Below, one piece after another: positions 1 to 64,000 of a stretch of 64,000 nt of DNA. Each line of letters opens with the position of its first letter. Positions within the stretch are counted from its first letter, which is position 1. The stretch is from Thermoplasmatota archaeon (GTDB taxonomy: Archaea; Thermoplasmatota; Penumbrarchaeia; Penumbrarchaeales; Penumbrarchaeaceae), in assembly GCA_016928095.1 (NCBI GenBank), contig JAFGLL010000061.1, forward strand, positions 1,181 to 65,180, read 5' to 3'. The notes beneath the pieces are model-generated. The model did not search any database and had not been told where the DNA came from. It worked only from the letters and a program-made list of their open reading frames with translations. The position numbers and the translations under genes were made by a program.

Positions 1-3000
1 ACTCACCCATCTACCGCTGTTATTTCCAATATCATTATAATCGATCCTCAGGTCTTCATCCGTATCATTCGCATTGGTCCTGAAAACGATGTAGGTCTGA
101 TTGAAATCCTTATGGTCCCATTCTGAAGGATCGACAAGGTCATAGAACATTGCATTATGACTAAAACTGTCATCTTTATTATCATCCGGGGTATATATCG
201 TTAAATTTCCATATGTCCAAGCCTTCGGACCATGACCAGGACCATTTCCTTCACCATCATTGGAATCCTGGTCCCAGACATTGATGTAGCCATCACCGTC
301 AGTGTCAGTAAACGGATCGGGTTCAACTGAATCCAACAATCCATCATTATCACAATCAGCAATTGTCGGATCTGATTCGAGATAATGTTTAACTTTGTAT
401 CCTTCCGTGAAATATGGATAATTTACCCATTCTGAACCGGTGGGTTTGGAATTGTCATTCCAGTTATCACCAGGTCCTGGAACATAGATCGCCCACGCAT
501 AATCCAATTCAAAGTTCTGATTTCTGTTTTCCTCACCGTCTGTGAATCCATCATTATCCGAATCTATTTCCCTTAGGTCGAATTTGTTATCACCGTCAGA
601 GTCGTAGAACGGATCTCCTTTGACATTCCAATAATAACAGTATTCGATACCGTCAATTATACCATCCTCATCCGTGTCTGCTCTCAGAGGATCGGAGAGT
701 TGGGTGTAATCAACACCAACTTTCTTGTATTCACCAAATTCAATCTGATTGGTATATTGTGGGTAGCTATTCCAACCATCTTCTGAATCGGCGATGTTGA
801 ACTCGCATTCTCCTGTTTCGATTATATCCACTGCGGAGGTATGTTCGGTATCCCACCCATCACACCACCCATCTGGTAGGCCGTCATTGTCGGTGTCCCG
901 GTCACAGGGATTCGTTTCGTCGTAGTCTCTCATCCCATAATTATGCCAGTTCTCCATTTTGTCAGGAAGACCGTCGTTATCGGTATCCACATCCAAGGGA
1001 TTTGTGAACTTGTACTCGTCTTTGTCAGAGAGACCATCGTCGTCAGAATCTGGATCGTTCGGATCGGATGAAAGATATTTACTCCCGATTAGATTCTGAG
1101 CAAAAAAAGTCTTGATCTTTCTGTTATTGTAATCATTTGATGTCAGATTGTATGCAGGAACAAAGTCCTCGACCTTCAAGGTCCAAATGAGTATTTCCTC
1201 GTAGTCAGTAAGTCCATCTCCATCCGAATCAGCACCCATCTGATTGGTCATCTGGAGCAGTATCCCGGTCTTGAACGCCTTGCTCTGGGCAATTCTCCGT
1301 TGATCCCCGGCTGAAAACGGCATTCCATCATCGTACTCATCATCCAGCCAGGAATCACTGCAATAATACAGTTCACCATAATGAGCTGGTAATCCGGTTC
1401 TGACCGAGGCATTGCTGTAAACATCGAACCCATCCCATAATGAGTCTCCATCGGTATCGGCCTTTGTTGGATCAGGTTCGTCTCGATCGTGTTTCCCGTT
1501 CATATTGGAATCCTCACCTTCCCATGGATCGAAATAACCATTTACCTCGTCAACAAAGGAGTATCCATTGTAATCTCCATCATTAACGAAAGTATTAGAA
1601 TAATCGACGAATTCTTTATCGATCGGGTCCCAGATCATACCGTCCATCCAACCATCCGGAAGACCGTCACCATCACTGTCGGGATCGATCATGTTCTCAT
1701 AACCGTCATCATCAGTATCGAAGTTCCAGCTGACCTCGTCACCGTCTAGCAAACCGTCGTTATCGGAATCGGGATCGATCATATTCTCTATACCATCATC
1801 GTCACCAGAGTTAAGGCTCCAGTTAATCTCCTGTCTATCGAGAACCTTATCGTTATCTGAATCCGTGTCTCTCAGATTAGCAACATAGTCAGAATCGCTG
1901 TCGCTGAACATCTGGACCTCTTGACCGTCAACTATGCCGTCGATATCGGAATCTATTTCGAACGGATTGCAGAAATATACCTCGCGGTTCCTGTCAATCG
2001 GTAAATGATTCATGTTCTGTTCGGTTCCAGATCGATTGTAGATCGCGACCTTTCCAGGTAGAATTTTGTATCCCGATTCAGAGTCTTGTGAATCAGGAAT
2101 GACATTCTTTTTGTCCCAAATATACAACTGCGAACTTGACTCGTCCATGAATACGCCGCTCTCGTCCTTCAATCGGAAAAGTAATGTTATATTATCCCAA
2201 CCACAGGGACTGTCGGCAGGTGGATTTGTAACCATCCTGGAGTATGTGAAGTTCATGGTGATAGCCGCTCCAAATCCGTCCCAGTCGTAGTTCAGCCATG
2301 CTGACGAATTATCATATCCTTCGAACCTGAGCGAACCTCCGTCAAAGCTGCTACGGTAAATGACTCCACCTTTGGTATGATATGCACTGGAACCACCCGC
2401 ATATATCTCTTCACCGTCATCTAGGTAGTCGTTGTAAACATCATCCTCAATTATCATCCGGTCAGTGTTATTCTTTTTAGGATGGGTCCCGATAATATAT
2501 TCGTCTCTGTTGCTCAGATCGTCTCCATATTGGTATGAATCAAATTTGTTGCTTAGTAAGATGAACGCGGGTTGAGTGCCAGCGGGAACGCTTTCCCAGG
2601 GGGCATATTCTCCGTTTTTCATCATGTAATCAAGTGGCGAGTTGTCATCATCATTGTTGATCAGGTTCAACATTTGCATCGACTCGTCTCCGCTTATCAC
2701 AATGAAATACTGCATCCCGGATTCCGGCATCACAAGCCCGTTGATATCAAAAATGAACCATCCTTCAAAATCTGCTGGCAGGTCGATATCCATAGATTGA
2801 AGGGAATTATGTGGTTGATCCTTACCCTCCATCAGATAGATATCTCCTGACCAAGAGTCATCTGTTTGCACGTAGAACCTGCCCTCGAAGAAATCAAAGC
2901 GCTCGTCCTCTGTGAAGTTCATCAGTCTGATCGCAAGCTCGTTCTGGTCGATCAACGGGAACTTATCATCTTCCCAGTTCTCTTTGTAATACGGCACATT

Positions 3001-6000
3001 CATCTTTATCGATTCCTTGTCAAGGTCCACGATACGATACCCGAACTTGGCACAGAATTTATTACTGGACGTGTTTTTTATCTGCCAGGCATCGAAAAAT
3101 TGAAAATTCGGATAGAAAGCCCAGAAATTATGGAACATCTCCCTTACCATTTCATCGGGTGCGGTTCCCAATTTGACACTTTCCCAGAGAGCGTCATAAC
3201 TTTCTTCGGGTATATTCTCGTCCTGGAACACCAGGTCAGTGAAAATAAGGACCTGGCCCGGGTCTTCCATTGTGTGTTTGGTATGCCATACCAGACCAGG
3301 ACCTTCATTCGGATGCATGAACTCGTTACGTAACACGATGAAATAAACGGGGTATACATCCGTGGTCATGCTAATACTTGGTAGGTAATCGAAATTACCA
3401 GCCAGAGGTATCTTGATCCACCCGTCATCCGAAACGGTCGGAGGCATCTTGAGCTGGAACACCGGTCGCTCAGGATAAACCGTTTTCGGATTGGTATTGA
3501 GCCAGTCCGGGTCGGTTCCTTCCCAGATCTCTACAATGGTCTCGCTGTAGAAATCGGCTTTGACCTCGATATAGTCCGCATCGAACAGGTCTCCTGCCTT
3601 AACATCAAGTCGTTGTGCGAAACCGTGAATACGGTTTAAAGAGGATCCTTCACACATACTTGACCAGAATTGCCAGTCATAGGTTCCCCGATCGTCGTAT
3701 TCGTTATCGTAATCGATTGTCTCCGGGTTTGTCTCACCTTCCATCAACCCGGCTTCCCATAACACATCCACACCGTCGATGTCCTTGTCATCATCGTCAA
3801 CTGTCGGGTCCAAACCTTCGACCGTTCCATCCCGATAAATAAAATACGGCCAGATATGCGAATACCAGACCTCATACCCGTCGTCAATGGAATCTCCGTC
3901 GGTGTCCAGGGAGGACGCATTGGTCTCGCCTACGCCAGCAACCTCGAAGGTGTACGGATCGAACGACCATACAGCATCAAATGGTTCGGTTTTACCGTCA
4001 AGGTTAAGGTCCTCGCCTTCATAGATCTGTTTCACGTTATCAGGGTCCATCTTCCGGTCCCATTTCCAGGGCTGGTATTCCCAGTAGTCAAGGTTAGCAT
4101 ACCTGTCCCAGAAAGAATCGTAAGATTTTCTATACAACCGTGGGAAAACCTCATCACCGTAATACCAGCCATCGATCCACCCATCAGGTAACCCATCATT
4201 ATCGGTGTCGGGGTCCATAGGATCGGTAAGGGTTGCGCCGTTGTCAGCGTCAAAGTTGTTGATCAGCGAGAAATTGAACGGTGACCGGTCGGACGAATGC
4301 GCGATACGTTCGAAAAAAGAACCGGTGCTGTTCACGTCTCCGTTGATGTATTCGATGAACTGCCCGGATAATCCGAGCTCGACACCGTCTCGAATACCGT
4401 CACCGTCGGAGTCGCGGTCGCCGAAGTCCGTCCCGAAATAGTCCTCCCATTTATCAGATATCCCGTCATGATCAGGGTCGGATGATAGTGCATACCTGGT
4501 CTCGTTGAACGCTTCGTCACCATCATCGATATCGTCCATGTCGGAATCCCTGTTCATCGGGTCAAGGCCCTGGTAATCAACCCGGATATAATCAAGGTAC
4601 TGCAAGGTTATCCTGTCCGGGTCGATGACACCTTCGGGAGTTTCACTGGTCTGGTCAGCAAGGTCAAGAGATAATTCCAGGTAATACATCATACCTCCCT
4701 GTAGCAAATACTCGCCCTGGGAAGTTATCTCGCCGATCACCGCCTTGATCGGTTCCTCATTCGGATCGTTTGATGTGTTGACCACCTTGATGATATTCAC
4801 GTTTTCGGTATAGGTGGACTCGGACGAATATTCGATGGGTGAGACCTCGTTATACGAGTAATAAACCCTCATCTGGAACGATTCCGATAAAATGTCCTGG
4901 AGATACTCGGCCTCTGAACTGTTGAGGTCGAGGTCGGTGACGTTAAGCGACCCCTGCGGAAGTAATTCCGTACGGGGTAGGTTCCCCGGGATCATGGTTC
5001 CCACAAGTTTATCCTGTCGGGATTCAGCCGGGTAGTTCAGGCTGAACCTGTATGTACCGGTTTTATCCGGGACGAACTGGAGTTTGATACTGGAATCTAA
5101 AATTGTGTCGTTGTAATTGGAACTTATCAGAGACACCGACCGCTGCTGGAAGAAACCGTAACCCGCAGTGGTCTTCAGAAGCTCGTTATCCTCGGACAGG
5201 AACTCGGTCATGTAGGTCGGGTTCCAGGGTTTGTATAGCTGAGCATCCTCGCATTCCAGGATGGACACGCCTCCGAACGTGACGATTTCTTCCCCATCGT
5301 TTACATTGTCATAGTCCGTGTCGGGGTCCAGCGGGTCCATGATGAACTCAAGGTTGATCTCGAGATGGTCAAGCGTGACATTGAGCGGGTTCTTGGTATG
5401 GATCTCCATCTCGTAGGTCTGGTCTGTCGTTTTCCCGTACAGGTATTCCAGAATGTCCGGTCCGAAATCGGATGATAGCTCGTCCAACGGGATTACTTTA
5501 CTGGATTCCAGTATCCCCGACCCGGAAGAAGATGCTTCGATCTCAATATACTGCGAGTATACTGATACAATATTTTGGTTGGATGTCGTATCGTTCAGCC
5601 AGCAGAAAGTGTTCTTATGTATCGCAGGAACACTTGGTGAACAGCTTTCCATCAGGATCTTGTTGAAGTTTACATTGATATCATATACACCAAGTGAACC
5701 CTCGGAGGTTGAGTAAACTATGTTCTCGTTGTAAACATCGAACCCGGCTACTGAGATGGGTACGAATTTTAGCTGGTTGTGTGAAAGATCGTAAATACCG
5801 ATCGCCGGTCTTGATTCGGTTCCTGAGCTTACCTGGAACCCGGCATATGCAGCAAACAGCAGGTTCGACCCGGAAATGCGCGGGTTCCAGCATTCCGTGT
5901 AGTCACCGGAGATCAGCGAGGTGGAGTTGACCTTTAGACATGCTTCGGTTGGCATTCCAGCATAAGGCTTGACCGAAGTGACACCTGCTATCCAGACCGA

Positions 6001-9000
6001 GGTTGCACCGGCATGGGTGTCGAGGAACACTATCCTATCATCTTCGATCCTCGGGTAGGTCTGGTCCCAGTCCTCGTCAATGAAGTTCGAACTGGTATTC
6101 AATTCTACATGGAAAATTCCGTTATAAGATATATCCTCGTCAATGTCACCATCGTCGTCATCGTCCAGATAATTGAATGGATCTTCATTGGTATAGCTAT
6201 CATCGTCATCGTCTGTCAGGTAACCGGGTTCGTAGAAATTAGGTATGCCATCATTGTCCAGGTCAATATCAAAAAGGTAAATATCGAAATCCGATCCGTT
6301 CCTGGCCTGGAACACGATCCTGTCTTCGTATATGTAAGGGTTCAGCTGTTCCTCAAGGGTAGAGTTCAGCTGCCTGAACTGCTGTCCGGTCAGGTTCAGT
6401 TCCACCAGATAGATGACCGATTCTGCTCCGTCCCAGCATTCAAACACTACATGGTTGCCGCAAATACTGGGATGGCGGAAATCCTTACCCTCGGAATTGT
6501 ATGTGTCGGTGGTATCCAATACCATGTCATAGACCTTGAGAACGTAATTCGAGCCGACAAGTTCGGTCCAGGCTATCTTATTCCCGTAAACGACCGACGG
6601 ATCACGATACTGATTATTGCTGGTGAACTCGTCAACCGGATCGATGTTCTCAAGGTCGGTCCGGAGCCGGAAGAATGCAGATGTGGCAAAAGATGTGCCT
6701 GGTAGGTATGATGTATGGATCGGGAATGTGTACCCGTATTCTTCGTCCTGCGAGAAATCCGTCTCCGTGATCTCCAGTATCGACGTATCCCCGGTATCAT
6801 CCCCGAACAAGGTCTGTTTTACCTGGGACATGTTGCAGACCATCGCCTTGTCCGCAAACAACCCGACACCCGCCTTCCTTGATGAGACAAGGTAATGAGT
6901 ACCTGATTCTTCGGGTTCGAAAGTGATGTAGTTCCACCTGAACTTATTATCCAGTGAGAAATTCTTCACTGCGATTGAACTCTGGCTACTGTCGAGAACC
7001 TCAAGCTTGAGGTTCTCTTCCTTGATCATCACATCATTCATCCAGACATGGGTCACCCCTTCACCCGGCGAGGTAAGGTTCTTGTTCCCGGCAGAGATAC
7101 CGAAAAAAATCCTGAAAGATGAATAGCTGCGAATATCAGCGGAACCGAGCTGAGAGTATGACCCGAGATAGTTCTTGCGATAGAACCCGATCTCTTTCCC
7201 GTCGGAGATCAGCATGATCTGGTTGCCGGCAAAGTCAAGATCATTATACTGAGCATTTGACCGGTTGGTCTCGGTGAATCCGATGGAGAAGGTCGCTCGC
7301 AACGAATCGTCATCACCGTCCACTACCCCAAATATCATCCTGCTTTCCCTGCCCAGTTTCGTCTCGGACCTCACGGTGTAGTTGAACAAACAGGTGAAAT
7401 TTGTCTGGAACTCACGAAGTGAGTAGTACACATCGTTGCTGATGTCCGTATCCATGCAGGCGACATTTACGCTGTAGTGTGCGTTCCCGGACCCGGAATC
7501 GTCGATAGTGATCGCGCCATCGGATTCACCAGACCCGACATGCTCCCAATTATCCATAAAATCATAGACATCATCGAATGTATCATAGACCTCCCACTCG
7601 GAGTCCTGATCTGCCCTACTACGGAAATAATACCGGTATTCGGTCCCATTGTCAAGCTGGACAGGGATGCTGATCAAGTTAGTTGATAAAGATTCGTTGT
7701 AGATCACATGACCACTGGACGCGTTGATGAACGGACTGATATCTCCGTCACCATAGTATTCGGCTTCGAACCATAATGTTCCCGACCGCTGCTCAACACC
7801 ATCGATGATGAGGTCCTTATCGGAATCCATCATAACGGGGTTGGTGATCAACCCGTCAAGCTCGTCATCGCTCCTGATTATTACGAACGAGTCCAGTAAC
7901 ACCGCATCGGTGGAATCTATCGAGATCTTCAGCATATCAGTGTCCGGGTCGATGGAGAATATCTCGGTTGTGTAATACCTGAATCTACTTGATAAAATAA
8001 ATGACTGGTTGATCGTCAGCGGGTCTGCGGTGTACCCGTCAACTTCCCACACAGATATTTTCACGGTCTGGTTGAACACCTGGTTCTGTGGACCCAGTCT
8101 GAACATGAATCTTATACTGTCATCCGATCCGGGCGGAACCGGTAAGTATTTATTGATGAGCGATCCGCTGGAAGTAGGTTTAAGAGCCTTCTCACCGCAG
8201 GCGTCCCAGGACGGTTCGATCTGGTCTGTTGTCAGGCCAAAGTCCTCGCCCTCATACCAGCAAACATTTTCGTTATTCTCCTGCGAGTCCAGGATATAAT
8301 CGTCATCGGAATCCAACGAATAGGAATTGATCCAGAGCGTCCGGCTCAGGCCGGGGGTGAACGATGCGTTGTTCAGTATACCGTGGTTGCACTGGTCGTC
8401 AAACTCGTTGGTCAACCTGAACTCCGGGTTGCCATAAGATGTTCCGTGGTATGAGTTCCCGCTAAGGTCGCGGATGGTATAGGTTCCTGAGGTCCAGTTG
8501 CTGTCCTCAAACGAGATGAATAAGTCAGGATCAGATGGTGGCTCGCCGATCATGAATAAATTGATCTCGTCAAATGTCAAAGCCCTTCCAAAGTATCCTA
8601 CGTCGTCGATCTTGCCCTTGAAATAATATTCGTTCCTGTTCCCATCGAACGTTGTGGCTTCCGACCCGTCGCCTATGAAACCGAATCTTGTAGCTGTGGT
8701 GCCAAGGCCCAGCCCATTATGTGGATTCTCGGCAATGGCTTCAAGGTCGCCGTCCAGGTATAGGTATTTGTCGGTGCCGTCGTAGACCGCGCACATGAAA
8801 TGCCAGTCCCCATCATTCACTGCGGTAGTCCCGATCAAGTCGTCAATTCCATTATCAGATTTCGTGGAAAAACCCATGTTCCCATTATCGCCCCGAACGT
8901 AAATGTTGAAATACTCACTCCGGTCAAAGTCGAGAAACGCCCAGTTCAGGTTCTGGCCCATACCGGATTCCGTTGTCTTGAACCAACAGAAAGCCGACAT

Positions 9001-12000
9001 CTGGGTGATGCAGTTTTTCTCGCTGAACGACATGTTAAGAGCGATGTAATCGTCACCGTCAAAGTCCATGCATGTTTCATACGACCGGATATTGAACGGA
9101 CCATGGAATATTATCCCGTTTGAGGTCCAGGTGTTCTCCTTGATTAGTATATCCGAAAGTACACCGTCCGAACCGGTGAATCCGTTGAACACCCGGACAC
9201 CGGTCCTGTTCACGATGTCAAAGTCCATGAACGGTGTGACATCGTGCTGGAATCCGGGGTCCATGAACGGGTGTATCTCCGGGTAGGTCTCAATCTGGAC
9301 ACGGCCATACACGTCCAAAAATGACCCGGGATCGGATATCGTGACCTTGTTATCATCGGTCAGGGTATCTATCATCCGACCCTGGCACCCGCCATCAAGA
9401 TCGAGTTGATTGGACATGTCCTCATCGAACGAGCATCCGCTCATCGAAATTTGTCCGTTTGAAGACCGGACGGCTGTGTCGTTGATGTTACTGAATGATA
9501 TGCCCCACTTGGTCAGTCTGGATGTCGAGAACGAGTTACCCTGGAACGATGCCTTGAACTTCAGTTCCGAATAACCGTTGTAAGGTGTCAGGTCAAACGG
9601 TAATGTGTCCACCTTGGTGATTGTATCATTGGACCCGTCCAACAAGTATAGATTCAACCGGTAAAGGTCGTCAGGGTCTTGGTAGGTCACGAACAGCTCG
9701 TCCCATTGGTTATTTGTCGGTCTGGTTATCACATCCGAGACGAGGAACCCGTCGGTGTAGTAAACAGGTACATAATTGGAATTGGTCACGGTGATACCTT
9801 CGACATACACTTCCGGGTCGAACCCTAACCCGATGGATTCTTCGGTAGGGTCTTCAAGCACGGTGATTCTGATAGTGAGGTTATCAATCTCTGTCCAGCC
9901 GGTATTGTTCTCCCTGAACACCTGACCAAATAATTCCAGTAGAGGATCATCAAGGCTCTTGTCGACATATGACGTATTGGTGACATGATACCAGGTCCAA
10001 TGATACCCGGTTTTGATAGATTTCTCCCAGGATTCACCGGTGTAATTCCAGTCATTTTCTTCTGGATGATCGCCCAATAACGTATAGTCAAACGAGCTGA
10101 ACACCATTTTCCGTGACTTGAAGTTCTGGTCGTCACGGCTTATATTGAACGAAATGGACGCTATCGAACCTTCAGTGAAGTTCTCCGGGTTGGCCATCAG
10201 CAGGAACCTGGTCTGTAGAACGTAGTCCATGGCCTGGTCGGACTCATCGAAGTCTATCGTGTATTCAAGGGTTTCATACGAAGCCTCGGACTCGGTCCCT
10301 TCACACGTTACCTTGAGATCCGACCCGGATCCGGACCAGGTATTGTTGGATTTGCTGACCGTCCCGGTCCCCGTCGCGTTCCATTTTTCCTGGTCGATGA
10401 CCGACCAGTTCTCGGAAAAGATCGTGTCTGACCCGGATTCCTTTAACTTGATCGCACTACCGTCCAGAATTAGGTTCTCGTTCAACTCATCGATAGACGC
10501 GACCGAATAGTCGATAGTATATTCCGTCCTAGACTGAGAGAATGAGACGTTGTACAACGAAACATTCCCGTTAAAATTGTTTATCACAGTATTGTCCATT
10601 GAATATACCTGGGACGAATACATCAATAAATTCCCGCCATGGACCTCCATTCCGATATTACAATTTTCGGTAAGGTCCGAGGTCTCATTGTTTATCCTGA
10701 CCCCGATCAGGATCAGAGTGCTGCTAGACGAATAAATAATGTAATCATTCAAGTAGAATGAATCACCGCGCATGGATTGCTGGCTACCATCGGCGAACAA
10801 ACCGATATAGTTACCATAGAAAATATTATCGCTGACACGGGCAGTGGATGGTCCGGGTGACCGGACAACGCCGGATCCACCTGAACATATCGCTGTGGGT
10901 TCACCTAACAGGAACTCGGTGAACCCGTCACCGTTGATGTCGCCCGCGCTTACTGCCTCACCGAACCCGACACCGCTCCCGCTCCCTGTGAACGTGTACA
11001 ATGCTGAACTAACCGAGATAGGATCGGTGTTAACTGCCGAACCTAGCATGATATACGCCTCGATCGAATCCGGGTCAGTAATGATCAGATCCTGGACAAA
11101 GTCGCCATTGATATCGAACCCGCCAACGCATTGATAGCCAAGTGTTGTTGTGCTTTCCGAGGTAAACTGTGTAAAATATTCCGAATAGGTCAGATTATTG
11201 GATTCGAAAAGGGCCTGCCCCGAATATACAGATAAAGTGGAATTCCCAGCAAACACCGCGATATCGTCGAACCTATCACCGTTGATGTCACCCACATTGA
11301 ACACGTTTGTTCCGAAATCACCCGACCCGAATATGATATCCTCGTAACAGTCCGACGATTTTGAACCGGATAACCGGGAACCCGAATACAGGTAAACGGA
11401 TGACGAATAATCGCACCCCACCGCGAGCTCGGTCATGCCGTCGCCAGTGTAATCACCCACCTGAGTCAAATTGGCTCCAAACCCGGTCTCGGCAGACGTT
11501 AAAACACAGTCGGCGGTCTCGTCCATGGACCCGCCTCCAAAATAGATGTAGACCTTGTTCTCGCCCGGAGACCCGACCGCAACATCCGAATACCCGTCGC
11601 CGTTAAAGTCGCCCCCGCTCGTGAAACTTGATCCGAATGTGGAATCGGCCTCGGATATCTGGATGGACCCCAGGGTGGCCTTGAACTGGTACCATAACCG
11701 GATACTGTCAAACGATGGGGTGAACGCGCCGTTGTAATAATCAGCCTCTGAGATATTTATCCGGATCCGGAAGAACTTGGTGTAATACGAATTGAACTGG
11801 ATAGGTGTGCCACTTGACATGGGTTCGTAATACCAGGTGTCACCGTCAACCGACCAGCCAAGGTCGAACGAGACAGATCTGCCGTTCTGCGAATATATGA
11901 TCTGCGGGACCACCTGATCTGCCCAGTCAGGGAGCTCTGCCACAGAGCTCAGGTATGACCCCTCATCGTGGTACCCGGACCCCGTGACGTTCACCGAGTA

Positions 12001-15000
12001 GATTGTCGGCGTGACATCGAACAGGTCGCTCTCCAGGAAGATCTTCACCTGGATATATTTCGTCACAATGTTGGTTGGGGTGAAATCAACCAGATCAACA
12101 AAATAAAACGACCCGGGACCGGTAGGACCGGTCCAGGACCCGTTCTCTATCTGGGAGGTTGTGTTACCGGTTCTTATCTGGTATTTCACATTGGTTTTTT
12201 CCGGGATGGTTACCGGGATATCGACCGATATCAGCCGGACCGGTGATTCGAACGATAATATCGACGAAGTCACATCTGATCGGTACCGGACCATGCTGAA
12301 CAAATTGATCCGGCTCATTATAAACTCGTCAACCGCACCTGCGAAGTAGTTACCGTCGTCGTTTCTACCGATATATAACTTGCCGGTGTTGTCAAAAGAT
12401 AGATAAGGTACTTCAACGAAACCGTAGACACGGCCGTTGACAAACGACCGAAGTACACCGTCTCCGAACGTGAACCCGACCTGGGTCCACCGACCCACAC
12501 AATCGTTCATATCAACGTCCTCGATAGGGGTGGATGTGGAATACCAGATGGACCCGGCACGGGCATACACGATCAAGCAATAATCGTTGTAATTTTTCTC
12601 TATACTGAGATTGAACGAGTTGTCCTTTTCAAGTATCACGTACCGGTCGTCTGTTAGCTCCTGAGGCATCTTCACGAACAGACTTAGGGTCATACCATAC
12701 TCATCGTAATCGAAATTGGTGTCATTGACAAAGAGATAATCGTCAACACCGTCAAGGGAAACAGCCGACCCGATATGACCGGTGACCCAATCGGATCCGT
12801 AGCCGGACCCGTCAAATAGGACGGCTTTCTGAGAACTGTCGTGATGGTTCTTGGAGTTGAGCCCAGTTCCCTCATCAAACCTGATCGATGTGATCTGATC
12901 TGTATCAAATGACCAGGTCGAATTGAAATGATCACGTTTGACGTAGCTTATCCGGGCGTCATCAATCTTCCCGAGGAAATATTCGCCTACCTTGATCACG
13001 GCCCCGTCTTCCAGGATCGGACCGGTACTGGACACGGATTTCTGGGCGTCCAACCTGCCATTGATGAACGTTTTGATTATTCCGTTGGTATTGTCATAGG
13101 TCAACCCCACATGGTACCATGTATTGAACTGGTCATCGAAATTTAAACAACTGTATGATGTATCTGTCCATTGCTCGGACCCGTCCTGTTTGACCATGCC
13201 ACGGAGATAAATGTCGCCATAACCGTCCTCAAACAGAGATAACCCGTATGACCCTGGACGGGTGATGATGTAGTTATGACCTGCATGGCCGGTTCCTGTC
13301 GGGTAGATCCATGCATCAAGGCTGATATCAGTATCGATGGTGTAATCGAACCCGGCAGTGGTAAATGACACATACGACGAATCCGAACCGTTGAATGACA
13401 GGCATCTACCGAACCTGCCATCTGACCAGGCTGCGTCGTAGATGTCACCGTTATTGGACAGGATATTGTCAACGGTCATCGTACCAGATCCTTCGTTCAT
13501 ATTACATAGAAAAATTGTATCTTCGTCTGACAATGATTCGGATTCGGATCGGAAATATATCAATGTCGGGAAATCCGACCGGGGGATGTTGGACAATCTG
13601 ACCTCATCGAATCGACCTTTAAATTTGTTCATGTAATCATACGACTCATATTCGGCGCCAATGATCAGTCTGCTTTCATAATCACCGGACCAGTCATCAG
13701 AGTCATCAGTATCGAACTGGAGCACCCCGTCAATATACATCTTAATACCGTCGCCCCAGGTAACTGCAACATGATACCACTTGTTCGAGTCCCAGGAAGT
13801 CCGATCGGACCAGACAGTATGAGGGCTGTCATGGTCTATGATGAATGTCAAATGACCATTATCCTCATCAAAAAATAATGACATGTAATCGTTTGAAGGT
13901 CCCTTAATATCCATCAGATAAACTGGATCCTCTGACAATGCAGAGAATGGTTCTTGAAGATTGAAATACATCTCGAAGGTTCCAGTGGTCAGATTGAACC
14001 TATTACCACAATCAATATAACTACCCATACCACACGACTCAAGGCATCCATCGAAGTACCCTTTTGTATCCCATTCAAATGAATCAGGAGTGAGTGTGAA
14101 ATCGTAGCAGTCGTAATAGAATTCATTATAGACATCCATGCCTGAGGTCTCATCCAGATGAAGAAGTAATTCAGTATATATATCAGCAGAATAGGAATGC
14201 AATCCTCCTTCCCTGGGATCTAAAGGGGTTGTTTCAATGGCCTCTGTGTAAAAATACAGTTCATCGATCCAACCATGAAAGTTCGAAAAGGTGGTATATG
14301 GTAGTGCATCATTATAAGAATCTTCGGGAGGATTGCATCCCTCAGGATCGGTCAACGGTCGCTGCCCAAGAACATAAAACTCAGAATCGGTATCAAGCTC
14401 AAATTTATTCTCGACGGTTTCGTTCATCTTCTCGATATCTCGGACCTCTCCATCAAGTTCAAGGAATGCATAATGGTCCTTAAAATATACTCGGACATGA
14501 TGTGTCTCATCCTTATCTATTATATCACCTGCAGATAGTAACCGCGAGGTTGTTAAGGAACCGTTGAACATGCATGTATAACCCTGGGGAAGGTCCTCAT
14601 AATGATAAACATCAGTGAACCGGATATCGTCGACATAGAACAATCCATCATAAGGCGGTAGGTCCTTGTCAGCGATCAGGATGATCCTATCGAAACCGAA
14701 ATCTGTAGTGCTAACGATAGAAGCCCAATCCGAATAGATGTTTTCCATGAACATATCGAATTGCATATTTTGCGTCATTGTCCCATCATCTACCCAGTTA
14801 CCTACAGCCATCTCTTCTTGTGCGAAAGGTGTGGTGCCTCCAAGATAATAAATCAGCTCATTCCGTGAAGGACCAGTCCCGTTTGCAATACCAATTGCGG
14901 CTATTTCACCGATATTATCGCATCTGATGAAAAAATTGAATTGGGCAGTAGTATCCAGGTAATATTGTCCGATCTCCCATTCCATCCATGAATCACCATC

Positions 15001-16839
15001 ACATTGAAACGAGCTTAAAGGTGACAAGAAAACATTACTCTGAGATCCTTCCATTTCATCGTTGTTATCCGCTCCAGGTACTATTCCTTCATAAAAATGA
15101 AGATCTTCATTCTGGTCAATGTATAGCTCTAGTCGATTATCTTGTACTTTGGTCGGGACCAAATTTGGGATGTAATCGTATTCCAGATCAACGGTATATG
15201 TTTCTACATGGACTTGATTATTCTGAAGAACGATCCCCATTTCAGGAACTGTAAGGTTGGTATCATACAATCCCATCAACATTTTCCGATGATTTGTCTC
15301 AAGGTCACTCCTTTCGTCTTCGCAATAACCAGGATTCCTGAACCAAAAGTCAATCGTTCCATCACCATTTAGATATGGGGATTCTAATGGTTCGGAAGTG
15401 ATCCCGAGTTTTAAGTAATCATCCACCCCGTCAAAATAAATCGCTTTATCTGAATGACCGGTCTTGTACGTTGGTGTAGTACTATCATTTCCGTCATAAT
15501 ATATTGATGACCATTCTCTTGATGTTTTTTCAAATCCCAAATATTCATTTTTACTTGAATCAAATGGAAAATAACTAGTGCAATAATCCGATGCTGGATC
15601 GAATGTAAGAATAGAATAATCTTTAGGGAAACTAATCGATACACCGTCCGTCCAGAAATCTAAATCGGTTGAGTCTACCCGATCAGATGACTTGTTCAAT
15701 TCCCACATTACCGATGAAGTGGTATCTATCAAGACCAGTTGACCAGATCCTTTTTCTCCTCCCTGTTGGGCTGCCATTCCAAATAAGTTCCCTGATTGGA
15801 AATCTGTAATTGTTTCATTTGATATTTTACCTCCAAACCCGGAAATGTTTGTGAAATAAACATATACGGAATTATTTCCCGGTGCTGAAATGACCAAGTC
15901 ATTTAGCCCGTCGCCGTTCATATCGCCGTTGAAATCGATCTTGCTTCCGAACATGTCCCCGGAGTCTTTCCCGTATAATTTTATATCCGCATCGAACGGG
16001 GTCAGCTCGGACAAACAAATATCCGGACTGCCATAGAAAAGGTAAACCGCACCAGCATCCGACGCAACAGTATCGTCATACGGAGCCGATATCACCACAT
16101 CCGTGAAGGTATCATTGTTGAAGTCCCACATGCAACTGACATAGGTTCCGAAACCATTGTCCCCTTCGTTATCGTAGATCATCGCCCCTTCGCTTGTGGA
16201 GTTGAAGAAATAGATACCGAACTGGTTGTTGTAGATCTCGTTATTTGTGATGATCGGGTTCGAACAGACGAAAATACCGAATATCTCGTTGTCATGGATC
16301 TTACTACTAGATATACTGACGTTGTCACCGAGTACAACGATACCTCCCTCGGAGGGGGAGCCGCCGACAAAGGAGATGTCGGAGTTCTGAATGGAGGCGT
16401 TGCCCTCGATCTTGAGATCATAAAAATATCCACCAGACCTGTTGATAACCGATACCGTGGTCCCGTCAAGGTATAACTCACCGCATATTCCGGTTGTTTC
16501 GTTCTTCTGGACATGCAGGATGAAGTTACCCTCGACCGGATGATGGAAAAGTAACTCACAGTTGATAAGAGAGAGATTCCCACCTGGTTGGATCACCACA
16601 TTACCGTAGATCTTCAGTACTTCATTCTCTCTGACGACCGTATCACCCGGTTCGATGTACCAGTCATTGTAGGTGTAGCCATCATAAGGTTCGCCCACCT
16701 CGGACCAGAGTTTGTCCACGATAGGGCTGAAATTCACGATGTACATCATAACAACTAAGGAAATGGCGATCACCTTCGTTGCTCTCGATATTTTTTTCTG
16801 GATGTTTTCAGAAATATGGATCTTCTCTTGCCATCTCAT
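1..16839 (-). CDS. Giant secreted/membrane-anchored surface protein (adhesin-like), 5' end at ATG 16839, 3' end beyond the left edge (>=5,613 codons in window)
   Basis: Hand translation of the minus frame: ATG at 16839-16837 is preceded by an in-frame TAA at 16863-16861 and a G-rich stretch (GGGGGGAAG) 7 nt upstream. N-terminus MRWQEKIHISENIQKKISRATKVIAISLVVMMYIVNF is a signal anchor. Downstream are right-handed beta-helix repeats (IHDNEIFGIFVCSNPIITNNEIYNNQFGIYFFNS) and FG-GAP-like repeats (DFNNDTFTDVVISAPYDD..GAVYLFYGS; DFNGDMNGDGLNDLVISAPGNNSVYVYF). Spot translations at ~12000, ~8000, 241-420 and 1-60 stay open in the same frame. Near the left edge the sequence is calcium-binding repeats (ADCDNDGLLDSVEPDPFTDTDGDGYINVWDQDSNDGEGNG). 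Every ORF the track lists in 1-16839 is short and in another frame. The track skipped this ORF because it has no stop inside the window. Confidence 0.8.
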   Translation of the reverse strand, partial: MRWQEKIHISENIQKKISRATKVIAISLVVMMYIVNFSPIVDKLWSEVGEPYDGYTYNDWYIEPGDTVVRENEVLKIYGNVVIQPGGNLSLINCELLFHHPVEGNFILHVQKNETTGICGELYLDGTTVSVINRSGGYFYDLKIEGNASIQNSDISFVGGSPSEGGIVVLGDNVSISSSKIHDNEIFGIFVCSNPIITNNEIYNNQFGIYFFNSTSEGAMIYDNEGDNGFGTYVSCMWDFNNDTFTDVVISAPYDDTVASDAGAVYLFYGSPDICLSELTPFDADIKLYGKDSGDMFGSKIDFNGDMNGDGLNDLVISAPGNNSVYVYFTNISGFGGKISNETITDFQSGNLFGMAAQQGGEKGSGQLVLIDTTSSVMWELNKSSDRVDSTDLDFWTDGVSISFPKDYSILTFDPASDYCTSYFPFDSSKNEYLGFEKTSREWSSIYYDGNDSTTPTYKTGHSDKAIYFDGVDDYLKLGITSEPLESPYLNGDGTIDFWFRNPGYCEDERSDLETNHRKMLMGLYDTNLTVPEMGIVLQNNQVHVETYTVDLEYDYIPNLVPTKVQDNRLELYIDQNEDLHFYEGIVPGADNNDEMEGSQSNVFLSPLSSFQCDGDSWMEWEIGQYYLDTTAQFNFFIRCDNIGEIAAIGIANGTGPSRNELIYYLGGTTPFAQEEMAVGNWVDDGTMTQNMQFDMFMENIYSDWASIVSTTDFGFDRIILIADKDLPPYDGLFYVDDIRFTDVYHYEDLPQGYTCMFNGSLTTSRLLSAGDIIDKDETHHVRVYFKDHYAFLELDGEVRDIEKMNETVENKFELDTDSEFYVLGQRPLTDPEGCNPPEDSYNDALPYTTFSNFHGWIDELYFYTEAIETTPLDPREGGLHSYSADIYTELLLHLDETSGMDVYNEFYYDCYDFTLTPDSFEWDTKGYFDGCLESCGMGSYIDCGNRFNLTTGTFEMYFNLQEPFSALSEDPVYLMDIKGPSNDYMSLFFDEDNGHLTFIIDHDSPHTVWSDRTSWDSNKWYHVAVTWGDGIKMYIDGVLQFDTDDSDDWSGDYESRLIIGAEYESYDYMNKFKGRFDEVRLSNIPRSDFPTLIYFRSESESLSDEDTIFLCNMNEGSGTMTVDNILSNNGDIYDAAWSDGRFGRCLSFNGSDSSYVSFTTAGFDYTIDTDISLDAWIYPTGTGHAGHNYIITRPGSYGLSLFEDGYGDIYLRGMVKQDGSEQWTDTSYSCLNFDDQFNTWYHVGLTYDNTNGIIKTFINGRLDAQKSVSSTGPILEDGAVIKVGEYFLGKIDDARISYVKRDHFNSTWSFDTDQITSIRFDEGTGLNSKNHHDSSQKAVLFDGSGYGSDWVTGHIGSAVSLDGVDDYLFVNDTNFDYDEYGMTLSLFVKMPQELTDDRYVILEKDNSFNLSIEKNYNDYCLIVYARAGSIWYSTSTPIEDVDMNDCVGRWTQVGFTFGDGVLRSFVNGRVYGFVEVPYLSFDNTGKLYIGRNDDGNYFAGAVDEFIMSRINLFSMVRYRSDVTSSILSFESPVRLISVDIPVTIPEKTNVKYQIRTGNTTSQIENGSWTGPTGPGSFYFVDLVDFTPTNIVTKYIQVKIFLESDLFDVTPTIYSVNVTGSGYHDEGSYLSSVAELPDWADQVVPQIIYSQNGRSVSFDLGWSVDGDTWYYEPMSSGTPIQFNSYYTKFFRIRINISEADYYNGAFTPSFDSIRLWYQFKATLGSIQISEADSTFGSSFTSGGDFNGDGYSDVAVGSPGENKVYIYFGGGSMDETADCVLTSAETGFGANLTQVGDYTGDGMTELAVGCDYSSSVYLYSGSRLSGSKSSDCYEDIIFGSGDFGTNVFNVGDINGDRFDDIAVFAGNSTLSVYSGQALFESNNLTYSEYFTQFTSESTTTLGYQCVGGFDINGDFVQDLIITDPDSIEAYIMLGSAVNTDPISVSSALYTFTGSGSGVGFGEAVSAGDINGDGFTEFLLGEPTAICSGGSGVVRSPGPSTARVSDNIFYGNYIGLFADGSQQSMRGDSFYLNDYIIYSSSSTLILIGVRINNETSDLTENCNIGMEVHGGNLLMYSSQVYSMDNTVINNFNGNVSLYNVSFSQSRTEYTIDYSVASIDELNENLILDGSAIKLKESGSDTIFSENWSVIDQEKWNATGTGTVSKSNNTWSGSGSDLKVTCEGTESEASYETLEYTIDFDESDQAMDYVLQTRFLLMANPENFTEGSIASISFNISRDDQNFKSRKMVFSSFDYTLLGDHPEENDWNYTGESWEKSIKTGYHWTWYHVTNTSYVDKSLDDPLLELFGQVFRENNTGWTEIDNLTIRITVLEDPTEESIGLGFDPEVYVEGITVTNSNYVPVYYTDGFLVSDVITRPTNNQWDELFVTYQDPDDLYRLNLYLLDGSNDTITKVDTLPFDLTPYNGYSELKFKASFQGNSFSTSRLTKWGISFSNINDTAVRSSNGQISMSGCSFDEDMSNQLDLDGGCQGRMIDTLTDDNKVTISDPGSFLDVYGRVQIETYPEIHPFMDPGFQHDVTPFMDFDIVNRTGVRVFNGFTGSDGVLSDILIKENTWTSNGIIFHGPFNIRSYETCMDFDGDDYIALNMSFSEKNCITQMSAFCWFKTTESGMGQNLNWAFLDFDRSEYFNIYVRGDNGNMGFSTKSDNGIDDLIGTTAVNDGDWHFMCAVYDGTDKYLYLDGDLEAIAENPHNGLGLGTTATRFGFIGDGSEATTFDGNRNEYYFKGKIDDVGYFGRALTFDEINLFMIGEPPSDPDLFISFEDSNWTSGTYTIRDLSGNSYHGTSYGNPEFRLTNEFDDQCNHGILNNASFTPGLSRTLWINSYSLDSDDDYILDSQENNENVCWYEGEDFGLTTDQIEPSWDACGEKALKPTSSGSLINKYLPVPPGSDDSIRFMFRLGPQNQVFNQTVKISVWEVDGYTADPLTINQSFILSSRFRYYTTEIFSIDPDTDMLKISIDSTDAVLLDSFVIIRSDDELDGLITNPVMMDSDKDLIIDGVEQRSGTLWFEAEYYGDGDISPFINASSGHVIYNESLSTNLISIPVQLDNGTEYRYYFRSRADQDSEWEVYDTFDDVYDFMDNWEHVGSGESDGAITIDDSGSGNAHYSVNVACMDTDISNDVYYSLREFQTNFTCLFNYTVRSETKLGRESRMIFGVVDGDDDSLRATFSIGFTETNRSNAQYNDLDFAGNQIMLISDGKEIGFYRKNYLGSYSQLGSADIRSYSSFRIFFGISAGNKNLTSPGEGVTHVWMNDVMIKEENLKLEVLDSSQSSIAVKNFSLDNKFRWNYITFEPEESGTHYLVSSRKAGVGLFADKAMVCNMSQVKQTLFGDDTGDTSILEITETDFSQDEEYGYTFPIHTSYLPGTSFATSAFFRLRTDLENIDPVDEFTSNNQYRDPSVVYGNKIAWTELVGSNYVLKVYDMVLDTTDTYNSEGKDFRHPSICGNHVVFECWDGAESVIYLVELNLTGQQFRQLNSTLEEQLNPYIYEDRIVFQARNGSDFDIYLFDIDLDNDGIPNFYEPGYLTDDDDDSYTNEDPFNYLDDDDDGDIDEDISYNGIFHVELNTSSNFIDEDWDQTYPRIEDDRIVFLDTHAGATSVWIAGVTSVKPYAGMPTEACLKVNSTSLISGDYTECWNPRISGSNLLFAAYAGFQVSSGTESRPAIGIYDLSHNQLKFVPISVAGFDVYNENIVYSTSEGSLGVYDINVNFNKILMESCSPSVPAIHKNTFCWLNDTTSNQNIVSVYSQYIEIEASSSGSGILESSKVIPLDELSSDFGPDILEYLYGKTTDQTYEMEIHTKNPLNVTLDHLEINLEFIMDPLDPDTDYDNVNDGEEIVTFGGVSILECEDAQLYKPWNPTYMTEFLSEDNELLKTTAGYGFFQQRSVSLISSNYNDTILDSSIKLQFVPDKTGTYRFSLNYPAESRQDKLVGTMIPGNLPRTELLPQGSLNVTDLDLNSSEAEYLQDILSESFQMRVYYSYNEVSPIEYSSESTYTENVNIIKVVNTSNDPNEEPIKAVIGEITSQGEYLLQGGMMYYLELSLDLADQTSETPEGVIDPDRITLQYLDYIRVDYQGLDPMNRDSDMDDIDDGDEAFNETRYALSSDPDHDGISDKWEDYFGTDFGDRDSDGDGIRDGVELGLSGQFIEYINGDVNSTGSFFERIAHSSDRSPFNFSLINNFDADNGATLTDPMDPDTDNDGLPDGWIDGWYYGDEVFPRLYRKSYDSFWDRYANLDYWEYQPWKWDRKMDPDNVKQIYEGEDLNLDGKTEPFDAVWSFDPYTFEVAGVGETNASSLDTDGDSIDDGYEVWYSHIWPYFIYRDGTVEGLDPTVDDDDKDIDGVDVLWEAGLMEGETNPETIDYDNEYDDRGTYDWQFWSSMCEGSSLNRIHGFAQRLDVKAGDLFDADYIEVKADFYSETIVEIWEGTDPDWLNTNPKTVYPERPVFQLKMPPTVSDDGWIKIPLAGNFDYLPSISMTTDVYPVYFIVLRNEFMHPNEGPGLVWHTKHTMEDPGQVLIFTDLVFQDENIPEESYDALWESVKLGTAPDEMVREMFHNFWAFYPNFQFFDAWQIKNTSSNKFCAKFGYRIVDLDKESIKMNVPYYKENWEDDKFPLIDQNELAIRLMNFTEDERFDFFEGRFYVQTDDSWSGDIYLMEGKDQPHNSLQSMDIDLPADFEGWFIFDINGLVMPESGMQYFIVISGDESMQMLNLINNDDDNSPLDYMMKNGEYAPWESVPAGTQPAFILLSNKFDSYQYGDDLSNRDEYIIGTHPKKNNTDRMIIEDDVYNDYLDDGEEIYAGGSSAYHTKGGVIYRSSFDGGSLRFEGYDNSSAWLNYDWDGFGAAITMNFTYSRMVTNPPADSPCGWDNITLLFRLKDESGVFMDESSSQLYIWDKKNVIPDSQDSESGYKILPGKVAIYNRSGTEQNMNHLPIDRNREVYFCNPFEIDSDIDGIVDGQEVQMFSDSDSDYVANLRDTDSDNDKVLDRQEINWSLNSGDDDGIENMIDPDSDNDGLLDGDEVSWNFDTDDDGYENMIDPDSDGDGLPDGWMDGMIWDPIDKEFVDYSNTFVNDGDYNGYSFVDEVNGYFDPWEGEDSNMNGKHDRDEPDPTKADTDGDSLWDGFDVYSNASVRTGLPAHYGELYYCSDSWLDDEYDDGMPFSAGDQRRIAQSKAFKTGILLQMTNQMGADSDGDGLTDYEEILIWTLKVEDFVPAYNLTSNDYNNRKIKTFFAQNLIGSKYLSSDPNDPDSDDDGLSDKDEYKFTNPLDVDTDNDGLPDKMENWHNYGMRDYDETNPCDRDTDNDGLPDGWCDGWDTEHTSAVDIIETGECEFNIADSEDGWNSYPQYTNQIEFGEYKKVGVDYTQLSDPLRADTDEDGIIDGIEYCYYWNVKGDPFYDSDGDNKFDLREIDSDNDGFTDGEENRNQNFELDYAWAIYVPGPGDNWNDNSKPTGSEWVNYPYFTEGYKVKHYLESDPTIADCDNDGLLDSVEPDPFTDTDGDGYINVWDQDSNDGEGNGPGHGPKAWTYGNLTIYTPDDNKDDSFSHNAMFYDLVDPSEWDHKDFNQTYIVFRTNANDTDEDLRIDYNDIGNNSGRWVS

Positions 16840-17224
16840 AACACTTCCCCCCAGATTTCTTTATCCATTCAAACCATTGAATGATGGGGTATTTAAATGA
16901 AAATAAAAATGGACCTCCCGCAAGGGGGGTCTATATAATACTTTCGCTTTCATTTTTATCACCGGAAAAAAAGACGTGTTCCAAGGGTATGACATATGGC
17001 CGAAAGGGGGGAGAAAGTGACCGGGAGGCCATGAGGATGACCATAATACAGGAGACTCCAACGAAATTTAGGTCCCATGATATATCGATAAACAGAAAGG
17101 GTATCCCCTTTGTAAGTCCATACCCCCATCAGAGCGAAAAGTGGACTTCAATGATCATGATCCTGACGAGATGGATGGAATCTTTTTATTACCAATATCA
17201 GTATGTCATATATTGGGTCCAATA

Positions 17225-18274
17225 ATGAAACTTGACATGTCAAAGATGATTCCTGTTGTACTGATAGTAATTCTATCGGTCCCTCTATTTTACTACATAT
17301 TATTCTATCCCGATAAAAGAAACAATGATACTGAAAACAGATTGGATATGGTCATAGGTTTCTATATCTCAGGTGAGGATTTTCTTCAACAACTCATCGA
17401 CGAGGATATATCAGACACATTAGGATTGTCATCCGATAGGATCGAATTCTATTACCTTGTCGACTATTCCGGGTTCGGAAATACTGAGTTCTTTCATGCC
17501 AGGAATTATACTAAGATCCCATTGAATATCTCACAAATTCTTCCATATGACTCTTCAGAACTGGATATGGGCTCGGATGAGGTATTTGCAGGTTTTGTCG
17601 ATTATATATCTGATATCGAGGCAAAAGATCATTGCTTGATCATATGGGGACATGGACGGGGGTATGAAGGAGTATGTTTTGATGGCAGTTCCATGCTCAC
17701 AGGAAAAGAGATCGGATCGAGTCTTACCGGAAAAGGAATAGACCTTCTCATCTTTGATGCCTGTGAAATGATCTGTGCTGAATTCCTCTACGAATTGAGA
17801 GATCCGGTTAGATACATACTCGGATCGGAAAAGGATATCCCGGATCGCGGATTGGATTATTCAGGGGGGTTCACAAGGTTTTTTGGATCCAATTCGAGAG
17901 ATATCAAGAACCTTGCCATCGACATCATGGATGAAACTTTTTCGTATTATTCCAGGAACCCGTCCAGGTTCTCCTTACAACTATCGTTGATCGATATGTC
18001 GGACTTCATGGCATTTTCTCGGGACTTCACATCATCCTTTCTGACCGAGAACTCCATCTATCCGGATCGTTTCGAATCCGGGAAGAGGTTCGACCTTGGG
18101 CTTCTTCTCGAAATGAACAATGAAACATGCCTCCTGAGGACGTTGGAGGATTCGATAGAATACCTGATGATCCTTCCATCCACTTCAGGGGTACCGGTCA
18201 AAGGCCTGTACGGTATATCCGTCCTGTCGCCTGAGTTCACAGAAGATGGGATCGACAATCCGTTCCTTCTCTGA
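17225..18274 (+). CDS. Membrane-anchored clan CD cysteine peptidase (C11 clostripain-like)
   Basis: Track ORF 17141..18274 begins at a GTG. The more likely start is ATG 17225 (MKLDMSKM), followed by a TM helix (IPVVLIVILSVPLFYYILF). Catalytic His-Gly and Cys motifs typical of C11/clan CD: LIIWGHGRGYEG and LLIFDACEM. A TATA-like CATATATT sits ~20 nt upstream. Transcribed divergently from the giant surface protein. Confidence 0.55.
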   Translation: MKLDMSKMIPVVLIVILSVPLFYYILFYPDKRNNDTENRLDMVIGFYISGEDFLQQLIDEDISDTLGLSSDRIEFYYLVDYSGFGNTEFFHARNYTKIPLNISQILPYDSSELDMGSDEVFAGFVDYISDIEAKDHCLIIWGHGRGYEGVCFDGSSMLTGKEIGSSLTGKGIDLLIFDACEMICAEFLYELRDPVRYILGSEKDIPDRGLDYSGGFTRFFGSNSRDIKNLAIDIMDETFSYYSRNPSRFSLQLSLIDMSDFMAFSRDFTSSFLTENSIYPDRFESGKRFDLGLLLEMNNETCLLRTLEDSIEYLMILPSTSGVPVKGLYGISVLSPEFTEDGIDNPFLL

Positions 18275-18285
18275 ACGGGATCGTT

Positions 18286-18650
18286 TTTTCAAGAACAAGT
18301 TCGGATCCGCCTGTGGGGATATTCTATCCAATCTGTAGTAAAGTTAGTATGGATAGAATATATGGTAGCTCCGCTACCGCTTCCCCGAAGCGGTAGGATA
18401 TAGAGATGAGCCCCCACCCCTGAGATCTTGGTAAAGGTTGTGACATCATATATTCTCCATCTGAAAAAAAAATTGAATGGAGAATATATGGTAGCCCCGG
18501 GCGGATTCGTCCAGCCAAATCCCTTTGGGATTTCGCGGACTTGCAAATCCTCGGATAGTGAAGCCTCGGATTTTCAAGAACAAGTTCGGATCCGCCTATC
18601 GGGGATATCCTATCCATCTTATGAAGTTGTAATAATGGATAGGATATGAG
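18286..18650. repeat. Tandem/nested direct repeats between the C11 gene and tRNA-Gln, including partial copies of the tRNA-Gln 3' end
   Basis: A 27-bp exact direct repeat ttttcaagaacaagttcggatccgcct lies at 18286-18312 and 18561-18587 (275 bp apart). Each is followed by a similar ~60-bp segment (ggggatatYctatcca...atggatagRatat...). A copy of the tRNA-Gln 3' end tggtagccccgggcggattcg at 18489-18509 matches rc of tRNA 18651-18668 and encodes CCA on the minus strand. A perfect 10-bp palindrome ctaccgcttc-ccc-gaagcggtag lies at 18374-18396, and there is an A9 run at ~18464-18472. Confidence 0.6.
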
Positions 18651-18723
18651 TAGCCCCGGGCGGATTCGAACCGCCGTCTCCGGCTCCAAAGGCCGGAATG
18701 ATTGACCACTACACTACGGGGCT
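18651..18723 (-). tRNA. tRNA-Gln (anticodon TTG)
   Basis: Minus-strand sequence AGCCCCGTAGTGTAGTGGTCAATCATTCCGGCCTTTGGAGCCGGAGACGGCGGTTCGAATCCGCCCGGGGCTA. Acceptor AGCCCCG/CGGGGCT, anticodon stem CCGGC/GCCGG with loop CTTTGGA (anticodon UUG), T arm GGCGG-TTCGAAT-CCGCC. No encoded CCA. Confidence 0.85.
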
Positions 18724-18756
18724 GTGATATCGGTCGAAGGAAAAGGAAGCTTGTAG

Positions 18757-20334
18757 TTAATCCTTTTCCATTTTTCCAAGTGCCAAGCGAAGCTTTCTTA
18801 GGACCTCGTCCTTATCCATCGTCGACAGGAAGAAACCCAGACGTGGGCCTTTGTCCCGTCCGAGCAATATCCTATAGAAAGCAGTGAACGTCACCTTGGG
18901 ATCGATCCCCCTGGACCTCGACCCCTCGTAAATGGTGTTGTGTATCGACCCGGGTTCCCAGGGGATCCTCCGGAAATCCGTGTACATCGCTTCAAGGGCG
19001 GAAAGCTGGCCGTCATTCAGCTTTTCAACCTCCTCCTTCGGAGGGTCATCGTAAAGCCTGAACTTGACCTCATCAGGGGCGAATCTCTTGAGCCAGAAAT
19101 CCACACAAGCCTTCCTGTGGGAAAGTCTTTCGAGGGAAGCCTCGTCGAGCTCCTCTATCCCCTCGGTCCTCTTTATCATGGAAACCAGGTCGTCCATCTC
19201 CAATACGAGCTGGGTCAAGGTGACAAGGTGCCTGTAGGGGATGTTCACGAAGCGGCCCATGCTATCGTGGTCCTCCGGTTTGCCGACCATGGAGAGCATG
19301 TAGGTCCTCTTCATATCGTCAGGGTCATCGTTACCCTCGTCCTTGTAGAAGTTCTCCTCGTACCTGTCGTATTCGTCCACAAGGTTTAGTATTCCCAAAC
19401 CCGGGTCCATATCGATATGCTTGGCGGGCTGGTTCCTTGATATAAGGAACCGCAGCACCTCGGGCGGGGTCATCCGGAGCATGTCGACACCGCTCACGAC
19501 CACACCGCTGGATGAGGACATGGCTCCTTTACCCTTGAGCTGGATCCATTCGTAGACCACGGGTATCGGTGGCGGGTAGTCTAGCACGGACCTCGCGATC
19601 TCGGACGAGGTATCGTATGATCCGCCGGAGGCAGCATGGTCCTTACCGAAAGGTTCGCATGTCACCCCCAGCCAATACCATCTTGCCGGCCAGTCCAATC
19701 TCCAGGGGAGCTTGCCGTCATCCGTTCGAGTGTCGGCCTCTCCCTCATGACCGCAGGAGCACCTGAAGAGTACGTAAGGGGGGGCCCATTCATACGGTCT
19801 GGTCGAATCGATCCTGCCGCACGATGGACATTTCGGATTGTAAGGGAACCAGTCAGGGGGTAGCTCTCTTCCCGATACCCTGTTCAGTATCTCCCTAACC
19901 TTCTCCCTAGAATCCATCAGGATCGCCGTAGCCTTGGCGTACCTGCCTTCTCTGTAGGATATGCTTGACGGAAGTACCACGGGTCTTATACCGAGGACCT
20001 CCACGGACCGAAGGAACGGTTCGAGGAAATGCTGAGCATAGGTTTTCCCTCCACCTTCCGGCGAGGGTATCTCCGATAGGGGTTTGCCAACATGCTCCGA
20101 ATATTCTTCCGGGAGGAAAGGATATACCTTTCGGAGGGGATCGAAATCATCGGCAAGATAATACAGGGTAGAATCGACACCTATGTCCATGGCCGCTCTA
20201 TGGACCAGGTCCCCGGTAAGGATCTCCCTCATGTTCCCGACGTGTATATGACCGGAGGGAGTTATCCCCGTCGCTATGCGATGGGACCCACCGGTTTCCT
20301 TCAGCTTCCTGGCTATCACATCTGCCCAATGCAT
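18757..20334 (-). CDS. lysK: Lysyl-tRNA synthetase, class I (archaeal type)
   Basis: 525 aa. HIGH-type motif HIHVGN near the N-terminus and KMSKS variant (AMSSSSG). The overall sequence looks like archaeal class I LysRS. Confidence 0.9.
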   Translation of the reverse strand: MHWADVIARKLKETGGSHRIATGITPSGHIHVGNMREILTGDLVHRAAMDIGVDSTLYYLADDFDPLRKVYPFLPEEYSEHVGKPLSEIPSPEGGGKTYAQHFLEPFLRSVEVLGIRPVVLPSSISYREGRYAKATAILMDSREKVREILNRVSGRELPPDWFPYNPKCPSCGRIDSTRPYEWAPPYVLFRCSCGHEGEADTRTDDGKLPWRLDWPARWYWLGVTCEPFGKDHAASGGSYDTSSEIARSVLDYPPPIPVVYEWIQLKGKGAMSSSSGVVVSGVDMLRMTPPEVLRFLISRNQPAKHIDMDPGLGILNLVDEYDRYEENFYKDEGNDDPDDMKRTYMLSMVGKPEDHDSMGRFVNIPYRHLVTLTQLVLEMDDLVSMIKRTEGIEELDEASLERLSHRKACVDFWLKRFAPDEVKFRLYDDPPKEEVEKLNDGQLSALEAMYTDFRRIPWEPGSIHNTIYEGSRSRGIDPKVTFTAFYRILLGRDKGPRLGFFLSTMDKDEVLRKLRLALGKMEKD

Positions 20335-20355
20335 CTCATCACCGAGTGTTCAGCT

Positions 20356-20955
20356 TCAAACCACATGCGTCCTGATAAGGGCCCTTACCGGGACCCCCTC
20401 TATCTGGTCGAAGTTCTGTTTGTTCACAATTGAGAGACACAGGGTCGGTTCACCCTGGTTCGCCTTCAGGAACTCTATGGCGTTCTTCATCGTGTTACCT
20501 GTTGAGAGGACGTCATCGACGATCGCGATCCTCTTGTCGCGTACGCCTGCGTAATTGGAAAGGATGGACCCCATACCCTCACTCGTGTCATCACCTCTTC
20601 TGGGTCTATAGACGATGAGCTCCAGGTCCATCTCGTTGGCTATAGTGGTGGCAAGAGGTATACCATTGATCGCGATACCCATTATTGCATCCACCTCGGT
20701 CTCGTTCCTGGCGCATTCTTCCAGGATTATATCGGAGAATATCCGTGCCATGTGGGTAAGCCTCGATGAGTAAACCCCCACGGACCTCCATCCGATGTAG
20801 ATGTCGGCCGGGGGCTTTTCTGACCCCTTGCCCCTTGAGAGCAACCAGCCCACGGTCTCCTCGGACAGGTGAAGCTCTTTGGCTATGTCTTCCCTGGACA
20901 GTCCCTTCTCCCGGAGTTCAAGTACCTGTTTGATCATTTTCTCCGTGGTTGGCAT
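20356..20955 (-). CDS. gfcR: GfcR-type regulator (HTH plus orotate phosphoribosyltransferase-like PRT domain)
   Basis: 199 aa. N-terminal HTH (KGLSREDIAKELHLSEETVGWLL) followed by a type I PRT fold with the PRPP-binding loop (IAIVDDVLSTGNTM). A TATA-like AAATATATAA lies ~45 nt upstream on the minus strand. Confidence 0.7.
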   Translation of the reverse strand: MPTTEKMIKQVLELREKGLSREDIAKELHLSEETVGWLLSRGKGSEKPPADIYIGWRSVGVYSSRLTHMARIFSDIILEECARNETEVDAIMGIAINGIPLATTIANEMDLELIVYRPRRGDDTSEGMGSILSNYAGVRDKRIAIVDDVLSTGNTMKNAIEFLKANQGEPTLCLSIVNKQNFDQIEGVPVRALIRTHVV

Positions 20956-21100
20956 TTGTTCACCTCATTGATGCGACCGATGATGAAGCACCTTGATTAT
21001 ATATTTTTCACAAGATGATCGGACCTTGACTGCCCGGTGCATATGGAATTAAGAGGTTGCGGAAACGGTTCTTTCCGCACCCATTTTCAGAAGGTCTCCT

Positions 21101-21589
21101 TCACTCGCTATTTTGGTATTCACTCTCTGCTTTTGCCAGTTTGATCCCGTCCATGACCTCGATTATCTCGGATGGGTTCAACCTCAGCCTTCTCTCGGAG
21201 ATGCCTGTCCTGATAAGCACCTTCCAGACCTTGAAGGTCTTCAACTTCTCGAAGGGGATCTCCAGATCGTATACTTTACCGACCTTCTCCCCCTCGTGAT
21301 CGAGAACGGTCAGCTTTCTGAGCTTTTCGAAGGGATATCTTTCTCTTTGGGGACGTTCGGGTCTGTCTTCCGATCTGAAATCGTCCTTGAGTATCATGAT
21401 CTTATCTCCCTCGTCCAACTTCACGACGTCCTCGATGCCGACCAGGAGATCCTTCTTCAATGCTCCCGGGGACACCTCGAACCCGGTGATGGTCCATGTG
21501 CTCAGATCCATGTAGATATCCGATATCCTTCCAACATGCGTCCCCACCGAGTTGACGACCTTGTATTCCTTGATAACGTTTGCAAGCAT
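21101..21589 (-). CDS. PRC-barrel domain protein (two PRC-like halves)
   Basis: 162 aa. PRC-barrel-like pattern VVNSVGTHVGRISDIYMDLSTWTITGFEV and a second half LTVLDHEGEKVGKVYDLEIPFEKLKTFKVWKV. Last gene of a five-gene minus-strand cluster with 4-13 nt spacers. A hairpin gcggaaacggttctttccgc (21058-21077) follows its stop. Confidence 0.55.
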   Translation of the reverse strand: MLANVIKEYKVVNSVGTHVGRISDIYMDLSTWTITGFEVSPGALKKDLLVGIEDVVKLDEGDKIMILKDDFRSEDRPERPQRERYPFEKLRKLTVLDHEGEKVGKVYDLEIPFEKLKTFKVWKVLIRTGISERRLRLNPSEIIEVMDGIKLAKAESEYQNSE

Positions 21590-21593
21590 GCGT

Positions 21594-21944
21594 TCACCCC
21601 GATTTCTTCTTGGACACGGTCTTTACCTGAGCGATCTCCTTTTCCATTGCCGATATCCTGGCATCGGCCTCCAACATGTACTCCCTGACCGTGGAGATCC
21701 TTGAGGTGAGGCTGGAATATCTGAGCTCGTAGGCTTCGATGTCCAGACCCGTTAGGATGCCGTATTCCTGGATGTATGCGTTCATGTTCTGGTCAAGATA
21801 CTTCTCGATCCTTCCATCAAGGAGCTTTCGCTTGTAATGGGGAGCGTTTTGAACCTCCTCCTCTTCCTCATTGCCTCCGAAAAGGGACCTGAACCATTCG
21901 AAAAAGCCTTTTTTCTCCTGTTGTTCCTCGGTGTTCTCATCCAT
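21594..21944 (-). CDS. Small acidic coiled-coil protein (paralog 1 of 3)
   Basis: 116 aa. Glu-rich N-terminus and a C-terminal heptad-like coiled coil (LRYSSLTSRISTVREYMLEADARISAMEKEIAQVK). 4 nt upstream of the PRC-barrel gene. Confidence 0.5.
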   Translation of the reverse strand: MDENTEEQQEKKGFFEWFRSLFGGNEEEEEVQNAPHYKRKLLDGRIEKYLDQNMNAYIQEYGILTGLDIEAYELRYSSLTSRISTVREYMLEADARISAMEKEIAQVKTVSKKKSG

Positions 21945-21957
21945 TCATGTCACCTCC

Positions 21958-22290
21958 TCAGATACCCTCCAGTTCTCCCAACTGTGTCTCCAACGTGGAC
22001 ATCCTCTTGTCCAGCGTGGTCCTTCTCTTTTCAAGGTTCTCTATATCGGAACCGACCTTACCAAGCTTCTTTCCCATCTCGTTCTTGAACTCCTTGATGC
22101 GATCCCGTGAGGTCAGGTCCCATTCACCGATCATCCCTCGGAAGTGTTCGTCGAAATAGAGTTCTATATGGGAGGGTTCCATTTTCCTCTTCTTCCTGAG
22201 CTGTAGGTACCAGATCATCACGAGCACCAGAGCGACCAGAAGCAGGCCGATAACGAGAACATACCAGAATGTCGTCCAATCCCAACCCAT
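21958..22290 (-). CDS. Small coiled-coil protein with N-terminal transmembrane helix (paralog 2 of 3)
   Basis: 110 aa. N-terminal TM (WYVLVIGLLLVALVLVMIWYL), then coiled coil (KVGSDIENLEKRRTTLDKRMSTLETQLGELE). Confidence 0.5.
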   Translation of the reverse strand: MGWDWTTFWYVLVIGLLLVALVLVMIWYLQLRKKRKMEPSHIELYFDEHFRGMIGEWDLTSRDRIKEFKNEMGKKLGKVGSDIENLEKRRTTLDKRMSTLETQLGELEGI

Positions 22291-22300
22291 TCACATCACC

Positions 22301-22573
22301 TCACTTTACCCCGTACTTCATCTTGAGCCGATCGAGCCTTGCTCTACCGGTCACGAGCCTCTCGTCGAAGGCCTTTTTCCATCTGTCAAGCTCGTCCATC
22401 CTTCCTTCCAGACCCTCAAAGTCTTTGTCAAGATCGACCACGTCGTTGCGGTCAGCTATCTTGTATTCGTCCATCAGCAGGGGCAGCCTCTCGCTGAGAT
22501 ACTGATCGATCTTCCTGTTGATGGATAGAGGGTGGGTAACGGATATGGCCTGTATGCTTTGTCCTATTCCCAT
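22301..22573 (-). CDS. Small coiled-coil protein (paralog 3 of 3)
   Basis: 90 aa. Coiled-coil segment DLDKDFEGLEGRMDELDRWKKAFDERLVTGRARLDRLK with the same periodic L/R pattern as its two neighbours. Confidence 0.5.
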   Translation of the reverse strand: MGIGQSIQAISVTHPLSINRKIDQYLSERLPLLMDEYKIADRNDVVDLDKDFEGLEGRMDELDRWKKAFDERLVTGRARLDRLKMKYGVK

Positions 22574-22585
22574 TCAATCACCTTT

Positions 22586-23077
22586 CTAATCATTTTCTGC
22601 GCTTGTCCGTTCGAACCTGGAAACGAATTTCTGCCAGGTCTCCCTCAATTCTCCCGTCATCTCGTGGTAGGGTTCGACCTCGACAACATCTCCCTCGTCG
22701 ATGCCAAGGTGTTTCATGTCCCCCGAACGCAGGATGATCACATCCGTGGGGGCTATCTCATCACCGACCAATTTCACGACGCAGTGCTTCTTGCCGTGTC
22801 TTATCACAGCCGTTCTCATCTCCTCGTCCCTGAACATATCCAGATGAGAATGATGAAGCCTGGCGATACCACCTTCTACAGAGGATATCCTGCTTCGTCG
22901 GACGGGAAGACTTATGTTCACGTCCTCTTTCTCTTCAGGTTCCATTGTTTCACCCGGTAACGATATATATCCAAATCTGTGGCAACGGTTATTAAAGTTT
23001 TCCCTTTGATCGACCTTCTCCGGGATAGGTCCCGTTCCTTTCCGGGTTCCTCGATATACATCAGAGAGGTCGACCAT
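22586..23077 (-). CDS. Hypothetical protein with a Cdc48/VAT N-domain-like (double-psi beta-barrel-like) C-terminal half
   Basis: 163 aa. GIARLHHSHLDMFRDEEMRTAVIRHGKKHCVVKLVGDEIAPTDVIILRSGDMKHLGIDEGDVVEV resembles the substrate-recognition N domain of Cdc48/VAT. First gene of the five-gene cluster. Confidence 0.35.
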   Translation of the reverse strand: MVDLSDVYRGTRKGTGPIPEKVDQRENFNNRCHRFGYISLPGETMEPEEKEDVNISLPVRRSRISSVEGGIARLHHSHLDMFRDEEMRTAVIRHGKKHCVVKLVGDEIAPTDVIILRSGDMKHLGIDEGDVVEVEPYHEMTGELRETWQKFVSRFERTSAEND

Positions 23078-23120
23078 CCTACCCTGTGCTACTCAAAATG
23101 TTTATAATGGAAAGGTCATT

Positions 23121-25709
23121 TTGAGGGATGTATCCAGTTGTTTTCGGGTCGAGGTGTCCTTCATGGTCAGACCAACGCTTGACAGGTCCTTCTACGGTAT
23201 AATGTTAGCCTTGCTTTTCGTCCTTTCCAGTATCATGATAATATCCCGGGATGAAACTACGGTCGTTGCTCTGGAGCCTTCCAGAGGGGCCGGCCCCCAG
23301 GTGAACAGGTCATCGGTGGTGATAACCCTTTACGAGGGGTTCGACGAATTCTCCGGTCAATATTTCTACGGGACCGGAAAGGGTTCCCTTGATCTCTTTT
23401 TCGATCCGAACTACAACTGGAAGGAAGGCGAGATCCCGTACCCCCACAAAGCATTCGAGGTAGAGTATCCCGTCGGGTATGATAGAACGAACACTCCGAT
23501 AGGGATAACGTTCGTGACATCTCACTACGACACAAGTTTCGCAATGGCAACCGTAAAATGCAATAATTTCGATTTTAATTCATATATCTACGGTCAGGAC
23601 CATTTCAAGATAACGGTGAAAGCATGGAACTCGACCGGTAGCTCGACAGCAGAGCTCTGGTTCCAGGTCCTGAACGTGAACGATCCCCCCACGGTGATAT
23701 CGGAGAAGGATTTCTTCTCCATAGCCATGAACGAGGATTCCCATTATGAGGGAATCAATGGCGACCATGACCAGCTCGATGATATTTTCGGGGACAACAG
23801 GGACCAAGACGATACGCTCACGTTCACATACGAACCCATGAACGCTCTGGCGGGTCCGGAGAATATCGTGGTGGACCTGGAACCGGACGGTTCCTCCGTG
23901 GTCTTCACTCCCCAACCCGATTGGGCGTGCCCGTATGTCCCTACCACCGACAGGCTCAAGGGGAGGAATTACAGACCCGGTGGGGAGCTGACATGGTCGG
24001 ATTTCTTTGCACACTTCAGGTTCAACTGCTCGGACCTGGAGGGGGCTTATGTGACAGGTGATCTCTATGTATATGTCGGACCGGTGAACGATGTCCCGGT
24101 CATGGAGTTCATGGAACACTTCTACGTGAACGAAGATATCAAGGCTGTCCTTCAATTCACTGCCACGGATGTCGACCCCGAGCAGGAGCAGGTCCTGAGG
24201 TACGGGACCAATATCACAACGATAATATACGAGTATTCGGGCGTCCAGCTGGAGTTCACCGAGGGGTATCTATTCGATACGAAGACCGGCAAGCTGGAGT
24301 TCAAGACCGAGAACAAGATGGTGGGGGATTATCCGGTCAGTGCCTGGGTGAACGACAGACCCTCCGAGGAACTCGGCAGCAAGGGTGATTATCCTGTCAC
24401 ACCCTACAAGGTCTATTCCAATTTCACACTGCATATAGTGAACTTGAACGATCCCCCGACGGCTGTGATGGACTCTCCGATCGAGACCTTCGTTTATAAT
24501 ACGATGGAACCGGTCGAAATGAATGCTACAAGGACCACCGATCCGGACATGATCCACGGTCAGGTTTTGACCTATAAATGGTCAGTGAACGGAGAACCCG
24601 TGGGTGAAGGGATGGTGATGGAGCATCTGTTCGATCAGAAGGGCGAATATACCGTCACACTCAACGTGACCGATGGTGAGTTCCACTCCACCATCTCCAG
24701 GAAGATAGAGGTGGAGAAGACAAGGGTCCTTGGAGAGATATTCGAGGGGAAGGATATCGACCGCAGCTATACCGACAACATCTCGGAAGCACTCGTTCTG
24801 CACAGGAACCAGGATGAGATGTTCATGGAGTTCGATTCATTGGAATCCGTCGATATCAGGACAGTTGACGGCTACCGCGACCCTTCCAATCCGAACATCT
24901 ACAAGCTCAAGGTAGTATTTGGCAAGAGGATGGATTTTCTATTCACTGAGGATTTCCTGCAGGAACCGGTCCTCAATATCTATTTCCTGAAACCGGATTT
25001 CGTGGAGGATAAGGTGGCCCCGAAGGATTCGGATATCCCGACCTACAATTTCCCGGTCCCCACATCGAACTATCGCTACAACAAGATATCCTTCGATCTG
25101 AGGCAGATATCGGTGATATACTATCCGATCACTGACAAGGTCCCGTCCATACGCAAGCTGGATACCGAGATGGGTGTGGAAATAACACTGACCGTCGCCG
25201 AGCTGGACGAGATGAACATCGATCCCGATTTCGTCATTTACGTGACCGCGGATATGAAGACCACGGTGACCGAGGGTTCCGGCAGGATAACCATAATAAA
25301 ATCCTGGGATGCCGCAGGGTTCGGTGCAAAGGTGCCTCAGGTGGATGTGGGCACCTCCGATGGTGAGGTGGATGGAAATGATGATCTCAACCCTCTGGTA
25401 ATTATCATCCCGGTGATCCTGCTGGTATTGATCGTGGTGGCTGTGGTGGTCCTGGTAATATTGATGTTCGTGAAGAAGGAGAAGAAGGAAGAGCTCCCTC
25501 CCGTTTACATACCTCCTCCGGACCAGTCGCTGGATGATATGATATTCGGCAATACACAAAAGCCCATGACAGCGGAACAGATGTATGGTAAACCCCAAGC
25601 CCAGGATCAACCGCTTCCACCAGGTCCGCCCCCGGAAGGTCTACCTCCTTTGAAACCCGAAGCTGCTGGCGGTTTGGTATCGGAAGGCGCGTTACCCCCG
25701 GCCTCTTAG
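23121..25709 (+). CDS. Large type-I membrane-anchored surface protein (cadherin-like/PKD-like repeats, C-terminal TM plus Pro-rich tail)
   Basis: 862 aa. Possible start at the second Met (~23163), which gives a signal-peptide-like MVRPTLDRSFYGIMLALLFVLSSIMII. Repeated LNVNDPPT/VNLNDPPT/VNDVPV motifs between beta-rich domains. C-terminal TM PLVIIIPVILLVLIVVAVVVLVILMFV, then KKEKKEE and a proline-rich tail. Confidence 0.8.
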   Translation: MRDVSSCFRVEVSFMVRPTLDRSFYGIMLALLFVLSSIMIISRDETTVVALEPSRGAGPQVNRSSVVITLYEGFDEFSGQYFYGTGKGSLDLFFDPNYNWKEGEIPYPHKAFEVEYPVGYDRTNTPIGITFVTSHYDTSFAMATVKCNNFDFNSYIYGQDHFKITVKAWNSTGSSTAELWFQVLNVNDPPTVISEKDFFSIAMNEDSHYEGINGDHDQLDDIFGDNRDQDDTLTFTYEPMNALAGPENIVVDLEPDGSSVVFTPQPDWACPYVPTTDRLKGRNYRPGGELTWSDFFAHFRFNCSDLEGAYVTGDLYVYVGPVNDVPVMEFMEHFYVNEDIKAVLQFTATDVDPEQEQVLRYGTNITTIIYEYSGVQLEFTEGYLFDTKTGKLEFKTENKMVGDYPVSAWVNDRPSEELGSKGDYPVTPYKVYSNFTLHIVNLNDPPTAVMDSPIETFVYNTMEPVEMNATRTTDPDMIHGQVLTYKWSVNGEPVGEGMVMEHLFDQKGEYTVTLNVTDGEFHSTISRKIEVEKTRVLGEIFEGKDIDRSYTDNISEALVLHRNQDEMFMEFDSLESVDIRTVDGYRDPSNPNIYKLKVVFGKRMDFLFTEDFLQEPVLNIYFLKPDFVEDKVAPKDSDIPTYNFPVPTSNYRYNKISFDLRQISVIYYPITDKVPSIRKLDTEMGVEITLTVAELDEMNIDPDFVIYVTADMKTTVTEGSGRITIIKSWDAAGFGAKVPQVDVGTSDGEVDGNDDLNPLVIIIPVILLVLIVVAVVVLVILMFVKKEKKEELPPVYIPPPDQSLDDMIFGNTQKPMTAEQMYGKPQAQDQPLPPGPPPEGLPPLKPEAAGGLVSEGALPPAS

Positions 25710-25784
25710 GGTGTCTTCCATCTCCACCGGCGGATGTCCCGCTGTACAAACCTGTGAGATATTGTTCGACGGAAGGACCCGACC

Positions 25785-26255
25785 TTACTGCTGGTAGATC
25801 GTGACCTTCTTCATCTGGACCGGTGTGGTGGGTCTGTCATTTGCGCCCCTGGGAACCGATTGGATCCGATCGGCGACGTCTTGCCCCTGTATGAGGTGGC
25901 CGAAAACACTGTGATGGTTGTCCAGCCATGGGGTGCCTCCGTTCTTTGTCACGATGAAGAACTGTGATCCTCCGGTGTTCGGACCGGCGTTGGCCATGGA
26001 TAAAGCCCCCTTGGCATGCCTGAGCTGGGGATGGAACTCGTCCTTGATATTGTACCCTGGTCCCCCGGTACCCGTACCCTTCGGACATCCTGCCTGCAGC
26101 ATGAAATCAGGGATGACCCGGTGGAATATCAATCCATTGTAAAATCCGGAATTGGCAAGCTTTATGAAGTTCTGGGTAGTGATCGGAGCCCTCTCGGTCT
26201 CGAGCATTGCAACCATATCGCCGTAGTTCGTCTCTATCTTCGCATATGTGGTCAT
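25785..26255 (-). CDS. ppiB: Peptidyl-prolyl cis-trans isomerase, cyclophilin type
   Basis: 156 aa. Cyclophilin motifs FHRVIPDFMLQAGCP, GGSQFFI, HSVFG. Confidence 0.9.
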   Translation of the reverse strand: MTTYAKIETNYGDMVAMLETERAPITTQNFIKLANSGFYNGLIFHRVIPDFMLQAGCPKGTGTGGPGYNIKDEFHPQLRHAKGALSMANAGPNTGGSQFFIVTKNGGTPWLDNHHSVFGHLIQGQDVADRIQSVPRGANDRPTTPVQMKKVTIYQQ

Positions 26256-26305
26256 ATCATCACCATGGTCGGTATGGAAGAGATGGTATTAAAAACGAAC
26301 CACGA

Positions 26306-27499
26306 TCACATAAGGCCCCCGAGCACCTTCAGGACCTCCGGATATCTCGAACCCACTGCCCTGAGGATCTCCTCGGTGGTTATATCCTTCATATCATATC
26401 CCGAGATGGCCGATATCACCTTGTCCAGGGTCTCGTCCGAGACCTCCAAGAGCTTCTCCTTGGCAATGTAATTTCGGGCCATCTCCATCTCCAGCCCGTC
26501 CCTCCACCTCCGTTCATAGGGTTCAAGAGCAGCCTTTGATGTGTCGTTCTTCTCCAGGGCCTCGCAGATGGTCTTCCCTGCCTGCAAGGCCGCATAGCAA
26601 GCGTTGTAAACCCCCCCTCCGGTAAGTGGGTCTATCATCCTTGCTGCATCCCCAACGATGACCAGATGGTCGGCCACGGTCTCCTCCAGCGGAAGGGACA
26701 CCGAGACGCCTCCTCCGTTTATTTCCGTTATCTTCCCCTTGGAGAACCTCGGGTTACTCGCGATGAAATCGTCCAGGTATCTTTTCGTATCTCCGGCCTC
26801 GTTAACGAATAGGCCGTTCACACCGAGGCCCACATTGGCTATTCCGTGTTCCTTGGGAAAGCACCATACATATCCGCCAGGAACATATCTTCTCCCGACG
26901 AAGAACTCTGTGTACCTGTCATCCGTTTCAATCCCTACCATCTCGTACTGCAGACACGTATCGATATCCTTTATGTCCAACTTCGTTTCGATACCTGCCC
27001 ATCTCGCGATAAGGGATTCGAACCCGTCGGCGGCCACGACGACCCTGGCCTTGACGGATATGGCCCCCGAGATGAGCTTGATCCCCACAACGACCCCATC
27101 CCCGGCATCCTCATAGGAGACGGCCTCGGCCCTCACCCATATCTCGGCTCCGGCCCTTGCAGCCATTTTGGCGAGCCTCTGATCGAAGACCTCCCTCTCG
27201 ATGATGAACCCGACCTCCGGTCCAGCGATCTCCGGTCCAAGGGTCAATACATGTCCGCCGGGTGAGATGATCTTTGCACCGTCCATCTCGGCGGAAATGA
27301 ATGAGGGGTCCTTTTCAAGACCTATCATGTCAAGGAGCTGTTTTGATATACCCTCCCCGCACCTTACCGGGACCCCGATCTCCGGTCGCTTTTCCACCAT
27401 GAGGACCGACCAACCGCCTTTCGCGACCTCCCTGGCAGTAACACTTCCCGCTGGCCCCGCCCCTATGACAAGGCAATCCACCACCTTCTCTTCATTCAT
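26306..27499 (-). CDS. Geranylgeranyl reductase (digeranylgeranylglycerophospholipid reductase)
   Basis: FAD-binding Rossmann motif VVDCLVIGAGPAGSVTAREVAKGG and a GGR-family body. The track ORF (to 27643) reads into the upstream ferredoxin gene. The real start is Met49 (MNEEKVV) at ~27499, overlapping the ferredoxin stop by 8 nt. Confidence 0.85.
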   Translation of the reverse strand: MNEEKVVDCLVIGAGPAGSVTAREVAKGGWSVLMVEKRPEIGVPVRCGEGISKQLLDMIGLEKDPSFISAEMDGAKIISPGGHVLTLGPEIAGPEVGFIIEREVFDQRLAKMAARAGAEIWVRAEAVSYEDAGDGVVVGIKLISGAISVKARVVVAADGFESLIARWAGIETKLDIKDIDTCLQYEMVGIETDDRYTEFFVGRRYVPGGYVWCFPKEHGIANVGLGVNGLFVNEAGDTKRYLDDFIASNPRFSKGKITEINGGGVSVSLPLEETVADHLVIVGDAARMIDPLTGGGVYNACYAALQAGKTICEALEKNDTSKAALEPYERRWRDGLEMEMARNYIAKEKLLEVSDETLDKVISAISGYDMKDITTEEILRAVGSRYPEVLKVLGGLM

Positions 27500-27680
27500 T
27501 GATCTCGCCTCCGTCGTACAAAGCGCCCACGGGACAGAGGCGGATGCATAGACCGCATCCCAGGCATTGCTCGCCCAGGACCAATATCCTGTTGTTCGAG
27601 AAACGGATAGCGCCGACAGGGCATGACCCAACGCATGCCACACATCGGATACATGTCAATTCGTTGGAGATCAGGTGCAT
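27492..27680 (-). CDS. 4Fe-4S ferredoxin (2x CxxCxxCxxxCP), translationally coupled to GGR
   Basis: 62 aa. CIRCVACVGSCP and CLGCGLCIRLCP cluster motifs. Its stop overlaps the GGR start. Confidence 0.8.
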   Translation of the reverse strand: MHLISNELTCIRCVACVGSCPVGAIRFSNNRILVLGEQCLGCGLCIRLCPVGALYDGGEINE

Positions 27681-27753
27681 GGATATCGAAGAGGTATTGG
27701 AACCAACTCATAAATTGTTTTCAGTTGGAGATCTCGTGGATGATGATATATCA

Positions 27754-27954
27754 TCAGCTATCCTCGTACACCAGGTCTCTCAGCTTGATCATGTTGTCGA
27801 TGCTTTTTACGATATACTCGAACTCCATGGGGCATTTGATACATTGACCTGATAGCTCGGCCATCTGTTTCATATGGTCCTCTTGGTATTTGTATACCTT
27901 CAGCGAGCCCTCCGCTCCGCACAGGGGGCATTTCATGTTCAATTTAAGCTGCAT
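27754..27954 (-). CDS. Small zinc-finger protein (CxxC...CxxC)
   Basis: 66 aa. CPLCG...CIKCP. Upstream of and co-oriented with the ferredoxin-GGR pair. Confidence 0.45.
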   Translation of the reverse strand: MQLKLNMKCPLCGAEGSLKVYKYQEDHMKQMAELSGQCIKCPMEFEYIVKSIDNMIKLRDLVYEDS

Positions 27955-28086
27955 GATATCCCTTCATCTACATGGGGGGTAGAGCATTTACGGTTATTAC
28001 ACCTTTTTCGATTTTCCGATCGTTCGGCATTTACCAGATGTGGGGAAAATGATGCTTGAACAAACAATAAATACACAACATCCATA

Positions 28087-28443
28087 ATGTGGCACATCAA
28101 GGTGGGTGATACGTTGGACATGCCTGACAGAACAGTGGAGCTGACCGATGCCACGTTCGAGGAATTTACCAGGAGATACAAGGTTGCTGTTGTTGATTTC
28201 TGGGGGCCGTCCTGCGCCCCTTGCAAGATGATCGCTCCACTTATCGAACAGCTTGCGGAGGAGATGAAGGGCCGTGTCGCTTTCGGGAAGATCGATGTGA
28301 CCAAGAACATGAAGACATCGATGTCCATGGGGATCAAGTCCATCCCTACCATAGCCTTTTACAAGGATGGGAAGCTTGTCAGATCCAGGACAGGTTTCAT
28401 TCCAAAAAGTCGGATGGTCCTGGAGATCAGGGAGATACTGTAA
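28087..28443 (+). CDS. trxA: Thioredoxin
   Basis: 118 aa. Active site WGPSCAPC with a thioredoxin fold. TATA-like AATAAATA ~20 nt upstream, so probably a leaderless transcript. Confidence 0.85.
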   Translation: MWHIKVGDTLDMPDRTVELTDATFEEFTRRYKVAVVDFWGPSCAPCKMIAPLIEQLAEEMKGRVAFGKIDVTKNMKTSMSMGIKSIPTIAFYKDGKLVRSRTGFIPKSRMVLEIREIL

Positions 28444-28464
28444 GAGGGCTCATGTGGTGTCCAG

Positions 28465-29274
28465 ATGGATGAAGCGTTCGATACCCGATGGACCACTCCC
28501 CTTGCTGTATGCATTGTTCAACCGAGGATATCGATCGGTGATGTCGATCACAATCTTGATCGAGCCATCGGATGGATCAGAAAGGCGGCCGATGACGGAC
28601 CACTGGATGTGGTCGTGCTTCCGGAGGTTTTCACTACGGGGTTCCCCTACGATCGCCTGCCGGAACTCTCGGGTAGTTCGAAAAGAGTGATGGCGGACAT
28701 AGGTCGACTAGCCGCTGAGCTCTCCACCCATATAATGTTCACACTTGTGATCGAGGACCAGGGTAGATATTTCAACAGGTTCATGTCGATCGGTCCTGAT
28801 GGCAGGGTCGAGACCACATATGACAAGACCCACCTTTTCTCAAGGGCGGGGGAGGACAGGTTCTTCACGAGAGGGGAAAAGCTCGTACAATTCGAGATCG
28901 GCGGTGCCATCATCGCACCGCTGATATGCTATGAGCTCAGGTATCCGGAACTATCAAGGAAACAGGTCCTTGAAGGGGCTGATATCCTTGTTTATCCCGC
29001 ACAGTGGCCCGCGTACAGGGTCTTCCAGTGGGAAACCCTTCTGAGAGCCAGGGCGATAGAGAACCAATGTTACGTTATCGGTGTAGGTGGTTCGGGATCA
29101 CATGGGACCACGGAGATGGGTGGTCACTCGATGGTCGTCGCTCCCTTCGGAGATATTTTATGCAGCATCGACCAGGAGGAAGGGTTTGCCAGGACGGTCA
29201 TAGGTCCAGAGAGGCTAAGGAACATCAGAAAAAGGATCCCGGCGCTTGCTGATAGGAGGCCTGACCTCTATTAG
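28465..29274 (+). CDS. Carbon-nitrogen hydrolase (nitrilase-superfamily amidohydrolase)
   Basis: 269 aa. CN-hydrolase layout: LAVCIVQP start, catalytic-Glu region VLPEVF, catalytic Cys in APLICYE. Confidence 0.75.
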   Translation: MDEAFDTRWTTPLAVCIVQPRISIGDVDHNLDRAIGWIRKAADDGPLDVVVLPEVFTTGFPYDRLPELSGSSKRVMADIGRLAAELSTHIMFTLVIEDQGRYFNRFMSIGPDGRVETTYDKTHLFSRAGEDRFFTRGEKLVQFEIGGAIIAPLICYELRYPELSRKQVLEGADILVYPAQWPAYRVFQWETLLRARAIENQCYVIGVGGSGSHGTTEMGGHSMVVAPFGDILCSIDQEEGFARTVIGPERLRNIRKRIPALADRRPDLY

Positions 29275-29286
29275 GGGGAACTTTGG

Positions 29287-29640
29287 TCAAGCCTCCCTTA
29301 TGCATCTGAACTTCATGGGGACCTCTCTGCCGCAACTGAGACATCTACCGACCGCTAGGGTCTTGTACCTCAGGTCGCCCGACATGGTCTTTTCATCATA
29401 TTGTTGGCAGATCAGGTTGTTGAACATGGTCATCTGCCTGGACCCGCATATCGGACATGTCCACTGTTCATAGGGTACGTAGTTACCTTCCATCTGAAGG
29501 ATGTCCTGATACGGGTACCTCTCGGGGACCGGTCTGTATCCGATGTCCTGTGGGTCTCCCATATGAAAAAAGCAGGTTTGTATGGAATATAAGGTTAACC
29601 TCGATTTTTTATAAATATTGGAAAAATAGAATTTTCTCAC
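29287..29640 (-). CDS. Zinc-ribbon protein (CPICG...CLSCG)
   Basis: 117 aa ORF. The real start may be an internal Met (MGDPQD or MEGNYVPYEQW). Last gene of the KaiC-like string. Confidence 0.35.
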   Translation of the reverse strand: MRKFYFSNIYKKSRLTLYSIQTCFFHMGDPQDIGYRPVPERYPYQDILQMEGNYVPYEQWTCPICGSRQMTMFNNLICQQYDEKTMSGDLRYKTLAVGRCLSCGREVPMKFRCIREA

Positions 29641-30602
29641 TCGACCTCCATGGCTGTGGGTATGTCCGTCGTCATGGTGATAGGGAACTCTTCCGGAGGT
29701 TCGATGGACCCTTTGATATTGAGAAATGTAAACGACCTTGACCAGTTATTCCCCCTCTTCTCCGCTCTCACCTCGATGACAGCATCGAAAAGTGTGGTCT
29801 CCTGCCCGGAGAGGCCATGGTCGTCCAGGGGACACCCGATCAGGGCCAACCCTCCTTTTTCCCTCAAGGCCTTCTTGAGCATTCTCATCCTGTCGATCAC
29901 TTCTTCACTTGATGTCTCCTCGACGAGGTCGACCAGGGAGTCCAGGACCAACCTGAAGGGAAGGACCTGTTTGGTTATTATCTCCGTGAGCTTCGAGAGT
30001 ATTTCCAGATGAGGTCCCATGGAGATGGTCCTGTCGCTTGAGTTGGATGATATCTCGAGGAGGTCAGTGACCATGATCCCCTCGGAGATGAACCTGTCCC
30101 TTTTTTGGAGTGCTGACAGTCTCCTGTCGATCAAGGGAAGTATGGAGACCAGTTCAGGCATGCTCTCGATCCCCAGGTCAGCCATTTCCTCCATCATCTC
30201 ACCCCCTGTCTGGTGGGTGGAGATCATTACCGAATAGTTATCCTCCTCCGGTGTGTCGAAGAACTGTTTCAGGAGCGTGTCCCCTCCACTTCCCTTGCCG
30301 AACTTGAAGAGGACCAGTTTGGAGGTCCCAAGCTTGTTCTGTATCCGTCTGGATATGCTCTGACTCCCCACAAGCAGCTTCATTTCTTGCCACCCCCTGG
30401 AGATATCAGGAAGGTATGGTCGATGGTGCTGGAGAGCTCCATCGATACTCTGGACCCTTCCGGGGCCTCCTGGTCGAACATCACTACCAGGAGCTGCTCC
30501 TCCAGCATTCGGTTGAGAAGGAAATGGAAGAACTCGCTCAATTGCCCCTGGGTATAGTACCTTTTCAGGCTTGTGAACGAGTCCAGCACCAGAAAGGAAC
30601 AC
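29637..30602 (-). CDS. KaiC/RecA-like protein with degenerate P-loop (pseudo-ATPase)
   Basis: The track ORF overlaps the upstream gene. The likely true start is the internal Met (MKLLVGSQ) at ~30383, directly abutting the upstream stop. Residual P-loop LVLFKFGKGSGGDT. KaiC-like C-terminal pattern (LVLDSLVDL ... NIKGSIEPPEEF). Confidence 0.45.
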   Translation of the reverse strand: MFLSGAGLVHKPEKVLYPGAIERVLPFPSQPNAGGAAPGSDVRPGGPGRVQSIDGALQHHRPYLPDISRGWQEMKLLVGSQSISRRIQNKLGTSKLVLFKFGKGSGGDTLLKQFFDTPEEDNYSVMISTHQTGGEMMEEMADLGIESMPELVSILPLIDRRLSALQKRDRFISEGIMVTDLLEISSNSSDRTISMGPHLEILSKLTEIITKQVLPFRLVLDSLVDLVEETSSEEVIDRMRMLKKALREKGGLALIGCPLDDHGLSGQETTLFDAVIEVRAEKRGNNWSRSFTFLNIKGSIEPPEEFPITMTTDIPTAMEVE

Positions 30603-30961
30603 TCATTGTTCTGTGATCTGAGTATCCTTTCGATCTCTATGAGGATGGACTCCAGAGATACCGGTGTCGATAGGAAAACGAAATCATCCCCCGAACTGAT
30701 GCGGGAACCCAGCGAGAGCGATATCGTATCGATCACCTTCAGGCCCATCCTCGGCATTTTTGAAAGAGATATCCTTCTCGTAAGAGCATTCGCGGACCAC
30801 TGGGTGGAGATCAGGATACCTCTCCGTCCCTGCCTCTTCGCAAGGTGCTCTATGATCTCCGCGAATTCTTTTATGTAGGCTTCTCCGGAAGCATACGCGA
30901 GGACCTGAGCACCTGGTCTGAGAGCGGGCTTGGGGATGGACATTACCTCCTCGATCAGCAT
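30380..30961 (-). CDS. KaiC/RecA-like protein lacking Walker A (pseudo-ATPase)
   Basis: 193 aa. Similar to the RecA-superfamily core (FLVLDSFTSL; LLVVMFD) but with no GxxxxGK[ST]. Its start abuts the stop of the upstream ATPase. Confidence 0.45.
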   Translation of the reverse strand: MLIEEVMSIPKPALRPGAQVLAYASGEAYIKEFAEIIEHLAKRQGRRGILISTQWSANALTRRISLSKMPRMGLKVIDTISLSLGSRISSGDDFVFLSTPVSLESILIEIERILRSQNNECSFLVLDSFTSLKRYYTQGQLSEFFHFLLNRMLEEQLLVVMFDQEAPEGSRVSMELSSTIDHTFLISPGGGKK

Positions 30962-31696
30962 CTACTTCACCTCCAGGGGTTTTATGCGGGGAACAAGGAA
31001 CACACCTTCCTTGGATATGTCTATCACGTAAGTGTTCCTGGCGTGAGGTGACCCCTTCCATCTCTCAATGGTCAGCGTGTTCATTATCACGGGGGGTTCC
31101 CTCTCCTTCCTGAAACCGACAATGATGTCGAAGATCTGATGTTGCATGGTCGGAACCTTCATCTCCTCAAGTGATGAACCGGTATCCAGTGCGATGAACG
31201 TTGACACTCCCATCTCCATCAGTTTGCCCTTGAGCTTCTGCATGAAGAACAGCTTGTTCCATTTTTCCAGGAGGTCGAGGATCGGATTGACTGGGTCGAT
31301 GACCAGTCTTTTAGCATCCAGGTGCTTTATGATCTGGACCAACAGTGAGAAGAACAGGTCCACATCGTCCGGTCCGGAGCTTTCAAGGTCAAGTCCTATC
31401 AAACCCATCAGGTCCTGGATGTTGAAGATCGATATGTATCCGTCCTTCAGCCAATTGGGCTGATGGGTTTTGAACGAGGATATATGACTTGACAGTCTTC
31501 CCGGTGGTTCGTTGGATATCAGGCAGACATCATTTGTCAGACTGGCACCTTGAAACAGGAAATGATACAACATGGAACTCTTGCCACATCCGGCCGGGCC
31601 GTAGAACAGCCCCATGGTTCCAGGTAACAGTCGGCCCAGCGTGATATTATCCAGTTGCTCGACCCCGAAACAGCTATCTCTATTCACTTCATCCAT
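30962..31696 (-). CDS. KaiC-like RecA-superfamily ATPase (intact Walker A/B)
   Basis: 244 aa. FGVEQLDNITLGRLLPGTMGLFYGPAGCGKSSMLYHF (Walker A), KRLVIDPV (Walker B), C-terminal ...RWKGSPHARNTYVIDISKEGVFLVP typical of KaiC/RadB-like proteins. TATA-like TTAAATAA ~25 nt upstream. Confidence 0.75.
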   Translation of the reverse strand: MDEVNRDSCFGVEQLDNITLGRLLPGTMGLFYGPAGCGKSSMLYHFLFQGASLTNDVCLISNEPPGRLSSHISSFKTHQPNWLKDGYISIFNIQDLMGLIGLDLESSGPDDVDLFFSLLVQIIKHLDAKRLVIDPVNPILDLLEKWNKLFFMQKLKGKLMEMGVSTFIALDTGSSLEEMKVPTMQHQIFDIIVGFRKEREPPVIMNTLTIERWKGSPHARNTYVIDISKEGVFLVPRIKPLEVK

Positions 31697-31824
31697 GAAT
31701 ACAGATATTCATATGGTTATTTAACATCTATCGAATGTGTCCACATGGATGGGGTCCCTGAAAAAAGAAGGTCCCATCAAGGATATCTGACGGAGACCGG
31801 TTATGGTCTTAAAAACACCCCATC

Positions 31825-34335
31825 TCAAACTGTCGGGTTCTCCCCCCCCCTCTCAAGCTGAGCTTCGACGGAGGTCTTCCTGTCAAGAGCATCATGGTTA
31901 TCGGGATTGAATCGCAGGACCCTCTTGTAACATTCGAGTGCCTTCATCGGTTCGTTCTGCTGCCTGAAAACATTGGCCTTGAGCATCCAGACCCTCTCAT
32001 TCCTGGGATCGATCTGGAGCGCCGAGGTCAAGGTGACGTGAGCTTGATCGAGAGACCCCATGGCGATGCAGGTCTCCGTGAGGTCGAGATATGTATTGAT
32101 ATTTGCCGGATCCACGGAGATAGCTTTTCTATAATGTTCGATGGCCGAACCCAGCTCTCCCTTGAGCCTGATGGCCTTGGCCATGGAGGACAGGACCTCT
32201 CCGTTCTCGGGTTCTATCTTCAGAGCCTTCTGGTAGCATTTCATTCCGTCATCGATGAGGTTGTATTCCTCGGTAAGGATCCTTCCCTTCTCCTGCCATG
32301 CCAGATAGTTCGAATCATCGAGACGGGTCGCCTGGTCCAGACATTTCAATCCTTCCTGATGTTTTTCGAAACCCCGAGATAGGACCATTCCTTTGTTAAA
32401 CCATCCATCCGAGCGGTCCGAATCCATCTTTGTAACCATGTCAAAGCAGTTGAGCGCTTCCTCCGGGTCATACAATGATTCGAAGTACAGTATCCCGAGT
32501 TCCTTCCAGAGTTCGGGTTCCTGGTTGTTCCTTTTTATCGTGTTCTTCAATAGTGTGACCGCCTCGGATGTCCTATCGAGATGTTCTGCAAGTATGTTCG
32601 CTTTGGAGATTATCATGCTTATGTTCTTCGGATCGGACCTGATGGACTCGTTCATGAACTCCAGTGCTTTATTGGGATCGTTCTTCAGATGCAGGGCGCC
32701 GAGCCCGGAAACGTAGAGAGCCAGGGGGTCGTGAGGCCTCAACAGGAGAAGCTCATCGGCGACCTGGATAGTATCCTTGAGTTCCCTTTTACATCTCAGG
32801 TGCATGTCGATGATACGATGGAGGATCTCATGGGCTTCAGGATTGGCCTCACGCGCATTCTCGAGGAATTGCAGGGAAGCTTCAATATCTCCTTCAACCT
32901 TTTCGGCTATCTCGCTTTTGAACATCCAGGCATGGATATGTGTGGGATCTGCCTCGACCACCTTGTCGAAATATTTCTTTGCCTTTTTCACATCCTTCAG
33001 CTTCTTGTAGGAGATCAACCCCATCCTGAAGGATCCCACAACGTGGTTGGGGTTGATCCTGAGGAGTGACCTGTAAGCAAGGATCGATTCCTCCATCCTG
33101 CTCAGCCTCTGCTCCAGTATCTGTGCCTTGTTGAACCATGCCTCTTCATTGTACGGGTCCTGTGTCAATGCGTATTCAAGGCATTTCAGGCCATCCTCCT
33201 CACGTCCCTTCGTTTTACCCATTATGATGCCTTTTTTGATCCAAACGGGATAATATTGAGGATCGATGTCCGTAGCCTGGTCATACGAGTACAATGCTTC
33301 CTCGATATCGCTAAGCTCATGATGGCACATACCGGAGTAGGCCCATGCATCTCGGTTCTCTTCGTTCTTGTCCAGGACCCTGTTGAAACACGAAATTGCT
33401 TTTTCGTATTGACCCGAACCGTACAGGACCTTTCCCTTTTCCAGAAGTAGATCGGGGTTATCACTGTCAAGGACAAGACCTTCCTCGATATAGAAAAGAG
33501 CGGTTTCTGTCGTGTCCCCCTCCAGTGCTTCCCTTGCTCTAACCAGAAGCTCCCTGGTGATCTTCTTTGTTTCCTCGAGGTGGGGTTCCGGCCTGTCCTT
33601 ACCAAGAGGCTCTATGGCAGATCCCAGATGGACCAGGTCCCAGGCATGGGTCCCGGATGGTCCGCTCTCCGGTCTATGATGGGATACTCTCGACTGTGAC
33701 CTCTCTTTGATAAGGACCATGTAATCAAGGATCTCCTCTGAGCTTACCTTTGTCGATCTCTCCCAGAGTGCGTTCATGTCCTCCAGAAGATTGTCCACCA
33801 TGTCCTTTCCGATGATCAGATGTCCATAGCCTATATCGTTCAGAAGCTGGTCCGAAGAGAGGTCGCCTGTGGCAATGATGGCTTTTTTTCCATCCATTAC
33901 GATCGCGCAGAGGGACAGGTTCGGGAGGAAACGGATCTCCATATTGGAATTTGGTTCGCCAAGGAGAAGGGCGAGTATCCTAAGGACCTCGGGGTCGATC
34001 CCCTTGGTGATGAAATCCGCCTCGGAGAATCGTAGCAACAGTCGAACGGCCATTTTCTTTTTTGACCTGGCGATAAGTATCGATTGTATCTTCCTCAGAA
34101 GATCCGTATCCATGGTCGGAGTGGCTATGAGCGCTTCTCTTTCCACCTCCATGAAGTGCCAGAGGAAAATGTTCTTCCAGGGGGTCTGAAAGAAATAATG
34201 ACCGCTCTCCTCGACCACGCTCATCCTTTTACCGCCTCGCCCATTGATCGGGCTCGTCACGATAGATGGGGGAACATCTACTTTATATTGTCTCCCTGTA
34301 TCTTCACATCGGAAAATCTCGATGGGATACATCAT
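31825..34335 (-). CDS. TPR-repeat protein with ~230-aa N-terminal domain (possibly a degenerate PLD-like fold)
   Basis: 836 aa. More than 12 TPR repeats (W/LG/Y/A/F/A/P pattern, e.g. AWAYSGMCHHELSDIEEALYSYDQATDIDPQY). N-terminal segment ...RFLPNLSLCAIVMDGKKAIIATGDLSS resembles the PLDc_2 strand-loop (xxDxxxxxxGSxN-like) but lacks the H-K pair. A G9 homopolymer lies 8 codons before the stop. Confidence 0.7.
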   Translation of the reverse strand: MMYPIEIFRCEDTGRQYKVDVPPSIVTSPINGRGGKRMSVVEESGHYFFQTPWKNIFLWHFMEVEREALIATPTMDTDLLRKIQSILIARSKKKMAVRLLLRFSEADFITKGIDPEVLRILALLLGEPNSNMEIRFLPNLSLCAIVMDGKKAIIATGDLSSDQLLNDIGYGHLIIGKDMVDNLLEDMNALWERSTKVSSEEILDYMVLIKERSQSRVSHHRPESGPSGTHAWDLVHLGSAIEPLGKDRPEPHLEETKKITRELLVRAREALEGDTTETALFYIEEGLVLDSDNPDLLLEKGKVLYGSGQYEKAISCFNRVLDKNEENRDAWAYSGMCHHELSDIEEALYSYDQATDIDPQYYPVWIKKGIIMGKTKGREEDGLKCLEYALTQDPYNEEAWFNKAQILEQRLSRMEESILAYRSLLRINPNHVVGSFRMGLISYKKLKDVKKAKKYFDKVVEADPTHIHAWMFKSEIAEKVEGDIEASLQFLENAREANPEAHEILHRIIDMHLRCKRELKDTIQVADELLLLRPHDPLALYVSGLGALHLKNDPNKALEFMNESIRSDPKNISMIISKANILAEHLDRTSEAVTLLKNTIKRNNQEPELWKELGILYFESLYDPEEALNCFDMVTKMDSDRSDGWFNKGMVLSRGFEKHQEGLKCLDQATRLDDSNYLAWQEKGRILTEEYNLIDDGMKCYQKALKIEPENGEVLSSMAKAIRLKGELGSAIEHYRKAISVDPANINTYLDLTETCIAMGSLDQAHVTLTSALQIDPRNERVWMLKANVFRQQNEPMKALECYKRVLRFNPDNHDALDRKTSVEAQLERGGENPTV

Positions 34336-34967
34336 ACCGTCAGGTGAGATATTATCCCGCTCATCCTCTCGTATTCCAGTACCGCCAGGACACGAGAGTG
34401 ACCATTGCAGACCGAGCGTATCCCCGATGCCATGTTCTCTTCTCTTTTCTCCTCAAGTCTCCTGAACCCTCTGAACCGGTTTATTGATCGGTCCCACTCG
34501 ATGGCGAGGCCTTCGGGAGTGTCCGATCGGAACTTCCGCCGGTTGATCCTCTTCAAACGAAGGGATTGCCTGACCAATGTGGTCCCGCCTATCAATTCGG
34601 TATATTGTTTGGAAAAGGATCCATCATCCATATCAAGAGGGACAAGGGGTATCTTATCCTTCAACGATATCCTGCATGCCTCCACCAGGGAAGGCGGTGG
34701 GACCTGGACCTCTCCGAATCTGGACATTTCCCTTGCATATATCTTCTCGGTGGTGGAGAGGAAAGTATTCTTGATCTTACCGTTGACCACGGCTTTTAGG
34801 CCCCTGATCTCTTCCCTGCTTATGTGCAAGCAGAGCATCTCTGGCCTGAACCCTTCATAAGTCTCGCGGACCAAGAGCCCTTCCGAAACAAGTCCTTTGA
34901 TGGTTCCCAGCAGTATGACCTGGCAATTACCAATATCAAATGTTCTTTGGCGATCCGTGGCGGTCAA
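34332..34967 (-). CDS. TraB/GumN-family-like protein (weak)
   Basis: 211 aa. N-terminal QVILLGTIKGLVSEG is loosely like the TraB GTAHVS motif. Overlaps the TPR gene start by 4 nt. Confidence 0.3.
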   Translation of the reverse strand: MTATDRQRTFDIGNCQVILLGTIKGLVSEGLLVRETYEGFRPEMLCLHISREEIRGLKAVVNGKIKNTFLSTTEKIYAREMSRFGEVQVPPPSLVEACRISLKDKIPLVPLDMDDGSFSKQYTELIGGTTLVRQSLRLKRINRRKFRSDTPEGLAIEWDRSINRFRGFRRLEEKREENMASGIRSVCNGHSRVLAVLEYERMSGIISHLTV

Positions 34968-34971
34968 TGTT

Positions 34972-37410
34972 TCATCTTCTCCTTGCAGAAGGTCCTTTTT
35001 GGTCGTTATTTAGTTCGTTGGATGCCTTCCTGGACCTGGTTCTGGAGGATCTGATCCTATCGCTCTCACCTGAAGGTCGACCTCTTGTCTTTATGATGAA
35101 GAGGTATACGGCGATGATAAGGACCATTAGCAGAAGGGTGGCCATAATGATCACCATTATGGGATCATCAGAGGCATCATCATCCCTTGACCTGTTGGGG
35201 TCCAGTGGAAAATGATCGTCCATATCGTTCACTTCGTCCCCGTCCGTATCCGGGTCATTCGGGTCCGTTTCGGTGTCATCCACACGACCGTTGGCATTCT
35301 GGTCCTCGAAACCATCCTTCAGGAAATCACCGTCGGTGTCAGGGTTCAGCGGATCGGTAGCGTTTCCGTCGCTCATGTCTATCTCTATTCCATCAATAAG
35401 ACCGTCCCCGTCGGTATCAGGATCGTTGGGATCGGTCTCGCCAGTATCAACGATGCCATTCCCGTTCTTATCCTCATCGATGTCCGGTATGCCGTCCTCA
35501 TCAGTATCGTTCGATCTTGGGTCCAGCACCATGATCGTCCTCCTCTCCGGGGTGGAAATATGGGTTCCGTCGAAAGCGTGTACCCATATTGTGTGAAGTC
35601 CTCCTGAGATATTGCCTGTGGAAACTTCGATCCTGAAATGCCCTCCGAGCAGGGAGTCGAAGATAGAATACGTACGGTAGGCCCCTTCATCGAACCTGAA
35701 TTTGACCCCGTAGATCCCCAGATCATCCTCGATATCCCCTTCGATGAGGACCGAACCCGAGACCTTGGTTCCGTTCACCGGCCCTGTGAGAGTGATATGG
35801 GGACCTTCGTTGGGAGGGTAAAGCGTCAGGGTGATCGAATCGGTGGGATCCGATATGTCACCCGATGTCACCTCGTATCCGTCCTTCATTGCAATGACCG
35901 TGATCGGCAAGTGGGAATAAACACCGGAGATGTCCCTTTGGAAGACCATGATCGATACATCTGCGGAGGTACCGTCAAGACCGGTGTGAGAGGATCCCAT
36001 CCATGTTCCGTCGACATTCTTCAGATCGATCTGGGCTCCGGCCACGGGGTCCAATGTCGGGTACTCGTTCACTGATACGTCCATTGTGATGACGTACCTG
36101 ATGGACGATCCATCATCGATGAACGATATCTCGGAGGGTGGAAGGGTATCCACCATATCTATCCTGGAGCCTTCGTCCAGTGTCATCTTGTAATTGATTA
36201 TCGAACCCAGTGTCGAGTTACCAACGACGAAGTGTGACGAGATAGCACTGATATGTGCATATCCTGAACCGGTGAATGTGCATTCCTCGAACCGACCGGA
36301 AGATCCTTCGGAATAGACGGTGGAGAATACCAGGTCTTCCGTTCCACCTCCATTGTTATTGAAGGATGTATCGGAAACATCCAGGGTTGTCTGGACCAGG
36401 TGAAGGGCACTCTCTCCGGAATAGATGATATCCGAATTCACAATATCAAGGTGAGCACCCAATGCCTGTATCCCGTCGGAATAACTCTCCTCGATCAAGA
36501 CCCCGTCAAGTTCCAGCGTGGTCTTGGTAAGGGATGAGATACCCACGTTCGCTCCGCTTATCAGCCCATTCGTTATTGATATCGAAGAATTAAGGGATAA
36601 TAGCTGGTGCGAGGTTCCGGTCGTTCCTGAGACCAGTTCCAATCCATATCCCTCTATGGTCGAGTCCACGGAATTGATGCCTATCTGTCTGGAATCCGAT
36701 ATACGCGATCCACCCAGATACACCTCCGACATGTAGGACCTGATCCCTGTACCACATTCCGCGATCGTGAGTTCTTCAAGGTGCGAGGCCTCGACCTTCA
36801 GCAAATGGATCCCGTAGTATGTGGAATTCTCGATATGGGTCCTCTCGACAACAAGGGACCTTCCACTCCCCATCGGACCCTTGATATCCAGTCCGTTCCT
36901 CGTTGAATTCAGGATAGCAGTATCGAACATTCTCAGGTCCGAGGAGTGGGAACGGACCGCGATCTCCGCTCCTTCGAAGGTCGTGTTCATTATCAATGGA
37001 GAGGCTGAGGGGTCAGCTTCCATAAGATTGATCCCGCCCCATATACTGCCTGATCGGACCGGTCCGAGATAGACCGGTTCGAGGACCGTCCCTTGAAATA
37101 GAGGGGCGCAGGTCATGTTCAAAAAGACATGTTCTTCGAAAAGCACCCTTGTGCCTGGACCGAGGAATAACGGCTTTGAGGCAGGTATGTCTAGGTTTCG
37201 GATCACATGGTATTCGTTCCCCTCTTTGATTATGATCGAAGGATAGGACCCCATGATATCCTCCATGGAATAGAAACCCTCGGGTGTGTCGGTGCCTGAG
37301 CAGGGAGCCATGATTAGTCCAAGACCCATGATCAACATCAGGATGGACAGGGTCGCCGGGATCGTTGTACCCTGTCTTGGAAAGGGAGTGGTTACCCTCT
37401 CTTTTTGCAT
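34972..37410 (-). CDS. Large surface protein: signal anchor, parallel beta-helix repeats, thrombospondin-type-3-like Ca-binding repeats, C-terminal TM plus basic tail
   Basis: 812 aa. N-terminal TM TIPATLSILMLIMGLGLIMA. Beta-helix repeat patterns. C-terminal DTDEDGIPDIDEDKNGNGIVDTGETDPNDPDTDGDGLIDG..DPLNPDTDGDFLKDG..DPNDPDTDGDEVND, then TM PIMVIIMATLLLMVLIIAVYLFII and an Arg/Ser-rich tail. Paralogous in design to the giant protein at 1-16839. Confidence 0.8.
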   Translation of the reverse strand: MQKERVTTPFPRQGTTIPATLSILMLIMGLGLIMAPCSGTDTPEGFYSMEDIMGSYPSIIIKEGNEYHVIRNLDIPASKPLFLGPGTRVLFEEHVFLNMTCAPLFQGTVLEPVYLGPVRSGSIWGGINLMEADPSASPLIMNTTFEGAEIAVRSHSSDLRMFDTAILNSTRNGLDIKGPMGSGRSLVVERTHIENSTYYGIHLLKVEASHLEELTIAECGTGIRSYMSEVYLGGSRISDSRQIGINSVDSTIEGYGLELVSGTTGTSHQLLSLNSSISITNGLISGANVGISSLTKTTLELDGVLIEESYSDGIQALGAHLDIVNSDIIYSGESALHLVQTTLDVSDTSFNNNGGGTEDLVFSTVYSEGSSGRFEECTFTGSGYAHISAISSHFVVGNSTLGSIINYKMTLDEGSRIDMVDTLPPSEISFIDDGSSIRYVITMDVSVNEYPTLDPVAGAQIDLKNVDGTWMGSSHTGLDGTSADVSIMVFQRDISGVYSHLPITVIAMKDGYEVTSGDISDPTDSITLTLYPPNEGPHITLTGPVNGTKVSGSVLIEGDIEDDLGIYGVKFRFDEGAYRTYSIFDSLLGGHFRIEVSTGNISGGLHTIWVHAFDGTHISTPERRTIMVLDPRSNDTDEDGIPDIDEDKNGNGIVDTGETDPNDPDTDGDGLIDGIEIDMSDGNATDPLNPDTDGDFLKDGFEDQNANGRVDDTETDPNDPDTDGDEVNDMDDHFPLDPNRSRDDDASDDPIMVIIMATLLLMVLIIAVYLFIIKTRGRPSGESDRIRSSRTRSRKASNELNNDQKGPSARRR

Positions 37411-37552
37411 AGGGGTAATTTTACCTCTCTATTAAATTAATTTACCCGACGTTCGTGAAACGGATCCATCGATATGAAGGATTTATGTACCTTATTCCCG
37501 TTAGGTCCGTTCAAGCATGGTCGATGGGACCAGAAAGTTCAATGGTGGTAAC

Positions 37553-39214
37553 ATGGAAAGGATGGTGGAATGTGTTCCCAATTTCAGCGAAGGCAGGGAC
37601 CTGACCGTTCTGGAGGCCATATCCGGAGCCGTCAAGAGCGTGAAGGGAGTGACACTGTTGAACATGGACCCCGGATATGATTTCAACCGAACGGTCTTCA
37701 CTTTCGTGGGAGAACCCGAAAATGTACTAGAGGCGGCCTTTCAGGCAGCAAGGGTGGGATATGCGCTTATAGATATGCGGAAACACAAGGGCGAACATGC
37801 CCGAATGGGTGCACTGGACGTGTGTCCTTTCATACCGATAAAGGGGATCGGGATGGATGAATGCTCGGAACTTGCACGAAGGTTCGGGGCGCGTGTCTGG
37901 GAAGAGCTTGGTATCCCCGTCTTCCTTTATGCGAACTCGGCTCAGCGTCCCGACAGGGTGAGCCTTCCGAACATACGTAAAGGCGAATATGAGGCTCTGG
38001 AGAAGAAGCTCAAGGACCCGATTTTCAGACCCGATATCGGCGACCCGGTATTCATTCCGAAAAGTGGTGTAACTGCCGCGGGAGCTCGTCAGATACTCAT
38101 AGCGTACAATGTGAACCTGAACACATCCGACAAGTCGATCGCCTCCGAGATATCCGGAAAGATAAGGGAGAGCGGGGTGTTGAAGAAGGACCAGAATGGG
38201 GAGAAGGTGATCGGTCCTGACGGTAGACCGGAAAGGGTCCCCGGAAGGTTCAGGGGGGTTCAAGCGGGCGGAATGATGTACAATGAAGATACAGCCCAGG
38301 TCTCGATGAACCTTCTTGATCATGATGATGTCGATCTCCATGATGTCTTCGAAGCCTGCCGCGAAGAAGCCCGAGAACTTGGCGCTGATGTTACAGGCTC
38401 GGAGATAGTCGGTCTCGTTCCGAGGGATTCACTCATTAAGGCTGGTAAGTTCTATGCTTCCAAACTGGGGGAGAGCATATCCGGAGATGATGGGTATGTC
38501 GAGCTGGCCATCGCCTCGCTCGGATTGAACCAGTTGTACCAGTTCAAGGCCGATGAGAAGGTCATCGAGGATATGGTAACGGAGAGTGGCCCCCTGGCAA
38601 AGATGACACTGAAAGGGTTCATGGATGTGCTGGCCTCAGATTCCCCCGCACCTGGTGGAGGCAGCGTGGCAGCACTCTCCGGAGCTCTGGGTGCAGCTTT
38701 GATGGAGATGGTATGCAACCTGACATACGGTAAAAAGAGATACGAGGAGGTCTGGGACGAGATGAGGGCCAGTGGCAAAAAGGTCTCCGTGCTCAGGAAA
38801 CGTCTTTTAGACCTTGTGGATGAGGATACAGATGCCTTCAACGATGTGATGCAGGCGTTCAAACTACCAAAAGATAGCGAGGAAGAAAAGGCAGCCAGGT
38901 CAAGGGCCATACAGGAAGGGTACAAGAAAGCCATAGCAACCCCCCTTGAGACTGCGAAGGTGTGTTTGAAGGTCCTTGAGGCTAGCGTGGAGATCGCCGA
39001 AAAGGGGAACAAGAATTCCATATCGGATGTTGGTGTGGGGGCAGACATGGCAGGAGCCGGGTTGGACGGAGCCGTTATGAACATCAGGACCAACCTAGCT
39101 TCGATCAAGGATGAGGGTCACGTGGCAAGAATGGAGGCAGAGGTGGTGACGATGATGGCCAGGAAAGAGGAACTTTTGATCTCAGTAAGGACTATGGTCA
39201 ATCAGAAAATGTGA
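37553..39214 (+). CDS. Bifunctional glutamate formimidoyltransferase / formimidoyl-THF cyclodeaminase (FTCD-like)
   Basis: N-terminal signature MVECVPNFSEGR (formiminotransferase) and C-terminal cyclodeaminase motif SPAPGGGSVAALSGALGAALMEMV. The track ORF starts 36 nt upstream. Start chosen at MERMVECVPNFSEGR, which is preceded by GGTGGT. Confidence 0.75.
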   Translation: MERMVECVPNFSEGRDLTVLEAISGAVKSVKGVTLLNMDPGYDFNRTVFTFVGEPENVLEAAFQAARVGYALIDMRKHKGEHARMGALDVCPFIPIKGIGMDECSELARRFGARVWEELGIPVFLYANSAQRPDRVSLPNIRKGEYEALEKKLKDPIFRPDIGDPVFIPKSGVTAAGARQILIAYNVNLNTSDKSIASEISGKIRESGVLKKDQNGEKVIGPDGRPERVPGRFRGVQAGGMMYNEDTAQVSMNLLDHDDVDLHDVFEACREEARELGADVTGSEIVGLVPRDSLIKAGKFYASKLGESISGDDGYVELAIASLGLNQLYQFKADEKVIEDMVTESGPLAKMTLKGFMDVLASDSPAPGGGSVAALSGALGAALMEMVCNLTYGKKRYEEVWDEMRASGKKVSVLRKRLLDLVDEDTDAFNDVMQAFKLPKDSEEEKAARSRAIQEGYKKAIATPLETAKVCLKVLEASVEIAEKGNKNSISDVGVGADMAGAGLDGAVMNIRTNLASIKDEGHVARMEAEVVTMMARKEELLISVRTMVNQKM

Positions 39215-39225
39215 GGTGTGTTCAG

Positions 39226-39489
39226 ATGGGTAAGATAGAGAAGCTCACCAAGGATATCGATAAATTGAAGCTGGATATCGTGAAATGTGAGGAAAAGCTC
39301 CAGGAGGCAAGGGAATACCACAAGAAAGGCAAGATCGACAAGGATGGCTGGTCCAAGGCGAGACTCAGGTATCAGGAGAAGATACGAACGACCCAGATCG
39401 CGATACGAAGGAAGGAGAAGGCCCGTCTGCATTTCGAAAAGGAAGAGAAGGAGAAGAGGGAAGAGAAGTCCAAGAAGGAAAAGAAATGA
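39226..39489 (+). CDS. Small Lys/Glu-rich coiled-coil protein
   Basis: ~87 aa starting at MGKIEKLTKDIDKLKLDIVKCEEKLQEAREYHKK...EKSKKEKK. A GAGGTG RBS-like sequence lies 8 nt upstream. The first ATG overlaps the FTCD stop. Confidence 0.45.
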   Translation: MGKIEKLTKDIDKLKLDIVKCEEKLQEAREYHKKGKIDKDGWSKARLRYQEKIRTTQIAIRRKEKARLHFEKEEKEKREEKSKKEKK

Positions 39490-40148
39490 GGGTTCATCCC
39501 GAGAGCACCATGCTCGACCTTCAAGAGGTGCTGAGCACCTCGAGCAGGAACTACCTCATGATAGCACACAGAGCTCGATCCGATGATCGGATCCCCCTTA
39601 ATGATCTGTGCGGAGCTTCCGGAAGATGGGATGGTGTGTCCAGGGCCATCACCTCGGCCCTGTTCCTATCTCATTCAATGCGAAGGGACACGACCATCCA
39701 TATTTTGCTATTGGGTCCTGAGGATCCTCCCAAGCTCCTGTCAGTGAACGGTGAAAGGGTCAAGTATCTCAATCCTGATGAGAGGGCTGGAACGGCACTC
39801 ATGAAGAAATGCCTCTCCTGCTCACTTTCGCAGGAGAGAGGGGCCGTTGTCTTCCCATCACCCGGAATAACATTGGCAAGGGCAGGATTGGAAGATATAA
39901 TCGAGAGCTTCCAGGGAGGGCTGATGGAAATGGACGAAAAAGGTATCGAGCTGACACCGGACCTCGCCGGGTCCCTCCGTGGGAGGCCGATGATGTTCAT
40001 CCTGTCGGATGACCAGAACCTTACAAACGAGGAAGCATCGATCATGGAGCGGAGGCCCGGACAACGTTTTCGTGTGGGGGACAAGGTCCTGCATACACAC
40101 ATGGCAATCACAATAGTCCATTATCTGTTGGACCGGGCTGGTATATGA
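39486..40148 (+). CDS. trmY: tRNA (pseudouridine54-N1)-methyltransferase TrmY (SPOUT)
   Basis: 220 aa. LNDLCGASGRWDGVSRAITSALFLSH follows the recalled (from memory) consensus of the TrmY/Mja1640 family, ...L.DLPG..GR.D.......DAFFLSH. The likely true start is the internal Met (MLDLQ, ~39510). Confidence 0.7.
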   Translation: MRVHPESTMLDLQEVLSTSSRNYLMIAHRARSDDRIPLNDLCGASGRWDGVSRAITSALFLSHSMRRDTTIHILLLGPEDPPKLLSVNGERVKYLNPDERAGTALMKKCLSCSLSQERGAVVFPSPGITLARAGLEDIIESFQGGLMEMDEKGIELTPDLAGSLRGRPMMFILSDDQNLTNEEASIMERRPGQRFRVGDKVLHTHMAITIVHYLLDRAGI

Positions 40149-40205
40149 ACGATTGGGGGCTCATATATCCGATATCTTTTTGAACTCAGACCTTTTTTCA
40201 ATCAC

Positions 40206-43200
40206 ATGGCCTTTCGTGTCATGAAGACCTGGACGCTTCTGGTCATCACCCTATTATTAAGCGCACCTCTCCTGAGTGCGACTGCATCTGATGCCGGGTC
40301 ATCAGATGACGATGTCACACCCCCTTCAAGGAGCCTTGTGACGATCTCGAAGGAGCATCTTCGGATAGTATCGGGTGGGATCTCCCAGTGGGGCCCTCTC
40401 TGTTTCGGTATGGTCAACAGGACGACCGTGATAGAGGTGAGATTGAGGAATACCGCGGATGCACCATTCACGGGCATCGAGGTGAACCTGACGTTGTACT
40501 GGTATGACGCACATAAGGGTTTCTCTTTCGATAAGGGGCGGGTAATGTTCAGGGACCAGACACTTGCGTCACTTGGTCCAGGCGACGGTACCCTGTCGAG
40601 CGTATTGGAATTCAATTGGGTTCCCAGGTATGCCGGAGCTTACGTCATGAACATCACAATCCACCTTCCCGGTGACCCGAGACCATACACCGAAAGGACA
40701 CTTGTGGCCGGTATTCAATACAGTCTCGACCAGAAAACGATCACGGATGGCCTGTGGGTAGGAACGGACGCCTGGGACTGCTCCTCCATGGACGGTTGGA
40801 CATCGGAAGAGGACCTGGGTGAGACCGGTATGCGATGGCATGTCAGCAACCACACTCTTGCTCAGGGCCATGAGACACTCCATTCACCGGATACGGCATT
40901 CTGGGTAGGCAACGACACGACAGGTCTCTCACCCCTGACGGGAGTGTATTCTCTCATATCACCTGCATTGAACCTTTCCAGGTTCAATCCAGACCCATGG
41001 GACAGTTTTCTCGGCCTGAGCAGACCCCAGATCTACCTGCTCTACAAATACAGAGGTAACATGACCAGATCGTGTCCATCCGGTAACGGTGGTATATACC
41101 ACTGGATCAGATACGGGACAGATAGTGGGTGGGGAGACTGGGAACCTCTGCTGGACCCAAAAGGATATTGGGTGAACCTGACAGGCAACACCACCAATGT
41201 TATATGGGATGTATCAAAGAGACCCTTCCTCCAGGGGGACCTTGAACTGGTCGGTCTGGACCTCGGTGAATACCAGGGCAGGACCATCCAGCTGAAGTTC
41301 GAATATCATCCTTCCGGAATAGAGGAGACCGGGTATGTTATCGACGATGTTGTTATTATCGGCAAGGAAACGGTCAATATCGAACCTTTCGCTATAGGTT
41401 CGTACACGGACACGGTCCAGAGGTCGGACCCGGGAGACAGTGTACAGTTCGATATAACGTTGCTCTCCAAGGTCAAGGAGGGCGACGAACCCATTCCCGT
41501 CAGGATCGAGGCCATCGACGGATCAGGCTTTCTGGATATGGCACGCGATGTTCGGGTCGAACCTGGGATACTGCTTTTGAACGGAGATGGAGAGGACACT
41601 TTACCGGTAAAGCTCATCCTCTCCATACCCTCATCCTCCCCTTCCGGGGAAGGCTGGATAACGGTCCGTCTTTTTGGTGGGGGCCTGGTCCTGGACAAGA
41701 CCTTCAAGTTCAACGTCAACTCCAGACGGGACCTTGACCTGACGGTCGAGGGGATGGTCTCAGGGAGATTGGAACCCGGAGAACGATCACCTCTGGACGT
41801 CTCTGTCCATAACAAGGGAAATGTGGAGGAAGAGACCGATCTATATTTCCTTACGGGATCGGACCTGATCACGGAGGGAGAACTCACACATATCAAGCTT
41901 GGGCCTGCTCAACAATGGGAAGTATCCCTGCAGATATCCGTACCCACGCTATCTCGTGCAGGCGAGAAAAGGGGTTTTCTGGTCCTCTCGAGCTCCCCAC
42001 CAACCGCGGATGCCCTGGAAATGCTTCTCTCCGGGCAGTTCACTGATGATCGGACCGTTGTCGAGCTAGATTATTTCGTTGATCAGTTCTATCAGATCGA
42101 GCTAATAGAACCATCGCCCGCATCAACATACAGGGAGATAGAGGAACCCGCTCTCAATGGAACGGAAGATATCGAATACCATCTGATACTGGCCAATCAT
42201 GGCAATGGTGTGGACGTTGTGAGCTTCTCGAGCCTGGACTGGACGGAAAGAGGAGATATTATCCTGGTACTTCCCGAGAATTTTTCGATAGACCCGGGTT
42301 TTACCGATTTTGTCAAGATAGTGGTCAGGGTGATCTATCCGGTTCCAAGCGGGATATTCCAATTCAAGGTTATGGCCTCATCTGATGGTCCCGGTGGATC
42401 GACCAGCGATATCGTTACCCTGACATTGTCCATAGGCAGAGCACCGGTGTCAAGAGGGATATTCCTGGTCAATGGTTCCCTGGAACTGCAGCCGAGCATC
42501 ATCGTCGCTGGCCGGGAGGTCGTGATATCTTTCACGGTCCGGTCCTTCGGATTTCTGGAGAGCGATACCTTCAATGCGAACCTGTGGATCGACGACAAGG
42601 TCGTGCTGGATAGACAGTTCATAATATCGAAATATCAAGACAAGTTCTGTCAGCTATCCTGGAAGTTCGAGGAACCCGGAGATCATCTTCTCAAGATCAC
42701 CCTGTCGGAAGGAAAAGAACCGGGACCTGGTGCGCCGGACCTGGTCCTGACCTTGACAACGGGTCTTGTGGTCGGGTTCATTGATCTTAAGGTCATTGAT
42801 ATGGACCTGGTATCGGAAGGGGTGGGAACGGTTGGAACCAAGGTCCAACCGGGAAATTATGATTGTTCGGTCACCATATTGAACGGTGGGAACACCACCG
42901 CTGACCTTGCCGTCATGACCCTGGTGGTGCTTGACAGGACATCGGGAGTAAAACGGAACCTTACCATGAACGTTACGGAGATATCCCCCGGTGAGGTGAT
43001 GAACGTCTCTTTCAAGAACATCGTACTCGAGAAGGAAAGAGATTATCAGATGACCGTCACCGTTGAAAATAATGACAGATGGAAGGATGCGGATCCTGAG
43101 GACGACCTGAAACAGATCGAAGTGGAAGTAGGGTCCGTACCCCCGGAGGTCCCTTTCTGGAGGGACCCATATTGGAGTCTTGCGGCGTTCATTCTGATCA

Positions 43201-43250
43201 TGATCCTTACGATGGGTCTCCTCTATTACCTTCTCAGGCGAAAACTCTGA
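40206..43250 (+). CDS. Large surface protein with multiple CARDB-like domains, signal peptide and C-terminal TM anchor
   Basis: 1014 aa. Signal peptide [30 protein letters not shown]. Several CARDB-like segments ([39 protein letters not shown]; [22 protein letters not shown]). C-terminal [32 protein letters not shown]-like TCATATATCC ~35 nt upstream. Confidence 0.8.
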
Positions 43251-43354
43251 CCGATGGGTCTCAACGTACATCATCGGCATCGTTCCACTCCCATTCCCTC
43301 TGGTAAAAATTCATATACTGGGTGGCTCTTTGGTGTCTCTCCGATACCTGCCAA

Positions 43355-43370
43355 ACATATTTATACTACA
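43355..43370 (+). promoter_or_regulatory. Putative archaeal TATA box/BRE of the str (rps12) operon
   Basis: ccaaacATATTTATACTacatt lies ~45 nt upstream of the S12 ATG at 43411. GGAG sits 11 nt before that ATG. Confidence 0.4.
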
Positions 43371-43410
43371 TTCAAGTAACCCCGCAGGTATCCAACAGGA
43401 GTGTTCCCAT

Positions 43411-43839
43411 ATGGCAAAGGGACTGTTCACCGCCAGAAAGCTGAGAAAGGACGCCCAGAAGAAGAGGTGGAGCGACCGTTATTACAAACGACGTGTCCTC
43501 AAGCTCAAGGAGAGGTCGGACCCTCTTCAGGGTAGTTCACAAGCAAGAGGTATCGTCCTCGAGAAAGTGGGTGTGGAGGCAAAGCAGCCAAACTCAGCGA
43601 TCAGGAAATGCGTCAAGATCCAGCTCATAAAGAATGGAAGGCAGATAACTGCCTTTGCTCCGGGAAACGGCGCGATAAACTTCATTGACGAACATGACGA
43701 GGTCATGGTCGAGGGGATAGGAGGACGTCTGGGCCGTTCGTATGGTGACATCCCCGGGGTCAGATACAAGGTGATCAAGGTGAACAGCGTTTCCCTCGAC
43801 GAGATGGTAAGGGGCAGGAAGGAGAAACCTGTCCGATGA
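43411..43839 (+). CDS. rps12: 30S ribosomal protein S12 (uS12)
   Basis: Starts [41 protein letters not shown]... (uS12). The track ORF begins 81 nt upstream with non-homologous sequence. Confidence 0.9.
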
Positions 43840-43853
43840 TCGGAGGATTTGAA

Positions 43854-44828
43854 ATGGCCCCAAAGAAGAAGGAAGAGGTTGTCGAAAAAGCCCCCAAGGC
43901 CCAAGAGGAGAAGAGGGAAGAGGCCCAGAAAGAGGTCCCGGTGGATGATAAGGTAAAGGAAACCCCGAAAAAGAAGACCTCAAAAAAGACCAAGAAGGAA
44001 GAGGAGGCTTTGGAGAAACCCGCTAGGAAGAGAGCATCACCAAAGGCCAAGAAGGAAGAGGTCACAAAAGAACCTCCCGTCGAGGTGAGGGCCGAAGATG
44101 TACCTGATCTGCCGTCAGATGCCCCTGAGGGAACTACCGATAAAGCTCCGATGGAGGAAGAAGGGATAGCGAAGGAGGTTTCCGAGGAAACTTCCGAAGA
44201 AGAGACCCCCAAGGAGACCACAAAGAAGAGATCCGTCAAGAAACCCAAGGACGAGGGGCCTTTCCCCGAAGATCTGGTATTTGGTAGATACAATTCCAAG
44301 GAAGTGGTTGTGGAGGACCCCAGTCTGAAAGCGTTCATCAACCTTGAACCATCCTATGTGCCTCACTCAAGTGCCAGGCACGCCAACAAACCATTTCACA
44401 AGCACAAGATATCCATCGTTGAAAGGCTGATAAACAACATGATGAGGACCGAAAGGTTTACCGGCAAGAAGACGAAGAGCTACAAGACCGTCCTGGATGC
44501 CTTCCAGCTGATCGAGAAGAGAATGAAGGAGAACCCGGTCCAGGTCCTTGTAAGGGCCATCGAGAACTCCGCGCCGAGGGAAGAGGTCACCAGGCTCAAG
44601 TTCGGCGGAATATCCGTCCCGAAAGCCGTTGATACAGCTCCCGCCAGGAGGCTTGATATGGCCCTTCGTAACATCTCCATCGGCACTATCAAGGCATCCC
44701 ACAAGAACAGAAAGTCGATCTCCGAGTGTCTTGCAAGCGAGCTGATCGCAGCTTCAAAGGGTGACATCCAGAGCTTTGCCGTATCAAAGAGGGACGAGGC
44801 CGAAAGGGTCGCCAAATCGGCCCACTGA
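43854..44828 (+). CDS. rps7: 30S ribosomal protein S7 (uS7) with ~150-aa Lys/Glu/Pro-rich N-terminal extension
   Basis: The S7 core ([26 protein letters not shown]...[12 protein letters not shown]) occupies the last ~180 residues. It is preceded in-frame by a low-complexity KE-rich segment ([28 protein letters not shown]...[18 protein letters not shown]). GGAGG lies 7 nt before ATG 43854. An alternative ATG at 43836 overlaps the S12 stop. Confidence 0.8.
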
Positions 44829-44878
44829 GCCCAACCAAGGTGATCTGGAACCCGAATCAAACCAGCGAGTTGGTGAAC

Positions 44879-47080
44879 ATGGGAAGAAGAGAAGACAATA
44901 TCCGAGAAGCCCAGAAGATAATGGACAAGCCCAGTTACATCAGGAACATAGGCATAGCCGCGCATATCGACCACGGAAAGACCACTCTCTCCGATAACCT
45001 CATCGCGGGTGCCGGAATGATGTCGGAGGAACTTGCAGGGAAGCAGCTACTCCTGGATTTCGACGAGCAGGAGCAGGCAAGGGGCATCACAATAAACTCT
45101 GCCAATGCGTCCATGGTCCATACCTACAAGGGAGAGAACCATCTCATCAATCTTATCGACACACCGGGTCATGTGGACTTCGGTGGGGATGTGACAAGGG
45201 CGATGAGGGCAGTTGATGGATGTGTTATCGTCTGCTGTGCTGTGGAGGGAGTTATGCCCCAGACGGAGACCGTGATCAGGCAGGCCCTGAAAGAGAAGGT
45301 CAAACCGGTGCTCTTCATCAACAAGGTGGACAGGTTGATCAACGAGCTGAAGGTAACACCCGAGGAGATGCAGAAGAGGTTCGTTAAGATAATCAAACAG
45401 GTCAACGACCTGGTCACGAAAGTGGTCCCCCAGGAATTCAGGGGAAAATGGTTCATGTCCCCGGAGAGTGGGACGGTCGCTTTTGGTTCAGCATATCATA
45501 ATTGGGCAATTTCCGTTCCCTACATGCAGAAGCAGGGAGTCACTTTCAAGGACATATATGACTATCTCAACCAGGGAAGGCAGAAAGAGTTGCTAAAGAA
45601 GGCGCCTCTTCACCAGGTCCTGCTGGATATGATCATCATGCATCTTCCGAACCCCGTCGAGGCTCAGAAGTACAGGATCCCTCATATCTGGCATGGCGAC
45701 GAGGGATCGGAGATCGGAAAGGCAATGGTACACTGTGATCCCCGTTCCATACCTGTCATGATGGTCACCAAGATCATCATCGACCCCCACGCGGGAGAGA
45801 TCGCCTCTGGCAGGTTGTTCTCGGGTACCGTGGAAAGGGGCCAGGAGCTCTTTGTCATAGGTATGCCCGGTAATGCAAGGGCACAGGCCGTATCCGTGGC
45901 GGTGGGTCCGGACAGGATACCCGTGGAGAAGGCGATAGCCGGCAATATCGTGATGGTATCGGGTCTGAGATCTGCCATAGCCGGGTCCACGGTCTCGGGC
46001 GACCCCGATATCGACGCCTTTGAAAAGATCGTACACGTTTCGGAACCTGTGGTCACCGTTGCGGTCGAGGCCAAGCACATGAAGGACCTACCAAAACTGG
46101 TCGAGGTCCTGCGTATGCTCGCAAAGGCCGATCCTTCGTTAAGGGTCGAGATCAACCAGGAGACCGGAGAACATCTGCTGTCCGGGATGGGTGAGCTACA
46201 TCTGGAGATAACAGAATACAGGATACAGAAGGAGCAGGGGATAGAGGTCAAGACCTCCCCACCCATCGTGGTCTATCGGGAGACGATAATGAAACGATCC
46301 CAGAGAGAGTTCGAGGGTAAATCACCCAACAAGCACAACAGGTTCTATTTCCTGGTCGAACCTCTTCCGGAAGCGGTCGTGAACGCTATCAGGTCCGGAG
46401 AGATACCCTCTGACGAGAGGATCAAGGACGCAAAGGCCATGGCCAAACAGCTGGAAGGTCTGGGTATGGAAAAGGAGGATGTGAAACATGTCTACTGGAT
46501 ATCGGGTTCCAATATCTTCCTCAACTGCACCAAAGGTATCCAGTACCTCCATGAGACCAGAGAGCTTCTCATCGACAGCTTCAAAGAGGCAATGACCAAG
46601 GGTCCAAGGGCCTGGGAGCCCTGCATGGGCGTATGCGTGAAGCTGATGGACGCAAAGCTCCACGAGGATGCCATCCACAGGGGTCCGGGACAGGTCATAC
46701 CTGCTGGCAGGTCCGGGATATACGGGGCCATGGTCGAAGCCGGAACGACACTTCTGGAACCCAAACAGAAGATCTTCGTGACGGTCCCCAATGAACTGAT
46801 GGGAGGTGTGAACCGGGAACTGAATTCCAGGAGATGCACCATTGAGGACATGCCGATGGAGGGTGACCAGGTCACCATCATCGCTGCTGCTCCCGTATCC
46901 GAGCTCTTCGGTTTCGCCGGGGCAATACGGGGAGCAACTCAGGGGAGGGCACTATGGACCACCGAATTCCTTGGTTTCACCCCCATACCCAGGGAGCTCC
47001 TTGATAATGCGACCCGTGAGATAAGGACAAGGAAGGGTTTGAAACCTGAACCCCCCACTGCAGATTACTATTCAGCCTAG
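44879..47080 (+). CDS. fusA: Elongation factor 2 (aEF-2)
   Basis: Starts [36 protein letters not shown]. The diphthamide-region HRGPGQ is present. The track ORF begins 39 nt upstream. Confidence 0.9.
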
Positions 47081-47105
47081 AGATACGGTACGATGAACAT
47101 CAAAC

Positions 47106-47148
47106 GTTAAATATGAGTAGCAAATAAGGGAACAATCCGAGTAGGAGG
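47106..47148 (+). promoter_or_regulatory. Putative TATA element and Shine-Dalgarno site upstream of tuf
   Basis: GTTAAATATG at 47106-47115 and AGGAGG at 47143-47148, 7 nt before ATG 47156. Confidence 0.4.
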
Positions 47149-47155
47149 AAATGTA

Positions 47156-48433
47156 ATGGCATCTGAAAAACCCCATATGAACCTCGTATTCATCGGTCAC
47201 GTCGACCATGGGAAATCAACCTCAGTTGGGAGGATCCTCCTGGATACGGGGCATGTAGATAAGCATCTGATAGACAAATACAGGAAGGAAGCCGAAAGCA
47301 AGGGCAAGGGTTCCTTCGAATTCGCTTGGGTGATGGATAACCTCAAGGAGGAGAGGGAGCGAGGCGTTACGATAGATGTAGCCCACAAGAAGTTCACCTC
47401 GGACAAATACTATTTCACCATCATCGACGCGCCCGGTCATAGGGACTTCGTCAAGAACATGATCACCGGGACATCCCAGGCCGACGCGGCCGTTCTTGTG
47501 GTAGCAGCTCCTGAAGGTATCATGGCCCAGACCAAGGAGCACGTGTTCCTTGCCAAGACCCTGGGTGTGAACCAGATCATCATCAATATCAACAAGATGG
47601 ACGCCACGAAACCCGGATATGACCAGGCAAGGTTCAACCAGGTGAAAGAGGATGTGAGCAAGCTTCTGAGGATGGTCGGATACAAGGAGGACATGATCCA
47701 GTACGTTCCAACCTCGGCCTTCCTGGGCGATAATGTCGTCACCAGGTCCGACAAGATGGCATGGTGGACCGGACCAACTCTTCTACAGTGCCTGGACAAC
47801 CTGCAGGTCCCGCAGAAGCCAACAGAGCTCCCGCTCAGGCTTCCGGTCCAGGACGTTTACACCATAACCGGCATAGGGACTGTCCCTGTTGGAAGGATCG
47901 AGACCGGTGTGCTGAAGGTCGGTGACAATGTAGTGTTCTCCCCCTCCGGGGCAACAGGAGAGGTGAAGACCATCGAGATGCACCACGAGACCATGCCCAA
48001 GGCAGAGCCTGGCGACAACGTCGGGTTCAACGTCAGAGGTGTCGGTAAGAACGATATAAGGAGGGGTGACGTCTGCGGTACGGCCTCATCGAAGCCTACC
48101 GTGGCAAAGACCTTCACCGCCCAGATAGCCGTTCTCCAGCATCCCTCTGTCATTGCGGTCGGTTATACTCCGGTATTCCACCTGCACACAGCCCAGGTTG
48201 CATGCACCTTCGAAGAGATATTGAAGAAATTGGACCCCAAGACCGGTCTGGTGAAGGAGGAGAACCCCGACTTCATCAGGACTGGTGACATCGCGATCGT
48301 CAAGATCAGGCCCACAAGGCCTCTGGTCATCGAGAAGGTCAAGGAGATACCGCAGCTCGGCAGGTTCGCCATAAGGGATATGGGGACCACCGTGGCAGCC
48401 GGTATGTGTCTTGATATCGAGAAGAAGGAGTAG
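47156..48433 (+). CDS. tuf: Elongation factor 1-alpha (aEF-1alpha)
   Basis: 425 aa. [18 protein letters not shown] GTPase motifs. Reads like my recollection of Thermoplasma EF-1alpha over its full length (from memory, not an alignment). Confidence 0.95.
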
Positions 48434-48445
48434 ATATTCCACGGT

Positions 48446-48775
48446 ATGAACGGAGGAATGGGATTGGTTGCAAAGGCCAGAATATCATTGACGGGCACTG
48501 ATGCGAAGTCTCTCGACGGCGTCTGCAGCCAGATAAAGCAGATATCGGAGAGGACCGGGGTCAATCTCTCCGGACCGATCCCACTCCCCACGAAAAGGCT
48601 TGTGGTACCCTGCAGGAAATCCCCGGACGGTGAAGGGTCCGAGACCTGGGACCGATGGGAGATGAGGGTGCACAAGAGGCTGATATATCTCGACGCTGAC
48701 GACCGGGCTCTGAGGTCTCTCATGAGGATCAAGGTCCCCGATGATGTCAATATCGAGATCGTGCTGAGAAGCTGA
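48446..48775 (+). CDS. rps10: 30S ribosomal protein S10 (uS10)
   Basis: ...[74 protein letters not shown]. The real start may be the second Met (48458). Confidence 0.85.
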
Positions 48776-49015
48776 GGACCTCCTACTCAAGTCCCCTGGC
48801 TTCTCCATTTTTCCTTTTTTTGTATATCGATAGCCTTAAGCATCCACTCCCGACCGTGTGGAAGGTCTCGTTGTCGGGAAGAATGAAGATCCCCGGTGGG
48901 CCGTTTCCTTCACGGGCAGCAGGAAAGCTCCATTATAATGATAGTTGCATTGCCAGGTTCTCCCAGGGCCTTTGACATCAACAACGATGACTTTCATGTC
49001 ACACGTTCCTGTGAA

Positions 49016-49720
49016 CTACATGACCTCGCCGCAGAATGTGCAGAACTGGTGCTCGCTGACGTTCATGCGGCCACAATGTGGACACTTTACTCTGTTATGA
49101 TCCTTTTTCAATGTCATGTGGTCGTAGGGTCCGACCTCTTCGACCTCCTCTAACTCTTCCAGTTCCACATATTCCGCTTCGTCCTCCCAGGTGTGTTCCT
49201 TGAGCGCCCATTTCTTCACTTCCTTCAGACCTGAGACACCGGCCGGGGGCAGGGCCATCAATATCTTCATCCCCCGTCTGGTAAGACACTTGTGGATATA
49301 GACACCTTCATCCCTGTCCACTATCCCCCGCAGTTCTCCCCGGGCTATCATGTTCTCCAGGGTCTTGGTGATCTCATCGACTCCGCAAACACCCACGCGG
49401 GCAAGGTATTCCAGGGGTATCCTCTCATTGTTGCTGACCTTCGAGTGATAGAGGAAGAAGACCATCTTGTACCGCAGGTCCTTCCATTTCATGTCCATCA
49501 TCCAGAAGGCGACCCAAAGGACAGAAAAGATCAGAGCTATCAGACCGGTGATCATTATCAGTATCCAGCCGATCGTTTCATCCACGAAGAAGACCGAGAC
49601 ATCCCTCAGAGCCTCTGCACCGAAGAATCCCAGCATGAAGATGGTCAGGAATGTGAGGAACAGAACGAGGAATATCCCGGTGATGAGATGGATCGTGACC
49701 CTTGCTCCTCGTCCTATCAA
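49016..49720 (-). CDS. Membrane protein: 3 N-terminal TM helices, cytoplasmic winged-helix-like domain, C-terminal zinc ribbon
   Basis: 234 aa. Hydrophobic N-terminal third, wHTH-like IPLEYLARVGVCGVDEITKTLENMIARGELRGIVDRDEGVYIHK, C-terminal CPHCG...CTFCG. A 9-bp inverted repeat (49757-49791) lies in its upstream region. Confidence 0.5.
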   Translation of the reverse strand: MIGRGARVTIHLITGIFLVLFLTFLTIFMLGFFGAEALRDVSVFFVDETIGWILIMITGLIALIFSVLWVAFWMMDMKWKDLRYKMVFFLYHSKVSNNERIPLEYLARVGVCGVDEITKTLENMIARGELRGIVDRDEGVYIHKCLTRRGMKILMALPPAGVSGLKEVKKWALKEHTWEDEAEYVELEELEEVEEVGPYDHMTLKKDHNRVKCPHCGRMNVSEHQFCTFCGEVM

Positions 49721-49841
49721 GATGATCCATCAAGTATCTAGCTTTTTGTTATTTATCCCTGTTGACGGAATATCATCAAACGGGTCAACAGGATGACCTT
49801 TTAAGAGAGAGATAGAAAAAGCAGCATTGATCGATGAAAAG

Positions 49842-49867
49842 AAAATGGCGCAGAGGAGGGGATTCGA
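49842..49867. repeat. 26-bp exact direct repeat of the tRNA-Ser 3' end (aaaatggcgcagaggaggggattcga), second copy at 50000-50025 inside/abutting the tRNA
   Basis: Identical 26-mers at 49842-49867 and 50000-50025, with sequences diverging immediately after. Consistent with an att-core-like duplication of a tRNA 3' end. Confidence 0.6.
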
Positions 49868-50003
49868 TCTTAGGAAAATTCCTTTGGAATTTCCCTGACC
49901 TGTAACTTTCGCGATAAGGAAACACGAAAGTTCCAGGACCAAGGTTCAAATCCCATCCGCGGTTTCTATCTACAATTGATGATCATTTGGGATCGATAGA
50001 AAA

Positions 50004-50092
50004 TGGCGCAGAGGAGGGGATTCGAACCCCCGAGGGCTGTTGCCCACCGGATTTCAAGTCCGGCGCCGTGGGCCGAGCTTAGCTACCTCTGC
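50004..50092 (-). tRNA. tRNA-Ser (anticodon TGA), class II with long variable arm, CCA encoded
   Basis: Minus strand: GCAGAGG-TA-GCTAAGCTCGGCCCACGGC-G-CCGGA-CTTGAAA-TCCGG-TGGGCAACAGCCCTC-GGGGG-TTCGAAT-CCCCT-CCTCTGC-G-CCA. A TATA-like TTATAT lies ~33-38 nt upstream on the minus strand. Confidence 0.85.
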
Positions 50093-50252
50093 AAAGAAGT
50101 AATTCAGCGAATGCAGAGGTGGCATATAAGGCCCACGGCCCACCGGGAGATGTTTCCCGGTATGTTGGCCACTGATCGTTGCTTTGCAGCCACCCTTATT
50201 CATCTCCCCCATACATGTCAAGGAGATCGCGGTCCTTTCCATGTGAAGGGGT

Positions 50253-50684
50253 TCATGATAGGACAAGAGCGTGGTGGAAGATCTCCACCATCCTGTTGGT
50301 ATTATGGAAATAACGGTAAGCGTTCTGCACATCGGCCAGTTCGCCTCTGTCCAGCCACAGGCCTTCGCAGGTGAGGCACAGATCGACCTTGACGTCGTAT
50401 AGGAGTCTTGTCTCCATGACCCCCCCGCATCTGGGACATGCAATGTCCTGCTCATCATCGGTGTAGGTATTGAAGGGCAATCCCTCTCTTCGTGCAATGT
50501 CGTCAAGCAGGGAGTCAAGCTCATATCTGTCGAACCAGTATCCCCCGCATTCCTGGCAGTGGTCGACCATCACGGAATAATTGGCCTTGCAGATGATCAC
50601 CTGAAGCATCTCCTTTCCGCATCTCGGGCAATCGATCTTCTTCTCGATGTCCATTCCAGATGATATTTTGGAGTCTGAATTCAA
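50253..50684 (-). CDS. Tandem zf-TFIIB-type zinc-ribbon protein
   Basis: 143 aa. Two repeats of CPRCG...C.ECGG.W.D..EL, the zf-TFIIB-like CxxC..CxxCxGxWxDxxEL pattern. Confidence 0.5.
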   Translation of the reverse strand: MNSDSKISSGMDIEKKIDCPRCGKEMLQVIICKANYSVMVDHCQECGGYWFDRYELDSLLDDIARREGLPFNTYTDDEQDIACPRCGGVMETRLLYDVKVDLCLTCEGLWLDRGELADVQNAYRYFHNTNRMVEIFHHALVLS

Positions 50685-50847
50685 ACGATCACCTCTCAGA
50701 CGATCGATCTACATATGGGAATCAGTATATTTTAACACTCCCCTCTAATTTCATGGGGTGAAGGGTCTCCTAATTTATCTAGGAATGTACAACAATTGAA
50801 CAGTTTTTTATCTGATAAAGGGCTACTTCCCATGTTTTCGATGAGGT

Positions 50848-51756
50848 TTGCATATGGCCATGAACTTGAAGGACAGGACCAGGGATGCCACCAAGGTGAC
50901 CTGGTTCGGTCTCATCATGAACCTGGTCCTGTCCGGATTCAAGATGCTGGCGGGGATCATCGGTCACAGCACTGCCATGATCGCCGACTCGGTACATTCC
51001 CTGTCGGACCTTGTGACAGACATCGTTGTTCTGGTAGGTATCAGGGCAGCATGCAAGCCCCAGGACGAGGGACATGATTACGGCCATGGCAAGATAGAGA
51101 CCCTTGCCACGCTCTTCATCGCTCTGGCGCTCTTGATGGTCGGGGCAGGGATCCTCCTAAGCGCCGGTTCTGCTATATACGATATGATCGAGGGAGATGA
51201 TATCGAGGTACCGGGTGTCATCGCACTGATCGCTGCAATGCTTTCTATCATCGTCAAGGAGGGATTGTTCTGGTATACGAGGTCCGTATCCAGGAGGACA
51301 GGGTCGAAGGCACTGATGGCGAACGCATGGCACCACAGGACGGATTCCCTTTCATCGATCGCGACATTTTTGGGTATAGGGTTTGCCATACTGCTGGGTG
51401 GAAAATGGGCCATCCTTGACCCGATAGCTGCGATCCTTGTCACACTGCTGATATTCTGGATAGCCATCAAGCTGGTCAGAGAAAGCCTTGACGAGCTCCT
51501 CGAGGCATCTCTTGACAGTGAGACGGAGGACAGGATCATTGCCATAGCTGCTTCGATCGATGGTATCGAGGACCCACACGATCTGAAGACACGTAGCCTC
51601 GGGAACCGGATCGCCATAGATATGCATATACGGATCGGAGCACAACTTCCGGTCAGGAGAGCACATGACCTATGTGTAGTGCTCGAGAATGCCCTGAAAA
51701 GAGAGTTCGGCCAGGACACTCTTGTCTACGTCCATATGGACCCTTATGAGCAGTAG
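50848..51756 (+). CDS. Cation diffusion facilitator (CDF) family divalent-metal efflux transporter
   Basis: 302 aa. Six TM helices and CDF signature segments (HSLSDLVTDIVVLVGI; WHHRTDSLSSIATFLGIGFAIL). C-terminal cytoplasmic domain. Confidence 0.8.
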   Translation: MHMAMNLKDRTRDATKVTWFGLIMNLVLSGFKMLAGIIGHSTAMIADSVHSLSDLVTDIVVLVGIRAACKPQDEGHDYGHGKIETLATLFIALALLMVGAGILLSAGSAIYDMIEGDDIEVPGVIALIAAMLSIIVKEGLFWYTRSVSRRTGSKALMANAWHHRTDSLSSIATFLGIGFAILLGGKWAILDPIAAILVTLLIFWIAIKLVRESLDELLEASLDSETEDRIIAIAASIDGIEDPHDLKTRSLGNRIAIDMHIRIGAQLPVRRAHDLCVVLENALKREFGQDTLVYVHMDPYEQ

Positions 51757-51799
51757 GTGTTCCAAAATACTTATCTGGCAGGTCCCTTCTGGGGGTGGG

Positions 51800-53023
51800 A
51801 TGAAGAGGTCCGATGTGGGTTTTGTGACCCTTATTGCGATCGTGATGGTGCTCGCCAGCACCCTGGTATACTTGCTTCTGGAAGACAAGCAGATGAGGGA
51901 ATACCCCTTTATCCCCGCAGATTCTTCGAACAGGTTCATCTTCCCTCAGGATATGGAGAAGAACGACACGCTGCTGGGATATCTATCGGATTCCGGAGAA
52001 TATCTGCTACACCATGTGGGCTCATCGGGAAAATGGGACTATGAATACGAGCCGTCGGAGGACCGGAACCTTCCCAGATACAACATCCTGAGGCATGCGG
52101 GAACCACCTATTCACTGGCGTTGATATTCAAGTACACCAGGGACCCCGATCATTACAACGGTACCGTGAGGACGCTGAACTATCTTCTTTCACATCACCT
52201 CCATTTCGATGACTGGAGCGGTACAGAGGTTGCATATATCGAGGAAAAGGGATTGGTCAAGCTCGGTGGTGCGGCCCTTGCGGTACTTGCCGTGGTCGAG
52301 GTCGAGGAGGTGGACCCCCTTGCCAGATACGAGCGGGAGCTTGATGCGCTTGGCGAGTTCCTCCTCGCGATGCAGCATGAGGATGGAAGCTTCCAGTGCT
52401 TTTACAAAGATATGGAGGACGAGCACTCCGACTACTATCCCGGAGAGGCCCTCCTTGCTCTGGCCAGGTTATATGACCATACAGGGAACGATAGATACCT
52501 GAGATCGCTATTAAAAGGGCTCGATAACTACAATCCTTATTTCGGTATACATTACACCGCTTACACGCCATGGGCAACGGAAGCGATGGTATATGCCTAT
52601 TCATGGACCAACGATACCTCGTACCTGGATCAATGCTACCAGATGGCCGAGAGCTGCAGGACAGGTCAAAACCTCCCGGGTCCCAACGTTCCGGAGACCC
52701 ATGTCGGAGGGTGGGGGTCCGACCCCGCCGCAAATTCCGCAAGCAGGGTGGAAGGGGTCGTGGATTCATACTTGCTTGCCAGAAGGACGAACGATACCGA
52801 GAGGATGGAGAGATACGATGGGACGATGGAGTATAGTGCAAGGTTCCTCATCAACCTCCAGTACGATGATGTTGAGGCGATGAGTTTCCCGAGACCGGAT
52901 AAGGTCAAGGGGGGGACACCTCTGAGCTACAATGAGGACAATATCAGGATAGACTATGTTCAGCACGCGGTCGTGGTCATGGCGAAGATCATGGTCTATC
53001 GGGAGGTCGACCTGAACATTTAG
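51800..53023 (+). CDS. Membrane-anchored (alpha/alpha)-toroid-like protein (six-hairpin glycosidase / epimerase-like fold; function unknown)
   Basis: The track ORF starts at 51722, overlapping the CDF gene. The likely start is MKRSDVGFVTLIAIVMVLASTLVYLL (TM anchor). The rest has a repetitive Y/W-rich helical-hairpin character (GEALLALARLYDHTGNDRYL; GVVDSYLLARRTND). Confidence 0.35.
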   Translation: MKRSDVGFVTLIAIVMVLASTLVYLLLEDKQMREYPFIPADSSNRFIFPQDMEKNDTLLGYLSDSGEYLLHHVGSSGKWDYEYEPSEDRNLPRYNILRHAGTTYSLALIFKYTRDPDHYNGTVRTLNYLLSHHLHFDDWSGTEVAYIEEKGLVKLGGAALAVLAVVEVEEVDPLARYERELDALGEFLLAMQHEDGSFQCFYKDMEDEHSDYYPGEALLALARLYDHTGNDRYLRSLLKGLDNYNPYFGIHYTAYTPWATEAMVYAYSWTNDTSYLDQCYQMAESCRTGQNLPGPNVPETHVGGWGSDPAANSASRVEGVVDSYLLARRTNDTERMERYDGTMEYSARFLINLQYDDVEAMSFPRPDKVKGGTPLSYNEDNIRIDYVQHAVVVMAKIMVYREVDLNI

Positions 53024-53095
53024 AATATTGTTTTTCTACCAAAATCCTAAAATACACCCCATCCATTACAAATATATGTTCCAGGAGAGATACTA

Positions 53096-53389
53096 ATGTA
53101 TGTCGGTGTAATATTTTACCAGTTTAAAAAAGAGAAGATCAAGGATGCGGTAAAGAACTGGGAATACCTTGTGTTGAACGAGGCAAAACGTCAGCAGGGT
53201 TTCATCAAGGCGGAGATATACGTGAACGAGGAAACGGGCGAGGGCCTCGACATCGGTTTCTGGGAAACGAAGGAAGACGCACAGAGGTTCCAGGATACAG
53301 GTCTTTTCGACCTGCTCGCGCGGGATCTGAAGGACCATCTGAGACATCCTCCGAGAAGGGAGCAGTTCAAGGTCGTAACCTCTCTATGA
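53096..53389 (+). CDS. ABM-domain (antibiotic biosynthesis monooxygenase-like / Dabb) protein
   Basis: 97 aa. Ferredoxin-like beta-alpha-beta pattern typical of ABM proteins (VGVIFYQFKKEKIKDAVKNWEYLV...GFWETKEDAQRF). Confidence 0.5.
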   Translation: MYVGVIFYQFKKEKIKDAVKNWEYLVLNEAKRQQGFIKAEIYVNEETGEGLDIGFWETKEDAQRFQDTGLFDLLARDLKDHLRHPPRREQFKVVTSL

Positions 53390-53420
53390 CCCCCTCCGGA
53401 ACAGATATGGGATTTTATTT

Positions 53421-54008
53421 TCAGGTGGCAAAGTTCTCCGGATGCTTCCCACGGATCGTCGAGTAGAAACCCATTATCTTCTTCATGTCCGACTCGTAAT
53501 CTCCGGAGGGGTTCAGGTGGCCGCCTATCCCGCCTTCCTTCTTTCCGTAGTCAAGGAATGTAAAAGCAATGGGCACTCCTGCCCCCACCGCGATATGATA
53601 GAACCCGCTCTTCCAGTTATCCACGCGTTTCCTTGTGCCCTCGGGTGCGTTTGCCAGGATGATCCTATCGTTATCCCTGAAATATCCTATGCACTGCTGC
53701 ACGGTGTCACCTTTTTTTGACCTGTCGATCGGAAGGCCGCCCAACCACTTGAAAAGAGGTCCGAAGGGTTTTCGGAACAGGGTATGTTTGCCCATCCAAT
53801 ATGCATTGAGGTCCAAAACGAATGCGATAGAGAGGAACATGGGGAAATCCCAGTTGGAGGTGTGAGGGGCTGCGATGGCGAAGAACTTGTCCGGCCTCTC
53901 GAACCGGTCCACGACCTTCCATCCCATGAACTTCAGGAATAAGCGGGATAGCAATTTGAATAGCGGTTTCAGGACCGGCGTATCGAAGACCGTATATTGC
54001 ATTGCCAC
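53421..54008 (-). CDS. 1-acyl-sn-glycerol-3-phosphate acyltransferase-like (PlsC/LPLAT family)
   Basis: 195 aa. HxxxxD catalytic motif (APHTSNWD), the PEGTR motif (ANAPEGTRK) and an N-terminal membrane-association segment. Confidence 0.65.
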   Translation of the reverse strand: MAMQYTVFDTPVLKPLFKLLSRLFLKFMGWKVVDRFERPDKFFAIAAPHTSNWDFPMFLSIAFVLDLNAYWMGKHTLFRKPFGPLFKWLGGLPIDRSKKGDTVQQCIGYFRDNDRIILANAPEGTRKRVDNWKSGFYHIAVGAGVPIAFTFLDYGKKEGGIGGHLNPSGDYESDMKKIMGFYSTIRGKHPENFAT

Positions 54009-54096
54009 AGCTCTTTTCTAAAAGCATCTAGCCATTACCTGGTCCTCTATACAAGGTTGCCGGAGGTTCAAGGGGTATTGCCATTTCTTTTGGAAC

Positions 54097-54945
54097 TCAG
54101 AACTTCCTCACAACATAGTCAAGGACCGATCGGAAGATGGCCCTGCCGTCCCCCTCCTCCGATCCGATCCTTCTTCTGTACCAATCCGGGTGTGTGTTCC
54201 TGAAGAAGACCCTCTCCGGATGGGGCATCATCCCGAACACCGTCCCGAGATCATTTGTGATCCCCGCTATGTTGAAACGGCTACCGTTTGGGTTGAATGG
54301 ATACTGTGCCGAGGTGTCTCCGGAGGGGTCGGAGAACTGGAAGACCACCCTGTCCTCATCGAAGAGACGGTGGTAGAGCGCGTCCTCTTTTTCCTGGCTT
54401 TCGTGCGGGAGCATGAACTTACCCTCCGCATGGGCACACGGAATGTAGCGTAGCTCACCCTTTTTCGATCCGGAGGTCCATACGCATTTACCCTCGTTAA
54501 CATGCTTCAGGACCGTCGGTCTGCATTCGAACCTTCCTGAATCGTTCGCATGGAGAACGGCCTGAGGTTGCGCGGCCATGGTGCAGTCGAAAGCTGGCAG
54601 GATGCCCAGTTCCACCATCAACTGGAAACCGTTGCAGAACCCCCCAATGGCCTTCCCTTCATCTATGAAACGGACAAGGTCCCCTGCGACGGAGGCCTTC
54701 AACCTGGCTGCAAAAATAGCTCCCGCCCTGATATAGTCCCCTGCGGAGAACCCTCCCGGGAACATCAGGATATGGAAATCCTGAAGCGATCGCCGCTCCC
54801 CGTCCAGGGTGTCCCTTCCCTCGAGCTGTTTCAGATGAACGAACTCCGGTGAGGCCCCCAGCCTTTTAAAAGCATCGTAGGTCTCCTGTTCGCAGTTGGT
54901 TCCTTCCATCCTGAGTATGCAGACCTTGATCTCATCGACCTTCAT
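54097..54945 (-). CDS. purQ: Phosphoribosylformylglycinamidine synthase subunit PurQ (glutaminase)
   Basis: Starts MKVDEIKVCILRMEGTNCEQETYDAFKRLG... with class I GATase motifs (GGFSAGDY; GFCNGFQ). Start chosen at the internal Met so it overlaps the purL stop by only 4 nt. Confidence 0.85.
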   Translation of the reverse strand: MKVDEIKVCILRMEGTNCEQETYDAFKRLGASPEFVHLKQLEGRDTLDGERRSLQDFHILMFPGGFSAGDYIRAGAIFAARLKASVAGDLVRFIDEGKAIGGFCNGFQLMVELGILPAFDCTMAAQPQAVLHANDSGRFECRPTVLKHVNEGKCVWTSGSKKGELRYIPCAHAEGKFMLPHESQEKEDALYHRLFDEDRVVFQFSDPSGDTSAQYPFNPNGSRFNIAGITNDLGTVFGMMPHPERVFFRNTHPDWYRRRIGSEEGDGRAIFRSVLDYVVRKF

Positions 54946-57332
54946 TCGGACCCCTCCAGGAGTTCGGTCAATCCCATCCTCCAAGCATGGTCCAGGATGT
55001 CCACAGGTATGTCCATCAGGACCTTCTCACGTTCGGTGATCCTGAGGTTCGCTCCTCCGGAGGTCCCGAGTTTGATATAAGGTACCTCTGAGCGGGAAAG
55101 CCCATCCTCCACCCGGGCAGCGTCCTGCGGTTGGACCTCGACCAGGTATCTGGAATTGCTCTCGGAGAAGAGTTTCACATCGGATCTCAAGGCCTTAGAT
55201 CCGTGAGAGATCAAATGGGTCCCTATCTCATGGATGTTGAGCTCTGCGCCCACATGCCCTCCGATGCACATCTCGGAGATGGCAACTCCCAGTCCACCTT
55301 CGGAAAGGTCATGGACGGAGTGGAGGAGGAATTCTCCATCCAGATTAAGAACGGCGTCCATGGTCCGTTTGGACATTTCAAGGTCCACATCGGGAACGCA
55401 GCTGCAGTTCACACCCATTTCCTGATAATAGGCGGACCCGCCCATCTCGTGGTAGGTCCGACCAATAAGGTATATGATATTGCCCGGGGTCTTGAGGTCC
55501 GAGGTGGTCGCATGGTTGATATCGTCCATCAGACCGATCATCATGATAGTGGGCGTGGGCGGCACTTTACTGATCCCTGACTCGTTGTAGAGTGAAACGT
55601 TACCGGATACCACGGGGATGGAAAAGGAGCTGGCGAATTTCCCGATGGCCTCGCACGACTGTTCGAAATCACCGAGCCTGTCCGGTCTTTCAGGGTTTCC
55701 GAAGTTCAGGCAGTCTGCCAGAGAATGGGGTCTGGCCCCCACAGAGACCAGGTTCCTTACGGATTCCTCCATGGCCGAGAGCGTTCCCCGGTACGGGTCG
55801 ATCTCGCAGAAATATGGGTTTACATCGGCCGTGATCGCCAGACCCCGGTCTGACCCCTCCAGGGGTTTGAGCACTGCTGCGTCCGAGGGTCCAGGGGTGA
55901 ACGGTTTACCGACAGCAGGTTTGATCACCGTCCTTCCTCTGACCTCATGGTCGTAGGTCCTGAAGACCCTCTCCCTTGAGCAGATGTTCGGAGATCCCAG
56001 GAGCCGAAGGATCGCAGCCTCGGTCCCGGACCTGTCCGGTTGCGGGAACGGAGCATCATCCACCCTCCTCTCGACGATCTTGGACCTGTATGTCCTGCAG
56101 TATTCCGGACCCGCCGTGAAGAAATCCAGGTCAAGGTCGAGAATTACGTCCTCCCCCCACAGTACCTTTACCCTCTTCCCCTCAACGACCTCACCGATGA
56201 CATTTGCCTCAACGTCCCACTTTTTGAAGATATGGAGGACCTCCTCTACGTTCTCCGGCCTGACAGAGACCATCATCCTCTCCTGCGATTCGCTTACCCA
56301 TATCTCCCAGGGGGAAAGTCCAGGCTCCTTCAGGGGTATCCTGTCGAGACGGATAACAGCCCCGAACCCCCCTGCAAGTGCCATCTCCCCCGATACGCAT
56401 GAGAGTCCTCCGCCTCCCAGGTCCTTCATGCCGCCTAGCAACCCTTTTTCGTTGATCTCCAGGCATGAATGGATCAGGGGCTCCTTTGTGATGGGGTCCC
56501 CCATCTGGACAGAACCTCTGTCCTTTTCCTCCGAGTCGGCGGTCAGGTCCGCCGAGGCGAATGTGACACCGTGTATGCCATCCCTCCCTGTCCTGCCCCC
56601 GGCAAGTATATAGATCTCTCCCGAGCCACCCACTCTGGAATGGATCATGTTCTCCTTCCGTCCGATACCGACACAACCCACGTTCACCAGCGGATTACCG
56701 GTATACCCCTGGTGGAAGTTCACCATTCCTGCGACCGTGGGGATACCTATCCTGTTCCCGTAGTCCCTTATTCCAGCCACCACCCCGTTGAATATGAACT
56801 TTGGATGGTTGACGCCCTCCTGTAGATCTTGGTAGCCAAGGTCAAGAGGTCCGAAGAATAGGGGGTCGATCACCGCGATCGGCTGTGCTCCCATGCAGAG
56901 GACATCTCTTATGATACCCCCGACACCTGTTGCGGCTCCTCCGTACGGACCGATCGCGGAGGGGTGGTTATGGGATTCCAGTCCGACAACGTATGCATGT
57001 TCGTCATCGAACTCCACGACCCCGGCATCCTCTCCCTTGATAAGAAAATAGTCCTGATGGATGCCCAGGAACGCTCTCTTCATGAAATATTTCGAGGATT
57101 TGTAGCAGCAATGTTCGGACCAGGCCTGTCCGAGAGCTTCGAGTTCGATATCGAAGGGTTCTCTTCCCTCCATCTTGAAGTGGTCCCGGACCCTCCTCAT
57201 CTCCTCCACGGATAGTCCTATGGATAACCGGTCAGAAATGGATCTCAGGACCTCGTCACTGGCGTTGATGACCAACACCCTCTTCACAGGAACGGGCAAA
57301 CCAAGGTCCTCAAATAGATGAGAGATATCCAT
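54942..57332 (-). CDS. purL: Phosphoribosylformylglycinamidine synthase subunit PurL
   Basis: 796 aa. FGAM synthetase II (AIR-synthase-related duplicated domains; HCCYKSS region near the N-terminus). Confidence 0.9.
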   Translation of the reverse strand: MDISHLFEDLGLPVPVKRVLVINASDEVLRSISDRLSIGLSVEEMRRVRDHFKMEGREPFDIELEALGQAWSEHCCYKSSKYFMKRAFLGIHQDYFLIKGEDAGVVEFDDEHAYVVGLESHNHPSAIGPYGGAATGVGGIIRDVLCMGAQPIAVIDPLFFGPLDLGYQDLQEGVNHPKFIFNGVVAGIRDYGNRIGIPTVAGMVNFHQGYTGNPLVNVGCVGIGRKENMIHSRVGGSGEIYILAGGRTGRDGIHGVTFASADLTADSEEKDRGSVQMGDPITKEPLIHSCLEINEKGLLGGMKDLGGGGLSCVSGEMALAGGFGAVIRLDRIPLKEPGLSPWEIWVSESQERMMVSVRPENVEEVLHIFKKWDVEANVIGEVVEGKRVKVLWGEDVILDLDLDFFTAGPEYCRTYRSKIVERRVDDAPFPQPDRSGTEAAILRLLGSPNICSRERVFRTYDHEVRGRTVIKPAVGKPFTPGPSDAAVLKPLEGSDRGLAITADVNPYFCEIDPYRGTLSAMEESVRNLVSVGARPHSLADCLNFGNPERPDRLGDFEQSCEAIGKFASSFSIPVVSGNVSLYNESGISKVPPTPTIMMIGLMDDINHATTSDLKTPGNIIYLIGRTYHEMGGSAYYQEMGVNCSCVPDVDLEMSKRTMDAVLNLDGEFLLHSVHDLSEGGLGVAISEMCIGGHVGAELNIHEIGTHLISHGSKALRSDVKLFSESNSRYLVEVQPQDAARVEDGLSRSEVPYIKLGTSGGANLRITEREKVLMDIPVDILDHAWRMGLTELLEGSE

Positions 57333-57341
57333 TCGTATCCC

Positions 57342-57584
57342 TCACAGGAACACTATCTCGTGGGTGTGGACCACCGGATTTATCAGCAACTTCCTGCACA
57401 TATCCTCGACCCTTTCCCTGGCCACGGCCTCGTTCGGAGCGGAGATCTCCATCCTGTAGACCTTCAGGTATTTCACGGAGGCTACCTCTTTAAAACCCAG
57501 AAGCTCAAGGGATTTATGGGTATTGGCCCCTTCAGGATCGCTGACACCTTTCTTCAGTCCCACCTTGACCTCGACGATGAACAT
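57342..57584 (-). CDS. purS: Phosphoribosylformylglycinamidine synthase subunit PurS
   Basis: 80 aa. MFIVEVKVGLKKGVSDPEGANTHKSLELLGFKEV... resembles PurS and sits 9 nt upstream of purL. Confidence 0.85.
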   Translation of the reverse strand: MFIVEVKVGLKKGVSDPEGANTHKSLELLGFKEVASVKYLKVYRMEISAPNEAVARERVEDMCRKLLINPVVHTHEIVFL

Positions 57585-57746
57585 GTCCTTTCACATCCTT
57601 GGAATGGGAAATGGTCATTCCCTTTAGGTGTATGGGTAGGGTACTTAAAACGTTATCCGGGGGTGACCAAAACAATCGCCTCTTCTCGTTGACCAAACAT
57701 TAAATATGCAAATCACCTTTCAAAATCTGGCCTACTCGGAGGCCAG

Positions 57747-59930
57747 TTGGCAAGTCTTCTCGGTGGTGTTATGTCCAGGGTAAGGAGGTCGACCTACAGG
57801 CAGCCCTTGACACCTAAGGGTATCGAGAGATTGGAGCAGGGAAAGCTCCAGTGGTTCGACCCGGAGATGTTCATGAACTTCAACACCGGGGCCCTCGAGC
57901 AATACCTTGACGAGAAGAACAGGATAGAGAGCTTTAAGATCCCCGCATGGGACTGGAAGAAGGTCATCATTGCGGTCCTTATAGGGGCACTTTTTGCAAT
58001 GGTGAACCAGTATGTCGGCCTGAAGGTGGGGATGGTCGTCGCCGGGTCATGGTATATGGTCTATCTGCTCGGGATGGCTGCAAGGTGGAACCCGCCCACC
58101 CTCAATATCGCAGCAACGGCAAGCAACGGTGCGGCCATGATCTGCACCGGTTTCGTTTTTACATTCCCCGCGATCTACATACTTGCCCTGGATCCCGCAG
58201 AGAAGGTGGACGGCAAGTTCCTCATCGAATACGGTTCGCTCAGCTCACTGATGCCCATCGCGATTATATCCGTCATGATAGCCGGTATCCTGGGGGTCAT
58301 GTACTTCATTATCTTTCGAAGGATATGGCTTGTGGAGGACCCTCTTCCGACCCCGGGTTTTGAGGCTATGGTAAAGCTTCTGGACCTGTCAAGGGCTTCC
58401 TCGGCGGAGGCGACAGCCCAGGCCAGGTCCTCCGTGAGGCAGGCCTTCGCTTGGATCGGGGGAACAGCGGCCTTCACGTTCTTTCGGGATTTTCCGCTCT
58501 TCGACTGGGCAGGGAAGTTCAAGCTCTTCAATTCCGATATGTCCATCATGGATTGGGTGGCAATGAAGATCGGACTTGGCAACATCTACTACGCAGGCAA
58601 CATCATGTTCACTCCCAGACCCCGTGCTTTCCTCATCGAGCTTACCTTGATACCCATACAGTTCGGGCTCGGGTGGTTCATGAAGGCCAAGACCGCTGGC
58701 CTGATATTCCTCGGGACCGCTTTCGCCTGGTTCGTTGTCGTACCCATTGCTGTCTGGACACATGCACCCTATTTCTGGGCCAACTCCGGAGAATTCATCG
58801 ATGTGGCCCTTATGGATATGTTCTTCGGGGTCAATTTGATGAACACGGTCTATGAGGGTATCCCGACATCTCCGGCCTTTGCGGCCTTTTCCATGGCCAG
58901 GGTGATGGCGATTGGATGCATCCTTGGAGGTGGGATGACAGCACTTATCAAGATGCTACCTGTCTTCAAAACGGTATTCACGGACCTGTTCGCCATGAGG
59001 AAAGAGAGCGGGGAAAATAAAGCGGTCTATATTAAGGGACAGGGCTGGTACGAATGGCCCTCTTCCCATATACTGCTGGTCGCCTTCGTGACATTCCTCT
59101 CCGTCTGGATCATATTCGTGTTCGGAGGATTCAATTTCGTTGCATCGGGGATATTCTCCCTTCTGCTTGTATTCTTGACCTTCCTACTTGGTGCGATCGC
59201 CGTGAAGGTGATGGGGGAAACAGGGACCGAACCCGTGTCTGCCACATCTTTCCTTGTCCTGCTTATACTCATGCTGGTCTTCTCCTTCGTCCTGCCCATA
59301 TTCGGCATCGACATGAGCCAGTCCCAGATCATCATCATGTCCCTTGCGGGGACAACCGTGTTCGGGGCCGCCATATCCATGTCAGGTGATGTGGTGATGA
59401 ACTTCAAGATAGGGCTCTATACGGGGAACCGACCCCAAGATCTGGTCAAGGCCTTGACCATCGGGATAATTCCCGGAGCGATCATCTCCGGGGTCTTTGC
59501 GGTCATATTCTCCATCGGCCTGGGGAACGGGACATTGAACCTTGCAGCCCCTCAAGCCCATGCTTTCACGATCTTTGTCAAGGGCATCATAGCCAATGCC
59601 ATACAGTGGAAGCTCTTCTTCGCCGGGGTCTTCGTGGGAGTGTTCCTGGAACTCCTGATAGGTATGGGAACGGCCTTTGGCCTTGGAATGTACCTGCCTC
59701 TCGGGATACAGATACCCATGCTTGGAGGGGGTATAGCAAGGGATGTCTGGGAGAAGAGATACCTGGAACCGGCCGCGAAGAGGAACAACTGGGGAGAGGA
59801 TATGAAGACCTTCAAGATAATGGGGACCTACATGATGGCCACCGGCCTCATGGTGGGGGAAGCGGTCCTGGGGACCATCGTCGCCCTCTGGATCGTGGTC
59901 CCCAACCTTGGTGAGGTTTTCGGGGGATGA
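57747..59930 (+). CDS. OPT-family oligopeptide transporter
   Basis: 727 aa polytopic membrane protein with many predicted TM helices, assigned to the OPT family by length and overall topology. Confidence 0.65.
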   Translation: MASLLGGVMSRVRRSTYRQPLTPKGIERLEQGKLQWFDPEMFMNFNTGALEQYLDEKNRIESFKIPAWDWKKVIIAVLIGALFAMVNQYVGLKVGMVVAGSWYMVYLLGMAARWNPPTLNIAATASNGAAMICTGFVFTFPAIYILALDPAEKVDGKFLIEYGSLSSLMPIAIISVMIAGILGVMYFIIFRRIWLVEDPLPTPGFEAMVKLLDLSRASSAEATAQARSSVRQAFAWIGGTAAFTFFRDFPLFDWAGKFKLFNSDMSIMDWVAMKIGLGNIYYAGNIMFTPRPRAFLIELTLIPIQFGLGWFMKAKTAGLIFLGTAFAWFVVVPIAVWTHAPYFWANSGEFIDVALMDMFFGVNLMNTVYEGIPTSPAFAAFSMARVMAIGCILGGGMTALIKMLPVFKTVFTDLFAMRKESGENKAVYIKGQGWYEWPSSHILLVAFVTFLSVWIIFVFGGFNFVASGIFSLLLVFLTFLLGAIAVKVMGETGTEPVSATSFLVLLILMLVFSFVLPIFGIDMSQSQIIIMSLAGTTVFGAAISMSGDVVMNFKIGLYTGNRPQDLVKALTIGIIPGAIISGVFAVIFSIGLGNGTLNLAAPQAHAFTIFVKGIIANAIQWKLFFAGVFVGVFLELLIGMGTAFGLGMYLPLGIQIPMLGGGIARDVWEKRYLEPAAKRNNWGEDMKTFKIMGTYMMATGLMVGEAVLGTIVALWIVVPNLGEVFGG

Positions 59931-59945
59931 TGAAGAAGGAGCAAC

Positions 59946-60251
59946 TCATTTCTTGTGCCTTTCTTTCCACCAGAGATCGGTCTCCATTCTCGCCGCCCAC
60001 CTCTTGACAATATCCTCCGGGACATCGAAGATATCCATCTCAAGGTCGTAAGCGAGCTTTCCGTCCATGACCATATCTTCAACGGCTTGCCGGACCATCT
60101 TTGCAAAGAGAGGGCCCTTGAACATCTCAGCGAGCATCATGGCCCGATCCCTTGTCCGCTCATCAGCTCCAGGGGGTATCCTGACCTCGATCCTTTCCTT
60201 GTGGTCATCCTGTCCTTCTGTCATGTTATTCGACATCCCTGCAAATATCAT
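59946..60251 (-). CDS. Small protein, possibly ribbon-helix-helix (CopG/Arc-like)
   Basis: 101 aa. ERIEVRIPPGADERTRDRAMMLAEMF matches the beta-strand-helix-helix RHH pattern. Confidence 0.3.
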   Translation of the reverse strand: MIFAGMSNNMTEGQDDHKERIEVRIPPGADERTRDRAMMLAEMFKGPLFAKMVRQAVEDMVMDGKLAYDLEMDIFDVPEDIVKRWAARMETDLWWKERHKK

Positions 60252-60289
60252 CGACAGATATATTATGTTAGGTCCTATTATTTCCGGAT

Positions 60290-61660
60290 ATGGTGTCGGA
60301 GCCTGTCGAGCATATCCCTCAGGAGATCGTCAGTTTCTTCAAGGAGAACGTGGGGGAGATCATGCTGATAAAAGGGCCGCCCGGGTCCGGGAAGACCCTT
60401 TTCGCCCTTGAATGCATGAAAGCGCTGACCAGGAACCGCAAGGGCATCACCATCTTTCCGAGAATGGACCGAGACCAGTTGAATTCCGAGTTCCCATGGC
60501 TCCAGAAGGAGGATCCGGGCCAGAACCTGAAAGCATACCACGGGAACACCAAGATGGCGGACCCCAACTGGTTCAAGAGGGAGTTCGACCTCCTCAACAC
60601 GGAACAGCAGGGGAACGTCGGTTTCATGCTCTTCGACCCGATCGACGCCATAACCGAGCAGTATGAGAATCCCGAGAGGAAGATGAAGGAGATACTCTCC
60701 CTGGTCCAGTCGACCAATGTATCCGCCATCATGGTCCAGGAAAAGGAAGGCACCTCGTATCTTGACCATCTTGCAGGAGCGGTGATCAGGATCGAGTTTG
60801 GACGTATGGATGGAAGGAGGTACCGGACGCTCTCCATCGAGAAGATGAGGAGCGTTGAGGTGCAGCATTTCAGTTACGTCTTCACACTCCAGAAGGGTGT
60901 TTTCAAGGCTTTCAAGCCATGGAGGCTCGATTGCATTCCAAGGGGCGAATGGATAGTAACGGATGATACTGATGAGCATTTCTCGACCGGGCTCGACGGT
61001 CTCGACAAGATCCTTGGTGGAGGTTTTAAAAGGGGAAGCTACAACATCCTGGATGTGGATGATAATATCACATCTTCGGAATACTTCCTGCTCATCAGAC
61101 CGCTGCTCCTGAACTTCCTGAACCATGGACGCGGTATCCTCATGGTCCCTCCGGCCGGTGAGCATCCGGAATCCATCAGGGCCGATCTCATGGATTTCAT
61201 GGAGGTCAGGACCCTCAACGAGATGCTCTACTTCCTGGACTACTTCTCGACCTCCTCGCAAAAACCCTATATCGTTCCCATGGGGTCGACGAGAAAAGAA
61301 GGGCTACAGCAGAAGGGGCTCGAGATAATCCAGAAGCTTCGCGGGATAGAGGACCGGCCGTACCTTGACTTCGTGGGACTGGATACCATGGAATACCTGA
61401 TCGGGGAATCGCTCACACTGAGGCATCTTCTCACGGGTGTGTCAAAGACCAAGGTCACAAAGACCCTTGGAATAGGTATAGCTAAACCCGGTCTGAAGAT
61501 AGGCCAGGGGATCCGGAACATGTCGGATGTTTACCTGAAGATGGTCAAGATAAGCTCCATTCCCTGTTTTTACGGTGTCAAACCGGAGACAGGTCTCTTT
61601 GCGTTGATGCCCGATCCTGAAGCGGGGTATCCCAACCTTACGATTACACCACTGACCTGA
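60290..61660 (+). CDS. Two-domain KaiC-like RecA-superfamily ATPase
   Basis: 456 aa. Domain 1 has Walker A IMLIKGPPGSGKTLFALE and Walker B FMLFDPIDA. Domain 2 (GLDGLDKILGGGFKRGSYNILDVD) has a degenerate P-loop. Confidence 0.7.
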   Translation: MVSEPVEHIPQEIVSFFKENVGEIMLIKGPPGSGKTLFALECMKALTRNRKGITIFPRMDRDQLNSEFPWLQKEDPGQNLKAYHGNTKMADPNWFKREFDLLNTEQQGNVGFMLFDPIDAITEQYENPERKMKEILSLVQSTNVSAIMVQEKEGTSYLDHLAGAVIRIEFGRMDGRRYRTLSIEKMRSVEVQHFSYVFTLQKGVFKAFKPWRLDCIPRGEWIVTDDTDEHFSTGLDGLDKILGGGFKRGSYNILDVDDNITSSEYFLLIRPLLLNFLNHGRGILMVPPAGEHPESIRADLMDFMEVRTLNEMLYFLDYFSTSSQKPYIVPMGSTRKEGLQQKGLEIIQKLRGIEDRPYLDFVGLDTMEYLIGESLTLRHLLTGVSKTKVTKTLGIGIAKPGLKIGQGIRNMSDVYLKMVKISSIPCFYGVKPETGLFALMPDPEAGYPNLTITPLT

Positions 61661-61685
61661 ACCGTTGTTGTACATACTCAAATTT

Positions 61686-62186
61686 TCAGGCCCTCTGATG
61701 TCTCTTTCGGTACAACCTGACGTTCGAGCCGCATATGGGACATTCGTCATTCTTCTGCTCTCTCTTGAAATACCGTCCGCAACCCCTGCAGCGGAAGGTC
61801 CATTCCCAGGTGTTGCTTATCCGTTTTCCGGCCTCTCCGGCCGGTTCGAAGGCGATCGAAACGCTTGAAAGCACGTTCTGGACCCTGAAATCGTCCGTGA
61901 CGACGGTTGCATCCTCAAGTTCCATGGCCAGGGCGATCACCGAGATATCCGCGAACGACAATCCCTTGATGTCTCCGGTCGCGGTAGCGGCTTCCTCCGC
62001 CTTATCCGAAGAGTGTGGGTCCCTCACCGCTAGTCCGGAGGACAAAAGGTTCTCCAGGAGCCTTGCAGGAGCACCCCTTGTGACCTCCGATCTTACCAGT
62101 GAAGTTATGTATACACAGGTGAAACCGGTGGGGAGCGTGTTCATCCTTCCCGAAAGGAGGGCCGAGGTATCCAATACAAGGTCCAT
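61686..62186 (-). CDS. nob1: Nob1-like endonuclease (PIN domain plus C-terminal zinc ribbon)
   Basis: 166 aa. N-terminal PIN (MDLVLDTSALL...) and C-terminal CRGCG...CPICG ribbon, the archaeal Nob1 architecture. Confidence 0.7.
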   Translation of the reverse strand: MDLVLDTSALLSGRMNTLPTGFTCVYITSLVRSEVTRGAPARLLENLLSSGLAVRDPHSSDKAEEAATATGDIKGLSFADISVIALAMELEDATVVTDDFRVQNVLSSVSIAFEPAGEAGKRISNTWEWTFRCRGCGRYFKREQKNDECPICGSNVRLYRKRHQRA

Positions 62187-62232
62187 CGGGTTTGAAGGAT
62201 GACCCGCTTATAAGAAATTACCCATGTCTGTC

Positions 62233-64000
62233 CTACCTTTCGTAGTAGTGTGACCTCTTGCTGTCCTTCTCTTCCCTGACGACCCCGGCGTTGCGGAGGA
62301 ACTTCACATGATAGAAGATGACCTTCCTGCTGACCCCCATGTTCTTTGCGATCTGGGACTGGGTGATCCCAGGATCCTCGTGGATCTCCTTCAGTATGTT
62401 CTCCTGGACCCTGGAAAGGCGGACCTTGTCCGTGTCATGCTTAACACCCGCGGCCCAGAAGCACCTGTTGCTCCCATCCTGCTCCGATACTATGAGCTGC
62501 TCCTTTTCCAGAACGTTCAGATGGTGTGAGAGAACCCCAACCTCGAGGTCCACAGCTCTCTGGAGGCCTCTGAAATGCTCCCCCGGGTTGTCGGTTATGT
62601 GTTCGTAGATCTTCTTTCTGTTCTCCTGGTTGAGGAGGTCCTCCCTCCGGATCCTGGTGTAGCCGAAGATGACCAGACCCACGATGACCAAGACCACGAT
62701 GAACGAAAGCATAACGAGGAGGACCATGATCATGCTGATTCCGTCATCATCATCCGTTAATGCAGGAATAATACCTCCATTTCCTTCATAATCATCTTCC
62801 GAGATCGGATCATTATCGTCATCATCTATGGTAGAAGGAACTAGATCGGAAACGCCTGGATATCCCCCCGTTGTCCTGTTATACAGCGATCCTTCATCGT
62901 CCGTCCCTTCGTAATCAGCTACAGGAGGATCGTTCGGGTCCGTGACGACCAGGATGAAGGAGGTGTATGTGGTTACAAAGGAATAGTCCATCGCCAGGTC
63001 TATGACCTTCTGCTGCAGATATTCCGTTTCACCTTCCACCAGCATCTGCTCCATGTAGTGAAGTATCATCCTGTGCGCCCACAGACGGGGGATGAATTCC
63101 AAATCCTGGTCCTGATCGGTCTTCCATGACTCCTCGAAGACCTGCGGTCCTTCAGAGGAGGAGGCGGTGATGGTGGAGGTGATGCTCTCCCTGGTCCTGT
63201 CGAACCTCCCGACGATGACCGCTTCCGAACCAGCGAACAGGCTCGGCATGGTCTGCGGGATGACGTCCGTTGCTCCGGCGGTGTAGTTGAAATACAGGTC
63301 ATGGAGCAGAGGGACTGAGATCGTCTCGTAGAACCCCTGCATCACCATGGATGCGTCCTCCGATTCGGGTATCCTGACAGCGAAGCCCCTGTTCTCCAGG
63401 CTCAGAGCGGAGAGGAAATCGAGATCGACATCATTCCCGAAACCAAGGGAATATATCGATACGCGGTTCGTGTTCCCGTAAAGTATGTTCTCCCTTATCG
63501 TCGGGATGTCTGTGACGCCAGTGGTCGGAAGACCATCCGTAAGAAAGACTATGATCGGGACCGCCTCCACGTCCCCCTGGTACATACCCAGGGCATCCAG
63601 GAGTGCCTGGTTGATGTTGGTGGAACCCGCGGGGTCCATGTAGTTCAGGTACTGAACGGAAGAATCCTTGTTCTCCTTGTTCGCCTGCACCATCTCGGCA
63701 TTCCAGCGGTCTGTCTCCGAGCTGAACGAGATGATGTTGAACCTGTCCTCGTCATGGACCTGATGGACTATCTCGGAGAACGCATCCTTGAGCTGTTCGA
63801 TCTTCCTGCCTCCCATGGAACCGGACCTGTCCAGGACGAATATGACATCCTTGGGCAGATAGGTCCCCAGGTCCGAGAGCCGGGGGGAGAACACGTGAAT
63901 GAAGTATCCCCCGGTATCGTCCATATATGTATCGAGCGTTCCATCGACCGGAGGCGACATTTCCCGGTAAACGATGCCGATCGATGATGTTTTGTCTATC
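62233..64000 (-). CDS. Membrane-spanning vWA-domain protein with cytoplasmic tandem winged-HTH domains (partial, N-terminus beyond right edge)
   Basis: The track starts it at Met 63960, but the frame stays open to 64000 with no stop. vWA MIDAS motif VLDRSGSMGG and TDGLPTTG. TM segment GISMIMVLLVMLSFIVVLVIVGLVIFGY. C-terminal two wHTH (ArsR/TrmB-like: GLQRAVDLEVGVLSHHLNVLEKEQLI; GITQSQIAKNMGVSRKVIFYHVKFLRNAGVV). Confidence 0.7.
   Translation of the reverse strand, partial: IDKTSSIGIVYREMSPPVDGTLDTYMDDTGGYFIHVFSPRLSDLGTYLPKDVIFVLDRSGSMGGRKIEQLKDAFSEIVHQVHDEDRFNIISFSSETDRWNAEMVQANKENKDSSVQYLNYMDPAGSTNINQALLDALGMYQGDVEAVPIIVFLTDGLPTTGVTDIPTIRENILYGNTNRVSIYSLGFGNDVDLDFLSALSLENRGFAVRIPESEDASMVMQGFYETISVPLLHDLYFNYTAGATDVIPQTMPSLFAGSEAVIVGRFDRTRESITSTITASSSEGPQVFEESWKTDQDQDLEFIPRLWAHRMILHYMEQMLVEGETEYLQQKVIDLAMDYSFVTTYTSFILVVTDPNDPPVADYEGTDDEGSLYNRTTGGYPGVSDLVPSTIDDDDNDPISEDDYEGNGGIIPALTDDDDGISMIMVLLVMLSFIVVLVIVGLVIFGYTRIRREDLLNQENRKKIYEHITDNPGEHFRGLQRAVDLEVGVLSHHLNVLEKEQLIVSEQDGSNRCFWAAGVKHDTDKVRLSRVQENILKEIHEDPGITQSQIAKNMGVSRKVIFYHVKFLRNAGVVREEKDSKRSHYYER

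Follow-up and report, generated by a model that had tools for sequence, protein, structure and literature searches.

A giant gene at the edge of a contig from an uncultured Thermoplasmatota archaeon encodes a predicted calcium-binding, multi-domain surface protein

What is encoded in the first 16.8 kb of the 64,000-nucleotide stretch of DNA analyzed here (the window), where a list of open reading frames held only short, scattered entries? A sequence-only reading had proposed a single minus-strand frame, open from an ATG at 16839 and continuing past position 1. Direct translation of the reverse complement of positions 1-16839 gave 5,613 codons and no stop, while the remaining five frames contained 179-461 stops each and no open run longer than 255 codons. 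The probability of 5,613 stop-free codons arising by chance, calculated from base composition, is p ~1e-135. The start codon is the ATG at 16839-16837, with GTT, not a start codon, directly before it and a stop in the same frame 8 codons upstream. The open reading frame (codons 1-5,613; 1..16839, minus strand) is 3'-truncated at the window edge, and it is missing from the list because the program that made the list drops frames that run off either end of the window. The gene was hidden in that list only: GenBank already holds it as MBN1390101.1 (P0001), a 6,006-aa “FG-GAP repeat protein, partial” of Candidatus Thermoplasmatota archaeon with the same start, and our translation is identical to its residues 1-5,613. 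The GenBank protein extends 393 residues beyond the window edge before it is cut at the contig end, in agreement with the claim of a product of more than 5,600 aa. Positions 1-16839 (minus strand) are thus confirmed as the first 5,613 codons of one genuine, uninterrupted gene of an uncultured Thermoplasmatota archaeon. The full protein has at least 6,006 aa and probably, by homology, ~6,660 aa, which would correspond to roughly 0.7 MDa and a pI of about 4 (the giant protein as available has a pI of 4.05, with D making up 11.8% of residues). Such giants had been called rare in archaea, and a survey indeed found few archaeal proteins of >5,000 aa (PMC11573180). The gene is of unusual size, its kind being already known. 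A literature search on the accessions and run identifiers found no mention of them.

The giant gene is separated by a divergent intergenic region (16840..17140, no strand) from a gene on the plus strand. Just upstream of the giant-gene ATG lies a G-rich stretch (16852-16847), and two A/T-rich, TATA-like boxes, TTTTTATTTT at about 16909-16900 and TTTAAATA at 16897-16890, form a candidate promoter. The divergently transcribed neighbor (17141..18274, plus strand) encodes a clostripain-family (C11) cysteine peptidase (PF03415, 98.8 bits vs a cut-off of 25.8) with an N-terminal transmembrane (TM) segment, and the Met at about 17225 is the likely start of the protein. The peptidase shares 49% identity with the product of the gene at the equivalent divergent position in locus L001, and the catalytic His (IWGHG) and Cys (DACEM) motifs are intact in both copies. 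A peptidase neighbor is not universal among related loci, as a C1 peptidase is encoded upstream of the related protein P0140 and none upstream of P0137. Several further TM-anchored surface proteins are encoded in the window. The sequence-only reading had taken some of these for paralogs of the giant, a relationship that we rejected: the gene at 34972-37410 shares TSP3 repeats only, the others share nothing, and none has the C-terminal module or the head described below. Rfam identified two tRNAs in the window and had no other match.

The domain content of the protein was analyzed by running Pfam and NCBIfam on ten overlapping 620-aa segments. At the N-terminus, a basic stretch precedes a hydrophobic segment at aa 17-42 (16714..16791, minus strand; Kyte-Doolittle window score 2.27), which is predicted to be a signal anchor or an uncleaved signal peptide, as the earlier reading had suggested; homolog P0002 has an equivalent at aa 13-43. 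The beta-helix also claimed for this protein is suggestive only. A parallel beta-helix-like region at aa 141-225 (16165..16419, minus strand) gave signals for PF05048 NosD (E=4.7e-4, 20.1 bits vs a cut-off of 23.6) and TIGR03804 (19.0 bits vs 19.45), both below the curated cut-offs. The FG-GAP repeats are clear, with PF01839 reaching 121.6 bits overall (cut-off 22.1) and at least 6 repeats in two clusters. The first cluster, at aa 228-346 (15802..16158, minus strand; PF01839, 45.7 bits, 2 stretches), is predicted to form integrin-alpha-type propeller blades, with PDB sequence matches at aa 219-329 to integrin alpha-M/X/IIb. The second, at aa 1735-1997 (10849..11637, minus strand), has at least 4 repeats (PF01839, 92.2 bits, 4 stretches; also PF13517, 61.1 bits), and its aa 1898-1997 match integrin alpha-5/alpha-V in the PDB (E=1e-6).

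The strongest domains were absent from the earlier reading. Between the two FG-GAP clusters, three LamG/concanavalin-A-like lectin units occupy aa 949-1506 (12322..13995, minus strand; PF13385, PF02210), with Laminin_G_3 (PF13385) scoring 142.6 bits vs a cut-off of 27.6 in 3 stretches when aa 1-2000 were scanned. An isolated LamG domain follows at aa 2594-2760 (8560..9060, minus strand; PF13385, 64.8 bits) and belongs to a widespread, well-conserved subfamily; the related fragment P0263 has no LamG at that place. With an additional weak Laminin_G_1 match at aa 767-827, four or five LamG domains are predicted. A beta-propeller repeat region at aa about 3400-3760 (5560..6642, minus strand) was recognized by TIGR04275 (beta_prop_Msarc) around aa 3493-3525 (E=1.2e-16; 60.2 bits vs a whole-protein cut-off of 85) and is interrupted by an acidic DxDxDG insert. 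From aa 2776 to 4995, the only Pfam and NCBIfam matches were these propeller repeats and, weakly, a CglD-type repeat; a PDB sequence search with the protein's second half was negative. CARDB (PF07705), one of the families proposed for checking, had no match at E<=1 in any of the ten segments of the giant; it is present in another window gene (40206-43250).

The last part of the known protein is an acidic stalk of predicted TSP3-type calcium-binding repeats, which starts at aa 4100, fills the rest of the window (aa 4100-5613; 1..4542, minus strand) and continues to at least aa 6006. The thrombospondin-3/DxDxDG repeats of the earlier reading were recovered here. PF18884 (TSP3_bac) scored 27.4 bits vs a cut-off of 25 in 7 stretches at aa 4996-5613, the match being marginal (18.9 bits) when a 2,013-aa piece was scanned, and 25 of the 29 [DN]x[DN]x[DN]G-type motifs in the protein lie from aa 4121 onward. 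D and E make up 19-26% of the stalk, domains without a family match stand between the TSP3 repeats, and Thermoplasmatota proteins of ~3,900 aa have a counterpart of this region at 30-40% identity. The stalk also gave a partial match to the NCBIfam CglD-like model (NF033765). The search for RTX GGxGxD motifs found 0 in the 6,006 known residues, which do not include the true C-terminus. An AlphaFold model of aa 4060-5259, built on a 12-row alignment, had a mean pLDDT of 40.5. Because of this low value and of the ~2,000 aa of the protein that have no recognized Pfam or NCBIfam family, the giant may hold unrecognized enzymatic or other activities.

The C-terminus was approached through homologs. 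The homolog encoded at L001/L003 runs 657 aa past the last known residue of the giant, closing with an Ig-like domain and then a variable helical tail. The final stretch of homolog P0131, some 270 aa long, contains 6-7 hydrophobic segments. Such a tail probably spans the membrane several times, and by homology (54-57% identity) the giant would have a membrane tail of its own. In the homolog, the single C-terminal TM anchor expected from the other surface proteins of the window, which do end in one, gives way to a helical and probably multi-pass tail. These hydrophobic segments of P0131 are also what a check for archaeosortase signals (PGF-CTERM/PEF-CTERM) came upon, the end of the giant gene lying off the contig. 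AlphaFold modeled the TSP3 region and beta-sandwich of the C-terminal module with a pLDDT of 85-95 and the all-helical tail with low confidence. Foldseek matches of this module were generic Ig-like ones only (PKD, CARDB, SoxYZ), none at E<=0.001, so that the conserved part of the module shows no obvious enzyme or toxin fold. The missing 3' part of the giant gene was found neither among the matches listed for genome contigs nor in the metagenome-contig scan.

How widespread is this protein? A search of 1.84e9 representatives returned 2,742 matches, and the large family that this number seems to imply was rejected, as nearly all of them are confined to the LamG domain at aa 2590-2800. Outside that domain, the matches reduce to P0002 and one fragment. 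Fragment P0132 (54% identical) is a third relative, and a fourth (L088, 57% identical) came from scanning metagenome contigs with a non-repeat segment; its contig stops before the C-terminus. When genome contigs were scanned with an alignment, the generic TSP3 pattern dominated, and the best archaeal match among those listed was 35% identical, with neither the window's own genome nor the L001 contig on the list. A more distant relationship links the giant to Thermoplasmatota proteins of ~3,850-4,000 aa, namely MBN1281081.1 (P0140, labeled “choice-of-anchor J domain-containing protein” in GenBank), P0136, P0137, P0139, P0141, P0142, and P0145. Their C-terminal 2,000-2,500 aa correspond to those of the giant at 29-42% identity, with many invariant positions, and comprise the TSP3 stalk, the conserved inter-repeat domains and the Ig-like domain, several also having the hydrophobic tail. 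Their heads are of the Beta_helix/NosD/Tricorn_N type, about 2,700 aa shorter, and lack the FG-GAP and LamG head of the giant.

The combination of LamG, FG-GAP, and TSP3 domains with an N-terminal anchor upholds the earlier claim of a multi-domain surface-type protein, and the giant is predicted to be a calcium-binding, lectin- and integrin-like one. We consider it probable that it is a membrane-anchored, calcium-stiffened, adhesin-like surface protein, the product of a single genuine gene. In the model that we favor, the N-terminal hydrophobic segment would start translocation, and the protein would be exported and held in the cell membrane, a topology deduced from the sequence. The N-terminal 4,000 aa would form a head made of the weak beta-helix, the two FG-GAP clusters, the four or five LamG domains, the additional propeller and unassigned modules totaling about 2,000 aa. 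The acidic stalk would take up the last ~2,000 aa; calcium bound to its DxDxDG repeats may stiffen it and so keep the lectin and propeller domains at a distance from the cell, where they may bind glycans, particles or other cells. The C-terminal end would be the Ig-like domain and the helical, probably multi-span tail, as in the only full-length relative. The membrane-anchored C11 peptidase may process or release the giant, by analogy with LapG acting on LapA.

In giant bacterial adhesins of the RTX/BAP type such as LapA, MpIBP, and SiiE, a long calcium-stiffened extender projects ligand-binding domains, and LapG releases LapA. The proposed logic of the giant is the same, and a cysteine protease is likewise encoded nearby. 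The parts differ, however: the giant has no RTX nonapeptides and no type I secretion context, its extender would be made of TSP3 instead of Ig-like repeats, its anchor would sit in the cytoplasmic membrane and not in an outer-membrane plug, and the protease is of the C11 and not of the LapG family. The giant resembles integrin alpha chains and bacterial FG-GAP propeller proteins in its FG-GAP repeats with DxDxDG calcium loops (PMC3192720). Its direct PDB matches are to the propellers of integrin alpha-5, alpha-V, and alpha-M at E values of only about 1e-6, and what it has in common with integrin alpha stops at the propeller blades; thigh and calf domains are lacking, as is a beta-subunit partner. 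The TSP3-type repeat region also aligns with Myxococcus CglD/MtsD (NF033765, NF047639; 69 bits, E=1.9e-19); membership in the CglD family was rejected, since the equivalog cut-off is 400 bits and only the repeats match.

Among archaeal proteins of >5,000 aa, Laminin_G_3 is the commonest domain, as it is the dominant recognizable one in the giant, and “cell adhesion” ranks with the most frequent GO process terms (PMC11573180). “Ion binding” is another common GO term in that survey, in which the commonest LamG architecture has one N-terminal LamG domain and a function that is not understood (PMC11573180). Compared with the surveyed proteins as described, the giant adds two FG-GAP clusters, propeller repeats and a ~2,000-aa TSP3 stalk, and its homolog adds a probably multi-pass membrane tail. 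The same survey gives the best known archaeal precedent for another reading, the halomucin-type giants (PMC11573180): the protein could be mainly structural, a giant component of the envelope or matrix (a halomucin-like coat, a spacer or a scaffold) and not a ligand-specific adhesin. Its extreme size and strong acidity, the excess of N-glycosylation sequons (96 N-x-S/T observed vs 62 expected), the about 2,000 aa of calcium-binding repeats and the other TM-anchored surface proteins of the window all fit such a role. We nevertheless regard it as unlikely, as the head consists of non-repetitive, distinct domains of binding type (LamG, FG-GAP) that are conserved position by position between homologs, is neither of low complexity nor a mucin-like repeat, and has no repeats at the DNA level. 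The rarity of the protein among the 1.84e9 representatives would also be unexpected for an essential envelope component. Halomucin of Haloquadratum was not among the 9 matches of a 4,999-aa search, which favors proteins of similar length or with shared words. A wall-less cell, as in the earlier reading, is known only from some Thermoplasmatales, and the taxonomy available here is at phylum level (Candidatus Thermoplasmatota).

The C-terminal tails vary sharply in the family. Across 19 members, the TSP3 and Ig part has a mean pairwise identity of 48% and the tail that follows one of 16%, with tail lengths of 75-522 aa, so that at the family level a conserved body switches abruptly to a variable C-terminal domain. 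At loci L002 and L006, orphan C-terminal modules (540-900 aa) form arrays, with two or three modules at each locus. They lack signal peptides, and sequence with continuing homology to the giant is closely preceded by stops. L088 is a further N-terminally truncated copy. The full-length gene in L003 is followed by a gene for a small two-TM protein (154 aa) that overlaps its stop, and at least one module per array precedes such a gene (175 aa in L002, 144 aa in L006); the three small proteins have no detectable similarity to one another. Two further features go with the cassettes, a conserved gene for ~110 aa and a GC-rich element of 43 nt; neither the window nor viral contigs contain this element. 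L002 lies among HEPN/NTase and AbiEii genes. Pfam searches of the tails and the small two-TM proteins came back empty, without any toxin, nuclease or pre-toxin motif.

These arrangements recall the polymorphic toxin systems (CdiA-CT/CdiI, Rhs) and the hypervariable Ig-protein module of Thermococcales (PMC8416519): there, too, a conserved body is joined to a C-terminus that varies sharply, C-terminal cassettes occur as orphans, and a gene for a small, variable membrane protein lies directly downstream. The giant could, then, be a polymorphic, contact-dependent delivery scaffold, that is, an archaeal effector or a device for self/non-self or kin recognition, in which the stalk and Ig-like domain would carry an exchangeable, hypervariable, membrane-inserting C-terminal domain as cargo in place of an enzyme toxin. 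The two-TM protein would serve this domain as cognate partner or immunity protein, and the orphan modules, in arrays marked by the 43-nt element, would act as spare cassettes. The drop in identity across the Ig-tail junction, the orphan arrays with truncated L088, the dissimilar small genes, the accompanying gene and element, and the surroundings of L002 (the HEPN/NTase and AbiEii genes) are all in line with this proposal, which we still hold to be quite unlikely. Members of the giant's family, in contrast to known polymorphic toxin systems, have no recognized toxin or immunity domain, and a variable, helical and probably multi-pass tail equally fits a weakly constrained membrane anchor. The L002 cassettes are only 70-77% identical in DNA, hence no sign of recent recombination, and the region downstream of the full-length L003 gene is free of orphan modules. 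As the 3' end of the giant gene and its downstream region are off the contig, nothing of the kind is visible in the window.

The weakest alternative concerns the gene itself, and it bears on an assembly artefact that the earlier reading had itself named, a mis-assembled tandem repeat. Tandem and long direct repeats were searched for at the DNA level in the giant gene and none were found; the best repeats in 1-16839 were motifs of 30 nt (67-83% identity) and a single 64-nt pair (72%). The L001/L003 homolog, from an independent assembly of another sample, is collinear with the giant over all 6,006 known residues, with the same domain order, no indel of >=15 aa, and 40-66% identity spread evenly along the whole length. 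This conservation indicates that the whole length is under purifying selection, and the two observations together make a repeat collapse or a chimeric join very unlikely. The L001 copy has one frameshift and one in-frame TAA and could be a pseudogene; assembly errors are suggested by the fact that the neighboring C11 gene there is also frameshifted. It is scarcely credible that the long frame arose by mis-joining of several genes in the assembly or belongs to a pseudogene that happens to be open. In favor of such a reading, the genome was assembled from a metagenome, GC3 varies from 0.39 to 0.65 along the gene and stays below that of the neighboring genes, and the sole full-length homolog is interrupted twice; this is outweighed by the negligible chance of such an open frame, the absence of repeats able to mislead an assembler, and the even, collinear conservation in an independent assembly.

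Archaeal proteins of >5,000 aa are few and almost none have been studied, and the giant adds a well-supported example, with an architecture conserved between two independent assemblies and a defined partner gene in the C11 peptidase. A gene that takes up about 20 kb in a small genome is presumably important to its owner, and as a membrane-anchored, adhesin-like protein the giant is a candidate means for uncultured sediment archaea to attach to particles, polymers or partners. Its stalk-and-anchor design links it to the set of ~3,900-aa Thermoplasmatota proteins. The variable tails, with the orphan modules and the small partner genes, are a more interesting lead than the giant gene, which is already in GenBank, as this family-level pattern could point to an archaeal system of cell-cell recognition or antagonism.

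Translation of the reverse complement of positions 1 to 16839 of the window gave 5,613 codons without a stop, as the sequence-only reading had claimed; the other five frames of this region hold 179-461 stops and never stay open for more than 255 codons. The base composition puts the probability of an open frame of 5,613 codons arising by chance at ~1e-135. The ATG at 16839, which lies 8 codons after an in-frame stop, opens a protein with an N-terminal hydrophobic anchor (aa 17-42), again as first read, and in the sequence of the upstream intergenic DNA we see TATA-like boxes rich in A/T, and a G-rich stretch. The gene had been called hidden, and it is indeed missing from the ORF track, for the sole reason that the track omits any ORF running off the edge of its source. 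A search of 5.8e9 proteins found its product to be identical to P0001, GenBank MBN1390101.1 ('MAG: FG-GAP repeat protein, partial [Candidatus Thermoplasmatota archaeon]'), a 6,006-aa protein on an 86,315-bp contig. P0001 uses the same start codon and carries the 5,613 residues of the window plus 393 more before the contig ends. The gene thus runs past position 1, as predicted, but was already annotated and is still incomplete.

Behind the anchor, the giant protein is a succession of surface-type domains. The beta-helix proposed for it has a counterpart only in a below-threshold similarity at aa 141-225, while the proposed FG-GAP repeats form two clusters, at aa 228-346 and at aa 1735-1997, the second with direct PDB matches to the integrin alpha-5 and alpha-V propellers. 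Three LamG domains occupy aa 949-1506 (with a weak further one at aa 767-827), an isolated LamG domain lies at aa 2594-2760, and Msarc-type propeller repeats are found around aa 3493-3525. The expected calcium-binding repeats are borne out by 25 [DN]x[DN]x[DN]G-type motifs in acidic TSP3-type repeats from aa 4100 to at least aa 6006, separated by domains without a family match. CARDB, for which the sequence-only reading had suggested a search, had no match, and profile searches gave no family match for ~2,000 aa of the protein. The low pI (4.05; D = 11.8%) and the excess of N-x-S/T sequons (96 versus 62 expected) fit an extracellular glycoprotein.

The sole long relative lies on an independent 353-kb ENA contig (ERZ25039514:contig_85131; loci L001 and L003), where gene calling splits it into three ORFs of 3,183, 881 and 2,578 aa. 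In a global alignment they run collinear with P0001 over aa 1-6006; identity is 40-66% in each 200-aa window, and every indel is shorter than 15 aa. A mis-assembled tandem repeat is very unlikely given this collinearity and the lack of tandem or long direct DNA repeats in the giant gene, whose best repeats are 30-nt motifs (67-83% identity), coding for the calcium loops of FG-GAP repeats, and a single 64-nt pair (72% identity). The homolog has 657 aa more beyond the truncation of P0001, and the expected length of the giant is therefore ~6,660 aa. Its two breaks (L001 19380-19680 and 22050-22300) consist of a 1-nt frameshift and a TAA at P0001's CAA; we suspect errors of long-read assembly here, and not gene decay or recent inactivation of the locus, because the adjacent C11 peptidase gene (L001 8773-9886) is frameshifted too.

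Other relatives are fragments: P0132 (RKX53208.1; 54% identical), whose 'Thermotoga sp.' label clearly reflects a mis-binned 5-kb piece; P0263 (410 aa); and an N-terminally truncated, 57% identical relative (L088 3616-7146; JGI Ga0272443_10012553), which begins at the equivalent of aa 4757, downstream of stops and unrelated DNA. Among 1.84e9 representative proteins, aa 2000-3199 had 2,742 matches; of those inspected, all but P0002, a piece of the homolog, and P0263 are confined to the LamG domain at aa 2590-2800, so the family proper is very rare. That domain (window 8440-9070) belongs to a strikingly conserved subfamily, found at 45-57% identity in hundreds of multi-LamG proteins that are not related in other respects, the largest reaching 7,018 aa, and it behaves as an inserted mobile domain since P0263 lacks it.

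What the missing end probably looks like is seen in homologs only. P0131, another piece of the long homolog, ends with TSP3 repeats, a conserved ~200-aa domain and ~270 aa with 6-7 hydrophobic segments. AlphaFold, run on a 19-sequence alignment of this module, modelled the TSP3 region and a beta-sandwich at pLDDT 85-95 and the tail as low-confidence helices; in Foldseek the model matched only Ig-like folds (PKD, CARDB and SoxYZ type). Just before the first hydrophobic helix of the tail is a cysteine-rich motif, CCGACCCGG (P0131 aa 2313-2322; L003 ~16900-17000), which could be a lipidation or metal-binding site. Stalk and module together (~2,000-2,500 aa) recur at 29-42% identity in Thermoplasmatota proteins of ~3,850-4,000 aa with beta-helix/NosD-type heads; family members thus differ in the head but have stalk and anchor in common.

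In a comparison of 19 modules, the TSP3 and Ig part is 48% identical and the tail only 16%. In other Thermoplasmatota MAGs, modules of 540-900 aa form arrays of separate genes without signal peptide (L002 5973-16377; L006 10001-14559), with stops located upstream of sequence where homology to the giant persists. A small two-TM gene directly follows the full-length L003 gene (C-terminal module region, 15818-18201) and at least one module per array, the small proteins of the three loci being mutually dissimilar, and a conserved ~110-aa gene with a GYCDVVD..EID motif is found close by, on the other strand, in L002 and L003. Orphan modules in two different MAGs are preceded by an identical 43-nt GC-rich element, GCCGAGCAGGCCGGAGGGGTnTGnGGnGGAGGCCAGCGCAGGC (L002 9777-9819 and 13171-13213; L006 9902-9944 and 13084-13126), then a hairpin, CATGCGAAGCATG. 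The surrounding region folds stably (z = -3.0), and gene callers translate the element into shared 'junk' N-termini; no Rfam family matches it, and neither the window nor viral contigs contain it. Modules and small genes resemble the orphan cassettes of toxin and immunity genes in polymorphic toxin systems, and by this analogy the family might weakly be read as such a system. However, Pfam found no toxin domain in tails or small proteins, the cassettes bear no sign of recent recombination, and the pattern belongs to other loci, beyond the window.

Within the window, archaeal housekeeping genes adjoin (class I LysRS, S7, aEF-2, aEF-1alpha and geranylgeranyl reductase). Three surface-type proteins, with PKD (23121-25709, +), Beta_helix, Big_7 and TSP3 (34972-37410, -) and CARDB (40206-43250, +), each have a hydrophobic segment at the N-terminus and, at the C-terminus, one TM helix followed by a basic or proline-rich tail; they had been taken for paralogs of the giant and are not. 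Unrelated to this finding, a KaiC/GvpD-like ATPase gene (60290-61660, +) adjoins a gene (62233-63960, -) whose product combines, in one fusion, a VWA domain with HVO_0163-type and winged-helix DNA-binding domains.

Divergently, 300 bp upstream of the giant gene, lies a clostripain-family (C11) peptidase gene (PF03415, 98.8 bits) whose product carries a TM segment at its N-terminus and retains the His/Cys dyad intact. L001 has a 49% identical C11 peptidase in the same arrangement, with no synteny beyond this pair; of two ~3,900-aa relatives sharing the stalk, P0140 has a C1 peptidase at that position and P0137 none. GC3 averages 0.56 in the giant gene (0.39-0.65 along it) and is 0.47 in the C11 gene, lower than in other window genes (0.60-0.72); a foreign origin or weak selection on codons could explain this.

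The initial observation therefore stands, and its interpretation was right in part. The gene, whose frame, conservation, domains and neighbour are shown here, is best read as encoding a membrane-anchored, calcium-stiffened, adhesin-like surface protein. The giant and C11 would share the working design of bacterial giant calcium-dependent adhesins with a release protease, but the giant has no RTX motifs and is not a member of those families, nor of CglD, scoring far below that cut-off. In a giant-gene survey, bacteria are described as having a TSP3/dockerin class, and archaea are noted to have fewer giant genes (bioRxiv 10.1101/2023.11.21.568195). As had been supposed, archaeal proteins >5,000 aa are few; Laminin_G_3 dominates among their domains, and their commonest GO terms include cell adhesion and ion binding (PMC11573180), a pattern that the giant fits. 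This is a real giant surface-protein gene of a kind already known, whose product would be held in the membrane on a stalk stiffened by calcium, may bind ligands through its LamG and FG-GAP domains and may be processed by the C11 peptidase.

Follow-up and report, generated by a model that had tools for sequence, protein, structure and literature searches.

A predicted membrane-anchored C11 cysteine peptidase encoded head to head with a giant surface protein in a Thermoplasmatota archaeon

Several bacterial surface proteins are known to be matured or released by cysteine proteases. In Clostridioides difficile, the surface cysteine protease Cwp84 makes an obligatory maturation cut on the surface precursor SlpA. 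Arg-gingipain, an Arg-specific enzyme of clan CD, removes the N-terminal lipid-anchored prosequence of the FimA and Mfa1 fimbrilins. LapG is a calcium-dependent transglutaminase-like cysteine protease (family C93) that is unrelated to clan CD. Acting outside the cytoplasm, it cuts the giant, repeat-rich adhesin LapA within its N-terminal retention region, thus controlling the presence of the adhesin at the surface, and is itself controlled by the c-di-GMP receptor LapD (PMC3032545). A preprint (bioRxiv 10.1101/198937) describes LapA as type 1 secreted and retained in a TolC-like outer-membrane pore. Caspase-fold cysteine proteases likewise release or mature giant toxins and surface proteins, among them the MARTX toxins, TcdA/B with their CPD domains and polymorphic toxins (PMC3482391), and giant Omnitrophota proteins carry peptidase domains in cis (bioRxiv 10.1101/2023.11.21.568195). 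Within family C11, fragipain of Bacteroides fragilis activates the secreted protoxins BFT and Fab1 by limited cleavage (PMC8406203); according to that paper, the fab1/rfab1 cluster was likely acquired independently of fpn.

Here we describe a C11 peptidase gene that lies head to head with a giant surface-protein gene in a 64,000-nt stretch of Thermoplasmatota DNA (hereafter, the window; Table 1). Giant surface proteins are, to our knowledge, common in uncultured archaea, and next to nothing is known about their maturation, anchoring or shedding; we know of no characterized archaeal equivalent of LapG, of Cwp84 or of gingipain-type maturation, and none emerged from a literature search. A search of the literature on C11 proteases, archaea and giant surface proteins returned no description of an archaeal C11–giant pair. 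An earlier, sequence-only reading of the window had judged it plausible that the peptidase is a dedicated processing or anchoring protease for its giant neighbor. We examined this proposal by profile and structure comparison and by the distribution of the pair across lineages.

Table 1. Features of the peptidase–giant locus, in window coordinates.
Feature	Position	Strand	Remarks
Giant surface-protein gene, 5′ part	1..16839	−	At least 5,613 codons; no stop; continues past the window start
Giant membrane helix (~residues 22–41; 16717–16776) and Lys43 codon (16711–16713)	16711..16776	−	From 10 orthologs
Divergent spacer, 385 bp	16840..17224		Between the giant ATG and C11 ATG 17225
G6 Shine–Dalgarno-like run	16847–16852	−	7 nt upstream of the giant ATG
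Consensus archaeal TATA box TTTAAATA	16890–16897	−	50 nt upstream of the giant ATG; TATA scan
Hairpin	~16909–16934		RNA fold, ΔG −19.5 kcal/mol
C11 (clostripain-family) cysteine peptidase gene	17225..18274	+	349 aa plus stop
N-terminal membrane helix/signal anchor, residues 9–27, IPVVLIVILSVPLFYYILF	17249..17305	+	Hydropathy
WGHGRGYEG motif with catalytic His143 (codon 17651–17653)	17645..17671	+	Aligns to WSHG of 6n9j and 6mzo
FDACEM motif with Asp178 (17756–17758) and catalytic Cys180 (17762–17764)	17753..17770	+	Aligns to FDAC of 6n9j and 6mzo

Family, active site and membrane anchor of the peptidase

The maximal ORF at the peptidase locus, 17141..18274 on the forward strand, has a GTG start and encodes 377 aa. 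The sequence-only reading had described this ORF; it is indeed the longest, but the homologs favor the shorter, 349-aa product. They start MK(F/V)D..., immediately ahead of a hydrophobic helix, and none of them has anything that matches the 28 residues ahead of ATG 17225. We therefore take ATG 17225 as the start, in keeping with the alignment of 15 relatives and with where the membrane helix lies. The NCBI protein JXA22_05610 of a Candidatus Thermoplasmatota MAG, which is 100% identical, is annotated with 345 aa; its origin agrees with the guess of Thermoplasmatota made in the sequence-only reading.

The membership in the clostripain-like clan CD enzymes that had been read from the motifs was borne out by profile search. 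Residues 47 to 267 match Pfam Peptidase_C11 (PF03415) with E=4.9e-28 and 99.1 bits, against a cut-off of 25.8 bits, and all 15 homologs carry the same domain. Pfam detects Peptidase_C11 alone in this protein, with no other family even at E≤10 and no LapG-family (transglutaminase-like, C93) domain. Four defining features of MEROPS family C11 are present, and neither profile nor fold places the protein in C13 or C25. Clostripain itself is ruled out as its identity, the NCBIfam clostripain equivalog scoring 16 bits, far below the 550-bit cut-off.

The His-Gly and Cys motifs recognized at the outset align with the WSHG and FDAC motifs of solved C11 structures (Table 1), and the best PDB sequence matches are the C11 enzymes of Bacteroides and Parabacteroides. 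Across 15 sequences at 45–62% identity, 38 columns are invariant, including His143, Asp178 and Cys180; G142-H143-G144 and D178-A179-C180 are unchanged in every one of the 15. An AlphaFold2 model computed from the alignment of 15 homologs (pLDDT 85, pTM 0.83) has as its best Foldseek matches thetapain (6n9j), PdC11 (6mzo), clostripain (9cip) and iotapain (6nag), with E-values of 1e-16 to 3e-19 and whole-chain TM scores of 0.65–0.73. These features predict that the window gene is a catalytically competent C11 cysteine endopeptidase.

In PmC11, Asp177 is the proposed primary S1 determinant of Arg/Lys preference, and it overlays Asp229 of clostripain (PMC4850288). The equivalent residue in the window protein is Asp178, two residues ahead of Cys180. 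Because Asp178 occupies the S1 pocket, the enzyme is predicted to cleave, most likely, after Arg or Lys. The loop that follows the catalytic His contains R145 and K161 in the window protein; between residues 146 and 165, none of the positions is consistently K/R in the 15 sequences, and in some relatives this stretch is free of K/R.

An N-terminal transmembrane anchor, also part of the sequence-only reading, was recovered at residues 9–27. This is the sole strongly hydrophobic segment of the protein (mean Kyte–Doolittle hydropathy 2.58), and in the AlphaFold2 model a helix spanning residues 5–26 is followed by a low-confidence linker at residues 28–37. The net charge of the N-flank is 0 to +2, and that of the 15 residues past the helix is −1 to −7, in all 12 of the N-terminally complete homologs. 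Since the flank charges obey the positive-inside rule throughout this set, the N-terminus is probably cytoplasmic and the catalytic domain probably lies outside the cell.

The giant surface protein and its pairing with the peptidase

From its N-terminus, the giant protein consists of a basic (Lys/Arg-rich) cytoplasmic tail, a membrane helix and a beta-strand-rich region, followed by FG-GAP repeats and Laminin_G_3 and Laminin_G_2 domains; Asp-rich TSP3-like repeats lie in the C-terminal third of its visible part. In Pfam, Laminin_G_3 matches in 4 stretches (E=3e-57) and FG-GAP in 5 stretches (E=5e-32), alongside Laminin_G_2 and a weak TSP3_bac match within the Asp-rich repeats. The beta-helix-like character of the N-terminal region was read from the sequence, and Pfam Beta_helix has no match in the giant. 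A single-sequence structure model of the N-terminus was uninformative (pLDDT 44.6). Asp makes up 11.6% of the protein. Its K+R content is 5.8%, compared with 6.4–7.9% in the other secreted proteins of the window; we considered low K+R as an adaptation of the giant to the protease and rejected it, because the value is similar to that of these other proteins. The case for a dedicated protease is limited to this extent, since composition carries no signal of adaptation. The orthologous giant fragments P0016 and P0018 end short of the C-terminus. Searches with the last 1,000 residues encoded in the window and with 403 residues of P0018 that reach beyond it listed only hits shorter than about 1.75 times the query, among them neither the full-length giant nor its long orthologs. 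P0298 was considered as a C-terminal piece of the giant and rejected, as it follows a ferredoxin gene on a 1.6-kb contig.

The most conserved feature of the giant is its juxtamembrane segment. Directly past the helix, 10 orthologous N-termini share the motif (D/N/E)-K-x-x-S-E-V-G, in which K43, S46, E47, V48 and G49 are invariant; Lys43 sits two residues past the helix. No small-residue (A-x-A-type) signal-peptidase motif was found after the helix on inspection.

The C11 subfamily to which the window protein belongs is rare and sharply bounded. A word-indexed search recovered 15 relatives at 45–62% identity. In a profile search of 1.84 billion representatives (clusters at 50% identity), 5 representatives scored above 400 bits; below them came one representative at 196 bits (P0136, likewise membrane-anchored) and then general C11 proteins at no more than 150 bits. 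The wider C11 family numbered 11,201 relatives in all in the exhaustive profile search. A scan of GTDB genomes with the C11 profile returned 4 loci, 3 of which were already known, and the source MAG was not among them; a search of JGI metagenome contigs with a profile of the giant N-terminus yielded no confirmed locus.

The co-occurrence of the peptidase with an adjacent giant gene, to which the sequence-only reading had pointed, extends well beyond the window. Upstream DNA could be read in 12 lineages, and in 9 of them C11 lies head to head with a colinear giant ortholog, namely in the window and at the loci of P0002, P0005, P0006, P0008, P0009, P0011, P0012 and P0015. Three further lineages (P0003, P0013 and P0014) have too little upstream sequence and were left outside the count. 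The giant orthologs show an overall identity of 47–50% in alignments of up to 3,189 residues, and of 51–78% in their first ~300–600 visible residues. Nearly all of them run off the contig end, and such breakage is expected for repeat-rich genes. On the opposite flank, the window genes downstream of C11 include tRNA-Gln, class I LysRS and a phosphoribosyltransferase, and a tblastx comparison (E<1e-8) of these 45.7 kb with the regions downstream of C11 in eight other loci found no gene in common. The pairing has thus been kept while the other flank was reshuffled. Pairwise identities of C11 and of the giant N-terminus are correlated (Pearson r=0.86; 21 pairs, not independent of one another), which fits inheritance of the two genes as a unit. 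All loci with the pair fall within one narrow clade (45–62% identity), so part of the conserved pairing may reflect inheritance rather than selection.

No third gene beside the pair is conserved relative to the window. A presenilin-type intramembrane protease was considered as a third component and set aside: its genes occur in two loci (L001 and L003), and the window has no homolog. Separately, a TPR gene and a gene for a 233-aa membrane protein recur near C11 in three other loci.

The exception lineages differ in what has happened to each gene. In one lineage represented by three assemblies (P0004), the divergent gene begins at the equivalent of giant residue ~4757, without an anchor; about 4,750 codons have apparently been deleted from the N-terminal end. 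In another (L014; P0010), the giant is reduced to an 89-aa N-terminal stub; in its relative P0008 the pair is intact. In a third (P0007), the 570 nt upstream of C11 are of 20–36% GC and contain no giant, and the gene upstream looks, by eye, like a helix-turn-helix regulator. The C11 gene of this third lineage has an in-frame TAA between the anchor and the catalytic domain, on contigs from two samples, and an 89%-identical relative (L022) has lost its N-terminal third and carries DHW in place of GHG. The exception loci lie on short metagenomic contigs, and some may be assembly artefacts. Decay of C11 where the giant is gone is the pattern that functional dependence would predict, and on such short contigs the observation is suggestive. 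Against a dedicated protease stands that three lineages keep an apparently intact C11 (in the P0007 lineage, with the in-frame TAA) beside a giant that is deleted, truncated or missing.

The two ATG codons are separated by exactly 385 bp, in agreement with the length first proposed for a shared divergent promoter region. That the promoter is shared seems less likely than that each gene has its own. The giant gene is preceded by a consensus TATA box and a G-run (Table 1), whereas no TATA element (≤1 mismatch) occurs within 280 nt upstream of ATG 17225, where the best promoter candidate by eye is a T-rich stretch ~35 nt upstream. A repeat search found no inverted repeat in the spacer, and no Rfam family matched it. 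Elsewhere the spacers are AT-rich, 110–271 bp long and not conserved in sequence. A G-run ahead of the giant ATG is common to several loci; with length and sequence both differing, no conserved regulatory element was found across the spacers. The lack of spacer conservation and the apparently separate promoters limit the reading of C11 as a dedicated protease.

Possible roles of the pair

On the basis of gene context, we lean toward C11 having the giant as its substrate and processing it in trans, as a dedicated protease specific for Arg/Lys. The giant is favored as the specific partner because the pairing persists in 9 of 12 lineages despite the reshuffling on the opposite side. One N-terminal helix would tether C11 to the cytoplasmic membrane with its catalytic domain outside, where it would act in trans on the divergently encoded giant. 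Because both proteins are N-terminally membrane-anchored and the peptidase has a ~10-residue linker, C11 would be well placed to cut near K43-x-x-SEVG. A cut just outside the N-terminal anchor of the giant, with Lys43 as the leading candidate, would bring about maturation or membrane release; an anchored precursor would become a released or differently attached mature giant. Lys43 is a tentative prediction that may well prove wrong, and two alternatives would fit equally: cleavage at other basic sites into fragments, and release of a C-terminal module not yet seen. It is similarly speculative that the pair forms an archaeal adhesin-release or maturation switch, in which C11 would remove the giant anchor at Lys43 and surface retention would be set against release. 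In the most radical variant of this idea, C11 would work as a transpeptidase and link the giant anew to a component of the envelope.

C11 could instead be a general extracellular or nutritional protease that breaks down proteins from the environment so that peptides can be taken up, its adjacency to the giant being historical or a matter of loose co-regulation of surface functions. C11, C25 and C13 peptidases in MBG-D/Thermoprofundales genomes have been interpreted as nutritional (PMC6461988), and the window enzyme is predicted to face outward, with a specificity that is probably broad, for any Arg or Lys. The wider C11 family, with its 11,201 relatives, also has no link to giant genes; a distant member (L017), for example, has no giant beside it. 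However, the window enzyme has a membrane tether and would not be released, and the extreme rarity of its subfamily would be unexpected for a general scavenging enzyme. A nutritional role would also leave aside the retention of the pair in 9 of 12 lineages next to a completely reshuffled flank, and the decay of the C11 gene where the giant is missing. We consider this role unlikely, though a serious competitor.

A further possibility is that C11 remodels the surface by acting on several substrates, through shedding or turnover or on proteins captured by the lectin-like and integrin-like domains of the giant, which would then be a scaffold or partner. Other large secreted proteins are encoded in the window, one PKD/cadherin-like (862 aa), one a beta-helix protein (812 aa) and one of 1,014 aa; LamG and FG-GAP binding modules occur several times in the giant, and Arg/Lys specificity is not inherently selective. 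The conserved linkage nevertheless points specifically to the giant, and next to the pair the other loci have no further surface-protein gene in common with the window. Such a multisubstrate role strikes us as distinctly improbable; the present data do not separate it from a dedicated protease.

The proposal of a dedicated processing or anchoring protease from which this analysis started therefore survives in one of its two halves. Processing is likely, given the conserved pairing. Anchoring by a sortase-like transpeptidase, which would transfer a C-terminal signal of the giant to a lipid or envelope acceptor as PorU or GPI transamidase do, is highly improbable: no observation speaks in its favor, the fold matches that of C11 hydrolases, the protein falls outside the C13 and C25 transpeptidases, and the giant already has an N-terminal anchor. 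That the gene is an inactive or decaying pseudo-protease, as the damaged relatives might hint (P0014 truncated to 256 aa, the P0007 lineage with its in-frame stop and L022 with GHG changed to DHW), deserves almost no credence, because the window copy is full length, with its dyad, S1 Asp, membrane helix and C-terminal domain intact, 38 columns are invariant across 15 sequences and the predicted fold is confident.

If C11 is indeed a dedicated processing protease for the giant, the reading of C11 genes in metabolic reconstructions of sediment Thermoplasmatota would change. These enzymes are usually counted there as nutritional exoproteases (PMC6461988), whereas members of this subfamily seem to go with one partner alone. 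The pair, an enzyme of 349 aa and a neighbor with a conserved juxtamembrane motif, makes a small, testable system; without biochemistry, the practical gain is modest.

Comparison with known systems

The characterized members of MEROPS family C11 (PF03415), namely clostripain, PmC11, thetapain, iotapain and PdC11, are 14–23% identical to the window protein. They are secreted or lipoprotein-anchored, whereas the window enzyme is archaeal and has an N-terminal membrane helix. PmC11 (at Lys147) and clostripain (at Arg181/Arg190) autoprocess within a loop in which the window subfamily has no conserved basic residue. Unlike all five, the window enzyme is genetically tied to one giant neighbor. Fragipain acts on small toxins and is not tied to the fab1 substrate gene; the presumed substrate in the window exceeds 5,600 aa, is membrane-anchored and is encoded next door.

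Other proteases that act on large or surface-exposed substrates resemble the window pair in part. The CPD domains of MARTX and TcdA/B and the caspase-like releasing peptidases of polymorphic toxins act in cis within the giant polypeptide, whereas the window C11 is a separate, membrane-anchored product. C11 domains do occur fused inside proteins of 1,500–3,700 aa, one of them with 12 FG-GAP_3 repeats, P0208 being an example of such a domain within a giant FG-GAP protein; these fusions are a weak, Rosetta-stone type hint of the same association. Cwp84 (C1A) and Arg-gingipain (C25) are bacterial, belong to other families and act on substrates of ordinary size, in contrast to the window C11 and its giant.

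The closest functional analogy to the proposed mechanism is LapG–LapA (and DvhG–DvhA) of Gram-negative bacteria, an analogy and not family membership. LapG has the LapD regulator, whereas no regulator is evident at the window locus, where the anchor is a membrane helix. A lasting linkage between the genes of a protease and of a giant adhesin is a trait shared with LapG-type systems, here kept in 9 of 12 lineages. We regard the archaeal pair as a variation on a known theme, not as a system of a new kind.

Alterations of the giant and of C11

In one lineage of C11 relatives (P0004; loci L010, L011 and L018, from three assemblies), the gene divergent from that of the clostripain-family peptidase C11 starts at the equivalent of residue ~4757 of the giant surface protein and encodes no membrane anchor. 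This arrangement looks like a deletion of ~4,750 codons in the giant that left the C11 gene intact. At locus L014, the only remnant of the giant upstream of C11 is a short ORF that matches the N-terminus of the giant and then meets a stop; it is the stub of a pseudogene or else marks a break in the assembly. No giant is present upstream of C11 in the P0007 lineage (L019 and L023), where the DNA is AT-rich (20-36% GC) and, judged by eye, appears to encode a helix-turn-helix protein.

The peptidase gene itself is also damaged in several relatives. The P0007 lineage carries an in-frame TAA between the membrane anchor and the catalytic domain of C11, in contigs from two samples. At L022, which is 89% identical to this lineage, the GHG motif containing the catalytic histidine is replaced by DHW, and the N-terminal third is lost. 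The P0014 copy (L004, L005, L006 and L015) is truncated to 256 aa; compared with the 86%-identical L014, ~180 nt lie between its catalytic part and what is left of the C-terminal domain. The upstream DNA of the P0014 loci is too short to show a giant. On the 353-kb contig CAWEDU010000017.1 (L003/L016), a frameshift splits the C11 gene into calls of 114 aa and 266 aa, and the ortholog of the giant is divided into a call of 3,183 aa and an overlapping 881-aa ORF. These splits may have arisen from indel errors in sequencing or assembly and not from real disruption of the genes.

Two fragments that match the C-terminal third of the giant (P0016 and P0018; 51-56% identity) carry the NCBI MAG labels "Thermotoga sp." and "Candidatus Thorarchaeota"; their source is probably mis-binned contigs of Thermoplasmatota origin. 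They add >400 residues of further Asp-rich repeats to the giant, with the C-terminus not reached.

Genomic surroundings of the pair

Genes of mobile-element type (phage-type integrase, DDE transposase and GIY-YIG nuclease) lie just downstream of the C11/giant pair at several loci, which hints that the pair is located in variable or mobile regions. Across window positions 1-18274, which hold the pair, GC3 is 0.49 for the C11 gene and 0.46-0.53 for the 5' and 3' portions of the giant gene that lie in the window, well below the 0.60-0.72 of the other window genes. Possible reasons for this low GC3 are a foreign origin shared by the two genes, low expression, or a bias in amino-acid usage. Because a tRNA-Gln(TTG) gene, placed between C11 and the gene for class I lysyl-tRNA synthetase, adjoins this compositionally deviant pair, the tRNA gene is a possible integration site.

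Other neighbors recur. Mutually homologous genes for presenilin-family (PF01080) intramembrane proteases are found 3-8 kb downstream of the pair at L001 and L003, and a search of the window for a PF01080 homolog found none. Such a protease might, in principle, dispose of a membrane stub that has been left behind. A TPR protein of ~455 aa and a 233-aa protein are encoded beside C11 at L003 and L024, and sequence homologous to both flanks is present in the flank of L021 (gene not mapped); the window contains neither gene. The 233-aa protein has an N-terminal membrane helix and no match in Pfam.

The spacer between the giant and C11 contains a strong hairpin, ATGGACCTCCC-GCAA-GGGGGGTCTAT, just past the TATA box of the giant, and a T-rich stretch follows it. 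The hairpin has no match in Rfam, and the repeat search did not list it as a DNA inverted repeat.

Positions of features in the window and at related loci
Feature	Sequence	Position	Strand	Remark
Spacer hairpin	Window	~16909-16934	+	11-bp stem with G-U pairs; dG -19.5 kcal/mol
tRNA-Gln(TTG) gene	Window	18650-18723	-	376 nt downstream of C11 stop
PKD/cadherin-like protein	Window	23121-25709	+	862 aa
Right-handed beta-helix protein	Window	34972-37410	-	812 aa
Protein with signal-like N-terminus	Window	40206-43250	+	1,014 aa
P0004-lineage gene divergent from C11	L010	3-3536	-	Giant equivalent from residue ~4757
ORF matching N-terminus of giant	L014	186-455	-	89 aa, then stop; upstream of intact C11 gene P0010
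Split C11 gene	L003/L016	9688-10801
Split giant ortholog	L003/L016	1-9573
PF01080 protease gene	L001	12691-13977
PF01080 protease gene	L003	18422-19516
TPR and 233-aa proteins	L003	11254-13380
TPR and 233-aa proteins	L024	1610-3732
Mobile-element-type genes	L001	10986-11888		Downstream of pair
Mobile-element-type genes	L007	9001-9987		Downstream of pair
Mobile-element-type genes	L010	5276-5590		Downstream of pair

Large proteins in the window and elsewhere

Three other large proteins of the window, of 862, 812 and 1,014 aa, are probably secreted, and all three are low in K+R content. Elsewhere, C11 domains are found inside very large proteins (P0138, P0139 and P0208). P0139 (3,519 aa) combines three C11 stretches with CARDB, and P0208 (3,691 aa) contains two C11 domains along with 12 FG-GAP_3 repeats and CARDB and Ig domains.

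Follow-up and report, generated by a model that had tools for sequence, protein, structure and literature searches.

Partial copies of a tRNA gene beside the intact gene are usually taken as scars of viruses or plasmids, and for T-loop-class integrases the classical identity block extends from the T-loop to the tRNA 3′ end. The palindrome-associated elements of IS200/IS605 type are small and non-coding, have no terminal inverted repeats, and carry end hairpins and a strand-specific structure; they make neither a target duplication nor an inverted copy of the target. Folded single strands serve as recombination sites in integron attC and CTX-phi attP(+). On the RNA level, mascRNA from MALAT1 (RF01684) and the tRNA-snoRNA dicistrons are tRNA-like or tRNA-linked RNAs released by tRNA-processing enzymes. 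Archaeal partial tRNA genes commonly derive from integrated elements (PMC9897764). The casposase of Aciduliprofundum boonei requires the T-loop segment of tRNA-Pro, and 15 bp are duplicated at the tRNA 3′ end, where mini-casposons integrate as well; casposon duplications comprise 14-15 bp, 5 bp of which lie within the tRNA (PMC5137440).

In this study, we analyzed the region 18275-18756 in a window of 64,000 nucleotides (the whole stretch of DNA under analysis) from an uncultured Thermoplasmatota archaeon. An earlier note had described repeats and a partial tRNA copy beside tRNA-Gln and interpreted them as possible fossil attachment sites or an unrecognised ncRNA. The stack is composed of hairpin-rich non-coding modules ending in tRNA 3′-end copies and is a recurrent, conserved tRNA-linked element, not random debris.

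Organization of the tRNA-Gln locus

Read along the tRNA strand, the spacer of 480 bp comprises, in order, tRNA-Gln, a 141-nt I module, a 21-nt tRNA copy (T-loop to CCA), X1, a degenerate tRNA-end copy, and a second, truncated I module. The following features were annotated:

18757-20334, minus strand: class I LysRS gene, with tRNA-Gln directly downstream
18651-18723, minus strand: intact tRNA-Gln(UUG) (ARAGORN; Rfam tRNA model, 66.4 bits)
18650-18668, minus strand: DR1, CGAATCCGCCCGGGGCTAC, from T-loop C56 to one base beyond the discriminator, within the intact tRNA (repeat search, direct reading)
18510-18649, minus strand: I_Gln-a, copy a of the I module (homology to the tRNA-Ser insert, covariation)
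18605-18647, minus strand: hairpin H3 of I_Gln-a
18584-18607, minus strand: IR-a, inverted tRNA-end copy of I_Gln-a, overlapping 27-mer copy 2 (p < 0.001)
about 18540-18578, minus strand: stem 1 of I_Gln-a
about 18510-18539, minus strand: stem 2 of I_Gln-a, core GAAATCCCAAAGGGATTT at 18517-18534
18489-18509, minus strand: DR2, CGAATCCGCCCGGGGCTACCA, the original 3′ end of tRNA-Gln from T-loop through CCA, now displaced, with the ancestral trailer next to it
18447-18490, minus strand: hairpin H2 with a 14-bp perfect stem, its loop containing nine consecutive T on the tRNA strand (repeat search)
18363-18446, minus strand: X1 module, conserved in L003 (two copies), L004 and L015
18411-18420: G-rich motif of X1, GGGGTGGGGG, plus-strand CCCCCACCCC
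18374-18396, minus strand: 10-bp stem-loop of X1, with three compensatory pairs
18363-18372, minus strand: terminal degenerate tRNA-end copy of X1, GGAGCTACCA
18286-18361, minus strand: I_Gln-b, truncated copy b of the I module (three-unit alignment, repeat D1, 27-mer search)
18319-18361, minus strand: hairpin H1 of I_Gln-b
18299-18318, minus strand: IR-b, inverted copy in I_Gln-b, overlapping 27-mer copy 1

Every element listed in the earlier note (repeats, tRNA copy, hairpin) is present, the sole error being the spacing of the 27-mer. This sequence, TTTTCAAGAACAAGTTCGGATCCGCCT, occurs in exactly two copies (18286-18312 and 18571-18597) with a start-to-start distance of 285 bp, not 275 bp, and a match was obtained in 0 of 100 shuffled sequences. 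It belongs to the I module and repeats, in inverted orientation, the tRNA from T-loop to acceptor. As described, a related segment of about 60 nt follows each 27-mer; these segments contain the hairpins at 18319-18361 and 18605-18647 and end in TAGCTCCG or TAGCCCCG. Reverse-complemented, the partial tRNA copy at 18489-18509, TGGTAGCCCCGGGCGGATTCG, reads as the tRNA-Gln 3′ end with CCA added. It lies 159 nt from the copy within the gene (18650-18668) and shares 19 identical nucleotides with it; at the position of its CCA, the tRNA-Gln gene reads CTC. Because CCA is encoded in the tRNA-Gln genes of the related genomes L001, L003 and L004, the partial copy with CCA represents the native gene end. 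The 10-bp hairpin CTACCGCTTC/GAAGCGGTAG (18374-18383/18387-18396) is accompanied by further perfect hairpins of 12, 13 and 14 bp, and the minus strand of 18275-18756 folds far more strongly than shuffled sequences (z = -8.1). H2 is the native trailer hairpin of tRNA-Gln, with which the X1 unit begins, and a hairpin of the same type lies behind tRNA-Gln in L003 and L004. I_Gln-b ends about 13 nt past its inverted copy, beside the stop codon (18272-18274) of a convergent Peptidase_C11 gene (Pfam).

A search of the window for Rfam families (C/D box, SRP, RNase P, tRNA-like or any other) at the gathering cut-off and at E ≤ 10 passed only the two tRNAs, the remaining matches being far under threshold; in 18275-18756, no known ncRNA family apart from tRNA was matched. 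ARAGORN and the Rfam tRNA model detected no tRNA remnants in 18275-18649, where similarity to tRNA is limited to 19-26 nt; the 80-nt bodies form no cloverleaf and do not match the tRNA model, and a tRNA pseudogene or second tRNA was therefore rejected. The same holds for a C/D-box sRNA on either strand, for which boxes could be picked by eye that are not conserved in L003. For an intron in the T-loop with a bulge-helix-bulge site, the Gln copy offers a 5-bp helix between bulges of 3 and 6 nt, an arrangement not conserved in the Ser copies, and the putative splice sites fall within a continuous helix. A retroelement primer-binding site was discarded since the inverted copy leaves the ACCA end uncovered and the CCA-bearing partial copy is native, and an omega-RNA-like scaffold with a 3′ guide was discarded since the restored tRNA retains the same 19-nt target and the guide would thus attack its own locus.

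Homologous modules behind tRNA-Ser

The I module (about 140 nt) is the best-defined family. An AT-rich hairpin immediately behind the tRNA is followed by an imperfect inverted copy of the tRNA stretch between T-loop and acceptor 3′ strand, by two hairpins, and then by a direct tRNA copy from T-loop C56 to the 3′ end. The same type of module was found behind the second tRNA of the window, 31 kb from the tRNA-Gln copy, where 137 nt are again followed by a T-loop-to-CCA copy:

50004-50092, minus strand: tRNA-Ser(UGA) with encoded CCA
49867-50003, minus strand: I_Ser, I module at tRNA-Ser (nhmmer, CM, predicted fold)
49963-50002, minus strand: hairpin of I_Ser
49943-49962, minus strand: inverted copy (IR) of I_Ser
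about 49899-49937, minus strand: stem 1 of I_Ser
about 49872-49896, minus strand: stem 2 of I_Ser, core 49876-49893
49840-49866, minus strand: DR2 of tRNA-Ser, CGAATCCCCTCCTCTGCGCCATTTTCT, T-loop through CCA and 6 further nt, with a T-rich stretch behind it (direct reading, alignment)

With the tRNA-derived repeats excluded, the Gln and Ser inserts are colinear and align with a global score of 99, compared to 44 ± 5.8 for shuffles (z = 9.5). Full I modules were also found behind tRNA-Ser in L157 (GCA_048569615.1), L156 (GCA_049472235.1) and L165 (GCA_046483845.1). The repeats are not unique to the tRNA-Gln locus. The nhmmer profile was built from L156, L157 and both window copies, and its matches to I_Gln-a (E = 2e-22), I_Ser (E = 4e-25) and the L156 and L157 modules (E = 1e-22 to 7e-26) are therefore by construction. 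A truncated I module at tRNA-Ser in L158, outside the training set, was found with E = 0.0055. Likewise, I_Gln-a (79.8 bits), I_Ser (100.5 bits) and L165 (70.3 bits) match CM R1 by construction, being among its five training sequences. The I family is represented by only five full copies, and X1 by four or five.

In four aligned I modules, 94.8% of cells are paired compared to 85.1% in shuffles, and two-sided pair changes number 18 compared to 6.6 in shuffles, with 0 of 500 shuffles reaching 18 and slid controls yielding ≤5. With the L165 module included, 23 of 54 pairs, distributed across five helices, are compensatory in the five (related) sequences. Within the helices, 8 G.U cells and 0 A.C cells were counted on the tRNA-sense strand, G.U pairs being confined to this strand. 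The earlier note had named covariation as a sign of a structured ncRNA; as the five helices covary, this alternative is supported as well.

The inverted copy is significant in every I module (p ≤ 0.001) and tracks the local tRNA, the Gln version differing from the Ser version; in L156, a run of seven G in the inverted copy matches the run of seven C in the tRNA of that genome. The covariation fits pairing of the inverted copy with the copy inside the tRNA and with the displaced copy alike. When the segment from the inverted copy through DR2 is folded alone, a Y shape with a free CCA tail is predicted (z = -3.5 to -5.5). T-runs are located straight after DR2 (seven T in L157, the nine T of the H2 loop, and TTTTCTTTTC at tRNA-Ser), and no run of ≥5 T occurs inside any I module. 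Hairpins are present near both ends (H on the left, stem 2 on the right), the first hairpin beginning 20-22 nt after the left boundary and the last one ending 5-9 nt before the right boundary. Terminal inverted repeats are absent: in five modules, the first 30 nt were compared with the reverse-complemented last 30 nt (p = 0.04 to 0.99).

Filled and unfilled sites in relatives

In L001 (LysRS 89% identical), the same leader and tRNA-Gln are directly followed by CCATATATTCT, which is the sequence behind DR2 in the window, and the L001 site is therefore unfilled. In L001, L003 and L004, tRNA-Gln ends in GGGGCTACCATATATTCT, again corresponding to the sequence after DR2 in the window. L003 and L004 have an identical LysRS protein and differ by one X1 unit. 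Stacking was found in the window with three units and in L156 with two units of the I family, both of which finish with a copy of the tRNA end. Other genomes carry one or two X1 copies at tRNA-Gln, or X1 at tRNA-Arg; the latter applies to L015, where the unit lies at the tRNA 5′ end and is flanked by a 25-nt repeat of this end. Genome and metagenome scans with X1 as query added one genome (L015): the genome scan found only L015 and the genome of L003, and the metagenome scans gave 0 matches and then 102 chance matches. The X1 units at tRNA-Gln have no significant inverted copy, so the I and X1 families may have different mechanisms. Inserts with other bodies that follow the same logic of direct and inverted repeats were found in L009, at the L158 5′ end, and as the second insert of L156.

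The tRNA-Ser modules are situated at the same place even though the neighboring protein is only 48-66% identical between genomes. Among the genomes examined, no tRNA-Ser locus without a module was seen, and simple vertical inheritance may explain the I module there. In L158, a tRNA inversion was observed.

Proposed serial insertion and alternative explanations

As best explanation, we propose with moderate confidence that modules which are conserved, structured and probably transcribed were inserted one after another at tRNA genes. A module would enter at or near the T-loop and bring its own replacement 3′ end, whereby the tRNA would remain intact and the old 3′ end would be displaced downstream as the partial copy. 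As the old end would be pushed downstream at each insertion, the newest module should be the one closest to the tRNA. Through unequal recombination between copies of the tRNA end, units may then be duplicated, deleted or truncated. Alternatively, the order at tRNA-Gln could have arisen via two unequal crossovers with no new insertion needed. The modules are probably transcribed: read-through from the tRNA promoter might extend across the modules to the T-run after the partial copy, and in such a transcript the inverted copy could pair with the partial copy to give a Y-shaped RNA. Its closing helix would mimic the minihelix of acceptor and T-stem and end in a free (N)CCA tail, and RNase P, tRNase Z and the CCA-adding enzyme are possible enzymes acting on such a substrate. 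This prediction resembles mascRNA and the tRNA-snoRNA dicistrons, in which a structured RNA lies beside or mimics a tRNA, in the minihelix-like terminal helix with CCA and in the predicted setting of RNA ends by these enzymes. Unlike them, the modules have neither cloverleaf nor T-loop, their minihelix closes on a three-way junction from which two hairpins emerge, and they have no match in Rfam.

A bolder version, unlikely in our view, regards the modules as self-propagating non-coding cassettes at tRNA genes that insert into the T-loop via a folded single strand and give rise to a read-through tRNA-minihelix RNA with a CCA tail. Direct and inverted copy together would form a long imperfect hairpin, i.e. 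a double-stranded version of the target tRNA gene end; entry would proceed as in integron attC and CTX-phi attP(+), arrays would form with the tRNA gene acting as attI, and the class would be undescribed so far. In common with these systems, the modules have an imperfect bulged palindrome at one junction with one arm continuous with the target (helices 1-3), a structure conserved far beyond sequence and on one strand, and arrays at a fixed site. In contrast to them, the palindrome mimics a tRNA gene end instead of attI or dif, the cargo is a structured non-coding body of 60-90 nt and not a gene or phage genome, and the window yielded no candidate recombinase to link the modules with an integron integrase or Xer-type system.

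Rather improbable is a host-encoded, non-mobile ncRNA in the tRNA trailer, in which the tRNA copy and its inverted partner form a functional helix and which was duplicated once to a second tRNA. The constant place behind tRNA-Ser beside a diverged neighboring protein, the strong covariation with its sense-strand G.U bias, and the terminator-like T-run after the partial copy would agree with such an RNA. However, homologous modules at two unrelated tRNA genes carry repeats matching each own tRNA, and the tRNA-Gln site is filled here and unfilled in an 89%-identical relative. Moreover, L003 and L004 differ by one unit, units are stacked in twos or threes, X1 occurs at the tRNA-Gln 3′ end as well as at the tRNA-Arg 5′ end, and inserts with different bodies follow the same repeat logic, all of which argues against it.

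The preferred reading of the earlier note, fossil attachment sites, assumes that large integrase-borne viruses or plasmids repeatedly entered tRNA-Gln and were then lost, leaving attL/attR cores and arm remnants; we consider this improbable, although part of it stands. The region does resemble several successive insertions: as in attL/attR relics of tyrosine-integrase elements of the T-loop class (PMC9897764), a direct partial copy runs from the T-loop to the 3′ end, which is the pattern left by insertion at a tRNA site, the tRNA is intact, the old 3′ end has moved downstream, several copies are stacked at one tRNA, and synteny with relatives breaks exactly here. The modules are nevertheless not the decayed ends of large elements. 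Only 141 nt lie between two copies here and 120-220 nt generally; the inserted units measure 120-160 nt, are non-coding and structured and contain no genes, and each carries an inverted copy of the same tRNA segment. The Gln insert is homologous and colinear with the tRNA-Ser insert in the window and, at the same position, in relatives, with matching boundaries and length, which independent decay of large elements would not yield, and five helices are maintained by compensatory substitutions. As the earlier note had stated, no integrase is present; the Pfam scan of the 19 large ORFs in the window revealed no integrase or other element gene, i.e. no recombinase, transposase, reverse transcriptase, Cas1, tnpA or tnpB. 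The attP copies that the att-site reading predicts were not found either: I and X1 cores and the 3′ ends of tRNA-Gln and tRNA-Ser are absent from the viral contigs, phages and plasmids searched, which is weak evidence since these collections include few Thermoplasmatota elements.

Equally improbable is a non-autonomous transposon moved in trans, either a palindrome-associated element of IS200/IS605 type or a miniature casposon mobilized by a Cas1-family integrase. Subterminal hairpins at both ends, the lack of terminal inverted repeats, the small non-coding body and the strand-specific structure recall the former, and the distances between boundaries and hairpins resemble the geometry of IS608, whose boundary-to-hairpin arrangement is like that of the modules. 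For a casposon-like origin, it can be considered that in the same phylum a Cas1-family integrase, that of A. boonei, recognizes a tRNA gene between T-loop and 3′ end, with target sequence being duplicated where the tRNA ends. On the other hand, the modules carry direct repeats of 19-27 nt, whereas IS200/IS605 elements make no target duplication. The 14-15 bp casposon duplication with its 5 bp tRNA overlap is not matched by repeats that begin at T-loop C56, nor are the casposon terminal inverted repeats. A MITE would require such terminal repeats together with a duplication of 2-10 bp, whereas the repeat here is tRNA-derived and 19-27 nt long. The window lacks tnpA, tnpB and cas1, and neither model accounts for the internal inverted copy of the target.

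A local tandem duplication with tRNA pseudogenes, i.e. slippage or unequal crossover of tRNA-Gln plus trailer and subsequent decay, is very improbable: the tRNA end and hairpin are common to the units, the 27-mer is identical in two of them, and units were probably reshuffled by unequal crossover, but only 19-21 nt of the tRNA are repeated, the remainder of the unit is unlike tRNA, and the homologous unit body at tRNA-Ser 31 kb off and in other genomes contradicts it.

Significance

At this locus, what would be read as a scar is part of a small, conserved, structured unit that recurs at different tRNAs across uncultured relatives within the Thermoplasmatota. The modules account for local rearrangements, i.e. 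the synteny break described here and the tRNA inversion in L158. As they hold partial tRNA copies, they could plausibly mislead predictors of tRNAs, proviruses and genomic islands that use tRNA fragments as att sites. If the modules are mobile, they would represent a very small tRNA-targeting element and an entry point to a mode of insertion in archaea by which the target is reproduced both directly and in inverted form. If RNA is their active form, the modules would constitute a new tRNA-linked RNA family with a minihelix-like CCA end.

Setting and anatomy of the tRNA-Gln spacer

The repeats lie in the spacer between two protein-coding genes, where tRNA-Gln is accompanied by units of about 140 nt that we call I modules (AT-rich hairpin, inverted tRNA-end copy, two hairpins).

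Features of the window
1-16860, minus strand, open reading frame of >5620 codons, running off the window start
17141-18274, Peptidase_C11 gene (Pfam), convergent, other side of the spacer
18651-18723, minus strand, tRNA-Gln(UUG)
18757-20334, minus strand, class I lysyl-tRNA synthetase (LysRS) gene, flanking the spacer
50004-50092, tRNA-Ser(UGA), the sole other tRNA in the window

The last 1000 residues of the giant reading frame match FG-GAP repeats only, and it probably encodes a giant surface protein. The best relatives of the LysRS belong to uncultured Thermoplasmatota MAGs. The related loci compared (L002, L003, L005, L009) have the order LysRS, (tRNA-Gln), isopropylmalate/isocitrate dehydrogenase (Iso_dh), methyltransferase and Big_9 protein, while the window has the Peptidase_C11 gene and the giant reading frame in place of the last three. 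Synteny therefore breaks at the tRNA-Gln spacer, at about 18275-18290, where a truncated distal I copy ends 13 nt beyond its inverted repeat. On the minus strand, the whole spacer forms a far more stable fold than its shuffles (z = -8.1).

Elements of the tRNA-Gln spacer in order, tRNA strand
1, tRNA-Gln; its final 19 nt, from T-loop C56, are the direct copy DR1
2, hairpin H3
3, IR, an imperfect inverted copy of the tRNA segment GTTCGAATCCGCC-CGGGG, including the second 27-mer
4, two hairpins after this first IR
5, DR2, a 21-nt tRNA copy, C56 to CCA
6, hairpin H2, whose loop contains nine T
7, X1, an 84-nt body of a second module family, with GGGGTGGGGG and a 10-bp stem
8, degenerate tRNA-end copy GGAGCTACCA
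9, hairpin H1
10, second IR, which includes the first 27-mer
11, thirteen further bases, ahead of the convergent gene's stop codon

The 27-mer TTTTCAAGAACAAGTTCGGATCCGCCT, reported in the earlier note as a perfect repeat, occurs exactly twice (18286-18312 and 18571-18597; shuffles gave no match), but its start-to-start spacing is 285 bp and not 275. Each copy is indeed followed by a related stretch of ~60 nt terminating in TAGCNCCG. Since the 27-mer is part of an inverted tRNA-end copy, and the unit carrying that copy is present twice, it is no independent repeat. Also confirmed was the 10-bp hairpin (18374-18396), as was the partial tRNA copy: TGGTAGCCCCGGGCGGATTCG at 18489-18509, lying 159 nt away from the gene, reads as the tRNA-Gln 3′ end with CCA in reverse complement. 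Among 19 large window ORFs, Pfam detected no integrase, as had been noted, and no transposase, reverse transcriptase or Cas1.

Probable insertion and turnover at tRNA genes

In L001, whose LysRS is 89% identical, the same leader and tRNA-Gln are directly followed by CCATATATTCT, the sequence found after DR2 in the window; the window thus corresponds to the L001 arrangement plus 141 nt and a 19-nt repeat. Locus L003 has the order tRNA-Gln(CCA), hairpin, X1a, hairpin, X1b, Iso_dh, and L004 is without X1a despite a LysRS protein identical to that of L003. Genome and metagenome scans covered the X1 family, and its core pattern was found in one further genome (L015), where X1 adjoins the 5′ end of tRNA-Arg and is flanked by 25-nt repeats of that tRNA end. 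X1 conserves GGGGYGGGGG and the 10-bp stem, with three compensatory pairs. Also present in its body (window 18363-18446; L003 5467-5673; L015 1085-1180) are four G-tracts (GGGG, GGGGG, GGGG, GGGG/GGAG) and CGCTTCGGGGAAGCGG, which is invariant. Locus L009 has a different tRNA-Gln insert, again with an inverted acceptor-strand copy, and its second tRNA-end copy begins at GAATCC in the T-loop. At L009 4686-5140, tRNA-Gln is followed by a tandem unit of ~240 nt in which the tRNA end recurs together with 37 nt of trailer; a scaffold gap of 100 N falls within the repeat, where the assembly probably collapsed.

I modules at tRNA-Ser

The layout at tRNA-Ser(UGA) is like that at tRNA-Gln: hairpin, IR, two hairpins, and then CGAATCCCCTCCTCTGCGCCATTTTCT, which copies tRNA-Ser from C56 through CCA and adds six bases. 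With the tRNA-derived repeats excluded, the 141-nt Gln and 137-nt Ser inserts are colinear (score 99 vs 44 +/- 5.8 shuffled; z = 9.5). Within the window, the stem-loop GAAATYCCAAAGGRATTT is present in these two inserts only.

Related tRNA-Ser loci were retrieved via the adjoining protein, which in the window is 100% identical to JXA22_05770 of a 'Candidatus Thermoplasmatota archaeon' MAG. Full I modules closed by a T-loop-to-3′-end copy were found in L157, L156 and L165, and a truncated one in L158; none of the tRNA-Ser loci examined lacked a module. In L156, a second, AT-rich unit of the I family follows the first and is closed by a third tRNA-end copy; this second insert (332-565) opens with tRNA end and trailer in the form of a perfect palindrome of 12 nt (GCGCCAATTTCT / AGAAATTGGCGC). 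An nhmmer profile made from L156, L157 and the two window copies, all four of which match by construction, added only a partial match in L158 (E = 0.0055). Likewise, a covariance model trained on, and hence matching, all five full I copies added only weak matches to L009 and the second L156 insert.

The L165 module is attached to a tRNA-Ser(GGA) (2174-2278) whose 21-nt intron occupies the canonical position; ARAGORN missed this tRNA and the Rfam tRNA model found it (39 bits). In L158 (1990-2370), the orientation of tRNA-Ser with respect to its neighbours is reversed compared with the other genomes, and the closing partial copy is missing; at the 5′ end of this tRNA, 20-nt repeats (GAGCTTAGCTACCTCTGCAG) flank an unrelated insert of ~133 nt that includes the 5′ part of the tRNA in inverted form.

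Structure and covariation of the I module

RNAalifold, run on four and then five I-module sequences, gave five helices: DR1:IR (two segments), H, stem 1 and stem 2. Compensatory changes were seen in 18/48 pairs (four sequences) and 23/54 pairs (five sequences); the full I copies number five in all, and those of X1 four or five. In the four-sequence set, paired cells amounted to 94.8% vs 85.1% in shuffles; changes on both sides affected 18 pairs vs 6.6 shuffled, and the value of 18 was reached by 0/500 shuffles and not by slid controls (<=5). On the tRNA-sense strand the helices contain eight G.U cells and no A.C cells, so the fold is selected on that strand, which is that of the tRNA transcript.

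The IR tracks the local tRNA and reaches significance in all I modules (p <= 0.001). The Gln IR differs from the Ser IR, and a run of seven G in L156 corresponds to a run of seven C in the tRNA of the same genome. Because DR1 and DR2 are identical in sequence, covariation is silent on which of them is the partner of the IR. Folded alone, the stretch from IR through DR2 is predicted to form a Y-shaped RNA, whose closing helix would mimic the acceptor/T-stem stack and leave (A)CCA free. T-runs directly follow DR2, and no runs of >=5 T occur inside modules.

Interpretation and comparison with known systems

The simplest account is that of small structured modules inserting serially at tRNA genes. 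That the region instead encodes a fixed, non-mobile ncRNA would explain the conservation, but is unlikely, as it leaves the two target tRNAs, the filled and unfilled sites and the stacks unexplained. Rfam, a check proposed in the earlier note, contains no matching ncRNA family. The fossil attachment sites suggested there, relics of integrated elements, would account for the T-loop boundary but not for insert size, homology between loci, conservation or covariation, and we consider them quite improbable.

Full-text literature searches found no description of such modules. In the same phylum, casposons target the segment of tRNA-Pro from T-loop to 3′ end and duplicate 15 bp there (PMC5137440). 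The modules' repeat is longer and begins in the T-loop, and the modules tested negative for terminal inverted repeats. They share end hairpins with IS200/IS605-type elements, which insert without duplication, whereas the modules are flanked by the tRNA-end repeat. The target-mimicking imperfect palindrome at one module junction resembles the folded single-strand sites used by integron cassettes and CTX-phi, which may serve as its closest formal analogy.

Under serial insertion, a module would enter the tRNA gene at the T-loop or close to it, or else at the 5′ end, and bring a replacement end. The previous tRNA end would be displaced outwards, so that modules pile up, and unequal recombination between tRNA-end copies could then reorder the units. 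The modules are probably transcribed by read-through from the tRNA promoter.

Follow-up and report, generated by a model that had tools for sequence, protein, structure and literature searches.

A conserved five-gene operon of Thermoplasmatota that probably encodes a membrane-anchored scaffold of paralogous coiled-coil, PRC-barrel and Cdc48-N-like proteins

What is made by an operon that combines a Cdc48-N-like barrel, three small coiled-coil proteins and a PRC-barrel protein? The question is raised by five genes, referred to as g1 to g5 in the order of transcription, found in a window of 64,000 nt (the whole stretch of DNA analysed here) from a Thermoplasmatota archaeon. PRC-barrel proteins have only recently been recognised as core components of the archaeal division machinery, and the frequent adjacency of PRC and Cdc48 genes has been noted before without an explanation. 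The host phylum has unusually reduced and varied division and membrane machinery. The operon provides a defined and conserved set of candidate PRC-barrel partners, namely a new membrane-anchored family of three coiled-coil paralogs and a Cdc48-N-like barrel that stands alone. Its probable product is a scaffold anchored in the membrane, with no described counterpart in the libraries and literature searched; literature searches on Prok-RING and on operons with stand-alone double-psi barrels returned no description of the module.

The five open reading frames are located on the minus strand between positions 21101 and 22945 and are all transcribed in one direction. The spacers from g1 to g5 are 12, 10, 13 and 4 nt long, and all five starts are preceded by a GGTGA ribosome-binding (Shine-Dalgarno) motif. 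This bears out the initial annotation, which had described a compact co-oriented operon with spacers of 4–13 nt. An inverted repeat, GCGGAAA-gaaccg-TTTCCGC (21059..21078, minus strand), read from the sequence 23 nt past the g5 stop codon, is a candidate end of the transcription unit. The next gene downstream is separated from g5 by a 145-bp gap containing this hairpin and a TATA-like box of its own. Upstream of g1, a divergent intergenic region of 217 bp includes another TATA-like box, TTATAAA (23101..23107, minus strand), which could serve either of the two divergent genes. Judging by its sequence organisation, g1–g5 is one compact operon. Its GC content equals that of the surroundings. An Rfam scan of the whole window found two tRNAs and no match inside the operon, and tblastn found no second copy of the operon within the 64 kb. 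Copies of the window type are followed downstream by genes for a class I lysyl-tRNA synthetase (LysRS) and a GfcR-like PRTase. When the five proteins were compared with Pfam and NCBIfam, PRC was the only family to pass the threshold.

g1 (22586..22945, minus strand) codes for a 119-aa protein consisting of a double-psi beta-barrel, similar to the Nn part of Cdc48/VAT, and a C-terminal amphipathic helix (TWQKFVSRFER). The initial annotation had placed its start at 23077, where the mechanically called frame of 163 aa begins. We correct the start to M45 of that frame, at 22945, because the homologs are all about 120 aa long, the N-terminal extension is not conserved and GGTGA precedes this position. 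The barrel is built of two beta-beta-alpha-beta halves, as in the N-domain of Cdc48/VAT, in a model of moderate confidence (pLDDT 68.5). With the Pfam CDC48_N profile g1 scores 20.4 bits and its best homologs 31.8–32.5 bits, all below the gathering cut-off of 35.1. The Cdc48-N-like identity proposed earlier holds for the double-psi barrel, but this is just one half of the N-domain: in contrast to Cdc48, p97 or VAT, g1 stands alone, lacks both the Nc beta-clam and the AAA D1/D2 domains and bears an amphipathic helix at its C-terminus. The g1 homologs of Theionarchaea and Methanolinea carry apolipoprotein-like amphipathic repeats, and in Theionarchaea g1 is part of a fusion with an apolipoprotein-like region and TrkA_C.

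The three small proteins are encoded by g2 (22301..22573, 90 aa), g3 (21958..22290, 110 aa) and g4 (21594..21944, 116 aa), all on the minus strand. They share a domain of about 70 aa, here called YLD, in which a helix with the pattern I-D/E-x-Y-L-D...E-W/Y-x-L-x-T-x-x-D is followed by a heptad coiled coil. Pairwise hhalign comparisons align the proteins in the same register, with E-values of 1.4e-3 for g2 and g4, 4e-3 for g2 and g3 and 1e-3 for g3 and g4, and Theionarchaeal intermediates bridge the three HMMs, matching all of them at 1e-7 to 1e-14. The three proteins are therefore paralogous, as had been suggested. Hydrophobic residues occupy 12 of the 12 a/d heptad positions in g4 (residues 66–107), 9 of 10 in g3 (residues 70–104) and 7 of 8 in g2, which confirms a coiled coil in each protein. 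The likeness had been located in the C-terminal coiled coil; the heptads are indeed there, but the similarity is wider and extends over the whole ~70-aa domain. No Pfam or NCBIfam family covers this domain, and it constitutes a candidate new protein family. A word-indexed search with g4 gave 166 matches, and the g4 family has 35 representatives among 1.84 billion proteins. A profile search of the PDB with the shared domain retrieved generic coiled coils alone, mostly trimeric ones (sigma-1, HA2, GCN4 fusions), which are no evidence for homology.

The N-termini of the three paralogs differ. g3 is a bitopic membrane protein: its TM helix, the one noticed in the initial annotation, covers residues ~8–30 and is followed by RKKRK, the YLD domain and the coiled coil, of which the latter two are predicted to face the cytoplasm. 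g4 starts with an amphipathic helix resembling membrane-targeting ones, KKGFFEWFRSLFGG, with a hydrophobic moment of 0.69; an acidic linker, the YLD domain and a basic tail (KKK) follow. Its AF2 model contains helices 4–22, 45–61 and 66–114, the last of them 49 residues long, and a disordered linker; there is no beta hairpin in it. g2 is soluble and is the most conserved gene of the operon, with 87–91% identity between genomes in which g1 has 57–64%. Distant g2 orthologs have an N-terminal amphipathic motif, GIFKKIKGKF or GVFERIRGWF. Bacterial FtsB, FtsL and DivIC are small bitopic proteins which combine an N-terminal TM helix with a coiled coil of about 100 aa, form heteromeric bundles and face the periplasm. 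g3 has the same architecture, but is predicted to face the cytoplasm, and no sequence relationship to these proteins was detected. Three other comparisons were set aside: the motif order differs from that of DivIVA/GpsB-like proteins, the proteins are too short for ESCRT-III/PspA and lack a helical hairpin, and a SNARE-like bundle would have a tail anchor instead of an N-terminal TM helix and returns below solely within a speculative extension.

g5 (21101..21589, minus strand) encodes a 162-aa protein which matches Pfam PF05239 in two stretches (E 1.4e-12), in agreement with the PRC-barrel protein expected at the end of the operon. It consists of two PRC barrels and has no coiled coil, the coiled coils being encoded by the separate upstream genes. 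This composition corresponds to that of CdpB, understood as a protein of one or two archaeal PRC barrels of the stand-alone type. Among solved structures, its sequence profile matches 8qzo_A best, though weakly (E 5e-4), followed by the 8onw chains; 8QZO is CdpB2 of Archaeoglobus fulgidus, a division protein (PMC13488343). g4 and g5 are always adjacent, and the pair is kept in locus L024.

The gene order g1-g2-g3-g4-g5 was found in some 20 fetched loci, no fewer than 10 of which differ in sequence, down to about 40% identity at g4. The neighbourhood analysis proposed as a check has thus shown the order to be strongly kept. A scan of GTDB genomes with g1 returned 3 loci, a figure which is not a genome count since the scan needs exact peptide patterns. 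Several MAGs (JXA22, JW939, R6V01, ACMUIE, ACMUHB) have two or three g4 homologs each; a second operon was observed directly solely in the MAG of the window, where it comprises g1–g4 and the contig ends. Window-type copies retain stable synteny with housekeeping genes across genomes, and copies of the module often adjoin genes for ion transporters or MscS. Related forms are present in other Thermoplasmatota, Theionarchaea and Methanolinea. In addition, they contain a second coiled-coil protein with a TM helix, together with a protein of the Zn-ribbon or Prok-RING type. In Theionarchaea and Methanolinea the module has no PRC barrel, which is therefore placed outside the oldest core. All variants, these two included, encode the shared domain in exactly three proteins, and one of the three has a TM helix. 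Such a constant pattern is what an obligate hetero-oligomer would produce.

One locus, L030, is relevant to the role of g1. There a g1 homolog (tblastn to the window g1, E 8e-7) comes after the module and directly before a gene whose product has two TM helices and a single AAA domain, which matches the D2 domain of Cdc48/p97/VAT with E 1e-121. The initial annotation had read a VAT-N-like substrate-recognition domain as a hint of a membrane-associated filament or scaffold module; a link to an AAA ATPase gains support from this related locus, but no AAA ATPase gene adjoins the module in the other loci examined or occurs among the window genes at 17–37 kb.

We consider a membrane-tethered heteromeric coiled-coil platform which docks g5 and g1 to be the best description of the operon products, with a probability of roughly 0.45. 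The complex of g1–g5 would assemble on the cytoplasmic face of the membrane. The layout common to g2, g3 and g4 (a short helix joined by a T-x-x-D turn to a long heptad helix) would let their long helices pair into a parallel hetero-oligomeric stalk, most simply with 1:1:1 stoichiometry. The N-termini would hold this stalk at the membrane: g3 by its TM helix, g4 by its amphipathic helix on a flexible acidic linker, and the N-terminus of g2 may be a degenerate form of the amphipathic motif. The stalk is expected to dock g5, which has the two-barrel architecture of CdpB2, as well as g1 with its Cdc48/VAT-N-type double-psi barrel and amphipathic tail. The membrane tether and the PRC-barrel units together may organise other proteins at the membrane, and g1 may act as an N-domain in trans, through which a Cdc48/VAT-type AAA+ ATPase connects with the platform or its clients. 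As to the cellular process, cell division or envelope organisation, or membrane-protein handling, are our guesses. Several observations do not favour the platform: the likeness of g5 to CdpB2 is weak, two of the related forms have no PRC barrel, the g1 model is of moderate confidence, the AAA ATPase gene adjoins the module in just one examined locus, and two to three copies per genome in varied neighbourhoods, often with ion transporters, suit a general adaptor no less well than a division protein.

By analogy, such a platform would work like CdvA or like SepF with CdpB, as a functional counterpart that belongs to neither. CdvA, too, is a small membrane-associated scaffold with a PRC barrel and a coiled coil, and it recruits proteins on the cytoplasmic face. 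It is, however, a single polypeptide with the order PRC, coiled coil and E3B peptide (which binds CdvB), and its gene lies beside cdvB and cdvC. In the operon the PRC barrel is doubled, forms a polypeptide of its own and is encoded downstream of three coiled-coil proteins of a distinct family. The CdvA-like arrangement noted at the outset therefore stands as an architectural likeness but not in its details, as the parts are on separate polypeptides in reverse order, no CdvB or CdvC (Vps4) gene is adjacent and the modules of Theionarchaea and Methanolinea have no PRC barrel. Nothing in our analysis shows the filament that was also suggested. The SepF-CdpB1-CdpB2 system (Nussbaum et al.; Zhao et al.) is similar in that CdpB2 of A. 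fulgidus has two PRC barrels and an anchor with an amphipathic helix, SepF, holds PRC-barrel units at the membrane. CdpB1/B2 bind SepF and were modelled as filaments, and the Haloferax cdpB genes stand alone (10.1101/2023.03.28.534543). In our case an unrelated coiled coil of three paralogs would serve as the anchor, and neither SepF nor FtsZ is linked to the operon, of which several MAGs have two or three copies.

A narrower proposal is that the operon specifically encodes a scaffold for cell division or the constriction site, with g4 and g5 acting as a "split CdvA" and the trio replacing or supplementing SepF as the anchor for CdpB-like PRC polymers in a lineage without CdvA. It is encouraged by CdpB2 being the best solved relative of g5 and by the constant adjacency of g4 and g5. 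The PRC-barrel proteins with a demonstrated archaeal role, CdpB1/B2 and CdvA, all act in division (10.1101/2023.03.28.534520, 10.1101/2023.03.28.534543), and in some Thermoplasmata SepF and PRC proteins are missing, or the cells depend on a reduced ESCRT set (PMC11188069). Yet we regard this proposal as rather unlikely: several MAGs have two or three copies, Theionarchaea and Methanolinea have the module without a PRC barrel, and not every stand-alone PRC-barrel protein acts in division (Zhao et al., 10.1101/2023.03.28.534520). FtsZ, SepF or ESCRT genes adjoin the module in none of the loci, and no ESCRT-III or Vps4 gene neighbours the operon, be it in the window or in the fetched loci. About as improbable, to our mind, is a set of Cdc48/VAT unfoldase adaptors for protein extraction or quality control at the membrane, comparable to the Ufd1/UBX cofactors or to the single-ring membrane AAA protein Msp1, in which g1 would be the N-domain in trans and the coiled coils a receptor or regulator. 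The Cdc48-N fold of g1, the TM-anchored AAA protein preceded by a g1 paralog in L030 and the Zn-ribbon or Prok-RING_2 proteins recurring in the longer forms would all suit such adaptors, and archaeal PRC-barrel genes often adjoin Cdc48 genes (10.1101/2023.03.28.534520). On the other hand, the AAA gene is adjacent in L030 alone, the window form has neither the Zn-ribbon nor the AAA gene, no protease, ubiquitin-like or JAB genes were seen at the module loci, and the double-psi barrel fold also serves unrelated purposes.

Three further explanations are much less credible. A phasin- or apolipoprotein-like coat of a lipid or polymer inclusion or of a stressed membrane, with the PRC and double-psi barrels as accessories, is very unlikely. 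Three distant members (P0151, P0153 and P0160) do match the C-terminal part of Phasin PF05597 with E-values of 4e-4, 0.013 and 0.014, but these scores of 15.9–20.8 bits are below the cut-off of 28.8 and cover only profile positions 53–124. The common element, also known from COG3937-type proteins, is a hydrophobic helix linked by a short turn to a heptad helix of the pattern D/E-h-x-x-L-x-x-R-h, and this helix-turn-coiled-coil motif recurs in unrelated proteins. One g2 homolog is automatically named "phasin" in IMG, and the apolipoprotein-like fusion of theionarchaeal g1 and the frequent proximity of ion transporters or MscS could be read in the same way; still, no member reaches the Pfam cut-off, the window proteins have no Phasin match, the genomic context is different with no PHA synthase genes nearby, and one of the three paralogs is integral to the membrane. 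Membership in a characterised family such as prefoldin or phasin, together with an unconserved gene order, had been named as speaking against the initial annotation. What we found is a conserved order, the sub-threshold Phasin matches of the three distant homologs and, in a Pfam search with the window proteins, a sub-threshold Prefoldin match of g3 with E 0.17 over 27 residues, and the g4 model has no beta hairpin; this objection therefore does not apply. A translation or ribosome-maturation set, with g5 as a RimM-like PRC barrel, appears highly improbable. The NCBIfam RimM match (E 0.004) is weak and far under the cut-off, and, although PRC genes are often found near translation genes (10.1101/2023.03.28.534520), the LysRS and PRTase genes downstream are set apart by the 145-bp gap, by the hairpin and by a distinct TATA-like box. 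Neither the second operon type nor any distant form lies next to translation genes, and the membrane anchors would be left unexplained. We give hardly any credence to a mobile defence, toxin-antitoxin or viral cassette, which several copies per genome, small proteins and varied neighbourhoods might suggest, along with CRISPR-like repeats beside one copy and a g1 homolog just at the MazE/AbrB Pfam cut-off (24.8 vs 24.7 bits). PADLOC and PHROGs gave chance-level matches for the five window proteins (at best E 0.007 for g2 in PADLOC and 0.003–0.004 for g3 in PHROGs), no integrase or transposase is nearby, and neither the stable synteny of the window-type copy nor its GC content is that of a mobile element.

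The membrane-tethered platform may also be part of something larger, and we speculate, as a more doubtful extension, that the operon is what is left, in reduced shape, of a euryarchaeal membrane machine not described before. Ancestrally, this machine would have had three paralogous coiled-coil subunits together with a Cdc48-N-like barrel, a coiled-coil protein with a TM helix and a Zn-finger protein, with the PRC barrel or a membrane-anchored Cdc48-like AAA protein as optional extras. A heterotrimeric anchored coiled coil would be assembled and then dismantled, or its clients extracted, by a Cdc48-type ATPase recruited via the N-domain in trans. If true, this would be a prokaryotic counterpart of the SNARE-NSF or ESCRT-Vps4 cycles of coiled coils and AAA proteins, used for membrane remodelling or division in lineages without CdvA. 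The shared domain also exists in Methanolinea mesophila, where the homologous cluster comprises J2741_002175 and its neighbours; as this methanogen is in culture, the predicted scaffold is open to experiment.

Five consecutive reading frames of 163, 90, 110, 116 and 162 codons (genes g1 to g5) occupy the minus strand at 21101-23077. They are separated by 12, 10, 13 and 4 nt, in agreement with the initial annotation, which described five co-oriented genes with 4-13-nt spacers. A GGTGA or GAGGTGA motif is located 4-7 nt before each of the five start codons. In g1 it is the internal ATG at 22945 that has this motif in front of it, and not the ATG at 23077, from which the operon had originally been counted. 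Since all g1 homologs found are also 119-124 aa long and start at the equivalent of M45, and an independent gene call on a public contig gives 119 aa, we take g1 to be 22586-22945. The MAG that matches the window carries the label 'Candidatus Thermoplasmatota archaeon', with locus tags JXA22_05635-05650.

By sequence reading, a 7-bp inverted repeat (21059-21078) lies past the stop codon of g5, and a ATATATAA box about 100 nt further downstream, ahead of the next gene. With these signals after g5, the five genes look like one transcription unit, apart from the downstream PRTase-like regulator and lysyl-tRNA synthetase. The GC content of the operon is the same as that of its surroundings. The downstream minus-strand genes, coding for a GfcR/orotate-PRTase-like HTH-PRTase (20356-20955; NCBIfam NF002620, E 4e-64), a class I lysyl-tRNA synthetase (18757-20334) and a tRNA (18651-18723), are syntenic across all window-type loci.

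No family was found in Pfam or NCBIfam for the small proteins encoded by g2, g3 and g4. Their C-terminal halves have an unbroken heptad register with hydrophobic residues in 7/8, 9/10 and 12/12 of the a/d positions, respectively, so the similar coiled coils noticed initially are present in all three. g3 is the protein in which an N-terminal TM helix had been reported; as this helix is followed by RKKRK, the coiled coil should be on the cytoplasmic side. In the single-chain model of g4, an N-terminal helix (4-22) is joined by an acidic, disordered linker to two further helices, 45-61 and 66-114. For the N-terminal KKGFFEWFRSLFGG the hydrophobic moment is 0.69; the segment appears to resemble the C-terminal membrane-targeting sequence of MinD, which may serve as a lead.

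The initial annotation also considered the three proteins paralogous. Pairwise BLASTP matches are marginal. When four-genome alignments are compared profile to profile, all three pairs have E-values of 1e-3 to 4e-3, with the motif I-[DE]-x-Y-[LF]-x-E, seven residues, E-[WY]-x-[IL] aligned in each. One Theionarchaeal operon protein matches the g2, g3 and g4 HMMs at 5e-8, 1.5e-13 and 1.8e-8, and another at 5e-7, 9e-8 and 2.8e-14. A single MAFFT alignment unites the trio and these intermediates in one domain of about 70 aa. Judged by these similarities, g2, g3 and g4 are paralogs, the Theionarchaeal intermediates being the decisive evidence. The domain family is small: the g4 profile finds 35 proteins at E<=1e-3 among 1.84 billion representatives, and with the domain profile 172 clusters are recovered among 5.8 billion. 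Its members belong to Thermoplasmatota, Theionarchaea and Methanolinea mesophila. In profile searches neither prefoldin nor phasin, both named at first as possible identities of the small proteins, was matched significantly, and the same holds for defence and phage families.

g5 codes for the expected PRC-barrel protein, with two barrels (Pfam PF05239, E 1.4e-12, two stretches). With a profile of six orthologs, its best solved relative is 8qzo_A (E 5e-4); the 8onw chains rank next. The 8QZO entry is Archaeoglobus fulgidus CdpB2, another protein with two PRC barrels (PMC13488343). By its domain content, g5 has the architecture that defines CdpB-type proteins, of which it is a candidate member. 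The operon, said initially to recall the CdvA architecture, is not CdvA: in CdvA the PRC barrel and coiled coil are fused, whereas in the window operon they are separate, and the cdvB/C gene context is missing as well. The VAT-N-like domain suggested upstream holds for g1 as far as the fold is concerned, as g1 has the Cdc48-N fold, but its score falls short of the Pfam cut-off and the remainder of the N-domain is missing. Its C-terminus carries a predicted membrane-binding element.

GTDB genomes, JGI metagenomes and a gene-position index were searched with profiles of g1 and g4, and the loci retrieved were scanned with HMMs of the five proteins; the counts reflect pattern-based retrieval and not a census. 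The g1-g2-g3-g4-g5 order, whose conservation had been suggested as a check, is seen in each locus of sufficient length, in at least 10 versions that differ in sequence, and is maintained down to about 40% identity at g4. In the window sub-type g2 has 90 aa, and the flanks always include the divergent PKD/cadherin-like membrane protein, cyclophilin, GfcR-like PRTase and lysyl-tRNA synthetase genes. The second sub-type has a 96-aa g2 with overlapping stop and start codons and occupies other neighbourhoods. Both are present in the window's own MAG (the second copy is L005), and g4 has two or three homologs in several MAGs. Across the same genomes g2 is 87-91% identical versus 57-64% for g1, a tight constraint that multiple binding interfaces would produce.

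Loci L024 and L008 carry only g5 and a 5'-truncated g4 (L024 5686-6333). L016 (1-1565), which has all five genes, is 99.8% identical to L024 downstream and only 84% upstream; the cause is either natural loss of g1-g3 or chimerism in the assembly. In L018 (340-4000), the peptide strings HGLLAVAPLK and SMGPRPVGHGE are repeated in all reading frames, which indicates a CRISPR-like direct-repeat array just upstream of a second-type operon.

More distant Thermoplasmatota (L031, L033, L032, L023) have a seven-gene form, g1-g2-g3-gX-g4-Zn-g5, where gX denotes a second TM coiled-coil protein, Zn a CPYC...CPYC zinc-ribbon protein. In L030, gX and Zn are placed after g5 and followed by a 94-aa g1 paralog (CDC48_N, E 1e-7; tblastn match to window g1, E 8e-7). 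The gene directly after it codes for a protein of 392 aa that combines two TM helices with one AAA domain, for which Cdc48/p97/VAT D2 domains are the best PDB matches (E 1e-121). The two genes (L030 8163-9653) make up a 'split' membrane Cdc48, and an MscS channel gene adjoins them.

The Theionarchaea and Methanolinea forms have a g1-like barrel that is fused to an apolipoprotein-like region and, in Theionarchaea, also to TrkA_C. After it come gX, three shared-domain members, of which one has a TM helix, and a Prok-RING_2 protein; the PRC barrel is absent from these forms. One Thermoplasmata MAG has g2-g3-g4-g5 without g1. Comparing gene content across the forms, we regard the paralog trio, usually with the barrel protein and gX, as the constant core, the PRC barrel as a Thermoplasmatota addition and the window operon as a reduced form without gX and Zn. 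In the Theionarchaeal L026, a ParA/MinD-like ATPase and a Roadblock/LC7 protein (217-1541, minus strand) are encoded on the opposite strand about 1.8 kb upstream of the module start.

Each form of the module has exactly three paralogs, one of them TM-anchored. The constant retention of three paralogs, the membrane-binding elements predicted at the N-termini of the trio and the C-terminus of g1, and the continuous heptads together suggest a parallel, hetero-oligomeric coiled coil held at the membrane on its cytoplasmic side. In archaea, the PRC-barrel proteins whose role has been demonstrated act in division, among them CdvA in Crenarchaea, and many PRC genes adjoin Cdc48 genes (Zhao et al., 10.1101/2023.03.28.534520). 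CdpB1/B2 bind SepF, an amphipathic-helix anchor, and were modelled as filaments (10.1101/2023.03.28.534543). In view of these roles and this gene adjacency, the most economical mechanism would be a membrane platform that docks the CdpB2-like g5 and also g1, the latter acting in trans as a Cdc48-N-like adaptor.

We give roughly equal weight to two processes which such a platform may serve: division or envelope organisation, and Cdc48-dependent membrane-protein handling. More than one module copy in several MAGs, the lack of the PRC barrel in the oldest forms and the repeated location of module copies beside ion transporters (Na/H exchanger, P-type ATPases, MgtC, MscS, the TrkA_C fusion) speak against a pure division role. 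No description of the gene set was found in the searchable literature. We regard the operon as a putative membrane-tethered PRC-barrel scaffold, which is a known kind of system, built here on a coiled-coil domain family not described before; that the wider module represents a new type of membrane machine is a minority possibility.

Divergently from the operon, 23121-25709 (plus strand) codes for a protein of 862 aa that has PKD/cadherin-like domains and, at its C-terminus, a TM helix; its true start is likely near 23163, and its position is retained in L004, L006, L009 and L012. A single stop-free frame of at least 5,620 codons (1-16860, minus strand) runs off the window start and is, by its length, read as a giant gene. 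Its GC content is 0.41-0.50 versus about 0.52 in the rest of the window, and a clostripain-like C11 peptidase gene (17141-18274) adjoins it. A KaiC-like ATPase gene (30962-31696, minus strand) is located next to that of an 836-aa TPR-repeat protein (31825-34335, minus strand).
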